Shown here in pieces: positions 1 through 64,000 of a stretch of DNA of 64,000 bases (the first letter of the stretch is position 1; each line of letters opens with the position of its first letter). The DNA lies in the NCBI GenBank assembly GCA_047611265.1, contig JBLFWM010000001.1, positions 82,155 to 146,154 of the forward strand. The letters run 5' to 3'. Under the pieces are notes generated by a model that did no database searches, was not told the origin of the DNA, and was given only the letters and a program-made list of their open reading frames with translations. This DNA comes from Gammaproteobacteria bacterium (GTDB lineage: Bacteria; Pseudomonadota; Gammaproteobacteria; GCA-002705445; GCA-002716945). Made by a program: the position numbers and the translations under genes.

Positions 1-52
1 TGTCTTCTAAATACGTTGTATCTGAATTTATTACAACAACAGCATCAATCAT
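1..52 (-). CDS. 5' fragment of a gene running off the window edge (MIDAVVVINSDTTYLED...); by H4MPT-cluster synteny possibly orfY
   Basis: ATG (cat 50-52) overlaps the mtdB stop as TAATG and the frame is open to the edge; identity is inferred from synteny only. Confidence 0.4.
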   Translation of the reverse strand, partial: MIDAVVVINSDTTYLED

Positions 53-942
53 TAGACATTTTTTTGTGCAAACTCAAACGCTTGTTCAAAATGTAAGTAT
101 ACTGGTTTGTCACAACTATACATTAGCTTTAGACAGTCATGTTGAGATTTATATTTAATATTTCCTATCGCTAAAGCTCCTATTCCAAAACAGCCAGAGT
201 TAGAGTTTTTCATTGGAACAACATTATCCATTGCATCTATCCCGGATATTCCTGCCGGAGGTACAGCATTTACATCTGCACATATTTTTAGGTTTACTGC
301 GTTCTTGATTAACTCATCATCCATTAATTGAATGCCAGCTGCTCCAGTATTAAAAACAATATCAGCATCTATTAAGAATGATTTCTTATTAGAATCAACT
401 GCTCCTGTAACAGATTTTGAACCGTACTTCTCATTACATATCTTCGCTATACTTTCTGCTTTTTCTAAACTTCTTCCTACTAATAGCACGCTATTTCCTG
501 CTTTAGCACTAATAACAGCTGAGGCAACACCTACAGGTCCTGTTCCACCTAAAATTACTATTTTTTTACCTGTGAATTTTTCAGAAAATTTATCTTTAAG
601 AGCTTTTTCAGTTATAGCAACCATTCCTGCTGCAGTTGTAAATGCTCCACTAGGGTCAGCAAAAACAGGTACCTCAAATGGCGGAACCATATGTTTTTTC
701 GCTTCATCTATCATATCCATTGCTGTGTGTGTGTCTCTGCCACCAATAAAAATTCCTGTTCTTTTTAATGCAGATGGGGATCTTGAGAAAATTGTATCTT
801 GAACGATTCCTTGAATTTCATCCATTCCTATATTTGTATATGGGATTACAGAGTTCCAACCTGCGTCAAAAGCCATATTTGCGTCAAAAGGACTGATATT
901 ATTTTCAGGTGTTATCATATGTAATAAAAAAGGTTTTTCCAT
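52..942 (-). CDS. mtdB: NAD(P)-dependent methylene-H4MPT dehydrogenase
   Basis: SPFDANMAFDAG, QDTIFSR, TGIFIGG, ADPSGAFTTAAG, Rossmann GGTGPVG, DVNAVPPAGI, GIGALAIGNIK; next to mptG and fhc. Confidence 0.9.
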   Translation of the reverse strand: MEKPFLLHMITPENNISPFDANMAFDAGWNSVIPYTNIGMDEIQGIVQDTIFSRSPSALKRTGIFIGGRDTHTAMDMIDEAKKHMVPPFEVPVFADPSGAFTTAAGMVAITEKALKDKFSEKFTGKKIVILGGTGPVGVASAVISAKAGNSVLLVGRSLEKAESIAKICNEKYGSKSVTGAVDSNKKSFLIDADIVFNTGAAGIQLMDDELIKNAVNLKICADVNAVPPAGISGIDAMDNVVPMKNSNSGCFGIGALAIGNIKYKSQHDCLKLMYSCDKPVYLHFEQAFEFAQKNV

Positions 943-963
943 GATCAGATCTCCATTACTTGT

Positions 964-1917
964 TTATTTGTAGCTAATTTTATAACCCGAATTCCATGGG
1001 CTCGCAATTTTAAATGTTAAGTTATTATACACATTAAATTTATTTTGGATAATACTTATGAGCTCTTTAGCATGCAAGCTAGATTCAACGAATATATAGG
1101 ACATTGGGCCCCATGAGCTCTGTCCCTTTCCTAAATTATCATAATTCCCTATATATTCCATAACATTAGAGATATCAGGGCTTAAAAAAATGCCTTTCTG
1201 CTTATCCTTGTAAAATAAAGATGTGATCCTCTGGAATTCTGAAATATTTTTTGAAAAATTATCAAAATCCTTATAAATTACTGAAGGTAATATTCCTCTG
1301 AGGGCAATATGTGATAATTCAGCCTTATATTGCTTTGATAGCTTAATATTCTTGTTAAAAAACTTAACTTCTTTCTCGCCAGAGGCTCCTTGCAGCTGAT
1401 TATCATTAATAAGTATAATTTTCCATTCACTAGGAAACTTAGAGTTAAACATTGTTTCAGGTAACATATTTGCTTTTTTACAAGCATCAACAACAAACCC
1501 TCCTCTCTCAAATATTCTTATACCTGTGCCTGATCTTTCTCCTCTATCGTAAATACGAGCAATATCACTGATACTCACTTTAATGCCAAGGTGCGTTAAT
1601 ATAGATTTTCCTAAACACAAGGATAGCTGTGAACCAGATCCTAGACCTATATGGCTAGGTGGCTGACTTAATAAATTAATTTCAAAATTATTACTGATCT
1701 TGTTTAATTTCAAATATTTTAAAATTGGAGTCGTAAATTTTTTTGGCAGATTACTTGAAAAAGTTTTTGACTTTTTTATGGATAAAGAAGTTTTATATGC
1801 ATTAATTGCAAGTCCCATACTTCCATACTTATATCCATAGCTATCATCAAAACCATAAAAGCCGAGATGCAGCCTGGATGGACTAGTAATAGTTAATTCT
1901 TTTATATTCTTATTCAT
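964..1917 (-). CDS. mptG: beta-ribofuranosylaminobenzene 5'-phosphate synthase (H4MPT biosynthesis, GHMP-kinase fold)
   Basis: PSRLHLG, HIGLGSGSQL, RGERSGTG, GGFVVD, GQSSWGP; canonical position between fhcB and mtdB. Confidence 0.88.
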   Translation of the reverse strand: MNKNIKELTITSPSRLHLGFYGFDDSYGYKYGSMGLAINAYKTSLSIKKSKTFSSNLPKKFTTPILKYLKLNKISNNFEINLLSQPPSHIGLGSGSQLSLCLGKSILTHLGIKVSISDIARIYDRGERSGTGIRIFERGGFVVDACKKANMLPETMFNSKFPSEWKIILINDNQLQGASGEKEVKFFNKNIKLSKQYKAELSHIALRGILPSVIYKDFDNFSKNISEFQRITSLFYKDKQKGIFLSPDISNVMEYIGNYDNLGKGQSSWGPMSYIFVESSLHAKELISIIQNKFNVYNNLTFKIASPWNSGYKISYK

Positions 1918-2000
1918 AGTGATAGATATAGCCTATTTACGTCCATATTTTATACCTTTTATGTACAAAGTGACATGGTTATAATGTAGAATATATCCAT

Positions 2001-3245
2001 ATGACTAGCCAAAATAACATTAAAAATTTAGTATGCCCTTTCTGTTCTATACATTGCGATGATATAAGCGTAACAACGACAAATGATCAATATAAGGTTC
2101 ATCAAAAAAATACTATTTGTGCTAAAAAAATTGAATCTTATAATTTAAATAATAAAAGTCTAGTTATGCCAATGATAGGCAAAAAGGTAGTTAAACTATC
2201 AGAGGCATTGAAACAAATTTCAAATCTTATTGAAGGTCATAATGAAACACTAATTTTAAATCATGGGGTAGAATTAGCTGGATTAAGATCGATATTAAAT
2301 TTCGCATCACAACGGAACTGTATAATTGATCATGTTGGTTCTAAATTTCTATATCAAAATATTGGAGTTGTCCAAAGAACTGGATACATGGCCACCTCAT
2401 TAACTGAAACTAAAAATCGCGCTGATACTATTATTGTTTTTGGTAATGAGATTTTTAATAAAACACCAAGACTAATTGATAAAGTATTGGTTCCCAAAGA
2501 TAGCTTATGCGCTAAAGGTAAAAAGGAAATTATATTAGTTGGTGATTTCTCTGAAAAAATTGTTAAAACCATTAAAGGTAAGTGTAATATTACAAACATC
2601 AAACTAGACTTAAATCTAATTAATGATTTTTTGAAATTACTTGCTGCTAATGATTTAAAATCAATGAAAGGATTGAAAAAAAGCGAGCTTACCAAAATTA
2701 AAAATATCCTTGATAAATCAAAATACTTAGTTGCAACATGGACAGCTTCAGATTTTATAAAAACTCTTAATCCGAATAAAATAATTGCTTCTATTTGCAA
2801 ACATATTGTTGATCTTAATGTATCATCTAGAGCTGCATGCATGCCAATATCAGGTGTTCTTGCTGACGCAACATCTTCGCAAGCATTGACGTGGATGACT
2901 GGATTTCCATCTAGGATAAAACATATAGATGGAACTTTTAAACATGATCGTAATGCATTTGATAGTCAAAAATTAATAGATGAAAAAAATGTAGATGTCG
3001 TAATTCATGTTTCAACTATTAATTCTGAAAAGTTACAGATTAATAAAAATATTACGAATATAGTGTTAGGACATCCAAATACAAGTTTTACCTCAACACC
3101 CGATATTTTTATACCCGTAGGTATACCTGGAATTGACTATGAAGGAATAATGTTTAGAACTGACAACGTGGTCTCTGTCGCATTAAAAAATATTAGAGAC
3201 ATTAAACTGCCATCTGCACAAAATATATTAGATAACTTAGCATAG
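2001..3245 (+). CDS. fhcB: formyltransferase/hydrolase complex subunit B (FwdB-like)
   Basis: N-terminal CPFCSIHCDD, KNRAD, WMTGFP, IPVGIPGID, FRTDNVV; first gene of fhcBADC. Confidence 0.85.
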   Translation: MTSQNNIKNLVCPFCSIHCDDISVTTTNDQYKVHQKNTICAKKIESYNLNNKSLVMPMIGKKVVKLSEALKQISNLIEGHNETLILNHGVELAGLRSILNFASQRNCIIDHVGSKFLYQNIGVVQRTGYMATSLTETKNRADTIIVFGNEIFNKTPRLIDKVLVPKDSLCAKGKKEIILVGDFSEKIVKTIKGKCNITNIKLDLNLINDFLKLLAANDLKSMKGLKKSELTKIKNILDKSKYLVATWTASDFIKTLNPNKIIASICKHIVDLNVSSRAACMPISGVLADATSSQALTWMTGFPSRIKHIDGTFKHDRNAFDSQKLIDEKNVDVVIHVSTINSEKLQINKNITNIVLGHPNTSFTSTPDIFIPVGIPGIDYEGIMFRTDNVVSVALKNIRDIKLPSAQNILDNLA

Positions 3246-3254
3246 GAAAAAATT

Positions 3255-4913
3255 TTGATTACACAATTAAAATCTGGAAATATATACGACCCTCATAATA
3301 AAATATGTAATTTAAAAAATGATGTTTTTATTCAAGATGGAAAAATTATTGATAAAAAAGATGTGAAGTCTAAGGTTGATAAAGTTATAAATTGCTCAGA
3401 TAAAATAATAATGCCGGGAGCTATCGACCTTCATACTCATATTGGTGGTGGGAAAGTTAATATTGCAAGACTAATGTTAGAAGAATTTCATAACGAAAAA
3501 GAACCCGGGTATGACTCTTCGGCTATTATTGCTCCATCTACTCTTAAAACTGGATTAAAATACATAGAAATGGGTTATACAACTTGTTTGGAGCCGGCTC
3601 TATTACCTATAAATGCAAGGCAAGCTCATGCAGAAATGTCAGATATTCCATTTATCGATAAAGGTGGTTATGCTTTATTAGGGAATGATGATTACTTCTT
3701 AGATTTGCTAAGGAAAAAATCTAGCCAATCAACAATAAATGATTATGTTGCTTTTATTTTAAGCGCAACACAATCCTTGGGGATAAAAGTTGTAAACCCA
3801 GGTGGTATTAATGCATTCAAATTTAATCAAAGAGCTCTAAATGTTGATGAGAAATCTAAATATTACGGTATAACGCCAAGAGAAATAGTGGAGAAACTCA
3901 CAAGAGCAATATATGACTTAGGGGTCCCTCATCCATTACATGTACATTGTAGTAATTTAGGTATTCCTGGTAATTTTCTATCAACAATAGAAACTATAAA
4001 AGCTGCGAATGGATTACCAATCCACTTAACTCATATACAATTTCAAAGTTATGGTAATAATGGAGATAAGGGGTTTTCTTCAGCGGCAGTAGAAATTTCG
4101 AACTATTTAAATAAAATAGAGAACCTGACTTGTGACGTAGGGCAGATAATGTTTGGGCAAACTGTAACCATGTCTGGCGACAGTATGTCTCAATATAGAA
4201 ATCATCATCATGCTCATCCAAATAAATGGATGTGTATGGACATAGAGTGTGACGCAGGATGCGGCGTGGTTCCCTTTAAATATAAAGATAAAAGTTTTGT
4301 GAATGCCCTTCAATGGGCTATAGGTTTAGAAATATTTTTATTAGCTGAAGATCCTTGGAAAGTTTTTTTAACTACAGATCATCCTAATGGAGCACCATTT
4401 ACTTCGTACCCTCATTTAATTAAATTATTAATGGATAAAACTTTTCGTAATGATATTTTAAGTCAACTACCAAAAGAAATTCTTAACCATACTATTCTTC
4501 ATACCCTTAGCAGAGAATATACGTTAAATGAAATTGCTATCATGACAAGGTCAGCACCTGCAAAGATTTTAGGATTAAAAGAAAAGGGTAATCTATCAGC
4601 AGGATCTGATGCAGACATAACTGTTTATGATAGAAATAAAAAAGATATAGAAGAAATGTTTACACACCCATCACTAGTTATTAAGGATGGAAAAGTAGTG
4701 GTAGAAAATGGAAAAATAAAGGAATATGTTTGGGGTAAAACTCATACCGTTAAACCAGAATATGATAGGTCAATAGAAAAAGATTTAGGAAAATTTTTTG
4801 AGAAATATCATACAATGAAGTTAGATAATTATATATTAAGTGATGATGAGATGAATAGACTTATAGGTAGTCCTGTTTATGTGAATGATTGTAAATACAA
4901 AAGGAAACAATGA
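3255..4913 (+). CDS. fhcA: formyltransferase/hydrolase complex subunit A (amidohydrolase)
   Basis: PGAIDLHTHIGGGKVN, KVVNPGG, HPLHVHCSNLG, HLTHIQF, LTTDHPNG; TTG start. Confidence 0.93.
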   Translation: MITQLKSGNIYDPHNKICNLKNDVFIQDGKIIDKKDVKSKVDKVINCSDKIIMPGAIDLHTHIGGGKVNIARLMLEEFHNEKEPGYDSSAIIAPSTLKTGLKYIEMGYTTCLEPALLPINARQAHAEMSDIPFIDKGGYALLGNDDYFLDLLRKKSSQSTINDYVAFILSATQSLGIKVVNPGGINAFKFNQRALNVDEKSKYYGITPREIVEKLTRAIYDLGVPHPLHVHCSNLGIPGNFLSTIETIKAANGLPIHLTHIQFQSYGNNGDKGFSSAAVEISNYLNKIENLTCDVGQIMFGQTVTMSGDSMSQYRNHHHAHPNKWMCMDIECDAGCGVVPFKYKDKSFVNALQWAIGLEIFLLAEDPWKVFLTTDHPNGAPFTSYPHLIKLLMDKTFRNDILSQLPKEILNHTILHTLSREYTLNEIAIMTRSAPAKILGLKEKGNLSAGSDADITVYDRNKKDIEEMFTHPSLVIKDGKVVVENGKIKEYVWGKTHTVKPEYDRSIEKDLGKFFEKYHTMKLDNYILSDDEMNRLIGSPVYVNDCKYKRKQ

Positions 4914-5806
4914 TTTATAACGGTATAAAAATAGATAATACGTTTGCCGAGGCTTTTAATATGAAAGCTAGTCGTATAATCGTAACAGCAGATAATTTAA
5001 AATGGGCAAAACATGCCTGTGATTCTTTCACTGGGTTTGCTACATCTGTGATTGCTTGCGGTATAGAAGCTGGTATAGAAAAAAAATTAAAATCATCAGA
5101 AACACCTGATAATAGGCCCGGCTACTCAATCTTGTTATTTTCAATGTCTAGAAGCCAGCTAGAAAAACAGTTAGAGGTCAGGGTTGGCCAATGCATTCTT
5201 ACCTGTCCAACAACAGCTATATTTTCTGGCATGGTTGGAGAAGATATAATCCCATTAGGTAAAAATTTAAGATATTTTGGTGATGGCCATCAAACATCAA
5301 AAAAAATATTAGATAGAAGGTTCTGGCGTATACCAGTTATGGATGGAGAGTTTCTTTGCGAAGAATCAACTGCCCGTGTACCAGCTATAGGTGGTGGTAA
5401 TTTTTTAGTATTAAGCACTAACAGGAAATCATGCTTGTCTGCCTGCGAGACAGCAATAAATTCAATTAAGAATCAGCCTAATATCATAACTCCTTTTCCT
5501 GGTGGTGTCGTAAGGTCTGGATCAAAAGTTGGTTCAAAATATAAAGCCTTAATAGCATCTACTAATGATGCTTTTTGCCCAACATTAAAGAGTGTCACAA
5601 AAAGTACTCTGCCATCTAATGTGAATTGTGTGCTGGAAATAGTTATTAATGGCTTAACATTTGATGATATTAATGAGGCAATCAAAACTTGTATAAAAAG
5701 TATTTCTAAGATGAAAATAAAAAAAGATATAGTTGCTATATCCGCGGGAAACTATGGTGGAAAACTAGGGCAATACCATTTCCATTTAAGGAAAGTGATG
5801 AAATGA
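4910..5806 (+). CDS. fhcD: formylmethanofuran:H4MPT formyltransferase
   Basis: DNTFAEAF, TGFATSVIAC, RVGQCILTCPT, WRIPVMDGEF, PFPGGVVRSGSKVGS, SAGNYGGKLG. Confidence 0.93.
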   Translation: MIYNGIKIDNTFAEAFNMKASRIIVTADNLKWAKHACDSFTGFATSVIACGIEAGIEKKLKSSETPDNRPGYSILLFSMSRSQLEKQLEVRVGQCILTCPTTAIFSGMVGEDIIPLGKNLRYFGDGHQTSKKILDRRFWRIPVMDGEFLCEESTARVPAIGGGNFLVLSTNRKSCLSACETAINSIKNQPNIITPFPGGVVRSGSKVGSKYKALIASTNDAFCPTLKSVTKSTLPSNVNCVLEIVINGLTFDDINEAIKTCIKSISKMKIKKDIVAISAGNYGGKLGQYHFHLRKVMK

Positions 5807-6600
5807 ACCCAGTAATACTAAAGCTAAAGAAGAAAATAAAGTATAGGATGGATATGTCATTCTTATCTAAACCCCATAAAGATATATCTAAGCTTTCATC
5901 TCAAACCATATCTTATGGGAATAAGCAGTTTAAAATTAAAGAACTTTTTACTATAAAGGGCAGTGATATAAAAAATATTATTATCCAATCTTCAGTTGAT
6001 TTAATGGATAATATTGGTAAAGAATTAAATAATATTAATATTACCGTGCATGGAAACGTTGGTTATGCATTTGGTGAACAAATGCTTTCTGGAAAACTTA
6101 TATTACATGGTAATGCACTAGACTATGCAGCGTCTGGAATCAAAGGAGGCTCTATATTTATACATGGAAATTCTGGTGACTATACAGGTGGAAAAACTAA
6201 TCATGGGAATATTGGCATAGTCGATGGTTTCTTGTATGTGAAAGGAAATGTTGGAAATAATTCTATTGAGAGAATGCGAAGAGGCAATGTAATTATAGAA
6301 GGCAATATAGGTGATTATGCTTGCAATGATATGATATCGGGAACTATCATCATAAAAGGCAAGATAGGTAAATTTTTTGCTGAAGGAATAAAGCGTGGGA
6401 CTATTTTTACAAAAGATAAGAAAGTAACTAAAGAGTATGCTAGATCTAATGATGCTGAATATAATTTTACAAAGTTTTATTTTAAAGAAGTGTCAGATAT
6501 AATTGGTAAAAAAATATTTTTAGAAAATAAAAATTTAACAAGATACTGTGGTAATACGAATAGTAAAAATCTTTCAGAAATTTTTTTATTTAAATTATAA
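5803..6600 (+). CDS. fhcC: formyltransferase/hydrolase complex subunit C (GXGXG beta-helix)
   Basis: Repeated GN-x-G/M-x-x-G beta-helix units, ERMRRG; last gene of the fhc operon. Confidence 0.88.
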   Translation: MNPVILKLKKKIKYRMDMSFLSKPHKDISKLSSQTISYGNKQFKIKELFTIKGSDIKNIIIQSSVDLMDNIGKELNNINITVHGNVGYAFGEQMLSGKLILHGNALDYAASGIKGGSIFIHGNSGDYTGGKTNHGNIGIVDGFLYVKGNVGNNSIERMRRGNVIIEGNIGDYACNDMISGTIIIKGKIGKFFAEGIKRGTIFTKDKKVTKEYARSNDAEYNFTKFYFKEVSDIIGKKIFLENKNLTRYCGNTNSKNLSEIFLFKL

Positions 6601-6604
6601 AATA

Positions 6605-7126
6605 TTATTTTCCAAAGTGCTCATCGATGAGTTTAACGAAAAATAATTCCATTTCCGGAGAAGAAAAGTCTCTTTTCCCTACTGCTCTATATAACATTTT
6701 ACCATCTGGACTAATTAAGAATGTTGTTGGTAATCCAGGCACTCCCCAATCATACTCTAGATCCATATCAATAAAAATTGGAAAAGAAACAGGGCTTATA
6801 TTTAAATAATTTTTAATATTTTCAGGTCCTGGCCCAACATGAATCCCTATGACGGTAAACTTTTCACTATTAAGCCTTTTATGAATAGCTTCCAAGGTAG
6901 GCATTTCAGCTTTACAAGGATTACACCAAGTGGCCCAAAAATTCACCAACAAAAATTTTCCTTCTAAACTTTTTAACGTATGAATTTTTTCATCCATACC
7001 TATTAAACTAAATTCTGGAGCTCTTTTGTGACTAGGCATAGGGTCCATTAAATAACCGGATGCGTTTAAATTATATGTAAAAAAAAGTGTAGGTAATAAA
7101 ACAAATATTGATAGTAATTTTTTCAT
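6605..7126 (-). CDS. TlpA/ResA-family exported thioredoxin-like disulfide reductase
   Basis: Signal peptide, APEFSL, LVNFWATWCNPC, GLPTTFLI. Confidence 0.85.
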   Translation of the reverse strand: MKKLLSIFVLLPTLFFTYNLNASGYLMDPMPSHKRAPEFSLIGMDEKIHTLKSLEGKFLLVNFWATWCNPCKAEMPTLEAIHKRLNSEKFTVIGIHVGPGPENIKNYLNISPVSFPIFIDMDLEYDWGVPGLPTTFLISPDGKMLYRAVGKRDFSSPEMELFFVKLIDEHFGK

Positions 7127-7132
7127 ATAATT

Positions 7133-9112
7133 CTAATACTTTGGTTTATTTTCATGGAACCAGTTTGGATCTTGTAGTGATATCTCACCAATAGGCGCGG
7201 CCTTGGCATCCAATATAAGTTCATTGACATTTGAGCCCGTTAAAGTTTTGAGAAACTCAACTATATTCTCAACTTCATTTTCCGATAAACTCAGTGGGAA
7301 CATTAATGGGCTTATATTATCATTTTTCATCTTACCAGATGTTTTGATACCACCCTTATTATAAAACTCAACAACCTCTTTCAATGTCTGTAATGATCCA
7401 TTATGCATATAAGGAGCTGTTATCTCAACATTACGTAAACCTGAAGTTCTGAATTTCCATCTATCGTTAGGATCTTGAGTTACAGTATATAACCCTAAAT
7501 CATTTGGCGCTATTTCATCTTTAAAGGCAACGTTATTCCTATAAGAAGATGTATCGATCTCAATAGTTAGTCCTGGCACCAAAGTTAATTGTTTTGTTGG
7601 TGGCTCAACATGCATAGATGCTTTAAAGCCAATGCCCGTATTATGTAATTTTTCATCAGTAAATAGAGTGGAATCCTCTCCTACTAAGTGACATGTTACA
7701 CAAGCTCCTTTTCCAGAAAATAATTTAAAACCTTCTTTAGCCTTGTTAGAGATAGCATTTCTTTCACCGCCATAATACCAACGGTCAAATGCAGAATTGC
7801 CGCTTAATAATGTATACTCATATGCTGAAAAAGCTTTGCTGATGGTATCTATTGACGGACCTGTTCCATAAGCCTCTTCGAATAGATTTTCATAATCAGG
7901 AATATTTCTTATTTTATTGATTAAATAACCTGGGGATGGGTTTGCCATTTCATTATGACTTAAAAGTGGGCCCCAAACCTGGTTCTCCAAAGAATGTTCT
8001 CTGCCATCATGAAAGAGACGGCTTAGCAAAGCTGTGTTTAATATTGATGGGGAATTTCTAGGAACAGACCTTCCTTCTGTACCCACGGCTGTTGCCAATT
8101 CATTGTGAGCAAAACCCATTTCAGGTACATGGCATATTGCACATGAGATTGTATCTGTATGAGATAGCCTTCTGTCGTAAAACATTTTTCTTCCCAAGGC
8201 AATTTTCTCTCTAGTTAGGTCAGTACCCTTTGTCATATTTAATTCAGGTAACCCTAGTATCTGAGAATTAGCAATTGCATATAAGTTGGTTGCCTGGCCT
8301 ACTCTTTCTAAAGTCTGCGAATCTGTTACATAGTCACCACTCTCATATCCTTTTTTTGAGTCACCTGGTCTTGCAAGAGATGATCCAGCTGGGACAACAT
8401 TTTGAGTAGAAGCAACTACCACTGTTCCGTTTTGAGATTCAGGATGTAAAAGTGTTTTTATATCATTTATCAAAACATCAGAATGTAAAAAAGAAACACT
8501 ATAAATACTTCTTATTTTCTTATCTTTATCAATCAGGAATACTCTGAGGATATGTGATATAGAACCAATATAATTTCCTTTCTCATCATATTCTTTGATG
8601 ATGCGCTGGCTATATTTATCTAATATAGGATCAAGGTCTTTAATTGAATTAGTGGTTAAGAATTTCCAGTCTACAGAACCAGAGTCAGTACCATCACCAT
8701 ATAATTTCATCACATCAGGCGAATCATTTTCAGGATCAAAACTTAGACTTATCATGCTCACTTGTTTGCCAATAACAGGGTCCTTATCAAGTATATTTTT
8801 AATTTTATGAAATACTGCTGTTGCCAGTGGGCATCCATTTATATCAGCACATGTGCTGTACATAAAATTTAACAATACTATCTTATCATCGTATATATCG
8901 TGAAGAGACTTATTGAGGCCATCAGCATCTATTACATTGCCATTAGAAGCCGGCTTATAGCTTGCTAGAGTGTATGAACCTGGAACTGGTGCATCAAACG
9001 TAAGTTGATTATAACCTGGCGCTAATACCGTAGATGTATAACTATCTTCTTGCGCATAACTAGGGTTTAAAAACACTACTAAAAGTAGTAAATATATCCG
9101 TGATTTCTTCAT
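7133..9112 (-). CDS. SCO/SenC domain fused to a MauG-like di-heme cytochrome c peroxidase; likely MtoX maturation factor
   Basis: Signal peptide; SCO-like half (YSTCADINGCP, SLSFDPENDSP, ISHILRVFLID); CcP/MauG half with CAICH and CVTCH, LGRKMFYDRRLS, FHDGR, TAPYMHNGS; directly downstream of mtoX. Confidence 0.85.
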   Translation of the reverse strand: MKKSRIYLLLLVVFLNPSYAQEDSYTSTVLAPGYNQLTFDAPVPGSYTLASYKPASNGNVIDADGLNKSLHDIYDDKIVLLNFMYSTCADINGCPLATAVFHKIKNILDKDPVIGKQVSMISLSFDPENDSPDVMKLYGDGTDSGSVDWKFLTTNSIKDLDPILDKYSQRIIKEYDEKGNYIGSISHILRVFLIDKDKKIRSIYSVSFLHSDVLINDIKTLLHPESQNGTVVVASTQNVVPAGSSLARPGDSKKGYESGDYVTDSQTLERVGQATNLYAIANSQILGLPELNMTKGTDLTREKIALGRKMFYDRRLSHTDTISCAICHVPEMGFAHNELATAVGTEGRSVPRNSPSILNTALLSRLFHDGREHSLENQVWGPLLSHNEMANPSPGYLINKIRNIPDYENLFEEAYGTGPSIDTISKAFSAYEYTLLSGNSAFDRWYYGGERNAISNKAKEGFKLFSGKGACVTCHLVGEDSTLFTDEKLHNTGIGFKASMHVEPPTKQLTLVPGLTIEIDTSSYRNNVAFKDEIAPNDLGLYTVTQDPNDRWKFRTSGLRNVEITAPYMHNGSLQTLKEVVEFYNKGGIKTSGKMKNDNISPLMFPLSLSENEVENIVEFLKTLTGSNVNELILDAKAAPIGEISLQDPNWFHENKPKY

Positions 9113-9167
9113 ATCAAAATCATACCATAAATGTATGTTATGTAAAATTTTAGAATTTTATATACAC

Positions 9168-9201
9168 AAAAAAAAAGGCCGCTTACCTGAGTAAGCGACC
9201 T
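9168..9201 (-). terminator. intrinsic terminator after mtoX
   Basis: Minus strand AGGTCGCTTAC-TCAG-GTAAGCGGCCT followed by a T run. Confidence 0.85.
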
Positions 9202-9266
9202 AAAAGTTTACAGCCATTTTACGTTATTTACCACCAATGAGGGTGTCTAATAACTATGACAATAAT

Positions 9267-10637
9267 TTAGCGATTAAGTTCTGCTAAATTTTTATTATCT
9301 GCTGTTTTCGAATATAACGAATATGCTCCGAATCTCATTTGATGAGGCATACCTAGTTTTTCTGCAGCAAAATCAATAGTGAATTTAAGAACTAAATCAT
9401 TATTCTCTTGATCATACGCTTTGAAAAATTGTGGTGGACCTTCAACATCTGGCACATCACCTTTATCCCAATTAGATAATAGTGAAGTTGTAAAGTAAAT
9501 ACGTTTACCATCCCAACTTTGAGATAACATGTTTACTTGGTCGCCAATTTTATGAGCTTTAACTTCCACAGCATTGTGTGGGTTAGAGATATCAAATATT
9601 CTAGTCATACCATCATTCCAAGTATTTACCCATAGATGTTTATCATCAGCTGTGATTGAAATATCAACAGGTAGTGGAATTTTAGATGGATCACCAATAG
9701 TACCTACAGACTCAGCATGCCATTCATTATCTTTTTCATAGATAAGCCATATTTGAGAAGTAAGTGCTGTTGTAGTGAAACAGTAGTTATGATCAGAACC
9801 CCATGCGCATCTAATTTCTAGAGGTGCACCTGGTACATCAAAAACTTTCTTTGGTTTACGAGTATGAAGATCCCAAACAACGACTGTGTTACCAAATCGT
9901 CCCATAGCATCTGCATCGCCCATTAATTTACCAAGGTTCATCATGTAATTGTTCCATCCAGTAAATGAAGATGTAATCATTACATTTCTACGTGGTAGTG
10001 CACGAATGTCATAACCATAACCGTCAGCAAATTGTCCTGTTTTCACAGCACCATTTAAATTGCCGTCAGTTGGCATGTCATAAGTAGCTACATATGTTCC
10101 ATCGTTTGTATATTCTACAAGCGCTGTTCTACCACCAAAGTCTTGGTTGTTAGAAAGACCAGAAATCATCATTCTTCCTGGTAGTGCATATGTTGTATGT
10201 GGTCCAACGATACCACCACTAGCTTTCGTAAAGTCAGTTATAACTTTATGAAGTTTAGGCTTAGATGGGTTCGTGTGAACATCAAAAATAAATATTTTTC
10301 CAGTATCTAATGTAGCTGCCCATAAATAATGCCTATCATCTGTAAAACCAGAATGATGTGCTTCATTACGACCACCGACAGAAGTATGTCCGATTACATT
10401 GCCATAGTGTGGCGACGCAGGGTTAACAGCAACTGTTACCAGTTTATCTTGTTCATCCCCTACCCCTACTTGTCCTAAAGTCCATACATATACATAATCT
10501 TCCTGGCCAACAATCTTAGCCATATATGGTGACATGCATGTCTCATCAGAGAATACATGTGTTGGGACTAGCACTAAAGCAAGAAAGCTTGACATCAACA
10601 TACCGTATACGGTTGACATAAGTTTTCTTATTTTCAT
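9267..10637 (-). CDS. mtoX: methanethiol oxidase (SBP56/SELENBP1 family), exported
   Basis: Signal peptide then DETCMSPY, VWTLG...DKLVTV, NEAHHSGFTDDR, GPHT, GYGYD, SSFTGW, PLEIR, SQSWDGKRIYFTTSLLSNWD, HQMRFG; adjacent SCO/MauG as in known mto loci; RBS AGGAG. Confidence 0.9.
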   Translation of the reverse strand: MKIRKLMSTVYGMLMSSFLALVLVPTHVFSDETCMSPYMAKIVGQEDYVYVWTLGQVGVGDEQDKLVTVAVNPASPHYGNVIGHTSVGGRNEAHHSGFTDDRHYLWAATLDTGKIFIFDVHTNPSKPKLHKVITDFTKASGGIVGPHTTYALPGRMMISGLSNNQDFGGRTALVEYTNDGTYVATYDMPTDGNLNGAVKTGQFADGYGYDIRALPRRNVMITSSFTGWNNYMMNLGKLMGDADAMGRFGNTVVVWDLHTRKPKKVFDVPGAPLEIRCAWGSDHNYCFTTTALTSQIWLIYEKDNEWHAESVGTIGDPSKIPLPVDISITADDKHLWVNTWNDGMTRIFDISNPHNAVEVKAHKIGDQVNMLSQSWDGKRIYFTTSLLSNWDKGDVPDVEGPPQFFKAYDQENNDLVLKFTIDFAAEKLGMPHQMRFGAYSLYSKTADNKNLAELNR

Positions 10638-10670
10638 AATTGCGCGCTCCTATTTGTTTCGCTTAGTTTA

Positions 10671-10702
10671 AGAGGGCCACCTACTTAAGTAAGTGACCCT
10701 CT
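10671..10702 (-). other. strong RNA hairpin between the FadL-like gene and mtoX (attenuating or stabilising element)
   Basis: Minus strand AGAGGGTCACTTACT-TA-AGTAGGTGGCCCTCT, two G-U pairs only on this strand; no long U tract. Confidence 0.65.
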
Positions 10703-10728
10703 ATTCTTTTTATTATCTTCTAGTTAAC

Positions 10729-12234
10729 TTAGAAAGTCCAAGTTAAAGATCCACCAAGGTGGAACGAAGATACTGTAGCTTTAGTATGATCTAAGGCTGC
10801 GCAACCTGCGCGAGCTAAACCACCAGTTAAAGCTGTCCCTGCAACAGACGTTGATCCGCCAGCTGATAGAGAAACTACACCTTCTTGATTAGCACCGAAA
10901 CACTTATCTTCTTCAAGTTGGAATGCAACATGAGTATCAAGTGTTAACATTGGAGCTAAGAATCCATCGATTCCAAGACCCGCAGATATACGATGTTTAT
11001 AAATTACAGGTGTTTCCATAGCTTGGAAGTACGACATAAACAATGGATACATTGCTGCTGTATAAGTACTACCATCAGCATTTACACCACCGATAGTTTT
11101 GATTTGAACACCATCAGCAACTTTGTCTTTTAGTGGATCATCAGCATAACCATATCCAAGTCTCCATTTCAATGGTCCTTGAGTTAACTGAAGACCTACT
11201 GAGTAGACTTCTTGGTCTTCGTAGAATTCATTAAAGAATCTAGCGTCAGACCATGCTTTATGTGTAATATCAGCCATAACTAACAAGTTACCGTTCATTA
11301 GACCGTTAAAAGCAAAACCAAGACCTATATTCATAGGTTGCTCTACTCTCACATCTTGTCTACAAACATTACCACTAGTTTGGTTACATTTAATAAGTGG
11401 TTGTTGTTGAGCGATTCCATTACCGTTAGATAGTCCACCTGAACCAGCCATAGATGTTACGTGTAAGTTATCATATTCATGCGGTTGTTCAGTTTGTACA
11501 TAAGCACCAACTGTTAAACCAGGCATTACTTTCATACGTCCACCAAGTGTCGCACGGAAACCAATGTCATGAACCATAGTGCCAGAACCTGTTAAACCAG
11601 CTTCTAACATTGCATATGTAATTGTTGCCGAAACACCAACATCTAAGTTAGGAGTAACAGCCATACCAATACCAGCGTTAACGCCTAAATTGATAAGTTC
11701 TGCTGCTGCACCTAGAGTGTTTGAATTATGCGTATAATTCACACCGATACCAGATGTAGCTGATACACCAACACCAAGAACGACAGGAATACCAAGACCA
11801 GTTAAATCTTGAGTTACTGCCACAGTTGGTACTGCGTATACATCAGCTTTTGATGTTGCATCGAATCCATAAGCACCACTTCCTGCAAGAGCTCTGCCCG
11901 TTGCACCGTTAGTGATGTTTACTAAAGTCGCTGCTTCGCCTACTGCGTAGCCAGCTGATCCATCATGTTGCATGCGAGCACGCGGCATGTAGAATGTAGC
12001 ACCGAACATAAAGTTAGTACCGCCGTAGTATGTAGTCAATGTTGCAGGGTTACCGAAAACCGCTGATACTGGATCTTCAACATGTGCAATACTCGTACCG
12101 GCCATAGCGGCTGATGCTCCGTGAAACACGTTATGTAGATCGAAACCATGTGGTCCGGCAAATGCTGCACCTGAACCCATCGATAAGGCTGTACCTACCG
12201 CTGCTCCAAGTTTCCAATTGCTATTAATTTTCAT
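10729..12234 (-). CDS. FadL/TodX-family outer-membrane channel for hydrophobic substrates
   Basis: Signal peptide ending AAFA, hatch motif GASAAMAG...SAVFGNPATL, amphipathic beta-strands, C-terminal Phe (TWTF); RBS GAGG. Confidence 0.78.
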   Translation of the reverse strand: MKINSNWKLGAAVGTALSMGSGAAFAGPHGFDLHNVFHGASAAMAGTSIAHVEDPVSAVFGNPATLTTYYGGTNFMFGATFYMPRARMQHDGSAGYAVGEAATLVNITNGATGRALAGSGAYGFDATSKADVYAVPTVAVTQDLTGLGIPVVLGVGVSATSGIGVNYTHNSNTLGAAAELINLGVNAGIGMAVTPNLDVGVSATITYAMLEAGLTGSGTMVHDIGFRATLGGRMKVMPGLTVGAYVQTEQPHEYDNLHVTSMAGSGGLSNGNGIAQQQPLIKCNQTSGNVCRQDVRVEQPMNIGLGFAFNGLMNGNLLVMADITHKAWSDARFFNEFYEDQEVYSVGLQLTQGPLKWRLGYGYADDPLKDKVADGVQIKTIGGVNADGSTYTAAMYPLFMSYFQAMETPVIYKHRISAGLGIDGFLAPMLTLDTHVAFQLEEDKCFGANQEGVVSLSAGGSTSVAGTALTGGLARAGCAALDHTKATVSSFHLGGSLTWTF

Positions 12235-12284
12235 ATTTTTTCCTCATTATATATATATAATAAATAACGTTAATATTTGGGAAC

Positions 12285-12300
12285 TAGACATCAATGTCTA
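12285..12300. promoter_or_regulatory. palindrome upstream of the FadL-like gene, candidate operator
   Basis: TAGACAT-CA-ATGTCTA, perfect 7-bp inverted repeat ~50 nt before the start codon. Confidence 0.35.
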
Positions 12301-12438
12301 TAAAAGAACAATCCTTCCCCCTGTATATCCATACACAATAAAAACATTTTTATCGTTAGTTTCATTTAACACTTAGCAAGCTAAGTATTAAACGATCCAA
12401 CTATAAAGTACTAATTAAGCACTTATAGTTAAATTCGT

Positions 12439-12711
12439 TTACCCCTCATCTCCTGGTCCGTAGACTCCATCTTCAAACCATTCCCATGGTCGATTACCAG
12501 CAACCTTAATGAATAAGTATACACTTATCATATTTGCCACAACTAATAGAAAACCTATTAACAGTGCCACAGGCCAACCAGATAATCCAGGCATTGATCC
12601 AGCAGCAAAATGCCACGTTGGAAACATACCGCTGAAGAAGTAATAACAGGCTACCCAAAACGCCACGACCACATAAGTACCCATAGCTGTTTTTCCGAAT
12701 AAAAATCCCAT
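12439..12711 (-). CDS. small membrane protein of unknown function (two predicted TM helices)
   Basis: 90 aa, two hydrophobic segments, Trp-rich acidic tail RPWEWFEDG; strong RBS GAGGAG. Confidence 0.7.
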   Translation of the reverse strand: MGFLFGKTAMGTYVVVAFWVACYYFFSGMFPTWHFAAGSMPGLSGWPVALLIGFLLVVANMISVYLFIKVAGNRPWEWFEDGVYGPGDEG

Positions 12712-12815
12712 ATCATTATCTCCTCTTTATTAGTATTTACTGATATATTAATGTTATATATCAATATATTGTTCTTATATAGTAACTTATATTTAGTCAT
12801 TGTAAATAGTTTTTA

Positions 12816-12839
12816 TCTATAAAGAAGATTCTTTATAGA
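12816..12839. other. perfect 11-bp inverted repeat after the reductase gene (terminator or operator)
   Basis: TCTATAAAGAA-GA-TTCTTTATAGA. Confidence 0.45.
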
Positions 12840-12873
12840 ACTAAATTAATTAAATTTTGTCTACTGAGGAATT

Positions 12874-13965
12874 TTATAAATTACTTGAGTCTGTAAAACT
12901 ATCAAAGAATATTTCGTCACTTTTTATGCCGAGTTTTTCTAGCAAGGCAGTTGCTGCATCAACCATTGGGGGTGGCCCACATAAATACCCCTGCCAATCA
13001 GAAATATCCATGTTATTTTTTTTAACAATATTTTCTTCAAAGTAATCCGTAACAAATCCACGCCCACCTTTCCAATCACTGTCTTCAGGTTCCATGCTTA
13101 AGACTGGTATAAAATCAAATTTATAATCTTTGTTCCAGTTTTCCTTAATACTTTCTAATTCTTTTATACAATAAAGATCATCTTGTGTTCTTGCGCCAAA
13201 CAAGAAGACAACATCTCTTTTTGATTGGTCTAAAACTCCGCCTTCAAGAATAGATTTGATTGGAGCAAGTCCACTTCCACCCGCAATACAAACAATTGGC
13301 GTAGCTTTTTCTCTTAAATAAAATGAACCGAAAGGTCCGTTAAGTGTAACGCATTGACCTGCGTCTCTTTTATCATCAAACAGCCATTCAGTGAATTTGC
13401 CACCAGGAGTTTTTCTAATAAAAAATGTAAACTCTTTAGGATTTTCATTTTTTGGTGCACTGGCAAAAGAATAAGACCTTGGTCTATCTAGACCTTCGAT
13501 TGATAACTCTGCCCACATTCCAGGCAATGCACAATGCTCAACTTCCTTTTCAGTTTCCACTGTAACTTTCATAATATCAGTAGTTAACATTTCAGTAGAT
13601 TTAATGATTGAGTTACATGTCTGAGGAGGCATTCTAACTAAGTCACCTAGTTCAACCTCAATTACAGAATCCATTGTTAATCTTGATTGGCATGCTAAGA
13701 AAATATCATTATCTAATTCTTCTTTTGTTAACGTATAGGAGTAATCAGATGTTGGCTTCACTTTGCCTTTGATAAGTTTGCATTTGCAAGTACCACATGT
13801 TCCAAATTTACAGTCATGCGGCCAGTCTAAGCCCTGTCCTAATGCTGCTGATAAAACACTTTCATTTTGTTTCACGAATATTTCTTTATTTGACGGTAAG
13901 ATTGTTGCTGTACTGTCTACAGGTTTCGTTCCGTAAAACCATAAATATTTATACATATTAAACAT
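12874..13965 (-). CDS. XylA-like monooxygenase reductase: [2Fe-2S] ferredoxin plus FAD/NAD(P)H domains
   Basis: PHDCKFGTCGTCK...LACQ, RSYSFA, GGKFT, GPFG, IAGGSGLAP, YLCGPPPM, FFDSF. Confidence 0.88.
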   Translation of the reverse strand: MFNMYKYLWFYGTKPVDSTATILPSNKEIFVKQNESVLSAALGQGLDWPHDCKFGTCGTCKCKLIKGKVKPTSDYSYTLTKEELDNDIFLACQSRLTMDSVIEVELGDLVRMPPQTCNSIIKSTEMLTTDIMKVTVETEKEVEHCALPGMWAELSIEGLDRPRSYSFASAPKNENPKEFTFFIRKTPGGKFTEWLFDDKRDAGQCVTLNGPFGSFYLREKATPIVCIAGGSGLAPIKSILEGGVLDQSKRDVVFLFGARTQDDLYCIKELESIKENWNKDYKFDFIPVLSMEPEDSDWKGGRGFVTDYFEENIVKKNNMDISDWQGYLCGPPPMVDAATALLEKLGIKSDEIFFDSFTDSSNL

Positions 13966-14028
13966 GATTGAGAGTCCTTTGCATAAAGTCTAACTAATAA
14001 TCTGTCAATAAAGATAACACTATGCTAT

Positions 14029-14064
14029 AAAAAAAGAAACCTCAATAAGACTATTGAGGCTTCT
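14029..14064 (-). terminator. intrinsic terminator after the GST-like gene
   Basis: Minus strand AGAAGCCTCAATA-GTCT-TATTGAGGTTTCT followed by a T run. Confidence 0.8.
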
Positions 14065-14091
14065 AAATTAGACTTAGTTATTATTAACTAA

Positions 14092-14742
14092 TTAACCAGC
14101 ATTAACACGAATTTCTCTCATGTTTCCTGCGTCATGGTCTGCTTTCGTAGCCATGCAAGAAAATGGATTAATCGACTCTTTACTAGTAGATGGATGAGAT
14201 TGCACTGCAGCAAACCAAGTATTAACTCTTGATCTTGAACTTATAGCGGCACCCTTGCCCATATTCATAGCTACTTGACAAACACCAGCCCAACAAACAT
14301 CAGCTAATGTAAACTGACCACAAACGTAGTCACCTTTCATGTTTCCCGCATCTGTTCCAAGAGTAGTGTCTAGAACATCCAATGCAGATGCTAGTGATGC
14401 GTCATCACCTACATTACATTGAGCGGCTACACCCATTTCTTGCCACATACGTGCTCTAACAGTACCATTTCTAGCAACTAAAGATGGTCCAAAACCCTTG
14501 TCATCTATATAAGATAAGCAAGCAATTAAACCATAGTTTGTTTGAGTACGATCTTTCAACACAGGACCGATTCCTAATGGTGACATACCACGAATTGACC
14601 CGGAAGGACTCCAGTCAGTTTCAGCATGACAATCCACGTCAATACCTTTTTCACCTGCAGCTAACATGCAAGCATTTGTATGAGGACATGCCGGACTTCC
14701 GTATAAATCCAACGCCTCTCTTAAATGATCTCCTATTGCCAT
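14092..14742 (-). CDS. glutathione S-transferase-family protein with N-terminal CPH motif
   Basis: LYGSPACPH, EKGID, SPLGIGPVL, C-domain DYVCGQFTLAD...WF...HPS; RBS AGGGG. Confidence 0.72.
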   Translation of the reverse strand: MAIGDHLREALDLYGSPACPHTNACMLAAGEKGIDVDCHAETDWSPSGSIRGMSPLGIGPVLKDRTQTNYGLIACLSYIDDKGFGPSLVARNGTVRARMWQEMGVAAQCNVGDDASLASALDVLDTTLGTDAGNMKGDYVCGQFTLADVCWAGVCQVAMNMGKGAAISSRSRVNTWFAAVQSHPSTSKESINPFSCMATKADHDAGNMREIRVNAG

Positions 14743-14798
14743 AATATTTACCCCCTATTATGATTGTTGTTTACAAATCTTTATTAAAATAATAAAGA

Positions 14799-14978
14799 CT
14801 ATTCGTGTATTTTAAGAGCGCCAGAAGGACAGTTACCTACTGTAGCTCTGATGTTTTCTTCTGAGTCAGCGGTCGTATCAATTACGAATGCTCCGTCAAC
14901 TACTTTAAATACATTTGGTGCACCTTTAACGCATTCTCCAGCGTGTGTACAAGTTTCTGCATCATATGTTACTTTCAT
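14799..14978 (-). CDS. 59-aa divergent mono-cluster Fe-S protein (Fer4_19/YjdI-like), absent from the ORF track
   Basis: Hand translation MKVTYDAETCTHAGECVKGAPNVFKVVDGAFVIDTTADSEENIRATVGNCPSGALKIHE; CxHxxxC...CPSGAL; RBS GGAG. Confidence 0.85.
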   Translation of the reverse strand: MKVTYDAETCTHAGECVKGAPNVFKVVDGAFVIDTTADSEENIRATVGNCPSGALKIHE

Positions 14979-15095
14979 ATCTTTCTCCGATGTTATAACA
15001 ACGACCTATTCTTTTGTCGCTTATATATAAATATAACTTAAATTTATTCAAGTTACTTTATTTTTTTTGAATTTTTTTGAATATTAGCGTTTGTT

Positions 15096-15130
15096 AAAAT
15101 AGAAAGTAGGTACCCATAAAGGGTACCTAC
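15096..15130 (-). terminator. intrinsic terminator after the monooxygenase gene
   Basis: Perfect 10-bp inverted repeat GTAGGTACCC-N5-GGGTACCTAC followed on the minus strand by TTTCTATTTT. Confidence 0.75.
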
Positions 15131-15169
15131 AATTTAACAATCTTTTGAATTGTTTGTTAACCTATAAGG

Positions 15170-16417
15170 TTACTTCTTAGCGGTTCTCATTCCAAGATCA
15201 ACGTTACCAGCATCGCCTAAGACGTCGCCGTTGAAAGGTGTGCCTTCATAACCAACTTCTTTGTTGATTCTTGCAGCAATTGCCTTTTCTTCGTCAGTCG
15301 CAAAGTGAGTATCCCAAGCAGCAAGTCTTTTACGCATGTACCAATGCCAGATTGGCGGTACTAGTGCGATAAAGAATACTACGAAGTATCCCCATCCAGT
15401 GTTTGGGCAACCTACATTTTCAAGTTCCCAGAAGTGAGTTTCTCCACGATCATGGTGGTCAGCTTGACGACCAATTTCGATAAAGAACCAACTTGTGAAA
15501 GCTGTTGAGTTATCCCAGTTATGGCGATAATCAATAGGTTGATCTTTAACACGGATTAAACCGTAATGCTCTAGGTAATTTAAAGCTTCTAATTCGAAGT
15601 TTGAAATTGCCCAGATTAGAGCTAATACAGCCATACCTATCCAGCCGCCTGCTGCAAAGAACAGAGCTACTGAAGGAACAGCCATTAGATAGCCACGAAT
15701 CCAACGGTTTTGCCATGAAATGAAAGAAACACCCATACGAGCTAGTCTCTCTTTTTCCATGTTATACAAAAATTTAGATTGACCTAAATATGATAGTGGG
15801 TAATGTCCGTAAATTGTGCGTCCACGTGGAGCAGTTGCAGGATCATCTTCACTAGCAAGTTCTAGGTGATGGTTGTATACATGTGCGTAGCAGAAATGTG
15901 CTGAGCCAGATAGTCCCATCATTGTACGTGAAATTACAAAACCAAAACCTTTGGTATGTGAAAGTTCATGTCCGTATATAATACCGATACCAATAAAGAT
16001 ACCAGATGATAATGTAGCGCCATACAAGTTAAGTCCTGAAATACCTTCAGTCATAACTATAATGCCAGGCAGCCCAATTGCAGCACCTAAGTCCATTATT
16101 ACAGCACCTGCTTCTCCACCTAAAGACATATAAGAGTATAATCTCCATGCCATTACGAGTTGAAACAAAATGAATACAGGTAACATAAAGTACATAGTCA
16201 AGTTTTGGAAACTTGCCCATCCAATTGAGTTACCGGATTTGTCAAAGCCTACGCCTGAAGATTCAAATTTTGTAGCGATGTCTATTAATAGACCTACAAA
16301 AAGTAAAACTACACCTAACCAAGACATAATGCCTCCGATTAGAACACCAGCTCCTGCTACTATAATAAGTACAGGTGCTAGTAAATAGCGTACATTTAAT
16401 AAAATATTTCCGATCAT
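15170..16417 (-). CDS. XylM/AlkB-family membrane-bound non-heme di-iron monooxygenase
   Basis: His boxes HELSH, HVYNHH, NYLEHYG, QADHH; DPATAPRG, PPIW; XylM-like C-terminus LAAWDTHFATDEE; start moved to ATG 16417 by GGGAGG RBS at 16423-16428 (415 aa). Confidence 0.88.
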   Translation of the reverse strand: MIGNILLNVRYLLAPVLIIVAGAGVLIGGIMSWLGVVLLFVGLLIDIATKFESSGVGFDKSGNSIGWASFQNLTMYFMLPVFILFQLVMAWRLYSYMSLGGEAGAVIMDLGAAIGLPGIIVMTEGISGLNLYGATLSSGIFIGIGIIYGHELSHTKGFGFVISRTMMGLSGSAHFCYAHVYNHHLELASEDDPATAPRGRTIYGHYPLSYLGQSKFLYNMEKERLARMGVSFISWQNRWIRGYLMAVPSVALFFAAGGWIGMAVLALIWAISNFELEALNYLEHYGLIRVKDQPIDYRHNWDNSTAFTSWFFIEIGRQADHHDRGETHFWELENVGCPNTGWGYFVVFFIALVPPIWHWYMRKRLAAWDTHFATDEEKAIAARINKEVGYEGTPFNGDVLGDAGNVDLGMRTAKK

Positions 16418-16691
16418 CTTAACCTCCCAGATTAATCGAATAATTATACCTGCATCTAAAATCATTAAATTCTAGAACAGGCTCCTTAGGGAATATTCCC
16501 AATGAATTAATTTTGGCACCTCTCTGTTATCGTGTCAAAACTATTTTGTAAGTATTTGTTACATTAGAAATTGCTTAAATACTAATAAAATAGCACCTAT
16601 GCGGTGTTTAGAAATATAATGGTGTATACTTAATTTTGTAATTAAAAATATCTTATCAATTTAATATTTTTTTATTAACTTAGGCATAAAA

Positions 16692-17249
16692 ATGAACGTG
16701 AAAGACCTTATAATAATTGTAGTTTTGCTAATAATTCATCCGAAATTTTTAGCTGCAATGCCTGATGTTAACAAGGCATTATCAGATGTTGAATTTCAAT
16801 CAATAGAGTCTACAAATATTAAGCTTACTGAATACAAGGGTAAAATTATTTTATTATTTTTTGGCTACACAAATTGTCCAGATATATGTCCGACTACTCT
16901 ATTGGATATTTCAAGGACATTGAAAGAATTAAAAGATGACGCTAAAAAAGTACAGGCTGTCTTTGTAAGTGTTGATTATAAAAGAGATACTCCTCAGTAT
17001 TTAAATAAATATGTAAATTATTTTGATGAAAGGATATTAGGTATATCATCTGATAAAAAAAATATTGATAAATTAAATAAGTACTTTAAAACTAATTACT
17101 CATTACTAGATTCCAATAAAGAGAATTATCTTGTGGAGCACAGTTCAAATCTATACATCATAGGTGAGGATTTGGTTGTTAAAAGGATAATCGCTCATGG
17201 ACTGCCCTATACTGAAATTACAAAAGCTGTAAAAAAGCTTATCAATTAA
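16692..17249 (+). CDS. SCO1/SenC copper chaperone
   Basis: FFGYTNCPDICP, FVSVD...RDTP, VEHSS; N-terminal signal/anchor. Confidence 0.9.
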   Translation: MNVKDLIIIVVLLIIHPKFLAAMPDVNKALSDVEFQSIESTNIKLTEYKGKIILLFFGYTNCPDICPTTLLDISRTLKELKDDAKKVQAVFVSVDYKRDTPQYLNKYVNYFDERILGISSDKKNIDKLNKYFKTNYSLLDSNKENYLVEHSSNLYIIGEDLVVKRIIAHGLPYTEITKAVKKLIN

Positions 17250-17614
17250 TCATATTTAATATATTTAAATCTTGGGTCGTCAGGAGTGCCTTCCAAGGTA
17301 TTATCTTCTGAGGCTGGGTTCCAATGAACGACAGCTTCAATTTTTTCTGCTAATAAAAAATCTTTGTCAGTTATCCCTTTGGCTGCATGATTTTGAAGTT
17401 TTACAATTACAAAAGCATATGATGCAGAGAGATCAGGGTGATGCCAGGCAGCTTCAGCAAGGTGTCCGATTGTGTTTATAACCATGAGCGTGCCCTTCCA
17501 GCCACTTGTTTTGTACTTTCTTCTTATCCAGCCATTTTCGTAATACCAGTTTGGTAACTTACTTTCCAGATACTTTTCTATCTCTTCAAGACTATATACT
17601 TTCTCATTTGACAC
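17246..17614 (-). CDS. pterin-4a-carbinolamine dehydratase family protein (PcbD-like, common in H4MPT gene islands)
   Basis: AEAAWHHPDL, HAAKGITDKDF; GTG start with AGGAG RBS. Confidence 0.8.
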   Translation of the reverse strand: MSNEKVYSLEEIEKYLESKLPNWYYENGWIRRKYKTSGWKGTLMVINTIGHLAEAAWHHPDLSASYAFVIVKLQNHAAKGITDKDFLLAEKIEAVVHWNPASEDNTLEGTPDDPRFKYIKYD

Positions 17615-17725
17615 TTTAAATCTCCTGCTCTTTTTTAACCATATAAATACACGGCTTGATTAGTCATATAAAGAACTTATAATGACATAAGCTAGATGAA
17701 TAACTATCCTCAGGATACCATATAA

Positions 17726-19402
17726 ATGGATATAAAAAGAAAACTTCAAAAAAATAAGAAACTCAGGAATAGAGGTAGGCAAGTCAACTTTGAAGTTAGG
17801 GATAAGTTGGTTAAGCTGTTAGGAGTTTCAAACTATCGCCGTGATCATCTAATTGAATATCTCCATGTTATCCAAGATAGCCAAGGTCATATCAATGAAG
17901 AATTTATGACTGCCTTGGCAAATTTATTAAAAATATCACAAACAGAAGTTTATGAGGTAGCAACCTTCTATCATCATTTTGATATCATAAAGGGCGATGA
18001 AAAAATTCCTCCAAGTTTAACCGTGAGAGTTTGCGACTCAGTAACATGCGAAATAAATGGTGCTAATGAGTTAGCTCAAAATTTAGATGATTATTTCAAA
18101 GGTACGGTAAGAATACAAAAGGTTCCATGTATTGGACGATGTCAATCTGCTCCTGTAGCAGTAGTGAAATTTAATCCTGTCGATAATGCAAATCTTAAAA
18201 ATGTAAAACAAGCTGTTGACGCAAAAGAATATAATCCATCTATACCCAAATACATCAACATGGAAGAATACATAAATGATGGTGGATATAAATTACTTAA
18301 TAAACTAAAAAATAATGAAGTTGATGGCGACAAAATTTTAACAGAACTTGAAAACTCTAATTTACGAGGCCTTGGCGGCGCTGGTTTTCCAGCTGGGAAA
18401 AAATGGCGTATTTTAAAAGACCAACCCTCTCCAAGATTACTAGCTATCAACATTGATGAGGGAGAGCCAGGCACATTTAAAGATAGGTTTTATCTTGAGA
18501 CGGATCCGCATAGATTTTTTGAAGGCATGTTGATTGCATCAGAAGTTGTGGGCATAGATAAAATATATATTTACTTAAGAGATGAGTATGCTGCAGTCAG
18601 AATTTTAATGGCAAAAGAGTTGAGTAAGTTAAGGGATAAATTTAAAGACAAGATTCCTGAAATTGAACTTAGAAGAGGAGCTGGTGCGTATATATGTGGC
18701 GAAGAATCAGCAATGATAGAGTCGATAGAAGGAAAGAAAGGTATGCCAAGATTAAGACCTCCCTTTGTTGCTCAAGTTGGATTATTTGGAAGACCTACAC
18801 TGGAACATAATATGGAAACTTTGTACTGGGTTAGGGATGTCGCAGAAAAAGGTGCAGACTGGTTTACATCATTTGGTCGCAATGGAAGAAAAGGTTTTAG
18901 ATCTTTTTCTGTTAGCGGTAGAGTTAAAAACCCTGGCGTTCATTTAGCCCCAGCAGGCATTACAGTTAAAGAACTCATTAAGGAGTATGCTGGTGGCATG
19001 CTCGATGGACATGAGTTTTATGCATATTTCCCAGGTGGCGCATCTGGCGGTATTCTTCCAGCAAGCATGGGCGATATACCTCTTGATTTTGATACACTAA
19101 ATGAATATGACTGTTTCATAGGTTCCGCTGCAATCATGGTACTTTCTAGTCATGATAAAGTTATGCGAGCAGCATCTAATACTATGAGTTTTTTCGAACA
19201 TGAGTCATGTGGGAAATGCACACCTTGTAGAGTTGGGACTTCAAAAGCTACTAAATTGATGGAGGAAGATAAATGGAATATTCCATTATTAAATGACTTA
19301 GCAATAGTGATGTCTGACGCATCTATTTGTGGTTTAGGTCAAGCTGCATCAAATCCTCTAAAATCTGTGATAAAATATTTCCCAGAGGAGTTAGAAAAAT
19401 GA
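17726..19402 (+). CDS. NAD-dependent formate dehydrogenase beta (diaphorase) subunit, NuoE/NuoF-like fusion
   Basis: GRQV...HLIEYLHVIQD, VATFY, CDSVTC/CIGRC, LRGLGGAGFP, DEGEPGTFKD, GAGAYICGEE, ESCGKCTPCR, CGLG. Confidence 0.88.
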   Translation: MDIKRKLQKNKKLRNRGRQVNFEVRDKLVKLLGVSNYRRDHLIEYLHVIQDSQGHINEEFMTALANLLKISQTEVYEVATFYHHFDIIKGDEKIPPSLTVRVCDSVTCEINGANELAQNLDDYFKGTVRIQKVPCIGRCQSAPVAVVKFNPVDNANLKNVKQAVDAKEYNPSIPKYINMEEYINDGGYKLLNKLKNNEVDGDKILTELENSNLRGLGGAGFPAGKKWRILKDQPSPRLLAINIDEGEPGTFKDRFYLETDPHRFFEGMLIASEVVGIDKIYIYLRDEYAAVRILMAKELSKLRDKFKDKIPEIELRRGAGAYICGEESAMIESIEGKKGMPRLRPPFVAQVGLFGRPTLEHNMETLYWVRDVAEKGADWFTSFGRNGRKGFRSFSVSGRVKNPGVHLAPAGITVKELIKEYAGGMLDGHEFYAYFPGGASGGILPASMGDIPLDFDTLNEYDCFIGSAAIMVLSSHDKVMRAASNTMSFFEHESCGKCTPCRVGTSKATKLMEEDKWNIPLLNDLAIVMSDASICGLGQAASNPLKSVIKYFPEELEK

Positions 19403-22158
19403 GTGCCAATCCTGAGGATATAAACCAAGATCGATTAGTTTCATTAAAAATTAATGGTCAAATATATTTTGCCAATCCTGATGAAACTATTCTAGAAGTA
19501 TCAAAGCGTAATAGTATAGAGATACCTCATTTATGTTACAAGGAAGGGATGAGGCCAGATGGAAACTGTCGCGTTTGTATGGTTGAGATTGAAGGAGAAC
19601 GTGTCCTTCAGCCATCTTGTGTTAGAACAGTAACTGACGGGATGATTATAAATACTTCAACTGAAAGAGTAACTCATTCACAGAAATTAGTCCTAGAATT
19701 ACTTACCTCTGATGTATCAGAAGAAGTGTATACCCAGGATAATGAATTAACTACCTGGGCAAATAAACTACAAATACAAACTCATAGATTTCCATCTAAT
19801 ATTCAAGACAAACTTGATACAAGTCATCCAGCTATAACAGTAAATCTAGGTGCATGTATACAGTGTACTCGATGCGTACGCGCCTGTAGAGAAGAACAAG
19901 TAAATGATGTTATTGGTTATGCTCATAGAGGGATTAAATCAGAAATTGTATTTGATATAAATGACCCTATGGGTGAAAGCACATGTGTTGGTTGCGGGGA
20001 ATGTGTTCAAGCATGCCCAACTGGTGCTTTAATGCCATCAAAGGAAGTGGGGCTAACTATACCGGATAAAAAAGTAGAAAGTGTATGTCCATATTGCGGT
20101 GTAGGTTGCTTACTAACTTACAATGTTAAAGATAATAAAATTTTATATACAGAAGGAAGAGATGGTCCCTCAAACTTAAGCAGGCTTTGTGTGAAAGGTA
20201 GATACGGTTTTGATTATATCAATAATGAGGGAAGATTAACTAAACCTCTTATAAGAAAAAAAGGGGTTTCGAAAGACATAGATGTTAGTTCTTTTGATTT
20301 TAATAATATCTCTGATATTTTTGAGGAAACAACATGGGAAATAGCTTTAGAAAAAGCAACCAATGGGTTCAATCAAATAAAGTCAAATATTGGTCCTAAT
20401 GCCTTGGCAGGTTTTGGGTGTGCGAAAGGATCAAATGAAGAGGCATACTTATTTCAAAAACTTATAAGAACAGGTTTTAATACAAATAACGTTGATCATT
20501 GCACTAGGCTTTGCCATGCTTCGTCGGTTGTAGCACTACTAGAAATGATAGGTTCCGGAGCAGTATCTAATCAAGTTGCAGATGTAACTGAAGCCGAGGT
20601 TATTATGGTTATAGGGTCAAATCCTACAGTAAATCATCCTGTTGCCGCTACCTTTATGAAAAATGCTACAAAAGAAGGAAAAGTTTTAATTGTTTTAGAT
20701 CCAAAAGAAATTGAAATTGCTAGACATGCAAATCATCATCTTCAATTTAAACCTGACACTGATGTTGCTTTAATAAATGCAATAATGAAGTCCATCATTG
20801 ATCAAGATCTAGTAGATAATAAGTTTGTAAAAGAAAGAACCAAGGACTTTGAAAAATTAAAATCTCATTTAAAAGATTTTAGCCCAAAAAAAATGTCGGC
20901 TATATGCGGTATTACTGAAGAAAAAATAAATGAGATAGCAAAAATATATGCGGCCTCCTCTGCTTCAATTATATTTTGGGGAATGGGTGTATCTCAACAT
21001 ATACATGGAACAGACAATGCTCGAGCATTAATATCTCTATCATTAATGACTGGACAAATAGGTAGACCAGGAACAGGTTTACATCCTTTAAGAGGACAAA
21101 ATAATGTACAAGGAGCATCTGATGCTGGCTTGATTCCTATGGTGTTTCCAGATTATCAAAGAGTTGATGATCCCAAGGTAAATAAATTTTTTGAAAATTT
21201 TTGGGGCGCTAAACTAGATAAAAACCCAGGCCTCACTGTTGTTGAGATTATGGATAAGGTCATAGAAAAAAAACTTACAGGTCTATATGTCATGGGGGAA
21301 AATCCAGCAATGTCTGACCCTGATTTAAATCATGCAAGAAAAGCTTTATCAGCATTGGATCATATGGTGGTGCAGGATATATTTTTAACTGAAACAGCAT
21401 TGTTTGCAGATATAATTCTACCAGCATCCGCTTTTCCAGAAAAAACTGGTACATTTACAAATACAGATCGAAGAGTTCAGCTAGGTAGACAAGCGGTAAA
21501 TTCTCCTGGAGAATCAAAACAAGATTTATGGATTATCCAAAGTATTGCGCATGGCATGGGTTTAAAATGGGATTACTCCGGCCCCAAAGATGTGTTTGAA
21601 GAAATGAGAAAATGTATGCCAAGTATTTCTGGAATTAGCTGGGAAAGGCTTGAGAAAGAGCACTCCGTTACATACCCTTGTTCTTCTAGCGAAGATCCTG
21701 GTCAGCCAATTATATTTACAGAAAATTTTCCAACTCAAGATGGGTTAGCTCAATTTATACCATCCCCTTTCATTAATGCCGACGAGCTTCCAGACGATGA
21801 ATACCAACATATTTTAATAACTGGCCGACAACTAGAGCATTGGCATACAGGCTCAATGACTAGAAGAGCAAGTATGCTTAGTGAGATAGAGCCAGATCCA
21901 ATCTCAAATCTATGTTTAGCAGATATGAATAAGCTTGGCGTTATAGAAGGCGACTTAATTACAGTGGAATCCCGAAGAGGCAAAATAGATGTATATGTCA
22001 GAAGAGATGATGGTCTTCAGCAAGGACAAATATTTATTCCATTCTGTTATGTAGAGTCAGCAGCTAACCTCCTTACTAATGCCGCTTTAGATCCTGATGC
22101 AAAAATACCTGAGTTTAAATTTTGTGCTGTAAAAATTCAAAAATATAATTTGAATTAA
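19399..22158 (+). CDS. formate dehydrogenase alpha subunit (Mo/W-bis-PGD, Cys ligand)
   Basis: N-terminal Fe-S domains, CPYCGVGC, VDHCTRLCHASS, PLRGQNNVQG, HWHTGSMT, PEFK; start moved to ATG 19399 (ATGA overlap, GAGGAG RBS). Confidence 0.92.
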   Translation: MSANPEDINQDRLVSLKINGQIYFANPDETILEVSKRNSIEIPHLCYKEGMRPDGNCRVCMVEIEGERVLQPSCVRTVTDGMIINTSTERVTHSQKLVLELLTSDVSEEVYTQDNELTTWANKLQIQTHRFPSNIQDKLDTSHPAITVNLGACIQCTRCVRACREEQVNDVIGYAHRGIKSEIVFDINDPMGESTCVGCGECVQACPTGALMPSKEVGLTIPDKKVESVCPYCGVGCLLTYNVKDNKILYTEGRDGPSNLSRLCVKGRYGFDYINNEGRLTKPLIRKKGVSKDIDVSSFDFNNISDIFEETTWEIALEKATNGFNQIKSNIGPNALAGFGCAKGSNEEAYLFQKLIRTGFNTNNVDHCTRLCHASSVVALLEMIGSGAVSNQVADVTEAEVIMVIGSNPTVNHPVAATFMKNATKEGKVLIVLDPKEIEIARHANHHLQFKPDTDVALINAIMKSIIDQDLVDNKFVKERTKDFEKLKSHLKDFSPKKMSAICGITEEKINEIAKIYAASSASIIFWGMGVSQHIHGTDNARALISLSLMTGQIGRPGTGLHPLRGQNNVQGASDAGLIPMVFPDYQRVDDPKVNKFFENFWGAKLDKNPGLTVVEIMDKVIEKKLTGLYVMGENPAMSDPDLNHARKALSALDHMVVQDIFLTETALFADIILPASAFPEKTGTFTNTDRRVQLGRQAVNSPGESKQDLWIIQSIAHGMGLKWDYSGPKDVFEEMRKCMPSISGISWERLEKEHSVTYPCSSSEDPGQPIIFTENFPTQDGLAQFIPSPFINADELPDDEYQHILITGRQLEHWHTGSMTRRASMLSEIEPDPISNLCLADMNKLGVIEGDLITVESRRGKIDVYVRRDDGLQQGQIFIPFCYVESAANLLTNAALDPDAKIPEFKFCAVKIQKYNLN

Positions 22159-22161
22159 ATT

Positions 22162-23889
22162 ATGTCAATTAAAAAACCACTTGAAGACTATATAGGTAAT
22201 ATAAAAGAGTTTCTTCATAAAGGTGATTTTTCAAATGCTTTAAGTATTATAAATAATGCGCTAACTGACTATCCAAGTAATCCCAAGTTATATATTAATG
22301 GTGGTAATATATACAAAATAAATGGTGACCTAAAGAATGCTGAAATCTATTTTAAAAAAGCCCTGATACTTCATAAATCAAAAGAAGTTTTAAATAATTT
22401 ATCTGTCATTGAATTAGAAAGATATAATTATCAACAATCAATTGATTATGCAATGGATGCAATTAAACTTGACCCTAGTTATTCAGATGCATACTACAAT
22501 TTAGCCTTATCATTGGAAAGAATTGGTGACTATAGCCAGGCAATAAACTATGCAGATAAATCATATAAGTTAAGTAAAAACATAAAATATTTAGTTCTAT
22601 TATATAGAGTTCTACAAAATACCTGCGATTGGGAAGGAATGAATTCTATCTTAAGTGATCTAGATGCAAATATTGGTAGTGGGATTGAGCATCCCTTCTT
22701 AAATATATCAAGAACAGATGATGAGGCTATAAATTTTATTGTAGCTAAATCTTGGGCAGAAAATAATATCTTAAAAACTCCAATGAAAGTTGATATAAAT
22801 AATAATGAAAAGAACAATAAGATTAGACTTGGATATATATGTGGCGAACTTAGAAATCATCCAACATACCATTTAATTAAAAACTTATTTAAGAATCATA
22901 ATAAAGAAGACTTCGAAATTTATATATTCTCTTATAATCATGAAAATGATATTCAAAATGAAATACAGAAAGATGTGGATCAATTTATAAGCATTGATGG
23001 GACTAGCGATAAAGATGCTATTGAAATAATATCAAAATTGAATATAGATATACTGATAGATCTCTCCATTATTATTACTAATAATCGTCAAAAAATTATA
23101 AGTTCTAGACCAGCAAAAAAGGTAATATCATATCTGGGTTATCCCGGAACATCAGGATATGATTTTTATGATTATATAATTACAGATAAAATAGTGACTC
23201 CAGAAAATATACAGCCATATTATTTAGAAAAATTTCTTTATTTGCCAAATACGTATCAAGTAAGTAATGGTATAAAAAATATACCAATGAAAGGTAATTT
23301 AAAATCTGATTATGGATTACCTAATGAATCCGTAGTTCTTTCCTGTTTTAATCAGTCATTTAAAATTGATAAAATTATCTTTGAATCCTGGATGAATATA
23401 TTGAAAAATTTGTCTTCAGCATATTTATGGATATTGGAAGACAATGAGGTGGCAAAAGAAAATTTAACTGAATGCGCTAAATTACATGGTATATCCTCAG
23501 ATAGATTAATCTTTGCTCCGCGTATAGATCGAGATAGACACCTAGAAAGACTTACTCTTGTTGATGTTGCCCTTGATACCAGAATATACAATGGTCATAC
23601 AACAACTACTGATGCCTTGCAGTCTTCAGTGCCTGTGGTAACAATTATGGGTAAACATTTTGCATCTCGCGTTAGTTCCAGCCTATTATCGTTAATAGGC
23701 CTCGATGAGCTTATTGCTCATAACACCCAAGAGTATGAAGAGAAAATAATAAAATTATGTTCAGAAAAAAATTATCTAAAAAAGATAAAAGAAAAGCTTT
23801 CTAATGATGTATGTATGAAAAAATTTTATGATATAAAAGAATTTACATATGAATTTGAATTATGTCTAAAAGGTATTCTCAAGAATTAA
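22162..23889 (+). CDS. TPR-containing GT41 (OGT/SPINDLY-like) protein glycosyltransferase
   Basis: N-terminal TPRs; IRLGYI..LRNHP, YLGYPGTSG, CFNQSFKI, LDTRIYNGHTT. Confidence 0.82.
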   Translation: MSIKKPLEDYIGNIKEFLHKGDFSNALSIINNALTDYPSNPKLYINGGNIYKINGDLKNAEIYFKKALILHKSKEVLNNLSVIELERYNYQQSIDYAMDAIKLDPSYSDAYYNLALSLERIGDYSQAINYADKSYKLSKNIKYLVLLYRVLQNTCDWEGMNSILSDLDANIGSGIEHPFLNISRTDDEAINFIVAKSWAENNILKTPMKVDINNNEKNNKIRLGYICGELRNHPTYHLIKNLFKNHNKEDFEIYIFSYNHENDIQNEIQKDVDQFISIDGTSDKDAIEIISKLNIDILIDLSIIITNNRQKIISSRPAKKVISYLGYPGTSGYDFYDYIITDKIVTPENIQPYYLEKFLYLPNTYQVSNGIKNIPMKGNLKSDYGLPNESVVLSCFNQSFKIDKIIFESWMNILKNLSSAYLWILEDNEVAKENLTECAKLHGISSDRLIFAPRIDRDRHLERLTLVDVALDTRIYNGHTTTTDALQSSVPVVTIMGKHFASRVSSSLLSLIGLDELIAHNTQEYEEKIIKLCSEKNYLKKIKEKLSNDVCMKKFYDIKEFTYEFELCLKGILKN

Positions 23890-24682
23890 TAGTTTTCCAT
23901 GCAACATCAACTGCATCTTGATTTTCATCAATATCATGAACTCTTAAAAATTCAATGCCATTGTATGCGGCTAATGTGGAAACCGCTAAAGATGCAATGC
24001 TCATTTCATCATCTTTTATTTCATTAAAGATTTTGGAAGAAAATCTTTTATTACTGACTCCGATACATACTCTTTTAAAAACAGAAACTAAGCGGCTCAT
24101 ATTTTTTAATATTTTAATATTATCATCGCCAGATTTTCCAAAACTTATACCTGGATCAACAATAATATTTTTTTGTTTAATTCCAGACAAACACGCTTGT
24201 TTTATTAAATTACTAAAATAATCTTCTATATGCTTTAAAATATCATCACACTTAATGTTGGTGTTTATTAAATGTTCCTTTGGCATATGAGTCAAAATAA
24301 TATCTGCATTATGTTTAGAGACAACATTAAACATATTCTTATCATTGCTTCCCCCAGAAACATCATTAACAATAGTTGCCCCTTCTCTCAAAGCTGCTTC
24401 AGCTACAATACTTGATCTTGTATCAATACTAATTTTTATATTATCCTTAATTTTTTTTATCTCGCTTATGACTGGTAATATCCGAGTTAATTGCTTATCC
24501 ACAGATACTTCCTTAAAACCAGACCTAGTTGACTCTGCTCCTATATCTATAATCCGACATCCATTTGATATCATAGATTTTATATGGTTTATAGACTCGG
24601 TTAGTTTGATATATTTTCCTCCATCTGAAAAACTATCCTCTGTTATATTCAATATTCCAATTATTTTTGTTTTATTTTTCAT
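23879..24682 (-). CDS. folP: dihydropteroate synthase
   Basis: GILNITEDSFSDGG, IDIGAESTR, ISIDT, NDVSG, DPGISFGK, SNKRF, LRVHD. Confidence 0.88.
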   Translation of the reverse strand: MKNKTKIIGILNITEDSFSDGGKYIKLTESINHIKSMISNGCRIIDIGAESTRSGFKEVSVDKQLTRILPVISEIKKIKDNIKISIDTRSSIVAEAALREGATIVNDVSGGSNDKNMFNVVSKHNADIILTHMPKEHLINTNIKCDDILKHIEDYFSNLIKQACLSGIKQKNIIVDPGISFGKSGDDNIKILKNMSRLVSVFKRVCIGVSNKRFSSKIFNEIKDDEMSIASLAVSTLAAYNGIEFLRVHDIDENQDAVDVAWKTINS

Positions 24683-25604
24683 TTGAATAATCTACAGAGT
24701 ATGTTTGAATATTTTCTTTTACATCAATAGCCATCAAATCATATGCCATTTCAACCTGATAATCTTTATTGACAGAGCTAAGTACTTTATTATGTATTTC
24801 AGATATGGATATGCCTCCTAGGGCTAAAATATGAGTAAGTATTGTAAATTTTGGATTTACCGCATTTATTACCTTAGCCATCTCAGAAGGAGTAGTATGG
24901 TAGTTCATTAACCCCTGAACTCTTGCATTATTATTTATAACTTTTAATGGGGCATCAGCAATTTCATGAATAAGTAAGTCACAATTTTTTGCATATTTAA
25001 TTAAATTATCAGAATAATTAGTATCACCAGATATAACTACTACCTTTTTATTGTAAATAATTTTATATCCAAAGGCATGTTCAACTCCGCCACCATGATC
25101 AACTCTAAAAGCAATTACCTCTACCCCATTTTTTTTATATACCAAGCCTTCTTCAATCTCGGCTGTTGGAGTAGATAACCCTTCTAATGTATGATTTTCT
25201 GGTGCAACTGTTCTAATTTTAATATCTTCAAAAAATGCTAATTTAATATTCTTAACAAAATCCTTTGTGCCAGCTGGACCAAATATTTGAAAATCCTGAC
25301 TGCGTTGATATATCCAGCCTGTCATAATTAAATCTGATAACCCCAAAGTATGATCAGAATGAAGATGAGTTAAAAATACCTTATTTATATCTTTGATATT
25401 TATTCCAGCTTGACTCAGTCTAATAGTCGCTCCTCTGCCAGCATCAAATAATAATTTTTCATCTCCAGCTTCCACCAAGATAGATTGGCTGAACCTATTA
25501 ATATCTGGTCTAGGTGTTCCTGACCCAAGTATGGTAACCCTCATTACATCTGCAAATATTGGTGATGCAAACATCAGTAATATTGGAATTAAAAAGAATC
25601 TCAT
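24672..25604 (-). CDS. exported MBL-fold metallohydrolase (RNase Z/arylsulfatase-like)
   Basis: Signal peptide, LGSGTP, THLHSDH, ISGDT, LLIHE, YHTT, LTH. Confidence 0.75.
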   Translation of the reverse strand: MRFFLIPILLMFASPIFADVMRVTILGSGTPRPDINRFSQSILVEAGDEKLLFDAGRGATIRLSQAGINIKDINKVFLTHLHSDHTLGLSDLIMTGWIYQRSQDFQIFGPAGTKDFVKNIKLAFFEDIKIRTVAPENHTLEGLSTPTAEIEEGLVYKKNGVEVIAFRVDHGGGVEHAFGYKIIYNKKVVVISGDTNYSDNLIKYAKNCDLLIHEIADAPLKVINNNARVQGLMNYHTTPSEMAKVINAVNPKFTILTHILALGGISISEIHNKVLSSVNKDYQVEMAYDLMAIDVKENIQTYSVDYSNEK

Positions 25605-25642
25605 CGTTTAACCTTTGGTTTTGTAATATAATCTAACAGATT

Positions 25643-26512
25643 ATGACTATCAATAAAACAAAAAGGCCAGACATTACAAAATCTGCTAGACCTAAAACTC
25701 AAATAATAGATGTTCGAGATGAATATAATCAAATCAAAAGTTTTCCAGTAACTGGAGAACTACCTCTGACAATTTATGTCAATAAAAAAGAAATTGTCAC
25801 TCTTATGACTCTAGGTCACTATCCAGAATCTCTTGTAATTGGATATTTGAGAAATCAAGGATTTATTTCATCACTATATGATCTAGACTCAGTTCAAGTT
25901 GACTGGGATACAAATTCTGCTGCGGTTAAAACAGTTTCTGATATAAATGATTTTGATAATAAGCTGACGCATAAAGTAGTGACTTCAGGGTGTGGGCAAG
26001 GGACTACATTTGGCGGAGTATGGGATGATCTTAAGAATAAAAACCTTATATCAAAAAAACTTAAACAATCTTCTATATATAAAATTTTAAAATTATTACA
26101 TGAAAAAAATGAAATTTATCGTCTTTCTGGAGCAGTTCATGGTTGCGCTATATGTGATAAAAATCAGATAATTGATTTTGTAGAAGATGTTGGCAGACAT
26201 AACGCTGTTGATGCCATTGCAGGAAATATGTGGCTTAACGAAATAAATAGTGATGATAAGATATTTTATACAACCGGAAGACTAACGTCTGAAATGGTTA
26301 TAAAGGTTGCTCAAATGGATATATCCTACCTAATTTCTAGATCAGGTATTACTGAGATGGGATTAAACATTGCTAAAGAAACCGGAGTTACATTAATAGG
26401 TAGAGCAAAAGGTAGACACTTTCTTGCTTATCATGGATCTGAAAATATTGATTTTGACGCAATACCAGAAGCTAGACCAGAAAACTCATCTGATATATGG
26501 AAAAGACGATAA
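25643..26512 (+). CDS. fdhD: formate dehydrogenase accessory sulfurtransferase
   Basis: ELPLTIYV, TSGCG, GAVHGC, EDVGRHNAVD, TTGRLTSEMVIK. Confidence 0.9.
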   Translation: MTINKTKRPDITKSARPKTQIIDVRDEYNQIKSFPVTGELPLTIYVNKKEIVTLMTLGHYPESLVIGYLRNQGFISSLYDLDSVQVDWDTNSAAVKTVSDINDFDNKLTHKVVTSGCGQGTTFGGVWDDLKNKNLISKKLKQSSIYKILKLLHEKNEIYRLSGAVHGCAICDKNQIIDFVEDVGRHNAVDAIAGNMWLNEINSDDKIFYTTGRLTSEMVIKVAQMDISYLISRSGITEMGLNIAKETGVTLIGRAKGRHFLAYHGSENIDFDAIPEARPENSSDIWKRR

Positions 26513-26514
26513 TC

Positions 26515-27282
26515 CTAATTTAACTTATTAATTACTTTCCCAATACCATTAAGACTAACTTGAATTAGATCGCCGTGTTCCATCGGACCAAGTCCGGCAT
26601 TAGTTCCGCATGCAATTATATCACCTGGATATAAACTCATATCTTTAGATAGGAAACTTACAATCTCATAAACATTAAAAAACATATCGCTAGTATTATA
26701 ATCCTGGACAACTTTATCGTTAAGTTTTGACTGAATTTGTATGTTCATAGGATCTATTTCAGTTTCTATACCAGGTCCAAAAATACCAAATGTATCGAAG
26801 CTTTTTGACCTAGTCCATTGGTCAAAACTTGGGTCTTTTTTTACTATATCCATCCCAGTAACATCATTTATACATGTATAGCCAAAAATATAGTTCTTAG
26901 TTGCATCAGCTTCTATATCCTTGCAATGTTTTCCAATTACAATACCAAGCTCGCCTTCATAAAAAATTGCTTCACCATAAGACTTAGGTCTAACTATATC
27001 TTTGCCAGGCTCTAAAATACAAGATATTGCTTTATTTAAATATAGTGGGTTATTGGGTTTAGATAAGCCTTTCTCATCAGCGAGAGTCTTATAATTATTC
27101 CATAAAGCTATCATTTTCGATGGATTACATGGATTTATCAATTCAACTTCATCTAAATTAATGCGCTTGCCGGTATTAGAAGGATTACTGAACATGTCGC
27201 CTTCGTAACACTCTATTTCCTTATCATTTAATATCCCTGTATGTATTGCGTCTTTATGTTTAAATTTAATCCAGTGAGCCAT
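26515..27282 (-). CDS. fumarylacetoacetate hydrolase family protein
   Basis: YEGELGIVIG, GYTCINDVT, KSFDTF, LYPGDII.CGT. Confidence 0.88.
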   Translation of the reverse strand: MAHWIKFKHKDAIHTGILNDKEIECYEGDMFSNPSNTGKRINLDEVELINPCNPSKMIALWNNYKTLADEKGLSKPNNPLYLNKAISCILEPGKDIVRPKSYGEAIFYEGELGIVIGKHCKDIEADATKNYIFGYTCINDVTGMDIVKKDPSFDQWTRSKSFDTFGIFGPGIETEIDPMNIQIQSKLNDKVVQDYNTSDMFFNVYEIVSFLSKDMSLYPGDIIACGTNAGLGPMEHGDLIQVSLNGIGKVINKLN

Positions 27283-27362
27283 TGTATTAATTAATTCCTA
27301 ATTTAGTTAAAATATAACTACAATATAATATGTAATTCAGGCTATATTCTAAACTAGAAACA

Positions 27363-28385
27363 ATGATAAAACAAAATAAAAAAGTTTTAGTGATAAGATG
27401 CGGTCTACTGGGAGATACAGTAGATGCAACGTCAGTTATCCAGCCACTAATTGAGCTTTATGGCTCAGAACTTGAAATACATTGGGTTTCCAAACCTGGT
27501 ATATGCGACTTATTTAAATATGACAGAAGAATTAATAAAGTTTATAAACTAAAACATACAAAACTCCATTTTATATTTAATATCCAAAAATTTAATATAA
27601 TACTTAATTCATTATTCAGCCCATATGAGCTGATTATTAATCTCGAAATTGGTTCAAAGTTCAATGATGTTGTAAAATTTACAAGGTCTAAGAATAAAAT
27701 AGGTATGCCTTATGAATATATCAAAGATGACATATTCAAAGAACATAGAGTTAAGCATCAGCTGAGAATATTAGATAAGTTATTTCATAAATATAATAAA
27801 GATAATGCCAGGCCATCTATTGTTGGCATTGACATAAACCATATAATTAAAAAATTTCCAATTGAAAATGATTACATCGTAATGTGTCCAACTAATAGTC
27901 ATGTAGGTAATCAAAACCATAGAGGTTACAGGTCTTGGCCAGATAATAACTGGAAGGACTTAATTAGTAGAGTATTATCAGAAACTTCACTGAATATATT
28001 TTTAGTTGGTGATAAAAATGAGAAAAAATATTTCAATAATTTTTACCCACTACAAAAAGGACTGTATGACTTATCAGGTGAAACAACTATCCCAGAACTA
28101 ATAACTATAATGGAAAATTCAAAATGTGTAGTTGCCACAGATAGTGGTAGCGCTCATATTGCTGGAGCTGTAGCCAAAAATATAATCTCAATACATGGTC
28201 CAACGAACTTCTATCAATCAGCACCTTATAGCACTAAATATAATAATGTAAAGGTTGCAACATTGAATCTAAAATGTAGTCCATGTTATGACACTGAAGT
28301 AATTAAGAATTGTAAAAATAATATATGTATGCAAGATTTAAATGCAGAGACAGTGATGGGGTTAATGGCAGAACTTAGTCTTTAG
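27363..28385 (+). CDS. GT9 heptosyltransferase-family glycosyltransferase
   Basis: LGD, RSWP, DLSG, DSGSAH, HGPT, CSPC...C. Confidence 0.82.
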   Translation: MIKQNKKVLVIRCGLLGDTVDATSVIQPLIELYGSELEIHWVSKPGICDLFKYDRRINKVYKLKHTKLHFIFNIQKFNIILNSLFSPYELIINLEIGSKFNDVVKFTRSKNKIGMPYEYIKDDIFKEHRVKHQLRILDKLFHKYNKDNARPSIVGIDINHIIKKFPIENDYIVMCPTNSHVGNQNHRGYRSWPDNNWKDLISRVLSETSLNIFLVGDKNEKKYFNNFYPLQKGLYDLSGETTIPELITIMENSKCVVATDSGSAHIAGAVAKNIISIHGPTNFYQSAPYSTKYNNVKVATLNLKCSPCYDTEVIKNCKNNICMQDLNAETVMGLMAELSL

Positions 28386-28626
28386 AAGTAATTTTATCTA
28401 AATACCTTTCAATAAAAGCAAATTCTTTTTCACCAGATTTTCTTGTAAAACCAGAATCTTCAATTATATCGGCTAAATCAATTATTTTATTTTTAATTTT
28501 ATCAGACATAGAAGAATATTTAGAAAATTCTCTCACCAGAAGAATTATAATAAAAACCAATATGGGAAACATTATTTGCGATGTTATTGCATAGTTACTA
28601 TAAAGTAAGTCAAAAATATCATTCAT
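28375..28626 (-). CDS. hypothetical protein with a single TM helix
   Basis: 83-aa ORF overlapping the upstream gene, one hydrophobic segment. Confidence 0.55.
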   Translation of the reverse strand: MNDIFDLLYSNYAITSQIMFPILVFIIILLVREFSKYSSMSDKIKNKIIDLADIIEDSGFTRKSGEKEFAFIERYLDKITSKD

Positions 28627-29431
28627 TATTATTTCCTGGGTATTTCTTCTCTATCTCAATATTCATATTTTTTTGTATTAAGTCACTTTTTTTTCTTGCT
28701 GCTGACAGAGAAATGTTATCGTCTTCAAAATCTTTCCATACCAAAAACCGTTTGGAAAGAGAATGTAATCTTAATTCATAAGTTAGTGATTGAAAACCAG
28801 TCATTTCACTTTTAAACGGATCAAGGGTATTTTTTTGACTGTCATACTGACATTTAAGATACGAAGATGACTCTGAAAGACTTAAACCTTTGCTTGATAA
28901 CTCATCTCTCAAAACCAAGCCTTTATCTGAAAATTCACATTGGATAGATAGACCATAAGCTTTTGATCTAGCTTCTGCAAAGTTATATTCAGGAAATTGA
29001 AAAATAATTGAGTCGCTGATAATCTTACTATTATGTGCGATATCAACATCCATATTGCTACTTAGTATTACTTTGATTTCATTATTACCAATAGGGACTT
29101 CTTTTAAAAAAAGATACTCACTATAAATCCTTGTTGTATATACACCGTTTATAAATAATTTCCCATACCCAGTCCAGCTATTATTATTTTTTAGATCTTG
29201 GTCAGGTGTTAGCGTAAAGTTTATTACTTTTGACTGAAGCTGAAAAAATGGTCCAATTTTATTTAGAGAAATTTTAATCTCAGGAATATTATTCTGATGT
29301 ACTTCCAGCTTTGGATTATAATATTCTTTCCAAAATTTTATCCTATCATCTTGATCATCATGCGCTATTGAAGTAACAGGCAACAATAATAAGATTAAAA
29401 AATATTTTAAGTAATAAGGGTTTTTATTCAT
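28619..29431 (-). CDS. exported hypothetical protein
   Basis: 270-aa ORF with signal peptide, translationally coupled to the NUDIX gene. Confidence 0.65.
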   Translation of the reverse strand: MNKNPYYLKYFLILLLLPVTSIAHDDQDDRIKFWKEYYNPKLEVHQNNIPEIKISLNKIGPFFQLQSKVINFTLTPDQDLKNNNSWTGYGKLFINGVYTTRIYSEYLFLKEVPIGNNEIKVILSSNMDVDIAHNSKIISDSIIFQFPEYNFAEARSKAYGLSIQCEFSDKGLVLRDELSSKGLSLSESSSYLKCQYDSQKNTLDPFKSEMTGFQSLTYELRLHSLSKRFLVWKDFEDDNISLSAARKKSDLIQKNMNIEIEKKYPGNNNE

Positions 29432-30000
29432 TTTTTTATTATAGTATCAAAATGAATACCGATGTTACCCTTTTCTAGGTCTTGATAATATAATTTAATA
29501 GTTTTTTCAATCACAGTGAATGCTAAATCTTTCCAAGGAATTTCCTCTTTAGCGAATAGTTTGACCTCCAAGCTTTCAAGCCCAGCTTCATATATACCAT
29601 CATTTAAATCGCCATAATACATCATATAAACTTGGCTTATATGGGGCAAGTTACACATCAAAAATAATCTTGGGTTACTAGATCGCGCGCCGGCTTCTTC
29701 CATAGTTTCTCTTAAAGCACCCTCTTCGACTGTTTCATGGTTTTCCATAAACCCTGCTGGCAAAGTCCAAAATCCTGACCTTGGCTCATTTGCTCTTTTA
29801 CAAAGCAAGATTTTGTTTTCCCATATTAATAAGCAGCCAGCTACAATCTTGGGGTTTTCATAAAATACTGTTCTGCATTTACTACATACCGCTCTATTCC
29901 TGGTATCACCCTCAGGAATTTCGATATTAATCGGGCAGGAGCAATTTGAGCAATATTTTTGACTAGGCAGCTTAGAATTATTTATAGAATTTTCTTTCAC
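29428..30000 (-). CDS. NUDIX hydrolase with N-terminal zinc ribbon
   Basis: CxxC...CxxC, YENP, Nudix box GFMENHETVEEGALRETMEEAG. Confidence 0.88.
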   Translation of the reverse strand: MKENSINNSKLPSQKYCSNCSCPINIEIPEGDTRNRAVCSKCRTVFYENPKIVAGCLLIWENKILLCKRANEPRSGFWTLPAGFMENHETVEEGALRETMEEAGARSSNPRLFLMCNLPHISQVYMMYYGDLNDGIYEAGLESLEVKLFAKEEIPWKDLAFTVIEKTIKLYYQDLEKGNIGIHFDTIIKK

Positions 30001-30020
30001 AAGACGATTACCATGATATG

Positions 30021-30093
30021 CATCCCCAAGGGGAGTCGAACCCCTGTTGCTGAGATGAAAACCCAGTGTCCTAGGCCACTAGACGATGGGGAC
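30021..30093 (-). tRNA. tRNA-Glu (TTC)
   Basis: GTCCCCATCGTCTAGTGGCCTAGGACACTGGGTTTTCATCTCAGCAACAGGGGTTCGACTCCCCTTGGGGATG folds as a cloverleaf with anticodon TTC; CCA not encoded; downstream of gltX. Confidence 0.95.
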
Positions 30094-30196
30094 ATATATC
30101 ATAAATTATTGGTTTTTATATCGAATATTATACATAAGAAAAGTAATATATAAAAGCTCAATCTAAAAATTAGATATTGTCTAGCTTCGGCACATA

Positions 30197-31555
30197 TTAG
30201 GCCAATGATAGAAAAGTATAAAAGTCATTAAGACGCTTCAATGCCTTATCTTTTCCCAGAGTAAAGCATAATTCATCTATTGATGGGGCCTTTAACCGCG
30301 CTGTTAAAGAAAATCTTACGGCAGGACCAACGTCCTTAAATTTAAGCGACATATCAGAGCAGACCTCTTTGATACAGTTGCTGATATTTTCTTTATTATC
30401 AAACTCAATATTTGATATTTTTTTTATAACATTTTCGATAACAGTTTTAGATTTCACGGGATCTAGTTTCATAAAGTCATCTGATTTATAATTTAAGTCA
30501 TCCTCAAAATAATAAGTTAATCCCGAAGCGATATTCTTTAAATTATAATCTCTATCAATCCCTAAACTTAAAATATTTTCAAGATACTTCCTGTCACTTA
30601 CTTTAATATTTAAATCTGAAAGATATGGTAATACCATATCCGCTATATCTGATAAATTTTTATTTTTAATATAATGCTGGTTTAACCAATTAAGTTTATC
30701 ATAATCAAATATAGCAGATGATTTTGTAACTTTGTCTATTGTAAATAATTTCAATAAATCATCAGTAGAGAAAAATTCTTGGTCTCCATGCGACCATCCA
30801 GTTTTTACTAAATAATTAATTAGAGCTTCTACTAGATAACCCTCCTCAAGGAAAGAATTGATATCTACAGCTCCATGTCTCTTAGAGAGTCTTTTGCCAT
30901 CTACACCATGAATCATTGCAAGATGCGCGAAAACTGGAACTGTTTCATTAAATGCTTTGAATAGATTAATTTGTATAGCAGTGTTACTTAAATGATCATC
31001 ACCTCTAACAATGTGCGTAATACCCAGCTCTATATCATCAACTACTGATGTCAAATTATAAGTTGGTACTCCATTAGACCTTAAGATAACTACATCATGA
31101 AAAGTTTTCGGATCAAACGTAATTTCACCATGAACTAAATCTTTTAAATAAACAGATTTTTCTCTAGGATTTTTAAATCTAATAACATGACCCAACCTAT
31201 TTAATCTATTTTCATATTGGACATCAAGATTTGTATCTTTAGTTTTCTCATTCACTTCCACTTGATCGTAATAAGCTAAATTATTATTTAATAGATATTC
31301 AATTTTATCTATATAAACATCAAATCTTTTTGATTGGTACATTAATTCTCTATCTGAGTCTAATCCTAGGGAATGTAATGCTGAAATAATAGAATCACAA
31401 TATTCTTTTGTACTTCTTGATGTGTCCGTATCATCAATTCTAATATAAAATTGACCTGATTGGCTTTTGGCAAATAGCCATGAAAATAAAGCTGTTCTGA
31501 CTCCGCCTATATGTAGCCATCCCGTAGGACTTGGTGCAAATCTTGTTTTTATCAT
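30197..31555 (-). CDS. gltX: glutamate--tRNA ligase
   Basis: TRFAPSPTG, HIGG, IVRGDDH, LSKRHG. Confidence 0.93.
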   Translation of the reverse strand: MIKTRFAPSPTGWLHIGGVRTALFSWLFAKSQSGQFYIRIDDTDTSRSTKEYCDSIISALHSLGLDSDRELMYQSKRFDVYIDKIEYLLNNNLAYYDQVEVNEKTKDTNLDVQYENRLNRLGHVIRFKNPREKSVYLKDLVHGEITFDPKTFHDVVILRSNGVPTYNLTSVVDDIELGITHIVRGDDHLSNTAIQINLFKAFNETVPVFAHLAMIHGVDGKRLSKRHGAVDINSFLEEGYLVEALINYLVKTGWSHGDQEFFSTDDLLKLFTIDKVTKSSAIFDYDKLNWLNQHYIKNKNLSDIADMVLPYLSDLNIKVSDRKYLENILSLGIDRDYNLKNIASGLTYYFEDDLNYKSDDFMKLDPVKSKTVIENVIKKISNIEFDNKENISNCIKEVCSDMSLKFKDVGPAVRFSLTARLKAPSIDELCFTLGKDKALKRLNDFYTFLSLA

Positions 31556-31559
31556 AATA

Positions 31560-32882
31560 TTATAGTGTCATTTTAAAATCTTCAACAATTGCTCCTGGAA
31601 TTGTAGAGCTATAGGTTGACCTTTCTTCGTATGTACTTGAATCCATTAGTAGTTGTGATTTGTCTGTTAAGCCAACTAATTTATCACCAAAAACATTATA
31701 TACTGTCTCATCAAATCTCATAGTATTAATTGGTCCTTTGTATTCTCCATTCTCTACCATAAAACATCCAAATCTTGTTAAGCCAGTTATTCTCCCATTA
31801 TTACGATCTGAAAAATTCAGATACCACAGGTTGCTTATGTAGATTCCATCTTTTAATGTTTCTAAAATCTTGTTTGAATTTATTACGCCTTCATTAAGAT
31901 GAATAGATACGGGTGCCTCATAGTATTCTGCAGCATTATGGTTTACAGAATATTCTAAGGCTGATCTTGGTGATACTAATGAATTAACATATTTACCATT
32001 AACGATTAATTCTGTTTTTTCTGGTTTGATAAACCCATCGGAATGAAATTTTGGTGAAATACCATTAGAAAGATTTTCACTAAAAGAGACTATTTTGTTA
32101 AAACTTTTTTCACCTTTCTCCATTAAATGAAGTGGGCTTGAACCAATCTTATTTGCTTTATAACTAAATCCACCCCATGACAACATATCTACAATTTCAT
32201 TCAATGCTGATGGCGATAAATAAACTCTATATTTTCCAGGCTTAAGTATAATTTCCTTATTATCTATTACCCTTAATTTTTCCTTGCTCTCTGAAACCAG
32301 ACTAGAGAATGTTTCTTGGTTCCACTCTTGATCAGAGTAATTCTGTTTGATAGCTTTTCCAGACTCAGTATACATAGACCAGTCAAAATTAAAAGATTCG
32401 CTTTCATGCCAATTAAACTGTCCTAAAGAATTTGCAAAACCTTTCATGATTGTCCCACTAGACAATATTCCAACCATATCAAGCGCATGACAATTATCAA
32501 GAATATTTCCAGTTATAGAGTAATTATCTAACTTAGATCCTATTATGTTTTTTTCAAAAGAATTTATGTTTCTCTCATACATAAGATATGGGTCTTTAGG
32601 TAATTCTGGTATTTCTCTCCTGAGATAATATAACGTCCTAAGCAATAATACTGAATCTTTTGAAAAATCCGTACTCAAACGTATAACTGAAGTTAGTGTT
32701 TTTTTCTTAAATATTAAATTTAGAGTTAGCGTTGCTTGATTTACATTACCAGCCTGTCTAATTTTCGAATGATTGAATCTAACAAAATCTGTTTTCTCAG
32801 CATCAAAATTTAATACTAATACTTCATGATTTTCTAAACTATTAAAAAGTTTATCAGAAATTTTTTGGAAGTAGTCTTTCAT
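31560..32882 (-). CDS. TldE/PmbA-family protein
   Basis: RFNHSKIRQ, PGKYRVYL, NLWYLN, TGLTR; paired with TldD, lacks HExxxH. Confidence 0.78.
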   Translation of the reverse strand: MKDYFQKISDKLFNSLENHEVLVLNFDAEKTDFVRFNHSKIRQAGNVNQATLTLNLIFKKKTLTSVIRLSTDFSKDSVLLLRTLYYLRREIPELPKDPYLMYERNINSFEKNIIGSKLDNYSITGNILDNCHALDMVGILSSGTIMKGFANSLGQFNWHESESFNFDWSMYTESGKAIKQNYSDQEWNQETFSSLVSESKEKLRVIDNKEIILKPGKYRVYLSPSALNEIVDMLSWGGFSYKANKIGSSPLHLMEKGEKSFNKIVSFSENLSNGISPKFHSDGFIKPEKTELIVNGKYVNSLVSPRSALEYSVNHNAAEYYEAPVSIHLNEGVINSNKILETLKDGIYISNLWYLNFSDRNNGRITGLTRFGCFMVENGEYKGPINTMRFDETVYNVFGDKLVGLTDKSQLLMDSSTYEERSTYSSTIPGAIVEDFKMTL

Positions 32883-34315
32883 TAAATTCCACCAAATACG
32901 TCAACATTCTCAAATAGACAAACAGGTGTAGAATGGCCAACAAATATTGTTTGGTTAGGCTCTCCTTTACCACAATTAGATGTACCTAGGATATTATTAC
33001 TTTCACTGTTTCCAACTTTTGATAAGTTTTTCCAAAAAGATTCTGTTATTCCACGATAACTAGGATTCTTTACAACACCAGCAAATTTTCCATTCTTTAT
33101 TAAAGTCCCTTTCTCACATCCGAATTGGAATTTATTTCTTTTATCATCTATAGACCACGAGTTATTTGTTTGTAGATAGATGCCATCTTCCACGGAAGAT
33201 ATTATATCCTCAAAACTATCCTCGCCTGGCTCTAAATTAATATTTCCCATCCTGTCAATTGGAGGTCTATTCCAGTTTGATGCCCTAGAACAGGCGACAT
33301 GATCTAAATCTAGTCTTTGACTAGAAAGTAACCCCCCTATAGGCCTTACTAACAATCCATCTTTAATCAAATACTTTCTTTCTGCATTTGTACCGTCATC
33401 ATCATAGCTATATGACGCTAGTTCAGATTCAAGCGTTGGATTAAATGTTACGTTTAAGAGTTTAGATCCATACTGATATTTTCCAAACATTTCTGGAGTA
33501 ACAAAACTAGACCCAGCATAGTTTCTCTCGTCACCTAAAATTCTATCTAACTCTAAAGGGTGTCCGATAGATTCATGTATCTGTAATATCATTTGGTCTG
33601 GCGCTATAACAGCATTAGTGATTTGATCACTACAGTTAGGGGATTTAGATAGTTCCACCGCTTCTTCTGCTAATGTTTTAGCTTGTTGAACCATATTTAT
33701 TTGATCAATAAAATCATACCCAATTTGTCTAGCATGTGCATGACCTCCAAATGTTCTTGTTTGTATTTCTTTTTTATGTTCGGCAGAAGCAATAATTTGA
33801 GGTAATAGATATGAAATCTTCTGTCTGACATACGAGTCATTTGTATCTATAAACAAAGTTTCTATTTTATTGAACCTCATGCTTGCACCCCAATTAGAAA
33901 TTGTAGGTTGTGACTTTAAAGCCTTATTGACGCTCAAAAGATAATCAGCTTTATCTTTCATAGATGTCTTAGACCAACCATCTTCTTCTTCTGTGTAATA
34001 ACTACCAGTCTGGTTTTTTAACTTTGACAAGTCTGGACGATAAGTTAATTTATTTTTTGAGAAATCAGCCCATTCCTTAGCAGACTCTACGGCTTCTAAG
34101 ATACCTTGTTGAGTAAGGTTACTGGTTGCCCCATAACCAAAGCCACCATTATGGAATACAGTAACCATTAAACCGTCATCCTCAGACATAATAACTGGCT
34201 CAACGACTCCTCTGGTTGCAGAAATAATATTGGTATACTTGCTAACGAAGCGGAACGAACAATAGTCCGTTTTAGGCAATAATGGTTTCACTAGGTTTAT
34301 AAAATTATCTTTCAT
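32882..34315 (-). CDS. TldD-family metalloprotease
   Basis: HESIGHPLELDR, PPIDRM, FQFGCE, CGKGEP. Confidence 0.85.
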   Translation of the reverse strand: MKDNFINLVKPLLPKTDYCSFRFVSKYTNIISATRGVVEPVIMSEDDGLMVTVFHNGGFGYGATSNLTQQGILEAVESAKEWADFSKNKLTYRPDLSKLKNQTGSYYTEEEDGWSKTSMKDKADYLLSVNKALKSQPTISNWGASMRFNKIETLFIDTNDSYVRQKISYLLPQIIASAEHKKEIQTRTFGGHAHARQIGYDFIDQINMVQQAKTLAEEAVELSKSPNCSDQITNAVIAPDQMILQIHESIGHPLELDRILGDERNYAGSSFVTPEMFGKYQYGSKLLNVTFNPTLESELASYSYDDDGTNAERKYLIKDGLLVRPIGGLLSSQRLDLDHVACSRASNWNRPPIDRMGNINLEPGEDSFEDIISSVEDGIYLQTNNSWSIDDKRNKFQFGCEKGTLIKNGKFAGVVKNPSYRGITESFWKNLSKVGNSESNNILGTSNCGKGEPNQTIFVGHSTPVCLFENVDVFGGI

Positions 34316-34352
34316 GCTATTATTGAAATATTATAACACTCAGTCGTAAGCA

Positions 34353-35303
34353 ATGCATGATGTTTACCCATTATTAAAAAAAACAAAATTCCCCTTCATT
34401 TCTAGGGGCCAATTAAAATCATTTCAGATTAATCTTGGTTATAAATGTAACCAGGCATGCCTTCATTGTCATGTTAATGCTAGCCCAAAAAGAAAAGAAA
34501 TGATGTCATTAGAAGTAATTGATCAGATACTATTTGCTATAAATAAATTTAAAATAAAAACTATTGATTTAACTGGTGGTGCGCCAGAGCTTAATGATCA
34601 TTTTGAGTATTTAATTATAGAAGCAAAAAATCTAGGCTGCCATGTAATTGATAGATGCAACTTAACTATATTACTGGAACCAGGAAAGGCTCATCTGTTT
34701 GATTTTTTTAAAAATAATAAAGTTGAGATAATTGCTTCCTTGCCTTGCTACGAAGAATCTAATGTAGATGCTCAGAGAGGAAAAAATGTATTTAAAAAAA
34801 GTATTAAAGCTTTAAGGGAACTTAATAAATTCGGTTATGGTTATAAAAAAGATTTAGCAATTAATCTTGTTTATAATCCTCAAGGCCCTGTATTACCTCC
34901 TAACCAATTGGATTTAGAAAAAAAATATAAAAAAATTTTGAAAGAAGAGCATGATATTATCTTTAATAATTTATACTTAATAACTAATATGCCTATAGCT
35001 AGATTTGGCAGTACACTAATAAGTAAAAATAAATTTAATCCATATATGCAATTACTAAAAAATAATTTTAATGAAGAAGCTCTTGATCACCTAATGTGCA
35101 AATCTTTAATAAGTATAGATTATCAAGGGTATATGTATGACTGTGATTTTAATCAAATGCTTGGAATAAATTTAAGTGATAACATAGAAAAGCATATATC
35201 AATGTTATCTAAAATTAATATTTTAGATAAAATAAATGTAGCAGATCATTGTTATGGCTGCACAGCTGGGTCTGGAAGTAGCTGCGGTGGAACATTATTA
35301 TGA
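34353..35303 (+). CDS. ArsS-like radical SAM protein (rSAM/selenodomain family)
   Basis: CNQACLHCH, DLTGGAPE, IDRCNLTIL, ASLPCY, DCDFNQ, C-terminal CYGCTAGSGSSCGG. Confidence 0.82.
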   Translation: MHDVYPLLKKTKFPFISRGQLKSFQINLGYKCNQACLHCHVNASPKRKEMMSLEVIDQILFAINKFKIKTIDLTGGAPELNDHFEYLIIEAKNLGCHVIDRCNLTILLEPGKAHLFDFFKNNKVEIIASLPCYEESNVDAQRGKNVFKKSIKALRELNKFGYGYKKDLAINLVYNPQGPVLPPNQLDLEKKYKKILKEEHDIIFNNLYLITNMPIARFGSTLISKNKFNPYMQLLKNNFNEEALDHLMCKSLISIDYQGYMYDCDFNQMLGINLSDNIEKHISMLSKINILDKINVADHCYGCTAGSGSSCGGTLL

Positions 35304-35734
35304 CTAATAGAGTAAAGTTTTTGCTATGCCTTCTTTTATTGCCATATCAATTAGTAAATTCTGCTGGAGGGTTATCCAAATCTTTATCCAATCCGGATGC
35401 AGAAGTTTTTATTATAAGTCCATTAAATAAAGAGATAGTTTCAAGTCCAGTTGAAATAATCTTTGGTATTACTAATATGACTGTTGCTCCCGCTGGGATT
35501 AAAAAAGAATTATCTGGACATCATCATTTAGTTATTGATACTGATGTACTGCCAAATCTCTCCAGACCCATCCCCTCTAATGAGAAATATTTACATTTTG
35601 GTAAAGGCCAAACAAGAACTTTGATAGATTTAAAGAGTGGCACTCATACACTCCAATTAATTTTTGGAGATTATGTGCATATACCACATGATAAGCCATT
35701 AATATCTAAAAAAATCACTATTACTGTAGAATGA
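35300..35734 (+). CDS. DUF4399-like exported His-motif protein
   Basis: Signal peptide, PAG...GHHHL, HFGKGQT, GTHTLQL..GD..H. Confidence 0.75.
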   Translation: MTNRVKFLLCLLLLPYQLVNSAGGLSKSLSNPDAEVFIISPLNKEIVSSPVEIIFGITNMTVAPAGIKKELSGHHHLVIDTDVLPNLSRPIPSNEKYLHFGKGQTRTLIDLKSGTHTLQLIFGDYVHIPHDKPLISKKITITVE

Positions 35735-36399
35735 TTTCAATTATTGTACCTGCAAAGAATGAAGCTAAAAATATATATAAAAATCTCAGCCATTTGCAAG
35801 AATTAAGAAAACATAATATTTGTGAAATAATTTTAGTCGATGGAGGTAGTACTGATAATACCATTAAGGTAGCAAATAATTTAGTGGATCATGTACTAAA
35901 AACAAGACCAGGAAGAGCAATACAGCAAAATATTGGTGCGTCAATTGCCAGAGGAAATATTTTTCTCTTCCTGCATGCCGATACATATATAACCACAAAA
36001 CAATTATTATTTATAAAAAATATAAAAAAAGATAAAATATGGGGTTTTTTTAAAATTAAATTTAATAAAAATAAAATTAAATATAAAATTTTAAGTTTTT
36101 TTATAAACTTAAGATCAAAGATATATAATTATGGGACTGGTGATCAAACGATTTATATTGAGAGAAATATTTTTAACAAAATAAGAGGATTTCCCAATCT
36201 AATGATAATGGAAGATATAGAGATATGTTCTATATTGAAGAGAATATCCGCTCCCTTAATAATTAATAGTCATGTTATTACATCATCTAGAAGATGGGAT
36301 AAGCATGGATTTATAAGAACTATATTGAAAATGAGAATTCTAAGATTTTTATATCATTTTGGAATTAAAACTCATATTCTAAAAAGGTATTACGAATGA
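35731..36399 (+). CDS. GT2 glycosyltransferase of the rSAM/selenodomain-associated type
   Basis: VDGGSTD, GRAIQQNIGA, FLHAD, GDQ, MEDIE, TSSRRW. Confidence 0.8.
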   Translation: MISIIVPAKNEAKNIYKNLSHLQELRKHNICEIILVDGGSTDNTIKVANNLVDHVLKTRPGRAIQQNIGASIARGNIFLFLHADTYITTKQLLFIKNIKKDKIWGFFKIKFNKNKIKYKILSFFINLRSKIYNYGTGDQTIYIERNIFNKIRGFPNLMIMEDIEICSILKRISAPLIINSHVITSSRRWDKHGFIRTILKMRILRFLYHFGIKTHILKRYYE

Positions 36400-36977
36400 T
36401 TTCTTTAAATATTTTTTCAAAATGTCCATACAATGGTAATCCCAAAACAAGATTAAAAGATTTATTAAATAAAGAAGAGAGATCCTTTATAACCTTGCAT
36501 ATGTTGATAAATATACTAGATGAAGTTTCAAATATTAGTAATGATTTTAAAGTTACATTATGGATATACCCTCACTTAAAAGATAATTTATTCCATGATA
36601 TTAAAAAAAAATATAAAATTAATATAGAACAACAACAAGGATCATCTCTATGCGAAAGAATGAATAACTGTTTATTTCTAGAAAGTTCCAAATATGAAAA
36701 AACTATATTAATTGGCTCTGATATTCCATCTTTAACTAAAGATATTATTACGGATGCCGAGTATTCTCTTTTGAAAAAAGATATTGTTATTGGTCCATCA
36801 ACAGATGGTGGGTTTTACTTAATTGGGGTTAAAAGACCTTATGAAAATCTCATAGATTGCACGAAACCTATGAATATTGAAAATTTAAAATATAACATCA
36901 ATTCTCGTTCATTAGACTTAGAGTTATTAAAAGAATTAAAAGATATTGATACACCGAAAGACTTACTTTTTATCTGA
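36396..36977 (+). CDS. DUF2064/CofC-like rSAM-associated transferase
   Basis: KTRL, QQG.SL.ERM, IGSDIP, GPSTDGGFYLIG, DIDT. Confidence 0.78.
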   Translation: MISLNIFSKCPYNGNPKTRLKDLLNKEERSFITLHMLINILDEVSNISNDFKVTLWIYPHLKDNLFHDIKKKYKINIEQQQGSSLCERMNNCLFLESSKYEKTILIGSDIPSLTKDIITDAEYSLLKKDIVIGPSTDGGFYLIGVKRPYENLIDCTKPMNIENLKYNINSRSLDLELLKELKDIDTPKDLLFI

Positions 36978-37754
36978 TTTTTTTACTGGAAAATGTTTGC
37001 TTGGATCTTCATTGTTATCATATAACTCATTTAGTTTTATATATTTCATATAAGTATTAAACATAGTAGTTAAGGCAACAGTAAAACCATCAATACCCTG
37101 TAAGACACCACCTTTAAGGAACATTTTTTTAAAGAATGAAAATAATGAATGTGTTACCGGTCTAATGCTTGACCTTTTGATTCCTGCAATATGCATAGTT
37201 TTCGCGCTTGTCGTGCTATAAAAATTAATCTTATTAATCCAGTCTGCATATGAACTATAAGTATAATGTAGTAAATGACAATCTATATTTTTAGCTGGTG
37301 AGTCCACATAAGCATGAGATGTACTCATGGTATAATTTGTGAGTGACTTATTATAAAGACGGGTGACTCTATCTGGATAGAAACTAGCAGCTTTAATCCA
37401 TTTTTTTCCACAAAAGTTTCTTCTTCTAAACGAATAAGCACTATGATTACTTGATCCCAACTTTAGAGAGTTAACAAATTCAATCGAATCATCTTCAAGC
37501 CTCTCATCTGCATCCAAACTAAACACCCAGTCATTAGACGCATAAGATGATGCTAGTTTTTTTTGAGGTCCGTCACCTAGAAATTCTTGGAGGTAAACTT
37601 TCGCGCCAAGCTCTTTTGCAATTTCAGTAGTCTTATCAATACTCAGGGAATCAAGTACTATTATTTCATTACATACTTTTTTCAAAGATATGATGCAGTC
37701 TGTAATAAGATTTTCATTATTAAGAGTTATTATTATTCCACTTACCTTGTTCAT
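36963..37754 (-). CDS. GT2 LPS glycosyltransferase (WaaE/KdtX-like)
   Basis: IITLNNE, DSLSID.T, WVFSLDADE, YPD...RLY. Confidence 0.8.
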   Translation of the reverse strand: MNKVSGIIITLNNENLITDCIISLKKVCNEIIVLDSLSIDKTTEIAKELGAKVYLQEFLGDGPQKKLASSYASNDWVFSLDADERLEDDSIEFVNSLKLGSSNHSAYSFRRRNFCGKKWIKAASFYPDRVTRLYNKSLTNYTMSTSHAYVDSPAKNIDCHLLHYTYSSYADWINKINFYSTTSAKTMHIAGIKRSSIRPVTHSLFSFFKKMFLKGGVLQGIDGFTVALTTMFNTYMKYIKLNELYDNNEDPSKHFPVKKSDKK

Positions 37755-38839
37755 AATTTCTGTATAATACTTTTTAGCTTAGAGAAATGTCTCTGATAAT
37801 CATAATGTTCACTAGCAAATATTTTAGCATTATTTGATAGTTTTATCCTAAGCTCTTCTGACTTATAAATAGAAATTATTTTTTCACTTAAAGATTTATA
37901 GCTTTTTGACTCAAATAACAAACCATTATGATTATCACTGATGATCTCAGGGACACCACCTGCATTACTACCAATGACCGGGGTTCCCATTAACATAGAT
38001 TCAGCAACAACTAGACCGAATGTTTCTTCATAAGTAGGTAAAATAATTAAATCCAGCATTGGCATCAATTTCATTGGAGATTCAATAAAAGGAGCAAAAG
38101 CAACTCGATGACTCATCTTGTATTTATCAATCATTTCAATTAAACCATTCTGATAATTAGGGTCCATGCAATGCCCTACTACAACTAATTGTATATTTTT
38201 TTCTGATAATAAATTTAAAGCCTCAATTACTAAATGCTGGCCCTTTTGTTCTTCTATACGCGAGAAAACTCCGATAGTAAAAATATCTTCTTTTAGTTTC
38301 AGATTATTCAAGAATATTTTTTTATCATAGATTTTATTATTATCAGGCAATGAAATTCCATATGGCAACTCAATTATTTTATTATTATCTATTGGCAAAT
38401 ATTTTTGACAATCAATAAGTAAACCTTTGGTTATAACTAAAACAACACTAATGCTTTTATAGATAAAATTATGGTAAAAATCTTTTTTATATCTAGTTAT
38501 TTTCATCTGTCTATGATAAATAATTTTTATCTGTTTTTTTGAAAATAATTTTACGAGAGCAGCAAGAAATAAATCTTTGGTCCAGCTTACATGAACTACC
38601 TTGATGTTTTCTTTATTGACGTAGCTAGCTAATTTATAAGATTTATAAAAAATATTAAATATTGAAGTTTTAGTTACTCCAATCGTAGGTGACTTAATTA
38701 ATTTTAAAATCTGACTATCTTCTTTACAAATAGCAACTATATTCTTTTCACTAAAATGAAAATGGTTGACCATGTTGACAAAATATAGCTCTAAGCCGCC
38801 TTTGTCAGGTGATGTACATATTGCTAGTATCTTGTTCAT
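37751..38839 (-). CDS. GT4 glycosyltransferase
   Basis: GGLE, RIEEQKG, ETFGLVVAESM, GGVPEII. Confidence 0.85.
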   Translation of the reverse strand: MNKILAICTSPDKGGLELYFVNMVNHFHFSEKNIVAICKEDSQILKLIKSPTIGVTKTSIFNIFYKSYKLASYVNKENIKVVHVSWTKDLFLAALVKLFSKKQIKIIYHRQMKITRYKKDFYHNFIYKSISVVLVITKGLLIDCQKYLPIDNNKIIELPYGISLPDNNKIYDKKIFLNNLKLKEDIFTIGVFSRIEEQKGQHLVIEALNLLSEKNIQLVVVGHCMDPNYQNGLIEMIDKYKMSHRVAFAPFIESPMKLMPMLDLIILPTYEETFGLVVAESMLMGTPVIGSNAGGVPEIISDNHNGLLFESKSYKSLSEKIISIYKSEELRIKLSNNAKIFASEHYDYQRHFSKLKSIIQKL

Positions 38840-38880
38840 AAATATTAGAATATTATAGCAAAATTGAATAGATTAAGGTA

Positions 38881-38889
38881 TGGTATAAT
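38881..38889 (+). promoter_or_regulatory. extended -10 promoter element for the UDP-GlcA decarboxylase gene
   Basis: TGgTATAAT, 22 nt upstream of ATG 38912. Confidence 0.45.
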
Positions 38890-38911
38890 TTTTTAAAGTG
38901 AAATAAAATAT

Positions 38912-39844
38912 ATGAAAAAAATCTTAGTTACAGGTGGCGCAGGTTTCATTGGTTCGCATTTATGCAAAAAGCTTCTTGATGAAGGTAATGATGTTTTATG
39001 TATTGATAATTATTTTACTGGCACTAAAGAAAATATAAGAGATCTCTTTAAGAGCACGTACTTTGAAGCTATAAGGCATGATATCTGCTTTCCTTTATAT
39101 GTAGAAGTTGATGAAATTTATAATTTAGCTTGCCCAGCCTCTCCTATTCACTATCAGTATGACCCTGTCCAAACAACAAAAACAACAGTGCATGGTGCTA
39201 TCAATATGCTTGGGTTAGCAAAAAGAATTAATGCCAAAATATTGCAAGCATCTACGTCAGAAGTCTATGGCGATCCTGATGTGCATCCACAAGTTGAAAG
39301 CTATTGGGGTAATGTTAATCCCATTGGTCCGAGAAGTTGCTATGACGAAGGGAAAAGATGTGCAGAAACTTTATTTTTTGATTATAATAGACAGCATAAA
39401 TTAGATATTAAAGTAGTAAGGATATTTAATACATATGGTCCCAATATGCATCCCAATGATGGGAGAGTTGTCAGCAACTTTATAATGCAAGCCTTAACTA
39501 ATAAAGATATTACAGTATATGGAAATGGAGAGCAGACAAGATCATTTTGCTATATTGATGATTTGATTAACGGGATGATAAAAATGATGTCATCAAAAAA
39601 AACAACTACTGGGCCTATTAACTTAGGTAATCCTGTAGAATTTAAAATTATTGAGTTAGCTCAAATGATAATTAAACTTACTAATTCAAAGTCTAAAATT
39701 ATAAATAAAGGGTTACCGGTAGACGATCCAGTTAGACGTAAGCCTGATATTAGTAAAGCTAAAAAATATCTTGATTGGGAACCTCATGTAGACGTGGTAG
39801 ATGGCCTTAAAGAGACAATAGCTTATTTTAAAAAAAAGATTTAA
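38912..39844 (+). CDS. UDP-glucuronate decarboxylase (UDP-xylose synthase)
   Basis: [41 protein letters not shown]. Confidence 0.9.
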
Positions 39845-39849
39845 AAGGA

Positions 39850-40863
39850 ATGGCAAAAAAAATTCAAAAAATCTTGATAATCAGAAATGATAAGATTGGA
39901 GATTTTACTTTAATATTACCCGCAATTGCTTCATTAAAAAAAAATATCCCAAATTCTAAAATAGTATGTCTTGTATCAAAAAATGTAGAAGAGCTTGCTC
40001 AGCAGTGCGAATTTATTGATGAAGTAATAGTGGATAAAAAAATCAAAGATCTTTATCTCCCATTAAAAGAATATAAATTTGATATGGCGATATCATTTTT
40101 TTCAACATTTAGAATTGGGTATTTACTAAAAAAATTAAATATACCTTTGAGGCTAGCGCCCAAAACAAAACTAGCTCAAATATTTTATAATCATAAATTT
40201 TATCAAAAAAGGTCTAAATCTAAAAAACCAGAATATGAGTATAATATAGATCTTGTATATGAGGCATTTAGAATAATGAATATCTCTGATATTGAAGAAA
40301 TGAGTCTTGGCCCATATTTAACATATGACTATGAAATAGTTGCTAAAAATAGAATTAATTTTATAAATGAATATAATCTAAGTCCAGATAAAAAAATAAT
40401 ATTTTTACATCCAGGAACAGGTGGCTCATCAAAAGGGTTAAGTTTAGACGATTTTGGAAATATATGTAGAGGTTTAAGAAAGTTTGATAATTATAATTTC
40501 TTGATTCATTGCTCGCAAGAGGAAGAGCAAATTGCTAAAAATTTAAAAATTAGCGTTGATAGCGAGGTGACAATTAGAGTAATTGAACCTAAAAAAAGCA
40601 TCTTACATATGATTAGCAATATAAGTGTTTGCGATATATTTATTGCTGGTTCTACCGGACCGTTACATGTTGCTGGCGCTCTAAATAAGAGAACTATAGG
40701 ATTTTATCCAAAAAAGAAATCATCAACGAGTCTAAGATGGGAAACAATAAATAATTTTGAAAATAAATTATCTTTTACTGATGTTGGAAATAATAGAAAT
40801 TTTATAAGTATAGATATTAAAAAGTCACTTCTAAAAATGCAGAGATTTATCTCATCAATCTAA
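39850..40863 (+). CDS. GT9-family glycosyltransferase
   Basis: RNDKIGD, HPGTGGS, STGPLHVAGA. Confidence 0.8.
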   Translation: MAKKIQKILIIRNDKIGDFTLILPAIASLKKNIPNSKIVCLVSKNVEELAQQCEFIDEVIVDKKIKDLYLPLKEYKFDMAISFFSTFRIGYLLKKLNIPLRLAPKTKLAQIFYNHKFYQKRSKSKKPEYEYNIDLVYEAFRIMNISDIEEMSLGPYLTYDYEIVAKNRINFINEYNLSPDKKIIFLHPGTGGSSKGLSLDDFGNICRGLRKFDNYNFLIHCSQEEEQIAKNLKISVDSEVTIRVIEPKKSILHMISNISVCDIFIAGSTGPLHVAGALNKRTIGFYPKKKSSTSLRWETINNFENKLSFTDVGNNRNFISIDIKKSLLKMQRFISSI

Positions 40864-41862
40864 GTATTTAGTAGACTTATTAAATATTTCTTCAGCACTA
40901 ATATTATTAAGACAGTTCAGGTGCTGTAAAGGGCATTCTTTCTTAAAACATGGGCTACATGTTAAAGCCTTGTATATTACTTCGCCAAACTGATCTTTCA
41001 TTAATGGTGGCGTATAAAATGGTGACGAAGAACCGAATATTGAAATTAAATTAGTGTTAACTGAGGCTGTAATATGCATTAATCCAGAATCATTTGTAAT
41101 CACTAAGTCCACTAATGATAGAAGATAAGTAGCTTCTTCAAGACTAGTTTTTCCTAATAATGAAATGACCGAATCTTTTTTTAAGACGCTTTGATATTCT
41201 GTCTCAAGACTTTTATTTTTTCCAAGCAAATAAACATTGTAATTTTTTTCCTTATAAAAATTAGTTAGCTGTATCCATTTATCAGCTGGCCATCTTTTAG
41301 CTGGCCCATATTCAGCCTCTGGACATAAGACTATATTTTTTTTAGAATTATTAATTAAATATTTTTTACCAATCAATTCAGATAAATCTCTATTAATTGA
41401 AAGTGAGGGTCTAATACTATCTGAATAAGAGCCGTCTGCTAGTTTCAAATACCGGTTAACCATACTGTCTTTATATTTAATTAGAGAATATTTTTTATTT
41501 AACAAAAATAATCTTAGCTCTCTGTTGTAACCAATCCTGAGTGGTATATTTGCCAACCAAGGAATAATCGCTGACTTGAAGCTATTGGGAAGTATTATCG
41601 AAGTTGTATATAAGTGTTTTTTTATCTTTTTTGCCAACAGATACCTTTTCATTAAGCCTAATTCCTTATGCCTAATATCTAGAGGATAAACATTTTGAAC
41701 CTCTGGCATCATCTTTGCCAGTTTAATTAATTCTGGCTTAACAATCATATCAATTTGACAGTTTAGATATTCTTTTTTTAAATGCTTGAGTAATGACTGA
41801 GAGATAATTAAGTCACCAATCCAAGAAGGAGCGATAATTAAAAAAATTTCTTTTGAACTCAT
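40855..41862 (-). CDS. waaF: LPS heptosyltransferase II
   Basis: PSWIGD, LPNSFKSA, AEYGPAKRWP, NDSGLMH, FGSSSP.YTPP, CSPCF..ECP. Confidence 0.88.
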   Translation of the reverse strand: MSSKEIFLIIAPSWIGDLIISQSLLKHLKKEYLNCQIDMIVKPELIKLAKMMPEVQNVYPLDIRHKELGLMKRYLLAKKIKKHLYTTSIILPNSFKSAIIPWLANIPLRIGYNRELRLFLLNKKYSLIKYKDSMVNRYLKLADGSYSDSIRPSLSINRDLSELIGKKYLINNSKKNIVLCPEAEYGPAKRWPADKWIQLTNFYKEKNYNVYLLGKNKSLETEYQSVLKKDSVISLLGKTSLEEATYLLSLVDLVITNDSGLMHITASVNTNLISIFGSSSPFYTPPLMKDQFGEVIYKALTCSPCFKKECPLQHLNCLNNISAEEIFNKSTKYLD

Positions 41863-41864
41863 AA

Positions 41865-42815
41865 TTATTTTGATAACCAGTCTAAATAAGACTTAACACC
41901 TTCTTCTAGATTAATAAAATTATCAGAATACCCCTTGGTCTTTATTTTTGACATATCAGCCTCAGTAAATGCTTGGTACTGGTTTTCTAAATTATCTGGA
42001 AAACTTATGTAATTTATAGATCCTTTTTTATAGTAATCTAAAACACAATTTGCTATATCATTAAATGTTCTACTTTTCCCTGTTCCAACATTATATATTC
42101 CAGATACTCCTGGATTTATTTTAAACCAATTATTTACCTTTACTGTATCATCTACATGTATAAAATCTCTTCTTTGCTCTCCATCCTTATATCCATGGCT
42201 ACCTTTAAAAAGATTAATACTGCCTGATTTATTCATCTGAGTGAAAAAGTGATATATAACGCTAAACATCCCTTCTTTGTGAAATTCTCTTGGTCCAAAT
42301 ACATTAAAGTACCTTAATCCTACAACTTGCGAAGTAATTTTTTCTCTATGAGCACGGTAGTACTGATCAAATAATAATTTAGATTCAGCATAATGATTAA
42401 GAAATGATTCATGCTCAGGTTCTTCTATAAATAGTTTAGTTTCTCCATAGACTGACGCAGAGGACGCATAAATTAATGAAATTTTATTATTAGCAGAATA
42501 TTTTAAGATATCTTTTGAATACTTAAGATTTGTTGACATTATGTAGTCTCTATCAGGCTCTGTAGTTTTCGAACATGCTCCTAAGTGAAATATATTGCTG
42601 ATCTTGCCTTTATACTTTGATGAATTATTGTTTATATCATTAATAAACGTATTTTTATCTATACAGTCAATGTACTTTAAATCATCAAGATTTTTAAATT
42701 TTTTAAGATAAGTGTCCATTTCTTCTACAATTAAGATTTCTTCATCTTGATTATTGTTTAAAAAATTGACTAGATTGCTGCCAATAAAGCCAGCTCCACC
42801 AGTAATTACTAACAT
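41865..42815 (-). CDS. hldD: ADP-L-glycero-D-manno-heptose 6-epimerase
   Basis: [49 protein letters not shown]. Confidence 0.9.
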   Translation of the reverse strand: MLVITGGAGFIGSNLVNFLNNNQDEEILIVEEMDTYLKKFKNLDDLKYIDCIDKNTFINDINNNSSKYKGKISNIFHLGACSKTTEPDRDYIMSTNLKYSKDILKYSANNKISLIYASSASVYGETKLFIEEPEHESFLNHYAESKLLFDQYYRAHREKITSQVVGLRYFNVFGPREFHKEGMFSVIYHFFTQMNKSGSINLFKGSHGYKDGEQRRDFIHVDDTVKVNNWFKINPGVSGIYNVGTGKSRTFNDIANCVLDYYKKGSINYISFPDNLENQYQAFTEADMSKIKTKGYSDNFINLEEGVKSYLDWLSK

Positions 42816-42930
42816 ATTGATTTATTCCATTTAATTAGACTAAGTAAGATTATATAAAACAAATCATAATTTGACTAATAAAAGATAATAAGTATTGTTA
42901 AGGTACAATTGATACTGATACAATCTGTTT

Positions 42931-43428
42931 ATGAAGAAATCTGAGATATTAGTAGCTATAATCATGGGATCTAAATCAGATTGGCCTACCATGAAAAATA
43001 CAGCTCTCATGTTTGATAAATTAAAAATTAAATATGAGGTTAAGGTGGTTTCAGCGCATAGAACGCCAGACCTTCTTTATGACTTTGTGTCATCTGCAGA
43101 CTCAAAAGGAATTGAAATAATTATTGCAGGTGCAGGTGGATCTGCACATTTACCAGGAATGGCTGCTTCAAAAACACACCTACCTGTTATTGGTGTACCA
43201 ATTAAGTCCAAAAGCCTAGATGGATTAGACTCTTTATTATCAATTGTACAGATGCCAAAAGGTATTCCCGTTGCCACAGTAGCTATTGGGAAAAGTGGTG
43301 CAATTAACTCTGCGTTACTAGCCGCAAGTATCTTAAGTTCTAAGTATCCAAAAATAAAGGATGCTCTGATTAAATTTAGAAAGAAGCAAACGGTTGATGT
43401 TTTAAAGAATGGAGACCCTAGAAAATAA
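42931..43428 (+). CDS. purE: N5-CAIR mutase
   Basis: [39 protein letters not shown]. Confidence 0.95.
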
Positions 43429-43429
43429 A

Positions 43430-44506
43430 ATGCGCATTGGAATTCTTGGTGGCGGACAGTTAGCAATGATGATGATTCAAATGTCTGCAAAACATAATAT
43501 TGACTTCATAGTTGTGGACCCAAGTGATAATCCACCAGCATCAAAATATGCTCAATGTATTAAATCTGACTATAATGATAAAGACTCTCTAGATCGTTTG
43601 ATTAATGAATGTGATATTGTGACCATAGATTTTGAAAATGTACCATCGGAAGCATTAAAATATTTAGAAAATAAAATTTCTGTATACCCAAGCTCGTATG
43701 CGGTAGAAATTTGCCAAGATAGACTTAAAGAAAAAAAAATATTTAATAAACATAATATTCCAACAACTGAATTTCATACTGTTAATTCCATAAGCGATCT
43801 TTCTCTAGCCATTAGTATCCTTGGAACTGACTCAATTCTAAAATCAAGAAGATTGGGTTACGATGGTAAAAACCAAATTACAATTAATAAATATAGTGCA
43901 GAAGAGGCATGGTTACTATCTGGAGAAGCAGAAGCCATTCTTGAAAAAAAAGTAGATTTTAAAACTGAATTATCAATAATAGGGGTCTGCCCTAAATCAT
44001 CTGAGACAATTTTTTATCCTCTTGTTGAGAATTTTCATAGAGATGGGATATTAAACCTTAGTATTGCTCCGTATAATAATACCAAGCTCCAAAAATTGGC
44101 AGAATCATACCATAATAAAATAACTAAGGAGCTGAATTATACCGGTGTATTAGTAATAGAATTTTTTCTAGATAAGTCTGGAAGCCTGATTGCCAATGAA
44201 ATGGCACCCAGGGTACATAACTCAGGTCACTGGACTAATGAAGGTGCTAATATTAGCCAATTTGAAGCTCATGTTATGGCAATTGCAGATATCAATATTA
44301 AGAATATCTCAATTAATGGTAATTCTGCAATGCTAAATATAATATCAAAAATGCCTGAAAATATATTAATAAATAATAATTACAAATTATATGACTATGG
44401 AAAATCAGAAAGATTAAATAGAAAGCTTGGACACATAACAGTGAATAATAATGACAAGAAAGACTTAATGAAGGATGTAGAAAAAATTAGTAAATCAGTT
44501 TTTTAA
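43430..44506 (+). CDS. purK: N5-CAIR synthetase
   Basis: GILGGGQL, FENV, GYDGK, NEMAPRVHNSGH, RKLGH; start moved to ATG 43430. Confidence 0.92.
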   Translation: MRIGILGGGQLAMMMIQMSAKHNIDFIVVDPSDNPPASKYAQCIKSDYNDKDSLDRLINECDIVTIDFENVPSEALKYLENKISVYPSSYAVEICQDRLKEKKIFNKHNIPTTEFHTVNSISDLSLAISILGTDSILKSRRLGYDGKNQITINKYSAEEAWLLSGEAEAILEKKVDFKTELSIIGVCPKSSETIFYPLVENFHRDGILNLSIAPYNNTKLQKLAESYHNKITKELNYTGVLVIEFFLDKSGSLIANEMAPRVHNSGHWTNEGANISQFEAHVMAIADINIKNISINGNSAMLNIISKMPENILINNNYKLYDYGKSERLNRKLGHITVNNNDKKDLMKDVEKISKSVF

Positions 44507-44835
44507 TAAGATCTCTTTCCGTCAAAAACACAAACAAAATAACAGCCCTCAGATCCAGCGTGAACCTTATGGAAAACACCATCTTGAATTAGAACAGTAT
44601 CGCCTACCTTTACAAGGATTTCTTTATCATCCAACTCCATCTTCCCATGACCTTTTACAAAAAAATATACTTCTTCCTGGCCTTTATGCTTATGACCAGA
44701 TGTACTTTTCATTGGCTTCAAATCTGTGCTACTAATAACAAGGTTTTTTAATAAGTTATTATCCTTAACAACGTACCGATCATCTTCCTTGGTTATTTTT
44801 CCGCCGATATCATTAATATTAATCAGTGTACTCAT
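44503..44835 (-). CDS. cupin domain protein
   Basis: GHKH...EEVYFF, GD...I..GVFH. Confidence 0.75.
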   Translation of the reverse strand: MSTLININDIGGKITKEDDRYVVKDNNLLKNLVISSTDLKPMKSTSGHKHKGQEEVYFFVKGHGKMELDDKEILVKVGDTVLIQDGVFHKVHAGSEGCYFVCVFDGKRSY

Positions 44836-44847
44836 ATAAATGTACCT

Positions 44848-45231
44848 TCATTCCATCAAACTAACATTGCCATAAGTGTTTGAATCTAATATTTTATTCT
44901 CGCCATCAACATGTATGACTTTTGGTTTATGATTTTTTATTTCTTTACTATCTATATCCACATAAGTACATATAATGATTTTGTCGCCAATTGACACCTT
45001 ATGACAACATGCTCCATTTATGCAAATATTACCTGTTTCCGCTTTACCCTTAATTGCATATGTAGTGAATCTCTCACCGTTGGTAATATTATAAATATCA
45101 ATTTTTTCATGAACACTTATGCCAGCTGCATTTAATAATGAAATATCTATCTCACAAGAACCTTCATAGTCCAACTGAGAATCAGTGACGGTAGCTTTAT
45201 GTATTTTTGAGCTTAAGAATGATTTTTTCAT
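44848..45231 (-). CDS. panD: aspartate 1-decarboxylase
   Basis: KIH.ATVT, YEGS self-cleavage site, NGERFTTYAI, CINGA. Confidence 0.92.
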   Translation of the reverse strand: MKKSFLSSKIHKATVTDSQLDYEGSCEIDISLLNAAGISVHEKIDIYNITNGERFTTYAIKGKAETGNICINGACCHKVSIGDKIIICTYVDIDSKEIKNHKPKVIHVDGENKILDSNTYGNVSLME

Positions 45232-45255
45232 AAGTATAATCTATAGTTGGTCAAA

Positions 45256-46104
45256 TTATACCTCAATATTATCAATTAATCTAACGCCTGATATATAAAA
45301 TGCTACAAAGAGCATTAGATTATCAGTACTATTTTTTTGTTTTATAGAAAAACCATCCGAGGATAATAATTCTAAGTATTCTACCTTAATACCCATGACA
45401 GACAAGGAATCTATAGATTTTTTCTGAAGTTCTGCGTAATTATAATTACTATTAATACGTATGGATTCTTTCAAAGAAATTAATTCTCTATAAACAAATG
45501 ATGCAATATCTCTTTGTGATAATGTCAATTTATTGTTTCTAGAACTCATGGCTAGCCCGCTATTCTCTCGTATTGTATCGCAAGAAATAATTGATATTTG
45601 ATTATTAAAATATTTCTTGGAAATATACTTAATCATCATCAGCTGCTGGTAATCTTTTTTTCCAAAATAAGCTATTGATGGCTTTATAATTTCAAATAGT
45701 TTCTTAACAATTTTAAAAACACCAAGAAAATGTCCGTCCCTATATTTTCCACATAATATATTCATATACTCAGGTAAATCAAAAGATTCTAATTCATTAA
45801 TATCTTTTAGTATTTCATCCTCTGAAGGCATAAATAAACAATCCACCTTATTCTTTTCTAATATTTTAATATCAGAATCAATAGATTTAGGATAACTTTT
45901 ATAATCATCTGAATTATTAAACTGAAGTGGGTTAACAAATAATGATACAATTTTTTTATTTTTTATAAGATTAGGCTGAAAAAGAAGACTTTCATGTCCC
46001 TTATGTAGATTTCCCATAGTTGGGATTAATGAAATATTTTCGCTCTTCTTAGCGAGAGAATTGCAATAATCTATTTGATCTTTAATGGATGTGATTATTT
46101 TCAA
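45256..46104 (-). CDS. panC: pantoate--beta-alanine ligase
   Basis: PTMGNLHKGH, FVNPLQF, FGKKDYQQ, AMSSRN, RLIDN. Confidence 0.93.
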   Translation of the reverse strand: MKIITSIKDQIDYCNSLAKKSENISLIPTMGNLHKGHESLLFQPNLIKNKKIVSLFVNPLQFNNSDDYKSYPKSIDSDIKILEKNKVDCLFMPSEDEILKDINELESFDLPEYMNILCGKYRDGHFLGVFKIVKKLFEIIKPSIAYFGKKDYQQLMMIKYISKKYFNNQISIISCDTIRENSGLAMSSRNNKLTLSQRDIASFVYRELISLKESIRINSNYNYAELQKKSIDSLSVMGIKVEYLELLSSDGFSIKQKNSTDNLMLFVAFYISGVRLIDNIEV

Positions 46105-46105
46105 T

Positions 46106-46879
46106 TTAAAGTTTATATTTGTTAGTATTTGTAATATATTTTTCCAAAATTTTTTTCATCGGATTTAATTTTTTATTTTTAGGTTTAAGAAATCCTGGAA
46201 CTCCATTAAAACTTATTTCAAAGATATCATAAATTACTCTAATCTGCCCATCGCAGCTTTTACCTGAGCCAATGCCAATTACAGGAATATGCAACTTCCC
46301 AGATATTATCTTTGCAACTTGCTCATCTATACATTCAACTATCAACATCTGAGATCCTAATTTTTCAATGAGCATAGCCTCATTAATTAAGCGGTTTGCT
46401 TCATGTATAGTTTTCCCAACTTTCTTATAGCTTGATTTATTCTCAATAGTTTGCGGTAAAATACCAATATGTGAACAGACTAAAATATTATTAGATATTA
46501 AATGCTTGATGACCTCTGTATCTTTTTCTTTAAACTCAATTTTAACCATATCAGCCATATTTTTAGCAATTAATTTCTTAGCATTCTTAAGAGCCTGGCT
46601 CTTAGTCTTATATGAATTTTTTGGCATATCAGCAATAAGAAGTGCTTTTTTAATTCCTCTGGATACTATTTTAGTGTGATAACACATATCATTCATTGTT
46701 ACTGAGTGAGTATTAGGGTTTCCCTGAATAACCTCTCCTAAAGAGTCACCAACCAAGATAATATCTATTCCACAATTATCAGCTAGTTTAGCGAAGCTAG
46801 CATCGTATGATGTAAGAGCGCTTATGCCAATTTTATTTTTTTTTAAAGAGTTAATTTTTTTTAAAGAAATTTTAGGCAT
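46106..46879 (-). CDS. panB: 3-methyl-2-oxobutanoate hydroxymethyltransferase
   Basis: LTSYD, LVGDSLG, ADMP, HIG..PQ, IGIGSG..CDGQ. Confidence 0.9.
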   Translation of the reverse strand: MPKISLKKINSLKKNKIGISALTSYDASFAKLADNCGIDIILVGDSLGEVIQGNPNTHSVTMNDMCYHTKIVSRGIKKALLIADMPKNSYKTKSQALKNAKKLIAKNMADMVKIEFKEKDTEVIKHLISNNILVCSHIGILPQTIENKSSYKKVGKTIHEANRLINEAMLIEKLGSQMLIVECIDEQVAKIISGKLHIPVIGIGSGKSCDGQIRVIYDIFEISFNGVPGFLKPKNKKLNPMKKILEKYITNTNKYKL

Positions 46880-46891
46880 ACACTATGCTCG

Positions 46892-47554
46892 CTAAGATAT
46901 TGGATTAAAATATATTTTACCTTTTATATCTTTATTAATTTCTTCTAGAAGCATGGTATAGCCATGCGGATCATTGACATTAACATTAGATGTATTAATT
47001 ATTAACAAAGGTGAATCTTTATAAGAATGAAAAAATGCAGTGTAAGAGTCAATAATTTTCTGAAGGTAAGCTTCTGTAATATTTCCTTCAAATTTTACCC
47101 CTCTTTCCTTTATTCTACCAACAAGTGTTTGTGCATCTGTCTGCAGATAGATTACTAAACCAGGCTTTTCAATATTAAGCTTGAGTCCATCATGCACCCT
47201 ATTATATAAAAGATATTCATCTGAGGATAAAATTGTTTTTGCAAAAAGCTTATCTTTTTCAATAAAATAATCCGAGATAATATTATGTCTTTTTAGAGCC
47301 TGATATTCCTTACTCTTAAACTCATCGGCCCTTTGTAAGAGGAAATATAGCTGAGTAGCCAAAGCATATTTACTTGTCTTCGTATATTTATTAAATTTAC
47401 CAACATCCTTGTAAAATTTTTCAAGAAAAGGGTTTTCAGAAAAACTCTCTAGCATGAGCTTGCTTTCTAGACTACTGGCAAGCTTCGTTGCAAGCGTGGT
47501 CTTTCCAACACCTATAGGTCCCTCAATAACAATAGATTTATATTTATTTTTCAT
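46892..47554 (-). CDS. deoxynucleoside kinase family protein
   Basis: IEGPIGVGKTT, NPFL..FY, TQLYFLLQR. Confidence 0.85.
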   Translation of the reverse strand: MKNKYKSIVIEGPIGVGKTTLATKLASSLESKLMLESFSENPFLEKFYKDVGKFNKYTKTSKYALATQLYFLLQRADEFKSKEYQALKRHNIISDYFIEKDKLFAKTILSSDEYLLYNRVHDGLKLNIEKPGLVIYLQTDAQTLVGRIKERGVKFEGNITEAYLQKIIDSYTAFFHSYKDSPLLIINTSNVNVNDPHGYTMLLEEINKDIKGKIYFNPIS

Positions 47555-47566
47555 ATTATTTTTTTA

Positions 47567-48013
47567 TTAAATATATTGTAATAACTTACCATACTTTGGA
47601 ATGATGAAATCATAATTCGTTATCTCTTTCAAAGGAATTAACACAAATTCTCTATTAATCATTTCAGGATGCGGTACTATTAGTCGCTCATGATTAATTA
47701 TTAAATCATTATATATAAGTATATCTAGATCTAAGGTTCTAGGACCCCATCTTTTTACCCTCTTACGGTGATGTTTGTTTTCGATGTCTTGCAAAACATC
47801 CAATAATGGAAGTGGTTCATAGTTTGTAATTATTTTTATTACTGCATTTATATAATCAGATTGGTTTTGTGGACCAATAGGTTTTGACTTATAAAGAGAT
47901 GATCTTTTTGTTACTTGTGTTTCAGGCAGATGATTTATATCTCTTATTCCTTTCTCAAGGTGATAAATGGGATTATTTAGATTGCTGCCCAAAGCTATAA
48001 ATACAGTATTCAA
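47567..48013 (-). CDS. folK: 2-amino-4-hydroxy-6-hydroxymethyldihydropteridine diphosphokinase
   Basis: ALGSNL, WGPRTLDLDIL, VPHP...REFV. Confidence 0.93.
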   Translation of the reverse strand: MNTVFIALGSNLNNPIYHLEKGIRDINHLPETQVTKRSSLYKSKPIGPQNQSDYINAVIKIITNYEPLPLLDVLQDIENKHHRKRVKRWGPRTLDLDILIYNDLIINHERLIVPHPEMINREFVLIPLKEITNYDFIIPKYGKLLQYI

Positions 48014-48025
48014 AAGATCTTAAAC

Positions 48026-48376
48026 TTAATTTAGCTTTTCTTTGATTCTAGCAGATTTTCCAGATAACTCTCTTAAGTAGTATAATTTTGCTCTACGAAC
48101 ACTTCCACTTCTCTTAACTTTTATACTAGCAATAATCTTGCTATGTAATTGAAATACTCTCTCAACTCCTTCACCATAAGATATTTTCCTAACAGTAAAA
48201 GATGAGTTAACACCTCTGTTTTTTTTAGCTATAACCACACCTTCATAAAGCTGTATTCTTTCACGCTTACCTTCTTTTACCTTGACTGATACTTCAACAG
48301 TATCACCACTTGAAAATTTAGGATGTGATGTCAGTTGTTCTGACTCTATTTTCTCTATTATCTTATTTATGCTCAT
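48026..48376 (-). CDS. rplS: 50S ribosomal protein L19
   Basis: [36 protein letters not shown]. Confidence 0.96.
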
Positions 48377-49103
48377 TTTCTTTAAACTCAGCTATATATT
48401 CTTTGAGGAGTTTATCATCTTCTTTTGAAAGTTTCACGTTTTTTAGCAATTCAGGTCTCTTTACCCATGTAGCTCCCAATGCTTGCTTTTTTCTCCACCT
48501 TGCTATTCTTTCATGGTCGCCACTAGACAGTACTTCCGGGACCTTTTTGCCATCTATATCATCAGGTCTCGTATAATGAGGGTGGTCTAAAATACCATTT
48601 TGAAAAGAATCTTGTTTAACAGATTCAGGGTCATCTATTGCACCAGGTATTAATCTAGTGATTCCTTCAATTATTGCCATACATCCAGTCTCTCCACCCG
48701 ATATTACATAGTCACCAAGGGATATCTCTTCATCTACTAATTCATCTAAAACCCTTTGATCTACGCCTTCATACCTTCCACATAGAAAGGTTATCTGATT
48801 AAAACTAGATAGAGCTCCAAGCTTTTCTTGTGTTAATATTTGGCCTTGTGGCGAGAGATATACTACATGACCTCTGTCTTTAAGGTTATGAATTGCATTC
48901 TTGATAGGAGGGTACTGTAATACCATGCCAGGTCCACCTCCATATGTTTTATCATCAACTCTTTTATGGATATTGTCAGAATATTCTCTGATATCAACAA
49001 TATTCATATCAATAATATTTTTTGAAATAGTTCTTTTAATGAATCCTGTCTTAGAAAACATAGTGATTAATTCTGGGAATATCGTAAGAATATTAAATTT
49101 CAC
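48363..49103 (-). CDS. trmD: tRNA (m1G37) methyltransferase
   Basis: [35 protein letters not shown]; start moved to GTG 49103 (AGGTGG RBS). Confidence 0.94.
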
Positions 49104-49596
49104 TATACCACCTGACAATAATTTTACTATTTTTAACACTAATTATGTTAGATTTTAAAAAAGGTATTAGAATTTCTTTTTGTGAATTATCATTCTTCAC
49201 AACAAGTATATCAGTATCTCCACTAGTAAATAAACTATCAGCAACTCCTAATAAAGCATTATTCTCATCAAATACAGCGCATCCTATTAGATCATGCCAA
49301 TAATACTCATTACTCTCTACTTCTGGCAATTCATCTGCGAGTGTATATAGATCCAGATTCATATATTTACTGCATGACTCAATGGTATCTATATCTTCTA
49401 ATTTCATTATGATTTTTTTTGGCATGAGATTATACTCGGTTACCATTAGCTGCTTGAGCTCATTATCTATTACTACTTTGAGATTGTATTTGAATATATC
49501 TTCGGGGTTAGATGTGTAGGACCCTATCGTAAACCACCCTTTTATACCATGCGTGGTGAGTATCTTGCCGACAATAATGTGATTGTCATATGACAT
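49093..49596 (-). CDS. rimM: ribosome maturation factor
   Basis: GKI...HGIKGW, EYYWHDLIG, LIPF; between rpsP and trmD. Confidence 0.9.
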   Translation of the reverse strand: MSYDNHIIVGKILTTHGIKGWFTIGSYTSNPEDIFKYNLKVVIDNELKQLMVTEYNLMPKKIIMKLEDIDTIESCSKYMNLDLYTLADELPEVESNEYYWHDLIGCAVFDENNALLGVADSLFTSGDTDILVVKNDNSQKEILIPFLKSNIISVKNSKIIVRWYSEI

Positions 49597-49603
49597 TTAT
49601 AAT

Positions 49604-50077
49604 TTATTTTTCTGTGTTTTCAACCGGCTTAGCTTCTGCTTTTGCTTCAACTACTGGTTCAGCTTCTGCTTTTGCTTCAACTACTGGTTCAGCTTCTGCT
49701 TTTGCTTCAACTACTGGTTCAGCTTCTGCTTTTGCTTCAACTACTGGTTCAGCTTCTGCTTCTTTTTTAGATAATTTTTTTTGTTTAACTTTTTCTAACT
49801 GTGAAGATTTTATTTTTTCACGCGTTTTGATATTTTCAGGGTCTAATGAATATTTTTTAAGATATTTAACACGGTCACTAATTTGAGCTCCTTTTGATAC
49901 CCAATAATCTAATCTTTCAATATCAATTTTGATTCTGTCTTGAGTTTCGAGCGCAGGATCATAGCTGCCAATTCTTTCGAGGCTTCTACCATCACGTCTA
50001 TCTCTTTGATCCATTACCACTATGTGATAATAAGGTCTTTTCTTAGCTCCGCCTCTTGATAACCTAATTCTAACCAT
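49604..50077 (-). CDS. rpsP: 30S ribosomal protein S16 with repetitive C-terminal extension
   Basis: MVRIRLSRGGAKKRPYY, RDGR..ERIG.YDP, W...GAQ.S. Confidence 0.95.
   Translation of the reverse strand: MVRIRLSRGGAKKRPYYHIVVMDQRDRRDGRSLERIGSYDPALETQDRIKIDIERLDYWVSKGAQISDRVKYLKKYSLDPENIKTREKIKSSQLEKVKQKKLSKKEAEAEPVVEAKAEAEPVVEAKAEAEPVVEAKAEAEPVVEAKAEAKPVENTEK
49631..49761. repeat. perfect 30-bp coding tandem repeat, 4 copies plus a partial, in rpsP
   Basis: Unit agcttctgcttttgcttcaactactggttc at 49631, 49661, 49691 and 49721; encodes AEAEPVVEAK. Confidence 0.95.
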
Positions 50078-50305
50078 AATCTTTAAATATCTCCTTCATT
50101 AGAAACAGCCAAATTATATCACTACTTATTGCAACTAGTTAGTTATTTTATTGGAAATCTTGTAATAATCAGATATCTAGGTATTTTTATGTATTAAATT
50201 TGCTATCATCATAGAAATGAGGGCTAATCTTGTTATAAAAATATTTAATAGCTATCTAATTTTTAGATATAGGCTAATATAATATATTGTTCAAACTGTA
50301 ATAAA

Positions 50306-51091
50306 ATGGAACTATTAGGCACATTAACTATAATTGGTTATATATTATCAACTCTAAGCATTAAATATGTGCTACTTGAGGAAGAATATAATTTTTATAA
50401 GAAGACATCTTTTGATGTTATTTTTTTCTTAAGCCTAATTCTATTTAGTATTTATGCTTACTCTCTTATCAGCAATGTTTATCAAAAATTTAATTTCATC
50501 ACATCACTAGAAATAACATTTCTTATAGTTAACTATCTATTTTTTCTGTTTATGTTCACAAAACCAATTAAACATCTCGGCTTGGTCTTATTGCCTCTAA
50601 CTGCTATTGCAATATTGATATCCATGGTATATCACGATAATACTAACCTAGGCTTTATAGATCCAGACTTAAGAATACATATTATAGTTTCTATAGCTTC
50701 TTATGGTTTTCTTGCTCTAGGAGCCATTCAGGCAATATTATTACGCTACCAAGAAAAAAAACTTAAAGATGTAGCGGACTCATTATTCCTCAATATATTA
50801 CCTTCAATAGAGAAAATGGAAAAGGTAATGTTTGATTTGATTATTTTTGGATTTATTTTACTCACATTATCGCTACTAAGTGGAGTTCCATTCGTTTCTA
50901 TGAACAAACATCCTGGTTTACTAGAAAAGATATTATTTTCAATAATTGCATGGGTAACATATTCATATCTAATATATAGCAGATTTTCCAAAGGTGTTCG
51001 GGGCAGAAGAGCAACAAGTTTTACTTTAACTGGCATGTCTTTCTTGCTTATAGCTTATCTTGGAACTAAATTATTTTTTGAGCTTTACTAG
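50306..51091 (+). CDS. CcsA/YpjD-like cytochrome c assembly family membrane protein
   Basis: Multiple TM helices, HIIVS...YG, LPSIEKME, G.RGRRA, LAYLG.K; divergent from rpsP. Confidence 0.78.
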   Translation: MELLGTLTIIGYILSTLSIKYVLLEEEYNFYKKTSFDVIFFLSLILFSIYAYSLISNVYQKFNFITSLEITFLIVNYLFFLFMFTKPIKHLGLVLLPLTAIAILISMVYHDNTNLGFIDPDLRIHIIVSIASYGFLALGAIQAILLRYQEKKLKDVADSLFLNILPSIEKMEKVMFDLIIFGFILLTLSLLSGVPFVSMNKHPGLLEKILFSIIAWVTYSYLIYSRFSKGVRGRRATSFTLTGMSFLLIAYLGTKLFFELY

Positions 51092-51115
51092 CGTATATAA
51101 TTCAACCAATCTATT

Positions 51116-52363
51116 ATGACTAATATTACAATTGAAAATCTATTTATAATTCTTTTTATATTGCTTTTGCTTTCTGCATTCTTTTCCGGAGCTGAAACAT
51201 CTTTAATGAGTGTTAATAGATATAAACTCAAACATAAATTTAAAACAGGAGACAAGTCTGCGGCCAGAGTTCATTTCTTAGTTGCTAATCCTGATAAAAC
51301 ATTAGGTTTAATTTTACTAATGAACAATTTTGTTAATATTTTAGCCTCTGCCATAAGTACTTTAATAGCAATTCAGTTATACGGAGAAGCAGGTGTTGCC
51401 ATATCTGTTATAATGCTAACTATTGTAATATTAATTTTTGCAGAAGTAACACCAAAAACATTCGCTGCTCTTTATCCAGATAAAATAGCATACCCAATAT
51501 CATGGATAGTTTATCCTTTGATGAAATTATTCAGCCCTATAGTTCTTATTATTAATTTAATTGCGAAAGTTCTTCTGAGAATATTTGGAGTAAAGCCTGA
51601 AAATGTTAATCAAGAATTATTAACTAAAGATGAAATAAAGTTAATTGTAAAAGAGTCAAGCAAGAGAATACCAAAAAGTCATGAAGACATGATAGTGAAT
51701 ATGCTTGATTTGGAGAAAGTTAAAATTGAAGATGCAATGATACCAAGAAGTATATTGGTAGCGGTTGACATTGATGATGATCTTAAAAAAATATCCGATG
51801 AAATTTTAAATTGTAAATACTCAAGGATTCCAATATATAGGAATGAATTTAATAAACTTTTAGGTTTTCTTCATAAAAGAAAAGTAATACAAATGCTAAT
51901 AAGTGGAGGTATTACAAAAGAAAAGATTATAAGTAATATTAATGCTCCTTACTTTATTCCAGAAGACACATCTCTAACAAGTCAGCTCATAGAGTTTAAG
52001 AAAGAAAGAAAAAGAATTGGTTTTGTTGTAGATGAGTATGGTGATGTAAAAGGAGTGGTGACACTAGATGACATTCTTGAAGAAATTGTAGGGGAATATA
52101 AGGATGAAGATAAATATAAAGGGATTATTAAAATTAAGAATAATGTATATATCATAGAAGGGGCTATTCAAATTAGAGAACTCAATAAAGTTTTAGGATG
52201 GAAAATATCTGAAAATATAGCAAAAACAGTGAATGGTTATATATTAGAGTGCTTAGAAAATATCCCATCAAAAGGTACTATATTTGAAAAAGATGGCTTC
52301 ATATATGAAATGGTTGAGGTTAGCAATAATTTTGTAAATAATGTAAAGATAACAAAAAAATAG
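51116..52363 (+). CDS. CNNM/HlyC-CorC family transporter (DUF21-CBS-CorC)
   Basis: SAFFSGAET, AEVTPK, YSRIP, VVDEYG...TLDDILEEIVG. Confidence 0.88.
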   Translation: MTNITIENLFIILFILLLLSAFFSGAETSLMSVNRYKLKHKFKTGDKSAARVHFLVANPDKTLGLILLMNNFVNILASAISTLIAIQLYGEAGVAISVIMLTIVILIFAEVTPKTFAALYPDKIAYPISWIVYPLMKLFSPIVLIINLIAKVLLRIFGVKPENVNQELLTKDEIKLIVKESSKRIPKSHEDMIVNMLDLEKVKIEDAMIPRSILVAVDIDDDLKKISDEILNCKYSRIPIYRNEFNKLLGFLHKRKVIQMLISGGITKEKIISNINAPYFIPEDTSLTSQLIEFKKERKRIGFVVDEYGDVKGVVTLDDILEEIVGEYKDEDKYKGIIKIKNNVYIIEGAIQIRELNKVLGWKISENIAKTVNGYILECLENIPSKGTIFEKDGFIYEMVEVSNNFVNNVKITKK

Positions 52364-52375
52364 TACTATATAATT

Positions 52376-52588
52376 ATGAATAAAAAATTAAAAAGTAATT
52401 TATCTACATTTGAAAAAGATCTAAAGTCAATGCAGTCAATCTTAGAAGAAATTGAGTCAAAAGATCTTGGCTTAGAAGAGATTATTGAAAAATATAAACT
52501 AGGTGTTGAATTGTCTAAGAAATGTCAAAAAGCATTAGAAGAAGCTGAGCAAAAAATTAAACAAATTACAGATGATACAGAAAAATAG
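52376..52588 (+). CDS. xseB: exodeoxyribonuclease VII small subunit
   Basis: FE...L...LEE..E..Y..G..L...C...L..AEQKI; upstream of dxs. Confidence 0.85.
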   Translation: MNKKLKSNLSTFEKDLKSMQSILEEIESKDLGLEEIIEKYKLGVELSKKCQKALEEAEQKIKQITDDTEK

Positions 52589-52590
52589 TA

Positions 52591-54474
52591 ATGAGCGAGA
52601 ATTATAAAATATTAGACATAGTTAATAGTCCGGCTGATCTAAAAGGTCTTACCAAAAAGGAAGTGTTATCTCTATCAGAAGAACTCAGGGAATTTATTAT
52701 TGAATCAGTTTCTCAAACTGGTGGGCATCTAGCTGCTGGGCTTGGGACAGTCGATATCACCATAGCTCTTCATTATGTATATGATACACCAAGAGATATT
52801 TTAGTATGGGATATTGGACATCAATGCTATCCGCATAAAGTATTGACTGGCAGAAAAAACCTAATGTCTTCTCTTAGAAAAAAAGATGGTATATCAGGAT
52901 TCTTAAAAAGAGATGAAAGTGAATATGATTCTTTTGGTGCTGGCCATTCAAGCACATCTATTAGTGCGGCAGTAGGATATGAAATTGCTTCAAGACTAAA
53001 TAAGCAAAATAATAAAGTTGTTGCAATAATTGGAGATGGAGGTTTAACAGCAGGTATGGCGTTTGAAGCACTTGGTCATGCCGGTGGAATTAAATCAAAT
53101 ATATTAGTAATACTAAATGATAATGAAATGTCTATTTCCCCAAATGTTGGAGCAATTCATAAATATCTCACTAAAATATTAACTGGGAAAACATTTTCAT
53201 CCTTTAAAGAAAGCGGTAAAAAAGTTTTAAGTAAAGTTAAAGCGATAGAAGAGATAGCAAAAAAAGTAGAAAATCAGGCAAAAGGTCTCATAACACCGGG
53301 TTTATTATTTGAAGAACTAGGGTTTAAATATTACGGGCCCACAGATGGGCATGATGTTAATGGGTTAATTGATGTATTAGAAAATCTAAAAGATCAGTCT
53401 GGTCCTAGGATTCTTCATGTAATTACAAAAAAAGGGAAAGGGTATAAATTAGCTGAGCAAAACCCAATTTCATACCATGGAGTAACCCCGTTTGATATTA
53501 AAACTGGTAAGCCAAAAACTAAAAAAATTAATAATAAGCTAACATATACTCAAATTTTCAGCAGGTGGATAGATCAAGCTGCAAGCATAGATGATAAGCT
53601 TGTGGTAATTACACCGGCAATGAGAGAAGGTTCCGGGCTTGTTGATTTTGAGAAAAAATATCCAGAAAAATATTTTGATGTGGGGATTGCGGAACAGCAT
53701 GCGGTGACGTTAGCTGGAGGAATGTCTTGTGGGGGCTTGAAGCCTATTATAGCAATATATTCAACTTTTCTTCAAAGAGCCTATGATCAATTAATACATG
53801 ATATTGTTGTGCAAGATCTTGATATTCTACTGGCAATTGACAGGGCTGGTATAGTGGGAGCTGATGGAGAGACTCATCAAGGTATATATGATATTTCCTT
53901 CTTAAGAATTCTTCCTAAAATAGTTCTCATGACTCCATCAGATGAATTAGAGATGTGGAAAATGTTGTCTACCGGTCAAAAACACAAAGGTTTGGCTGCG
54001 GTTAGATATCCAAGAGGATATACTCAAGGCGAGGATATCAGCTTAGATCACACAACTATAGAGATAGGAAAGAGTAGAATAATTGAGAAAGGAAGTAAAA
54101 TAGCCTATCTTGTATTTGGAACGTTACTGAATACTGTCAAAAAAGTAGCTAAAAAAAATGGTGCCACTATAATTGACATGAGATTTGTGAAACCTATTGA
54201 TGAAGATATGATTATAGATATTTGTAATACACATGATTATATATTTACAGTAGAAGACAATGTTATACTAGGTGGTGCTGGAACTGCTGTTAATGAAGTT
54301 ATGAGCAGGCATTCATTAAAAAATAACCTGATAAATATAGGTGTTCCAGATAAAATTATACCTCATGGAAACCAAAGCGAAATATTATCAGAATTGGGAC
54401 TTGATGAGCTTGGTATAGAAAAAATCACTAATAACCATATGCATAATATGGTAAAAATGAGCAGTAAAAAATAA
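52591..54474 (+). CDS. dxs: 1-deoxy-D-xylulose-5-phosphate synthase
   Basis: GGHL, WDIGHQ, GHSSTSISA, GDG...NDN, DVGIAEQH, YSTFLQRAYDQ, DRAG. Confidence 0.96.
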   Translation: MSENYKILDIVNSPADLKGLTKKEVLSLSEELREFIIESVSQTGGHLAAGLGTVDITIALHYVYDTPRDILVWDIGHQCYPHKVLTGRKNLMSSLRKKDGISGFLKRDESEYDSFGAGHSSTSISAAVGYEIASRLNKQNNKVVAIIGDGGLTAGMAFEALGHAGGIKSNILVILNDNEMSISPNVGAIHKYLTKILTGKTFSSFKESGKKVLSKVKAIEEIAKKVENQAKGLITPGLLFEELGFKYYGPTDGHDVNGLIDVLENLKDQSGPRILHVITKKGKGYKLAEQNPISYHGVTPFDIKTGKPKTKKINNKLTYTQIFSRWIDQAASIDDKLVVITPAMREGSGLVDFEKKYPEKYFDVGIAEQHAVTLAGGMSCGGLKPIIAIYSTFLQRAYDQLIHDIVVQDLDILLAIDRAGIVGADGETHQGIYDISFLRILPKIVLMTPSDELEMWKMLSTGQKHKGLAAVRYPRGYTQGEDISLDHTTIEIGKSRIIEKGSKIAYLVFGTLLNTVKKVAKKNGATIIDMRFVKPIDEDMIIDICNTHDYIFTVEDNVILGGAGTAVNEVMSRHSLKNNLINIGVPDKIIPHGNQSEILSELGLDELGIEKITNNHMHNMVKMSSKK

Positions 54475-54490
54475 AACTGGAGAAATAGAT

Positions 54491-54859
54491 ATTTATACCC
54501 TAACCACGTTTGTTGAATTTTCATCAGCACATGTCCTGAACGGTCATGAAGGGGCTTGCAAAAGAATGCACGGGCATAATTGGAAAGTTGAAGTTGAAGT
54601 TTGTGGAAATAAACTAGATAATATTGGAATGGTAATAGATTTCAAAGAAATAAGGAATATGACAAAAGGTGTTGTTGATCAATTAGATCATCGTTTCCTA
54701 AATGACTTGGATCCATTTAAAAAAATAAACCCTACAGCTGAAAATATTGCCCAGTATATTTATAAAGAATTATCTGAAATCATGAATGACAAGCAAATAG
54801 AGGTTAAGTCAATTAAACTATGGGAAACAGAAAAATCAGCAGTAACTTTCACAGGATAA
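54491..54859 (+). CDS. queD: 6-carboxytetrahydropterin synthase, probable non-canonical ATT start
   Basis: Frame extends upstream of ATG 54566 as IYTLTTFVEFSSAHVLNGHEGACKRMHGHNW; also DHRFLN, NPTAENIA, WET. Confidence 0.8.
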   Translation: MYTLTTFVEFSSAHVLNGHEGACKRMHGHNWKVEVEVCGNKLDNIGMVIDFKEIRNMTKGVVDQLDHRFLNDLDPFKKINPTAENIAQYIYKELSEIMNDKQIEVKSIKLWETEKSAVTFTG

Positions 54860-54862
54860 ATA

Positions 54863-55681
54863 ATGGCTACTAATAAAAAATCTATCAAAGAATTAAATAA
54901 ATCAAATTTACCTGATACTCAAGGTCTTGAGGATACAAGAAATTTACCAATCAACAAGGTTGGTATAAAAGACATCCTCCATCCCGTGGTTATTAAACAG
55001 AGATCAGGAAAAGAACAAACAACGGTTGCAAACTTTAACATGTATGTGAACTTGCCTCATAATTTAAAAGGCACTCATATGTCTAGGTTTGTACATATAC
55101 TTAATAATCATCAAGATCATATAACTGTAGATACATTTAAAAAAATGATAACAGAAATGCTTGTTCTCTTAGAGGCAGAATCTGGACATATTGAGATGAA
55201 ATTTCCTTATTTTATAAATAAGACTGCTCCAGCTTCTAAAGTTAAAAGTTTACTAGACTACACGGTTACTTTTATTGGTGAGATTGAAAAAGGAGTATCT
55301 AACCTCAGAGTAAAAGTATTGGTTCCCGTGACTAGCTTATGTCCGTGCTCAAAAAAAATATCAGCGTACGGAGCTCACAATCAACGATCACATGTAACAG
55401 TTACCGTTAATATAAAAGATTTTATTTGGATTGAAGAAATAATAGATATAGTAGAGAAAGAGGCATCTTCTGAATTATATGCATTATTAAAGAGACCTGA
55501 TGAAAAACATGTGACTGAATTAGCTTATGATAACCCTAAATTTGTTGAAGACATGGTTAGAGATATTGCAAGCCATTTTACTGATGATGATAGAGTGAGC
55601 GAATATACTGTCGAATCTGAAAATTTTGAATCCATTCATAACCATTCAGCGTATGCTCAAATTCACCAAATAAAAGATTAG
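54863..55681 (+). CDS. folE2: GTP cyclohydrolase IB
   Basis: [45 protein letters not shown]. Confidence 0.92.
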
Positions 55682-56779
55682 TTATCTTAAGTCCGCATAA
55701 AGTGCTCGGATTACTTCTTCCGTTGCAGTATTCGTGATATTAGTAAACATATCGTTTTGAATTTCAATCAGTGTTCCTTCCTGACTAGTAACTAGTACTA
55801 TGTTAAATGAATTAATATTTTCTGAAGATTTCCAAAAAGCTAAGTAATTTAATATTGATGAGTCGCTAGCCTTGTCTTCCTCGACAGATACTCTGATCAA
55901 ACCATCTTCTTCTTTAGTGGATAAAATATTGATTCCATAAGTGTCTAGAGATTTCATAACAGCTGGCCAAACTCTTGCGTAAATATCATTAATATATAGC
56001 GTGTGAAACCCATTTTCATCTATACTCATGCTTGCTTTACTTCTAAGGCCTGTTGATTTGATAACAGAGTACCCTTTTGACTTAGCTTCCTCTCCCCCAA
56101 GGTAGATGTATAATCTTGATACCATCTCGCTCTCAAATTCTGAATCTCTAACTCTATTCTGCCACCTAAATTCTGTATCTCCATCGGACATGTATTCTTT
56201 ACCATAATGTGTAATTAAAATATCCAGTGAGTCATCCTTTAGCAAAACTCTGGTACTATAACTATCTCGTGTTTCAGGAGCTACAAGAAGGGGTACATAC
56301 CTGCCAACAATTCTTTGAACAGTACCCAACTGAGCTTCACTTAGATTTTCTAAGAAACCAGTTTTCATAATTCCTAAGGTGTAATCTTTCTTAGTTAAGC
56401 GAAAACCTTCAGCTAACCAAAAATCAGAAAGCTTCTTCCAAACATATTCTTTATTATTTGTATTTAAACTAATGAATGAATCTCTACCTGATCTTAAAAT
56501 ACTTATTCCATCTAACTTGGTATCTACCGTGAAAACTTCCATCCCTTTGTCACCATCATACCCTGGTATCTCTAGAATATCTGATGAGTCTGGATTAATT
56601 AAATCCGGCGGAACTATTAAGTCAAATTGCGTGTCATCATAAGATTTACTTGTTTTGTAGACCACTAAATCTTTTCTTTCTGGGGACGTTAGATTATCAA
56701 TATATTCAGCTACTGGAGAACATCCGCTAAAGACAAGCAAAGGAAGTATTATTGTTATAGGTAGTAATTTTGATTTCAT
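55682..56779 (-). CDS. outer-membrane lipoprotein BamC/NlpB-like
   Basis: Lipobox FSGC, L.VPPDL, FW...GF, RD.Y; downstream of dapA. Confidence 0.7.
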   Translation of the reverse strand: MKSKLLPITIILPLLVFSGCSPVAEYIDNLTSPERKDLVVYKTSKSYDDTQFDLIVPPDLINPDSSDILEIPGYDGDKGMEVFTVDTKLDGISILRSGRDSFISLNTNNKEYVWKKLSDFWLAEGFRLTKKDYTLGIMKTGFLENLSEAQLGTVQRIVGRYVPLLVAPETRDSYSTRVLLKDDSLDILITHYGKEYMSDGDTEFRWQNRVRDSEFESEMVSRLYIYLGGEEAKSKGYSVIKSTGLRSKASMSIDENGFHTLYINDIYARVWPAVMKSLDTYGINILSTKEEDGLIRVSVEEDKASDSSILNYLAFWKSSENINSFNIVLVTSQEGTLIEIQNDMFTNITNTATEEVIRALYADLR

Positions 56780-56782
56780 TAT

Positions 56783-57667
56783 TTAACTTTTAGGTATTAT
56801 ACCAGCATTATACAGAGATTCTTCTAGAATATTTTCATATTTACTGTCCAGCCATGTTAACGGTAGCCTTATGCCTTTTTTAATTAAGCCCATTCTGTGA
56901 AGAGCCCATTTAACAGGTATAGGATTAGACTCAGTAAAAAGATTGTCATGCAATATGTCTAACTTGGAGTTAATCTTATTTGCTTCTTCAGCATTACCGT
57001 CTATGGCAAATTTACACATTTCATGCATATCTAGTGGCGCTACATTTGCAGTTACAGAAATATTGCCCTTAAAACCTAGCAAGAGGTCTCTAACAGATGT
57101 TTTATCATCGCCAGTAAATATAGATATGTTGTCGGCACATTTTTCAAGGAGCTCTTTTGATCTTTCTAGATTTCCAGAAGCCTCTTTTATGGCAATAATG
57201 TTTGGATGACTAGATAACCTATGGACTGTATCTGGAAGCATGTCGACAGATGTTCTGCCAGGTACATTATATAAAATCTGTGGAATATTAACCTTATCAG
57301 CAATCATTTTATAATGCTCATACAAGCCATTCTGGGTAGGTTTATTATAGTATGGCGTCACTAGTAAGCATCCGTCAGCCCCAAGCTCTTTTGACCTTTG
57401 AGTGAGCTCTATAGCTTCGCTAGTAGAATTAGCACCAGAACCAGCAATCACTGGTATTCTTTTATTCACAACTGATAATGTTGCTTTAATAACTTCCGAG
57501 TGTTCTTTAAAAGTTAAAGTAGCAGACTCACCTGTAGTACCAACAGAAACTATAACATCTGTCTTATTTTCAATATGAAACTCAATAAGTCTTTCTAAAG
57601 ACTCATGGTCTAGAGAACCATCTCTATTCATTGGTGTGGCAATAGCCACCATACTTCCTTTAAACAT
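56783..57667 (-). CDS. dapA: 4-hydroxy-tetrahydrodipicolinate synthase
   Basis: GTTGES, TPYYNKP, LYNVPGRT, IKEASG, NPIPVK. Confidence 0.95.
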   Translation of the reverse strand: MFKGSMVAIATPMNRDGSLDHESLERLIEFHIENKTDVIVSVGTTGESATLTFKEHSEVIKATLSVVNKRIPVIAGSGANSTSEAIELTQRSKELGADGCLLVTPYYNKPTQNGLYEHYKMIADKVNIPQILYNVPGRTSVDMLPDTVHRLSSHPNIIAIKEASGNLERSKELLEKCADNISIFTGDDKTSVRDLLLGFKGNISVTANVAPLDMHEMCKFAIDGNAEEANKINSKLDILHDNLFTESNPIPVKWALHRMGLIKKGIRLPLTWLDSKYENILEESLYNAGIIPKS

Positions 57668-57685
57668 ACATGCTCCTAGTCCAGT

Positions 57686-58747
57686 TTAAGGCCTATACTC
57701 AGTTCTTGGCCAAATATTCAATAATGTATTCACTAATACTGCCAAAGGTATTGCAAAAAAGACACCCCAAATTCCCCATATTGTACCAAAAAATAAAATT
57801 GAAATCAGAATTGCTAGAGGATGAAGGTTTACTGCATCAGAGAATAAAACAGGTACTACAACATTGCCGTCTAGAATTTGTATAATGATATGTGCAAGCA
57901 CGATATACCAGAACTCTGAAGACGTTCCCCACTGAAAATATCCAACAAATACTATCGGTATAGTGACAGCAATGGCTCCGACATATGGAATAATTACTGA
58001 TATTCCACAGAGGAAACCTAATACTAAAGAGTAGTTAAGCCCTAAAATAGTAAAAAATAAAGTTGATGCTACCCAAACAATAATAATCTCTATAAACTTA
58101 CATCTAATATAATTTCCTATTTTTAAATCTAGCTCGGCATAAGCTTTTTTTGATAAATCTAGTTTTTCTGGAAAAAATTTTTTAAACCACCCGTTAATTT
58201 CTTTTTTATCAAAAAGTAAGAAAAAAATTAGTATAGGAACAATTAACATATAAATCATTGTTTCTATAATACTTCCCGCAGATGATAAAGAGTAAGACAC
58301 AATTGAGCCATACATATTATATATTTCAGTGTTTAATGCTGAAAAAATATTTGTTAATTGACCTTCAGTAACCAGAGCTTTATCTGACGATGTGAAATTA
58401 AGTAATAAAATTTTTCCTTTTTCTAAAATCGAAGGTAAAGATTTTACAAATAAAGTAAACTGATCAATCATAAGTGGCAATATTAAAAATAATGTGACCA
58501 TTGAGATAGCAATAAAAGAGAAATATACAAGTAACACAACAGTATTTCTTTTAAGTGAATAATTTTTGGTAAATCGATGAACCACTCCCTCTAACATATA
58601 AGCAAGTATTATAGCTACTAAAATAGGTGTTACTGTAGCCAATAATATATAAGTAATCAGAGAAATAGATAATATTATTAGAGCTAATGCTACCTGATTT
58701 GGGTCAGTTAAATGGCTGTCATACCATTCTTTGAAAAATTTGAACAT
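57686..58747 (-). CDS. AI-2E/PerM family transporter
   Basis: Multiple TM helices, IPYVG, LDGNVVVP.LF, LHP, WG.WGVFFAIP. Confidence 0.85.
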   Translation of the reverse strand: MFKFFKEWYDSHLTDPNQVALALIILSISLITYILLATVTPILVAIILAYMLEGVVHRFTKNYSLKRNTVVLLVYFSFIAISMVTLFLILPLMIDQFTLFVKSLPSILEKGKILLLNFTSSDKALVTEGQLTNIFSALNTEIYNMYGSIVSYSLSSAGSIIETMIYMLIVPILIFFLLFDKKEINGWFKKFFPEKLDLSKKAYAELDLKIGNYIRCKFIEIIIVWVASTLFFTILGLNYSLVLGFLCGISVIIPYVGAIAVTIPIVFVGYFQWGTSSEFWYIVLAHIIIQILDGNVVVPVLFSDAVNLHPLAILISILFFGTIWGIWGVFFAIPLAVLVNTLLNIWPRTEYRP

Positions 58748-58858
58748 ACTTTATTAGCTTTAAACTCGTTTAAATTGCTTTATATATAATAACTATATTC
58801 ATGGTAAACTAAAACATCAATTTATAATATATCAATACTATTAAATAGTGATTAAGAG

Positions 58859-60112
58859 ATGAAAGTATCAAATTTCCCAATTTTTACCCAAAAAGATGTC
58901 CCGTCTGAAGCAGAAATAACAAGTCATCAATTAATGATCAAATCAGGAATGATTAGAAAATTATCATCAGGGCAATACTCTTGGCTTCCTATAGGATTGA
59001 AAGTTATCCAAAAAATAGAAAAAATTATAAGAGAAGAGTTAAATGATATTGGATGCGCAGAAATATTAATGCCGTCTGTACAGCCTGCAGAATTATGGAA
59101 AGAGTCTGGTAGATGGGATGAGTATGGACCAGAATTATTAAGGTTTAAGGATAGGCATGAGAGAGAATTTTGTTTAGGGCCAACATTTGAAGAAGTAATA
59201 ACAGACCTGATAAGGAAAGATGTTTCTAGCTATAAACAATTGCCAATGAATCTGTTCCAAATATCTTCAAAATTTAGAGATGAAATTAGACCAAGGTTTG
59301 GGGTAATGAGAGCCAGAGAATTTATAATGAAAGATGCTTATTCGTTTCATGAGACACAAAACTGTCTAGATGATACATATGAAATTTATAAATTAGCTTA
59401 TAAGAAAATTTTCGAAAGACTGATGCTTGACTATACGATAGTTGATGCTGACAGTGGAAATATTGGAGGTAACGAGTCTAATGAGTTTCATGTAATAGCT
59501 GAAACTGGAGAAGATGATCTCTTGCTAGACAATGAATTAAATGGAATGAATTTAGAAATTGCAAAAATTAAATACTCTGAAAATAGTTTAGAATCAATAA
59601 TAAAAAAAACTGGCTTAACGCATAAGAAAGGAATAGAGGTTGGTCATATATTTAAATTAGGGCAAAAATATTCAGAAAAAATGAAGGCTAAAATAACCAC
59701 TAAAGACTCAAAATCAATAAACATGTTTATGGGCTGTTATGGAATTGGTATTACAAGAATAGTTGCAGCTGCAATTGAACAAAGTCATGACTCAAATGGA
59801 ATCATATGGCCGAAATCAATAAGTCCTTTTGAGGCTGTTATTGTAGAAATAGATGGTCATAAAAATAAAGATGTTAGATCACACTCAAATGAAATATATA
59901 GTTTATTAAAAAATTCTAAAAAAAATATAATTTATGATGATAGGGAAGCAAGCTTTGGTAATAAAATGAAAGATTGGGAATTAATTGGAATACCTCATAT
60001 GATCATCATCGGGAATAATGAAGCTAAAAATAAAACGGTTACTTATAGGTCAAGAACTGAAAATGCTAAGTCTGAAATCAAAATTGAAGATATAGCAGAT
60101 AAGATAAATTAA
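58859..60112 (+). CDS. proS: proline--tRNA ligase, short form lacking the editing (INS) domain
   Basis: SHQLM, ESGRW..YG, KFRDEIRPRFGVMRAREF, GIEVGHIFKLG, MGCYGIG; 417 aa. Confidence 0.93.
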   Translation: MKVSNFPIFTQKDVPSEAEITSHQLMIKSGMIRKLSSGQYSWLPIGLKVIQKIEKIIREELNDIGCAEILMPSVQPAELWKESGRWDEYGPELLRFKDRHEREFCLGPTFEEVITDLIRKDVSSYKQLPMNLFQISSKFRDEIRPRFGVMRAREFIMKDAYSFHETQNCLDDTYEIYKLAYKKIFERLMLDYTIVDADSGNIGGNESNEFHVIAETGEDDLLLDNELNGMNLEIAKIKYSENSLESIIKKTGLTHKKGIEVGHIFKLGQKYSEKMKAKITTKDSKSINMFMGCYGIGITRIVAAAIEQSHDSNGIIWPKSISPFEAVIVEIDGHKNKDVRSHSNEIYSLLKNSKKNIIYDDREASFGNKMKDWELIGIPHMIIIGNNEAKNKTVTYRSRTENAKSEIKIEDIADKIN

Positions 60113-60120
60113 TAAAATTT

Positions 60121-60423
60121 TTAATTGTCTAAAAACCTATAAGAATCTTTCTGTTTATTATGTTGCTCAATTGCCATCTTCGCTTGATTTAATGCTTCCT
60201 TAGCTAATTTAACTGCTTTCTTATAATTCTTTTTAGAGTGCTCTTTAGATGCTTTCTTGATTATTTTACTTGTGTCTCTCCAAGCATTATTAAGTTTCAA
60301 TGCCTGCTTATATGTTCGTTTAGCTTCTGAAATATATTTTTTTGATGATTGCTCGGTAGCATCTGACGCTATAATTGGGCTAATAAAAGCCATTAATACC
60401 AAAAAAATTAAAAATCGATTCAT
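60121..60423 (-). CDS. exported helical protein resembling the SoxXA-binding protein (SoxK family)
   Basis: Signal peptide from ATG 60423; AWRDTSKIIKKA...YKKAVKLAKEA..QA..A.EQ pattern. Confidence 0.55.
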   Translation of the reverse strand: MNRFLIFLVLMAFISPIIASDATEQSSKKYISEAKRTYKQALKLNNAWRDTSKIIKKASKEHSKKNYKKAVKLAKEALNQAKMAIEQHNKQKDSYRFLDN

Positions 60424-60479
60424 AATATTCTTCTTAAAAAGTTTTATTTTATCACTCATATAGAATATCCTAATCTATA

Positions 60480-61043
60480 ATGAATGTTCTTATTATATAT
60501 TATTCTGCAAATGGCTCAACGAAAAAAATGGCTAGATTAATAGCTAGAGGTGTAGAAATGATTGAAGGTGTTTCATCTGTGATTCGAACAGTTGCCAATA
60601 TATCTGGTAATGACATTGTCAGTACTGATGCTATCGTAGATAAATCAGATTTAGATAAATGTAATGGAATAATAATTGGTAGCCCAACTCATTTTGGGAA
60701 TATGTCTGGATCAATGAAAGCTTTTATCGATACGACAACTACAGAATGGTTTAATGGATGTTTGACTGGAAAACCAGGAGGGGTATTTACCTCGACATCA
60801 AGTATGCATGGCGGTCAAGAATCAACCCTATTAAGTATGATGCTACCCCTGCTTCACCATGGAGTAATTATTACAGGTATACCATATAGCGAAAAAAAAC
60901 TTAGCACTACTAAGAGCGGAGGAACCCCTTATGGTCCAAGTCATGTTTCATTTAAATCAGATACGGAGATAACTGATGATGAAAAAGAGATGTGCATAAG
61001 CTTCGGAAAAAGAATAGCCATGCTAGCAAAAAAATTGGACTAA
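60480..61043 (+). CDS. wrbA: NAD(P)H:quinone oxidoreductase (flavodoxin fold)
   Basis: YYS..GST, GSPTHFGNM, HGGQEST, HHG, GGTPYG. Confidence 0.88.
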   Translation: MNVLIIYYSANGSTKKMARLIARGVEMIEGVSSVIRTVANISGNDIVSTDAIVDKSDLDKCNGIIIGSPTHFGNMSGSMKAFIDTTTTEWFNGCLTGKPGGVFTSTSSMHGGQESTLLSMMLPLLHHGVIITGIPYSEKKLSTTKSGGTPYGPSHVSFKSDTEITDDEKEMCISFGKRIAMLAKKLD

Positions 61044-61048
61044 TAAAA

Positions 61049-61744
61049 CTATCTATATTCTATAATTTTTTTAATGAAAGGTATGGTAATTTTTTTCTTC
61101 AACGATAATGATGTCTCGTCAATAAATTTAACGCAATTGCATAAAAAATATAAATCTCTTTTATAATGATTCATTATATAGTCACATACTTTAGGTGTGA
61201 GATTCCAACCTCGCTCATATGCATTTTTCTGCAAGACCTTTATTTTATCATCGTCATTAAGCTCAGGTATTTCAAGTATTTGATCCCATTTAAGCCTAGA
61301 GACTAAGTCAGGAATTGTGCAATTAATATTATTTAGTTTTTCAGTAGACGTTATAATTATACTTTTTTTCATTAAAATAAATTCATTAATTAAAAAAAAA
61401 ATATTTTCTTCATAAGCAATATTAGTAATTAAAAAATCAATATCATCAATTATAAGTGAATCATTTTTTAATATATCTTGGAGACTTGCCGATAATATAT
61501 TCTTTCTATTTAATATAAAGATACTTTTGTTAGTTGAATTATTTACTGCCAAACAAAGATGTGTTTTCCCACTAGAATGGTTTCCTCTTATGAAGACAAT
61601 ATTTGTTCTATTAGATATAGCTAAATCCCTTAAGAGTTCAACAGTAATACTATTTTTACCAATAACAAAATTATCGAAGCTCTTATCAGCAATAAAACTG
61701 AAATTAATAGGTATTTGATCTTTATTGAGTTTAGTTTCTTTCAT
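61049..61744 (-). CDS. hda: DnaA regulatory inactivator
   Basis: QIPI clamp-like motif, FDNF, SSGKTHL, IDD, PDLVSRL; divergent from purM. Confidence 0.78.
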   Translation of the reverse strand: MKETKLNKDQIPINFSFIADKSFDNFVIGKNSITVELLRDLAISNRTNIVFIRGNHSSGKTHLCLAVNNSTNKSIFILNRKNILSASLQDILKNDSLIIDDIDFLITNIAYEENIFFLINEFILMKKSIIITSTEKLNNINCTIPDLVSRLKWDQILEIPELNDDDKIKVLQKNAYERGWNLTPKVCDYIMNHYKRDLYFLCNCVKFIDETSLSLKKKITIPFIKKIIEYR

Positions 61745-61796
61745 AAAAGTATATAATTAATAGATTAATATATAATCAAATCTAAATCATTTAAAC

Positions 61797-62831
61797 ATGA
61801 AAAAAAAAATTAACAAACTAACTTATGAAAAATCAGGTGTCAGCATCAAAAATGCCGATAAACTCATAGGGAATATCTCAAAAAAGACTAAAAATACTCA
61901 CCCTAACGTATTGGCTGGCATAGGTGGATTTTCAAGCTTATATGCCCTGGATATAAAAAAGTATAAAAACCCAGTGATTGTATGTGGTACTGATGGAGTT
62001 GGGACAAAATTAAAATTAGCATCCAAGCTCAAACAGCATAGGTATATAGGGCAAGATTTACTAGCAATGTGTGTAAATGATGTAATAACATCCGGAGCAA
62101 CCCCTTTGTTTTTTCTAGATTATTTAGCTACAAGTAAAGTTGATATAAAATTACACACACAAGTTTTAAGGGGAATTAAAAGAGCTTGTGAATCCATTAA
62201 TATTCCACTAATTGGTGGTGAAACAGCAGAAATGCCCGGTATGTATAACAAGAATGATTATGACTTAGCAGGGTTTTGCGTTGGTGTTGTTGATAAAAAA
62301 AATATTATCAATAAAAATAGAATTAAAAAAGGTAATATTTTAATTGGTTTTGAATCAAGTGGTTTTCACTCGAATGGATTTTCTCTAATAAATAAATTGA
62401 TAGAAAACCGATCATTATCTTTAACACAAAAATTTAAAAATACTGATTTAGGTAAAGTTCTAATAAAACCAACAAAACTTTATGTTGATATTTTTGAGTT
62501 ACTAAGAGGTAAAATTAATATCAATGGTGCTGCGCATATAACTGGGGGCGGTTTAACAGAGAATCTGCCTAGAGTAATTCCAGACAAATATACTGCTCAT
62601 ATAGATGAAAGTAGTTTGAAAATTCCAGATTTATTTAAATTAATACAAGAAAAGGCCATGTTAAGCAAACAGGAAATGCTGAGAACTTTTAATTGTGGCA
62701 TTGGGATGGTATTGATAATTAATAAAAATGATATTGATACTTTTTCAAAGATATTTAATAAAACTCAATATAAACCGAAAATTATAGGTTATATTGATAA
62801 TCATAATAATAATAATATAGTTTATGAGTAG
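61797..62831 (+). CDS. purM: phosphoribosylformylglycinamidine cyclo-ligase
   Basis: TDGVGTK, AMCVND, GGETAEMPG, SSGFHSNGFS, HITGGG, TFNCGIGM. Confidence 0.95.
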   Translation: MKKKINKLTYEKSGVSIKNADKLIGNISKKTKNTHPNVLAGIGGFSSLYALDIKKYKNPVIVCGTDGVGTKLKLASKLKQHRYIGQDLLAMCVNDVITSGATPLFFLDYLATSKVDIKLHTQVLRGIKRACESINIPLIGGETAEMPGMYNKNDYDLAGFCVGVVDKKNIINKNRIKKGNILIGFESSGFHSNGFSLINKLIENRSLSLTQKFKNTDLGKVLIKPTKLYVDIFELLRGKININGAAHITGGGLTENLPRVIPDKYTAHIDESSLKIPDLFKLIQEKAMLSKQEMLRTFNCGIGMVLIINKNDIDTFSKIFNKTQYKPKIIGYIDNHNNNNIVYE

Positions 62832-63456
62832 ACCTAAATCAATAATATTTATATCAGGGAATGGGAGTAATCTCCAGAATATAATTAATAATATTAGCAA
62901 TGATTTTCTTAAGATGGATATAGCTGCAGTTGTATCAAATAATCCTGAAGCAAAAGGCCTGATAAGAGCTAAAGAAGCAGGCATAGAAACTATAGTAATT
63001 GATACATCTAATAAATATATTGATAAATTATTAACTCTGATAAATACTTATAATATAGATCTTATTTTACTTTCTGGGTTTATGAAAATATTACCAAAAG
63101 ATTTTACAGATAAATTTTGTGGAAAGATCATTAATCTGCACCCATCATTACTCCCAAAATTTAAAGGCTTAAATACACACAAAAAGGTTTTAGCTTCAAA
63201 AGAAAAATATCATGGCGCATCAGTTCACTTTGTAACATCGCAACTAGACGATGGGCCTATTATAATACAAGGTAAGACTGAAATACTAAAAAATGATAAT
63301 GAAGATACATTGAGAGATAGAGTTCATAAAATTGAACAGAATATTTTTCCTTTAGCAATAAAATGGTTTATAGAAAACCATATAAAACAAGTTAAAGATA
63401 AATGTTTTTTTGATAACGAGGAATTAGAATGCCCTATAGAACATTTGTCAAACTAA
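62824..63456 (+). CDS. purN: phosphoribosylglycinamide formyltransferase
   Basis: ISGNGSNL, GFMKIL, NLHPSLLP, HG.SVHFV...LDDGP. Confidence 0.94.
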   Translation: MSRPKSIIFISGNGSNLQNIINNISNDFLKMDIAAVVSNNPEAKGLIRAKEAGIETIVIDTSNKYIDKLLTLINTYNIDLILLSGFMKILPKDFTDKFCGKIINLHPSLLPKFKGLNTHKKVLASKEKYHGASVHFVTSQLDDGPIIIQGKTEILKNDNEDTLRDRVHKIEQNIFPLAIKWFIENHIKQVKDKCFFDNEELECPIEHLSN

Positions 63457-64000
63457 TTAATTATAAATATCTGATATTTATTTTTTTTCTATTCATTAAT
63501 AATGCTTATGCAGAAGAATTAATAATTTCAAAATATAAGTATGATCTTTACAAAGGTAATATCCATTTTGGTTCAAGCGAACAAACATTATTTAAAAATG
63601 GTTCTACTTATAAATTTGATATTAAAAGTAACTCTTCTGGGATATTTAAACTTAAAAAAGATGATAGGATGGAGACAACAAGTTTTGTAAAAGACAATGG
63701 TATGATAAAACCAATATCATATAAATTTAAAAAAGAAAAAAGAGATAGTTTTCAATTTATAGAAACTATTTTCAACTTAGATAACAATTATGCTTATACA
63801 GTTGAAAACAATAATAAACAAGAGCATATTGATATACCTTACTCTCTAGACAGACTATCTGTGCAAATTGATTTTCAAGAAAAAATGAAAACAGGGGTAT
63901 TCGAATATAAATATAATATTATTGATAAAGGTAGGTTGAGGAAATATTCTTTTATCCTGCATTCAGATGATATTATTGAAACAGTTTTTGGAGAGACTAG
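63429..64000 (+). CDS. DUF3108-like exported protein, truncated by the window end
   Basis: Hand translation MPYRTFVKLINYKYLIFIFFLFINNAYAEE...LDRLSVQ...ETVFGET, open to the edge; follows purN. Confidence 0.55.
   Translation, partial: MPYRTFVKLINYKYLIFIFFLFINNAYAEELIISKYKYDLYKGNIHFGSSEQTLFKNGSTYKFDIKSNSSGIFKLKKDDRMETTSFVKDNGMIKPISYKFKKEKRDSFQFIETIFNLDNNYAYTVENNNKQEHIDIPYSLDRLSVQIDFQEKMKTGVFEYKYNIIDKGRLRKYSFILHSDDIIETVFGET

What the first reader, a model, noticed from the sequence alone, without database searches (positions are those of the whole stretch)
6605..17249. Candidate new dimethylsulfide (methyl-thioether) oxidation system: XylM/AlkB-type monooxygenase linked to methanethiol oxidase
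Seen: nine co-oriented genes (di-iron membrane monooxygenase, small Fe-S protein, Cys-GST, XylA-like reductase, small membrane protein, FadL-like channel, mtoX, SCO-MauG, TlpA) plus a divergent SCO, sitting between fhc and FDH genes. No alcohol/aldehyde dehydrogenase, rubredoxin, beta-oxidation or aromatic ring-cleavage genes occur in the window. Established: XylMA hydroxylates methyl groups; MtoX converts CH3SH to formaldehyde, H2S and H2O2; the characterised DMS monooxygenase DmoAB is a soluble flavin enzyme unrelated to this family. Inference: hydroxylating an S-methyl group gives CH3-S-CH2OH, which breaks down to methanethiol plus formaldehyde, exactly the substrates of the neighbouring genes. 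This could be a DMS-degrading entry step in a streamlined bacterium. Novelty is not verified.
Basis: partly seen in the sequence, partly recalled or inferred. Interest (0 to 1): 0.93.

Follow-up and report, generated by a model that had tools for sequence, protein, structure and literature searches.

The report
Candidate membrane-bound dimethylsulfide monooxygenase gene cluster
A small marine bacterium keeps a previously unstudied relative of alkane and xylene hydroxylases next to its methanethiol oxidase, and this enzyme may be the long-sought step that breaks down the climate-relevant gas dimethylsulfide.

Summary

The monooxygenase (MO) belongs to a distinct, strongly supported clade of the AlkB/XylM family, about 30% identical to either. 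Its partners are a XylA-like reductase, a Fer4_19 Fe-S protein, a Cys-type GST-fold protein, a conserved two-helix membrane protein and a TodX/CymD-like channel.

- The clade is nearly nested within mtoX-bearing genomes: 14 of 16 in a 401-genome class sample, against 16 of 385 genomes without it.
- In Methylophagaceae, 13 of 14 MO genomes carry mtoX, against 2 of 69 without MO.
- MO and mtoX are adjacent in three unrelated gene arrangements.

The 1.08-Mb genome shows no DmdA, DmoA, methanol dehydrogenase, RuMP or RuBisCO genes, so MtoX and this enzyme are its only recognised formaldehyde sources. A 2019 paper reports a "fatty acid desaturase", a flavin reductase and a FadL-like porin induced by DMS in Methylophaga thiooxydans. 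These labels fit this cluster, but I could not check identity.

No biochemical evidence exists. Best reading: DMS methyl-hydroxylase giving methanethiol plus formaldehyde, confidence about 0.55. I found no prior description.

The parts
15170..16417 (-). Integral-membrane di-iron monooxygenase (MO), 415 aa from the Met at 16417 (the ORF is open to 16465). It founds a distinct clade of the AlkB/XylM family.
   Evidence: PF00487, 99.1 bits. No NCBIfam model matches. The profile matches solved AlkB 8sbb at E 4e-35 and 8f6t at E 4e-31. Identity to XylM of pWW0 is 29%. The clade has 100/100 support and is separate from XylM and AlkB-like sequences. Motifs are HELSH, AHVYNHH, NYLEHYGL and RQADHH.
14799..14978 (-). 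59-aa Fe-S protein of the divergent single-cluster ferredoxin type. Probably an electron carrier or accessory of the MO.
   Evidence: PF06902 Fer4_19, E 6e-16. It is conserved directly after the MO in 15 of 46 distant loci and in all 17 orthologous loci that reach it.
14092..14742 (-). GST-fold protein with a Cys at the catalytic position. Its role is unknown. It is the gene most tightly linked to the MO.
   Evidence: Weak GST_N_2 and GST_C_2 matches. The profile matches Phi-class GSTs (5f06, E 7e-19) and SspA. AF2 model pLDDT is 86.1. The best Foldseek matches are AtGSTF2 and other Phi, Omega and Delta GSTs, TM 0.59-0.70. Cys19 is invariant in the 18 aligned sequences and missing in 1 of 16 in a wider set (L103). 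A natural GST-reductase fusion exists, P0277.
12874..13965 (-). NAD(P)H-dependent reductase with an N-terminal plant-type 2Fe-2S ferredoxin domain followed by FAD and NAD domains (XylA/BenC type).
   Evidence: Fer2, FAD_binding_6 and NAD_binding_1 domains. Best NCBIfam match is BenC, 228.9 bits, below its cut-off. Identity to XylA of pWW0 is 38%, 249 bits. JGI names close homologues 'xylene monooxygenase electron transfer component' and 'NAD(P)H-flavin reductase/ferredoxin'.
12439..12711 (-). Small two-helix membrane protein, 90 aa here and 67-92 aa elsewhere. A conserved component of the module, possibly a subunit of the MO.
   Evidence: Homologues with the shared C-terminal motif F-K-V-A-G-x-x-P-[FW]-x-W follow the reductase in L053, L065, L067, L073, L078, L051, L062 and L072, and follow the MO in L087. 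No family is found in Pfam or NCBIfam. The Atlas search gave nothing at 0.9 or above.
10729..12234 (-). Outer-membrane channel of the FadL family, TodX/TbuX/CymD subgroup, with a signal peptide. Proposed to take up a small hydrophobic substrate.
   Evidence: No direct Pfam match. Homologues at 37-49% identity reach PF03349. A profile of six sequences matches CymD 6z34 at E 3.7e-13, TodX 3brz at 1e-12 and TbuX 3bry at 1e-11.
9267..10637 (-). Methanethiol oxidase MtoX (SBP56 family).
   Evidence: NF052453 equivalog, 697.7 bits against a cut-off of 650. PF05694, E 1.2e-47.
7133..9112 (-). SCO1-MauG fusion, the proposed copper/maturation factor of MtoX.
   Evidence: PF02630 plus PF03150. The same fusion lies downstream of both mtoX genes of M. 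thiooxydans (PMC6548844, section 26 and passages).
6605..7126 (-). TlpA/ResA-like periplasmic thiol-disulfide oxidoreductase, the third gene of the known mto cluster.
   Evidence: AhpC-TSA and Redoxin domains. ResA and TlpA models match. A TlpA-like gene follows SCO1/MauG in M. thiooxydans (PMC6548844 passage).
16692..17249 (+). Divergently transcribed SCO1/SenC copper chaperone.
   Evidence: PF02630, E 2.7e-36. It holds the same position in the 18 orthologous loci.
15106..15130 (-). Terminator-like hairpin after the MO gene. Similar ones lie at 14035-14064 after the GST gene and at 9176-9201 after mtoX.
   Evidence: One search found 10 terminator-like sites where shuffles give 5.2 +/- 2.4. 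These three have the longest stems and lie in intergenic gaps on the coding strand.
52..6600 (.). Context: the H4MPT formaldehyde-oxidation module. It comprises mtdB (52-942, minus strand), beta-RFAP synthase (964-1917, minus strand) and fhcBADC (2001-6600, plus strand).
17726..22158 (+). Context: NAD-linked formate dehydrogenase, a NuoE/F-like subunit and an alpha subunit. FdhD lies at 25643-26512.
   Evidence: TIGR01591, 749 bits against a cut-off of 666. PF02634.

Best explanation
The six genes from 10729 to 16417 encode a multi-component membrane monooxygenase system. Its physiological substrate is most likely dimethylsulfide.

Proposed mechanism (inferred unless marked otherwise):
1. DMS crosses the outer membrane through the TodX/CymD-like channel.
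2. The reductase takes electrons from NAD(P)H through FAD and its 2Fe-2S domain to the di-iron centre of the MO. The Fer4_19 protein may act as an intermediate carrier.
3. The MO hydroxylates one S-methyl group, giving CH3-S-CH2OH. This hemithioacetal falls apart into methanethiol and formaldehyde on the cytoplasmic side.
4. Methanethiol diffuses to the periplasm, where MtoX oxidises it to formaldehyde, sulfide and H2O2. MtoX is matured by the SCO1-MauG fusion, TlpA and SCO1.
5. Formaldehyde is oxidised to CO2 by Fae, the H4MPT enzymes (mtdB, fhc) and formate dehydrogenase, whose genes flank the cluster. Sulfide goes to the Sox system.

The genome shows no RuMP or RuBisCO genes, so the pathway would yield energy and sulfur rather than carbon.

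Shown here: gene content, family membership, conservation, and linkage and co-occurrence with mtoX.
Inferred: the substrate, carbon rather than sulfur attack, and the roles of the Fe-S protein, the Cys-GST-fold protein and the small membrane protein.
For: 1. Family and partners. The MO is an AlkB/XylM-type hydroxylase. It has a XylA-type reductase at 38% identity and a TodX/CymD-type channel. This is the architecture of methyl-group hydroxylases for small hydrophobic substrates. No alcohol or aldehyde dehydrogenase is present, unlike the xyl locus and the Alteromonas and Polaromonas loci.

2. Physical linkage with mtoX, in different arrangements.
- Window order: MO-FeS-GST-RED-TM-OMP-mtoX. Seen in 10 of 10 orthologous loci long enough and in 13 of 13 same-contig genomes.
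- G012: MO-globin-RED-mtoX-SCO/MauG-SCO, followed by a Zn-ADH and an esterase.
- G351: reductase divergent from MO, then a 71-aa protein, then mtoX.
- Methylophaga L053: mtoX 4.6 kb upstream on the other strand. G483: 8 kb away.
- 15-24 kb away in G401, G403, G405, G145 and G312.

3. Co-occurrence.
- Class sample of 401 genomes: the clade (E <= 1e-130; the next-best hit is 1e-58) is in 16 genomes. Of these, 13 have mtoX over the cut-off and G351 has mtoX split at a contig end. Among the 385 genomes without the clade, 16 have mtoX.
- Methylophagaceae, 83 genomes: both genes in 13, MO only in 1, mtoX only in 2, neither in 67.
- Five of 5 further MO genomes have mtoX.

4. Genome logic. G000 is 1.08 Mb and 99.4% complete. 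It has two Fae genes, the H4MPT pathway, FDH and SoxB. No DmdA or GcvT was found, nor a luciferase-like monooxygenase, PQQ methanol dehydrogenase, HPS or RuBisCO. MtoX and this MO are therefore the only recognised sources of formaldehyde. Methanethiol has no recognised internal source. Methionine gamma-lyase was not searched for.

5. The MO is core to the whole order of roughly 1-Mb genomes: 32 of 37 genomes, and 17 of 17 high-quality ones.

6. Published expression data. [quoted passage not shown] Its first DMS enzyme is unidentified (PMC6548844, sections 22 and 26 read in full).
- NCBI names the M. sulfidovorans member of this clade 'fatty acid desaturase' (P0133).
- JGI names the cluster's reductase 'NAD(P)H-flavin reductase/ferredoxin'.
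- Methylophaga genomes hold only 1-3 PF00487 genes.
- M. thiooxydans and M. sulfidovorans are the two Methylophaga species with known DMS-metabolism genes (PMC9563715 passage).

7. Chemical precedent. The MTBE monooxygenase MdpA of Methylibium petroleiphilum is listed with rubredoxin partners (PMC4517660, Table 7 passage). The PM1 plasmid carries an 'alkane 1-monooxygenase' beside two rubredoxins. That MdpA is AlkB-type and acts by methyl hydroxylation is recalled, not read here.
Against: - No assay, knockout or direct expression measurement for this clade was available.
- The paper states that DMS monooxygenase activity was not detected in DMS-grown M. thiooxydans, and a methyltransferase was proposed instead (PMC6548844, introduction passage). 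The assay may have missed a membrane-bound multi-component enzyme, but that is my inference.
- I could not check that MDMS009_226, _61 and _906 are this cluster.
- At least one well-assembled genome has MO-GST-RED but no true mtoX: G348, 97% complete. G424 and G099 also lack a match.
- Within the window's own order, only 22 of 32 MO genomes show an mtoX match. Most misses are fragmented assemblies.
- Related genomes are not independent. The MO sequences of Methylophagaceae form one clade, so the 13/1/2/67 table may reflect few evolutionary events.
- Many genomes carry 2-5 paralogues. The orphan paralogue has no partner genes. The family therefore probably covers more than one substrate.
- AlkB enzymes are recalled to sulfoxidise thioethers, so oxygenation at sulfur cannot be excluded.
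- The first His of the third histidine box is Gln in all 8 clade members aligned, so the metal site differs from characterised relatives.
Confidence: 0.55

Rival explanations
1. The MO hydroxylates or demethylates a different small hydrophobic compound whose breakdown also feeds methanethiol or formaldehyde. Candidates are dimethyl disulfide or trisulfide, methyl ethyl sulfide or other methyl thioethers, dimethylselenide, and methyl halides or methyl ethers. DMS would be a side substrate or none at all.
For: It rests on the same linkage and co-occurrence data as the main reading, which point to methanethiol and C1 chemistry but not to DMS itself. The 2-5 paralogues per genome suggest several substrates. 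A Cys-type GST-fold protein would suit thiol-disulfide exchange with methyl disulfides. This last point is inference.
Against: DMS is the compound on which M. thiooxydans induces the similarly labelled genes (PMC6548844). From general knowledge, not tested here, DMS is also by far the most abundant such volatile in seawater. The deepest clade members link MO plus reductase to mtoX without the GST gene.
Confidence: 0.2
2. It is an ordinary hydrocarbon hydroxylase acting on short alkanes, alkenes or alkyl-aromatics, as AlkB, XylM and CymA do. Its nearness to mtoX would reflect shared regulation or ecology rather than a shared pathway.
For: Family membership. A XylA-like reductase and a TodX/CymD-like channel, which are typical of toluene and cymene systems. 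JGI labels such as 'alkane 1-monooxygenase'.
Against: No alcohol or aldehyde dehydrogenase, CoA ligase or ring-cleavage gene lies next to it in any of the cluster types inspected. These genes do accompany the nearest plasmid relatives. G000 shows no methanol dehydrogenase. At 1.08 Mb it has little room for hydrocarbon catabolism, which is inference. The clade is separated from AlkB and XylM by long, fully supported branches. A hydrocarbon role does not explain the strong association with mtoX.
Confidence: 0.1
3. It oxygenates the sulfur atom, turning DMS into DMSO, or it detoxifies thioethers, as Tmm, DdhA and DsoB do. It would not produce methanethiol.
For: AlkB-type enzymes are recalled, not checked here, to sulfoxidise methyl thioethers. 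The changed third histidine box could alter the chemistry.
Against: DMSO formation gives no reason for the repeated, independently arranged adjacency to mtoX and formaldehyde-oxidation genes. I did not search for a DMSO-handling gene, so this point is untested.
Confidence: 0.07
4. It is a membrane-lipid desaturase or hydroxylase that repairs or adapts lipids under the H2O2 stress caused by MtoX. This is the interpretation given for the DMS-induced 'fatty acid desaturase' in M. thiooxydans.
For: The PF00487 label. The authors' suggestion in PMC6548844, section 26.
Against: The sequence is homologous to AlkB hydroxylases and carries the NYxEHYG motif. It has its own XylA-type reductase and an outer-membrane uptake channel of the TodX/CymD type, which a lipid-modifying enzyme would not need. 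Sixteen of the 29 mtoX genomes in the class sample do without it.
Confidence: 0.04

Closest known systems
Xylene monooxygenase XylMA (TOL plasmid pWW0) and the related p-cymene system CymAaAb with the CymD channel
   Same: A membrane di-iron hydroxylase of PF00487, paired with a single reductase carrying an N-terminal 2Fe-2S ferredoxin domain. RED is 38% identical to XylA. The second His box (AHVYNHH) resembles XylM's AHVNTHH. The FadL-family channel profile matches CymD, TodX and TbuX. The target is a methyl group on a small hydrophobic molecule.
   Different: Identity to XylM is only 29%, and the tree places it in a separate clade with 100/100 support. The third His box is RQADHH rather than HINHH. 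Extra conserved components are present: Fer4_19, a Cys-type GST-fold protein and a small membrane protein. There is no benzyl-alcohol or benzaldehyde dehydrogenase. It is linked to mtoX and C1 genes instead.
Alkane hydroxylase AlkB with rubredoxin AlkG and reductase AlkT (solved structures 8sbb, 8f6t)
   Same: Clear sequence homology (E 4e-35). HExxH, xHxxxHH and NYxEHYGL motifs are conserved.
   Different: No rubredoxin or rubredoxin reductase in the cluster. About 30% identity. Gln replaces the first His of HSDHH. Not followed by alcohol or aldehyde oxidation genes.
MTBE monooxygenase MdpA of Methylibium petroleiphilum PM1
   Same: By analogy: a family member whose product is an unstable hydroxymethyl compound that releases formaldehyde. 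This is recalled. The gene list is in PMC4517660, Table 7, and the locus was seen. It would be the oxygen analogue of the proposed S-demethylation.
   Different: It uses rubredoxins. The PM1 plasmid 'alkane 1-monooxygenase', which I take to be MdpA without confirmation, is 26% identical. Its substrate is an ether, not a thioether, and it has no link to mtoX.
DMS monooxygenase DmoAB of Hyphomicrobium sulfonivorans
   Same: The same proposed overall reaction: DMS + O2 + NAD(P)H gives methanethiol + formaldehyde. It also has the same downstream partner, MtoX.
   Different: DmoA is a soluble flavin-dependent luciferase-like enzyme (recalled). No PF00296 gene is found in G000. The two are unrelated in sequence, cofactor and location.
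mto cluster (mtoX, SCO1/MauG, TlpA-like) of Methylophaga thiooxydans and Hyphomicrobium sp. VS
   Same: Window 6605-10637 has the same three genes in the same order, including the SCO1-MauG fusion (PMC6548844 passages; PMC5739008 passages).
   Different: The window lacks the persulfide dioxygenase, SqrB and SulP genes that follow in M. thiooxydans. Here the cluster is fused head-to-tail with the MO module.

Membership tests
AlkB/XylM integral-membrane di-iron hydroxylases (PF00487) | Pfam FA_desaturase domain above the gathering score, and homology to solved AlkB structures | tested here: met
   99.1 bits against a cut-off of 29.7. Profile against 8sbb gives E 4.3e-35 and against 8f6t E 4.4e-31.
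AlkB/XylM integral-membrane di-iron hydroxylases (PF00487) | His box 1 (HExxH), His box 2 (xHxxxHH) and the NYxEHYG motif | tested here: met
   HELSH, AHVYNHH and NYLEHYGL are invariant in the 9 clade sequences of A1. They align with XylM and AlkB-like sequences.
AlkB/XylM integral-membrane di-iron hydroxylases (PF00487) | His box 3, H-x-x-H-H, with all three histidines (the full nine-His ligand set; the ligand count is recalled) | tested here: not met
   All 8 clade members aligned have RQADHH, with Gln in place of the first His. XylM has HINHH and AlkB-like sequences HS[DH]HH.
AlkB-type alkane hydroxylase system | Rubredoxin and rubredoxin reductase as electron donors | tested here: not met
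   No rubredoxin among the cluster's ORFs. The partners are a Fer2-FAD-NAD reductase and a Fer4_19 protein. For contrast see the Rhodococcus and Methylibium loci.
XylM/CymAa-type methyl hydroxylase system | A single XylA-type reductase (2Fe-2S ferredoxin domain plus FNR-like domains) encoded nearby | tested here: met
   The domain order is Fer2, FAD_binding_6, NAD_binding_1. RED is 38% identical to XylA over 343 residues.
XylM or AlkB proper (orthology) | Falls inside the XylM or AlkB clade in a tree | tested here: not met
   The 36 clade rows form their own group (100/100). It is separated from the group holding XylM, an Alteromonas XylM-like protein, a Rhodococcus AlkB and seven AlkB-like genome hits.
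AlkB/XylM hydroxylases | Hydroxylating activity on a defined substrate | not testable with these tools
DmoA (flavin-dependent DMS monooxygenase, luciferase-like family) | A PF00296 luciferase-like monooxygenase domain | tested here: not met
   No PF00296 match anywhere in G000, which is 99.4% complete. The MO is unrelated to this family.
Methanethiol oxidase MtoX | NCBIfam equivalog NF052453 above its cut-off, with a SCO1/MauG maturation gene next to it | tested here: met
   697.7 bits against a cut-off of 650. The SCO1-MauG fusion lies 155 bp downstream.
FadL/TodX outer-membrane channels (PF03349) | A match to the family profile or to solved members | tested here: met
   The window protein alone has no Pfam match. 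Homologues at 37-49% identity score 38.6-53.4 bits against a cut-off of 29.7. The six-sequence profile matches CymD, TodX and TbuX at E 3.7e-13 to 1.5e-10.
Glutathione S-transferase superfamily | GST fold (thioredoxin-like N domain plus helical C domain) | tested here: met
   Profile against Phi GST 5f06 gives E 6.8e-19. AF2 pLDDT is 86.1. Foldseek probability is 1.00 and TM 0.59-0.70 to many GSTs.
Glutathione S-transferase superfamily | Glutathione binding and catalysis | tested here: inconclusive
   Cys19 aligns with the Ser of Phi-class GSTs in the G-x-P-x-S motif. That this Ser is catalytic is recalled; the PDB title 4ri7, 'Ser 13 Cys', fits. The usual E-S pair before helix 3 is not seen, and a clade-specific DDKGFGPSL motif sits there. 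G000 does have a glutathione synthetase gene.
Fer4_19 divergent single-cluster ferredoxins (PF06902) | Pfam match above the gathering score | tested here: met
   58.7 bits against a cut-off of 24.

The most novel reading that the evidence does not exclude
This AlkB/XylM-derived clade is the missing DMS-to-methanethiol enzyme of marine Gammaproteobacteria, and the long-postulated 'DMS methyltransferase' of Methylophaga does not exist. It would be a five- to six-component membrane system with a His-to-Gln change at the di-iron site, a Cys-type GST-fold partner and a dedicated small membrane subunit. It is a core trait of a whole order of free-living pelagic bacteria with genomes of about 1 Mb, which would burn DMS for energy. 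The clade would then be a major unrecognised biological sink for oceanic DMS and a new marker gene for it.
Probability: 0.4. Interest if true: 0.93.

Novelty: new variant of a known kind. Interest (0 to 1): 0.85.

Why it matters
DMS is the main biogenic sulfur gas leaving the ocean, and most of it is consumed by bacteria before it escapes. The only enzyme known to convert DMS to methanethiol is DmoA. A Dec 2025 preprint found dmoA rare or absent in gutless-worm symbiont metagenomes.

[quoted passage not shown] It is still drawn as a question mark in papers from 2022 and 2025.

This clade offers a concrete, cloneable candidate:
- It is abundant in metagenomes. Single 90%-identity clusters stand for 2784, 1042, 272 and 239 sequences.
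- It is core to an order of streamlined marine bacteria.
- It occurs in cultivable Methylophaga, for example M. sulfidovorans, where genetics and assays are feasible.

If confirmed, it would give a new functional marker for DMS consumption. It would add a new reaction class, S-demethylation, to the AlkB family. It would also explain why a 1-Mb genome keeps a full H4MPT formaldehyde-oxidation pathway without any methanol or methylamine dehydrogenase.

Tried and rejected
**Complex prediction.** MO (alignment A1) with the GST-fold protein (A2) gave 'no answer', score 0.04 against a mark of 0.32. It counts neither way.

**RNA evidence.**
- The look-up of sequencing runs on the MO cluster of the unnamed Methylophagaceae genome G483 (L101:3600-8900) found four RNA-seq runs of one cultured organism. 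They are coded X1-X4 and each holds all sampled words.
- Read laying could use only Logan contigs, which give one depth per contig.
- In run X3 the contigs over mtoX and SCO/MauG have depths of about 2,700-28,900. The two contigs covering the MO cluster, 55 kb and 6.4 kb long, have depths of 180 and 349, close to that run's other long contigs.
- In X1 and X4 the cluster lies on contigs of depth 29 and 20, below the flanking contigs.
- The contigs therefore give no sign that the MO cluster is induced as strongly as mtoX in X3. A moderate induction would not be visible, and the growth conditions of the runs are unknown to me. I treat this as inconclusive.

**Searches and scans that gave nothing.**
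- Atlas search for the 90-aa membrane protein: best score 0.86, below the level that means anything.
- Rfam on 5500-18500: no match.
- Promoter-like sites: 51 found where shuffles give 50.8, so not informative.
- Literature on Methylophaga with alkB or hexadecane and on Porisulfidus/Oxydemutator: nothing bearing on this enzyme.

**The order-level table as a co-occurrence test.** The counts are 22 both, 10 MO only, 3 mtoX only and 2 neither. I rejected this as a test because many assemblies break inside this region. Seven mtoX matches are fragments at contig ends.

**Readings considered and rejected.**
- A lipid desaturase, a plain alkane hydroxylase and a DMS S-oxygenase are treated under the rival explanations.
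- A role in MtoX maturation is rejected because the MO has its own reductase and uptake channel.
- Methanol or methane oxidation is rejected because no methanol dehydrogenase is found.

**Rows dropped from the trees.**
- Before the trees, ten loci gave no MO sequence spanning at least 60% of the query without a stop, and were left out: L045, L046, L052, L054, L058, L059, L061, L080, L096, L099.
- L081 and L083 are copies of the window and were left out.
- Six further rows were left out: L004_2, L076_2, L049, L084, L094, L100.
- One search used 46 of the remaining rows, chosen to span all groups.

**Supplements.** Supplementary Tables S6 and S8 of PMC6548844, which hold fold changes and gene presence by species, could not be seen. 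They bear directly on point 6 of the evidence.

Full report
**What is there.** The window has about 31% G+C. It comes from a 1.08-Mb genome in 15 contigs, estimated 99.4% complete.

On the minus strand:
- a PF00487 membrane di-iron enzyme (MO), 15170-16417, with the start taken from homologues;
- a 59-aa Fer4_19 protein;
- a GST-fold protein;
- a Fer2-FAD-NAD reductase;
- a 90-aa membrane protein;
- a 501-aa outer-membrane protein;
- mtoX (NF052453, 697.7 bits against a cut-off of 650);
- a SCO1-MauG fusion;
- a TlpA-like protein.

A SCO1 gene lies divergent from the MO. To the left are mtdB, a beta-RFAP synthase and fhcBADC. To the right are an NAD-linked formate dehydrogenase and FdhD.

The last three minus-strand genes match the mto cluster described for Methylophaga thiooxydans (PMC6548844 passages). 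The new part is the six-gene module upstream of it.

**What the monooxygenase is.**
- A profile of nine clade members matches the two solved AlkB structures at E 4e-35 and 4e-31.
- XylM of pWW0 is 29% identical and plasmid AlkBs about 30%.
- In whole-genome searches the scores fall from 1e-130 (55-58% identity) straight to 1e-58 (34%), so the clade is sharply bounded.
- A maximum-likelihood tree separates it from XylM, a Rhodococcus AlkB and seven AlkB-like genome hits. Support is 100/100 with 46 rows and SH-aLRT 100 with 90 rows.
- His boxes 1 and 2 and the NYxEHYGL motif are kept. The third box reads RQADHH in all eight clade members aligned, with Gln where XylM and AlkB have His.

**The partners.**
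- The reductase is 38% identical to XylA.
- A profile of the outer-membrane protein matches CymD, TodX and TbuX.
- The GST-fold protein models well (pLDDT 86.1). It is nearest to Phi-class GSTs and SspA. A conserved Cys sits where Phi GSTs have their Ser.
- The small membrane protein, missed by tblastn, is conserved across lineages with a shared C-terminal motif.
- One database cluster of 14 sequences is a GST-reductase fusion.

The system therefore looks like a XylMA/Cym-type methyl hydroxylase with three extra conserved parts. It has none of the alcohol and aldehyde dehydrogenases that accompany its plasmid relatives.

**Linkage with mtoX.** I examined 80 loci from species-representative genomes by tblastn with the window's proteins.
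- Eighteen carry an orthologue at 86-97% identity with the same gene order. All 10 that extend far enough include mtoX, SCO-MauG and TlpA. The other 8 end at a contig edge first.
- Sixteen carry a 68-79% paralogue with no partner genes. The window's genome has this orphan copy too (C6:29898-31067), in a conserved housekeeping neighbourhood. The tree shows it as the sister of the cluster copy (100/99).
- Of the 46 more distant loci, 15 have FeS and GST (14 of them also RED), 2 have GST+RED, 16 have GST with or without the channel, and 13 have none nearby.
- Only L053, a Methylophaga MAG, has mtoX within 10 kb. Whole-genome checks of five of these genomes found mtoX in all five, three times 15-24 kb from the MO.
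- The deepest branches are the most telling. G012 has MO, truncated globin, reductase, mtoX, SCO-MauG and SCO, then a Zn-dependent alcohol dehydrogenase and an esterase. These last two resemble the glutathione-dependent formaldehyde pathway. G351 has the reductase, the MO, a 71-aa membrane protein and mtoX.
- Different gene orders in different families argue for repeated selection for linkage.

**Co-occurrence.**

| Sample | Genomes | MO clade | mtoX among MO genomes | mtoX among genomes without MO |
|---|---|---|---|---|
| Class, even sample | 401 | 16 (11 families) | 14 (13 over the cut-off, plus G351 split at a contig end) | 16 of 385 |
| Methylophagaceae | 83 | 14 | 13 | 2 of 69 |
| Phylum, even sample | 401 | 2 (G000, G151) | not tested | not tested |
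| The window's own order | 37 | 32 (17 of 17 high-quality) | 22 | 3 of 5 |

- In the class sample the two exceptions are G348 (97% complete) and G099 (80% complete).
- In Methylophagaceae the full table is 13 both, 1 MO only, 2 mtoX only, 67 neither.
- The order is a single family of genomes of 0.6-1.2 Mb. Its misses are mostly fragmented assemblies. Wherever both genes share a contig (13 genomes) they lie 5.7-5.9 kb apart.
- Related genomes are not independent, so I give counts and no P value.

**Genome logic.**
- G000 has two Fae genes (one 4 kb left of the window), SoxB and glutathione synthetase.
- Not found: DmdA or GcvT (only a 32-bit GCV_T match), any luciferase-like monooxygenase, PQQ methanol dehydrogenase, hexulose-phosphate synthase or RuBisCO.
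- A complete formaldehyde-to-CO2 route thus has only MtoX and this MO as recognised inputs.
- Methanethiol has no recognised internal source. I did not test methionine gamma-lyase.

**Literature.**
- Kröber and Schäfer 2019 (PMC6548844; sections 22 and 26 read in full, other passages by search) report that DMS-grown M. thiooxydans strongly up-regulates a 'fatty acid desaturase' (MDMS009_226), an 'NAD(P)H flavin reductase' (MDMS009_61) and a porin for 'long chain fatty acid transport' (MDMS009_906). They read these as lipid homeostasis. They state that the first DMS enzyme is missing and that an unrecognised monooxygenase is possible.
- Those three labels are what databases give to this cluster's MO, reductase and channel (PF03349). 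Methylophaga genomes have only 1-3 PF00487 genes.
- M. sulfidovorans is one of the two Methylophaga species with known DMS-metabolism genes (PMC9563715 passage). It has a clade member (P0133) that is 99.7% identical to the MO of L065.
- I could not check the locus tags themselves.
- The same paper records that DMS monooxygenase activity was not detected in that organism.
- A 2022 paper, a Dec 2025 preprint and a June 2026 review still list the step as unidentified or name only DmoA, DdhA, DsoB and Tmm (passages only).
- Four searches found no AlkB-type DMS enzyme in print.

**Verdict.** The cluster is real, conserved and strongly tied to methanethiol and formaldehyde metabolism. The most economical mechanism is hydroxylation of an S-methyl group of DMS, giving methanethiol and formaldehyde for the neighbouring enzymes (confidence about 0.55).

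A related methyl-sulfur or other small volatile substrate is the main rival (0.2). Plain hydrocarbon oxidation, S-oxygenation and lipid modification are less likely.

The roles of the Fer4_19 protein, the Cys-type GST-fold protein, the small membrane protein and the orphan paralogue are open. The RNA contigs I could lay were uninformative about induction of the MO cluster, and the complex prediction gave no answer.

The finding is a new variant of a known enzyme kind. It makes a long-open question directly testable in cultivable Methylophaga.

Noticed in passing
G000:C6:29898-31067 (outside the window; locus L082): A second, orphan copy of the monooxygenase, 73% identical with all motifs intact. 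It sits in a conserved housekeeping neighbourhood without reductase, GST or channel genes. The same orphan occurs in 16 related loci, and one 90% cluster of it stands for 1042 metagenomic sequences (P0055).
   Followed up: partly
L053:11247-11609 and 15236-15730; L086:11142-11504; L088:11220-11621: Truncated bacterial globin genes (PF01152) sit directly after the monooxygenase in the Methylophaga and G012 clusters. A similar ORF in G271 (L088) was not scanned. They are absent from the window's lineage. They might deliver oxygen or bind sulfide or NO.
   Followed up: partly
L053:6773-9690: A CbbQ/NorQ-type AAA+ ATPase and a VWA-domain protein lie just upstream of the monooxygenase in a Methylophaga MAG. 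Such pairs are known (recalled) to insert metals into enzymes.
   Followed up: no
protein P0277 (613 aa, cluster of 14 sequences): A natural fusion of the GST-fold protein (residues 1-225) with the reductase (237-594). It hints that the two act together. It could also be a lost stop codon in assemblies.
   Followed up: partly
L086:17268-19244 (G012): A Zn-dependent alcohol dehydrogenase and an esterase-family protein follow the MO-reductase-mtoX-SCO/MauG cluster. Their order and N-termini look like glutathione-dependent formaldehyde dehydrogenase and S-formylglutathione hydrolase. Only Pfam domains were checked.
   Followed up: partly
whole genome G000 and its order: All 37 species genomes of this order are 0.6-1.2 Mb. 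G000 keeps an H4MPT pathway, two Fae genes, FDH and SoxB, but no methanol dehydrogenase, RuMP, RuBisCO, DmdA or GcvT was found. This suggests a streamlined chemolithoheterotroph that oxidises C1-sulfur compounds for energy.
   Followed up: partly
G893:C24:3597-4841 and 5261-6496; G405, G440, G428: Some genomes carry two adjacent divergent copies, or 4-5 matches, of the monooxygenase. This points to an expansion that may reflect several substrates. Some of these matches are fragments.
   Followed up: no
window 17246-17614 (-): A pterin-4a-carbinolamine dehydratase-like gene lies between SCO1 and the formate dehydrogenase genes. It keeps this position in the 18 orthologous loci. Its role here is unclear.
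   Followed up: no
window 34353-35734 (+): A radical-SAM protein with a DUF3641 domain is followed by a DUF4399 protein with a signal-like N-terminus. This pair of unknown function sits among LPS and housekeeping genes.
   Followed up: no
window 9176-9201, 14035-14064, 15106-15130 (-): Three strong terminator-like hairpins lie inside the co-oriented cluster, after mtoX, the GST gene and the MO. They suggest separate or attenuated transcription units.
   Followed up: no
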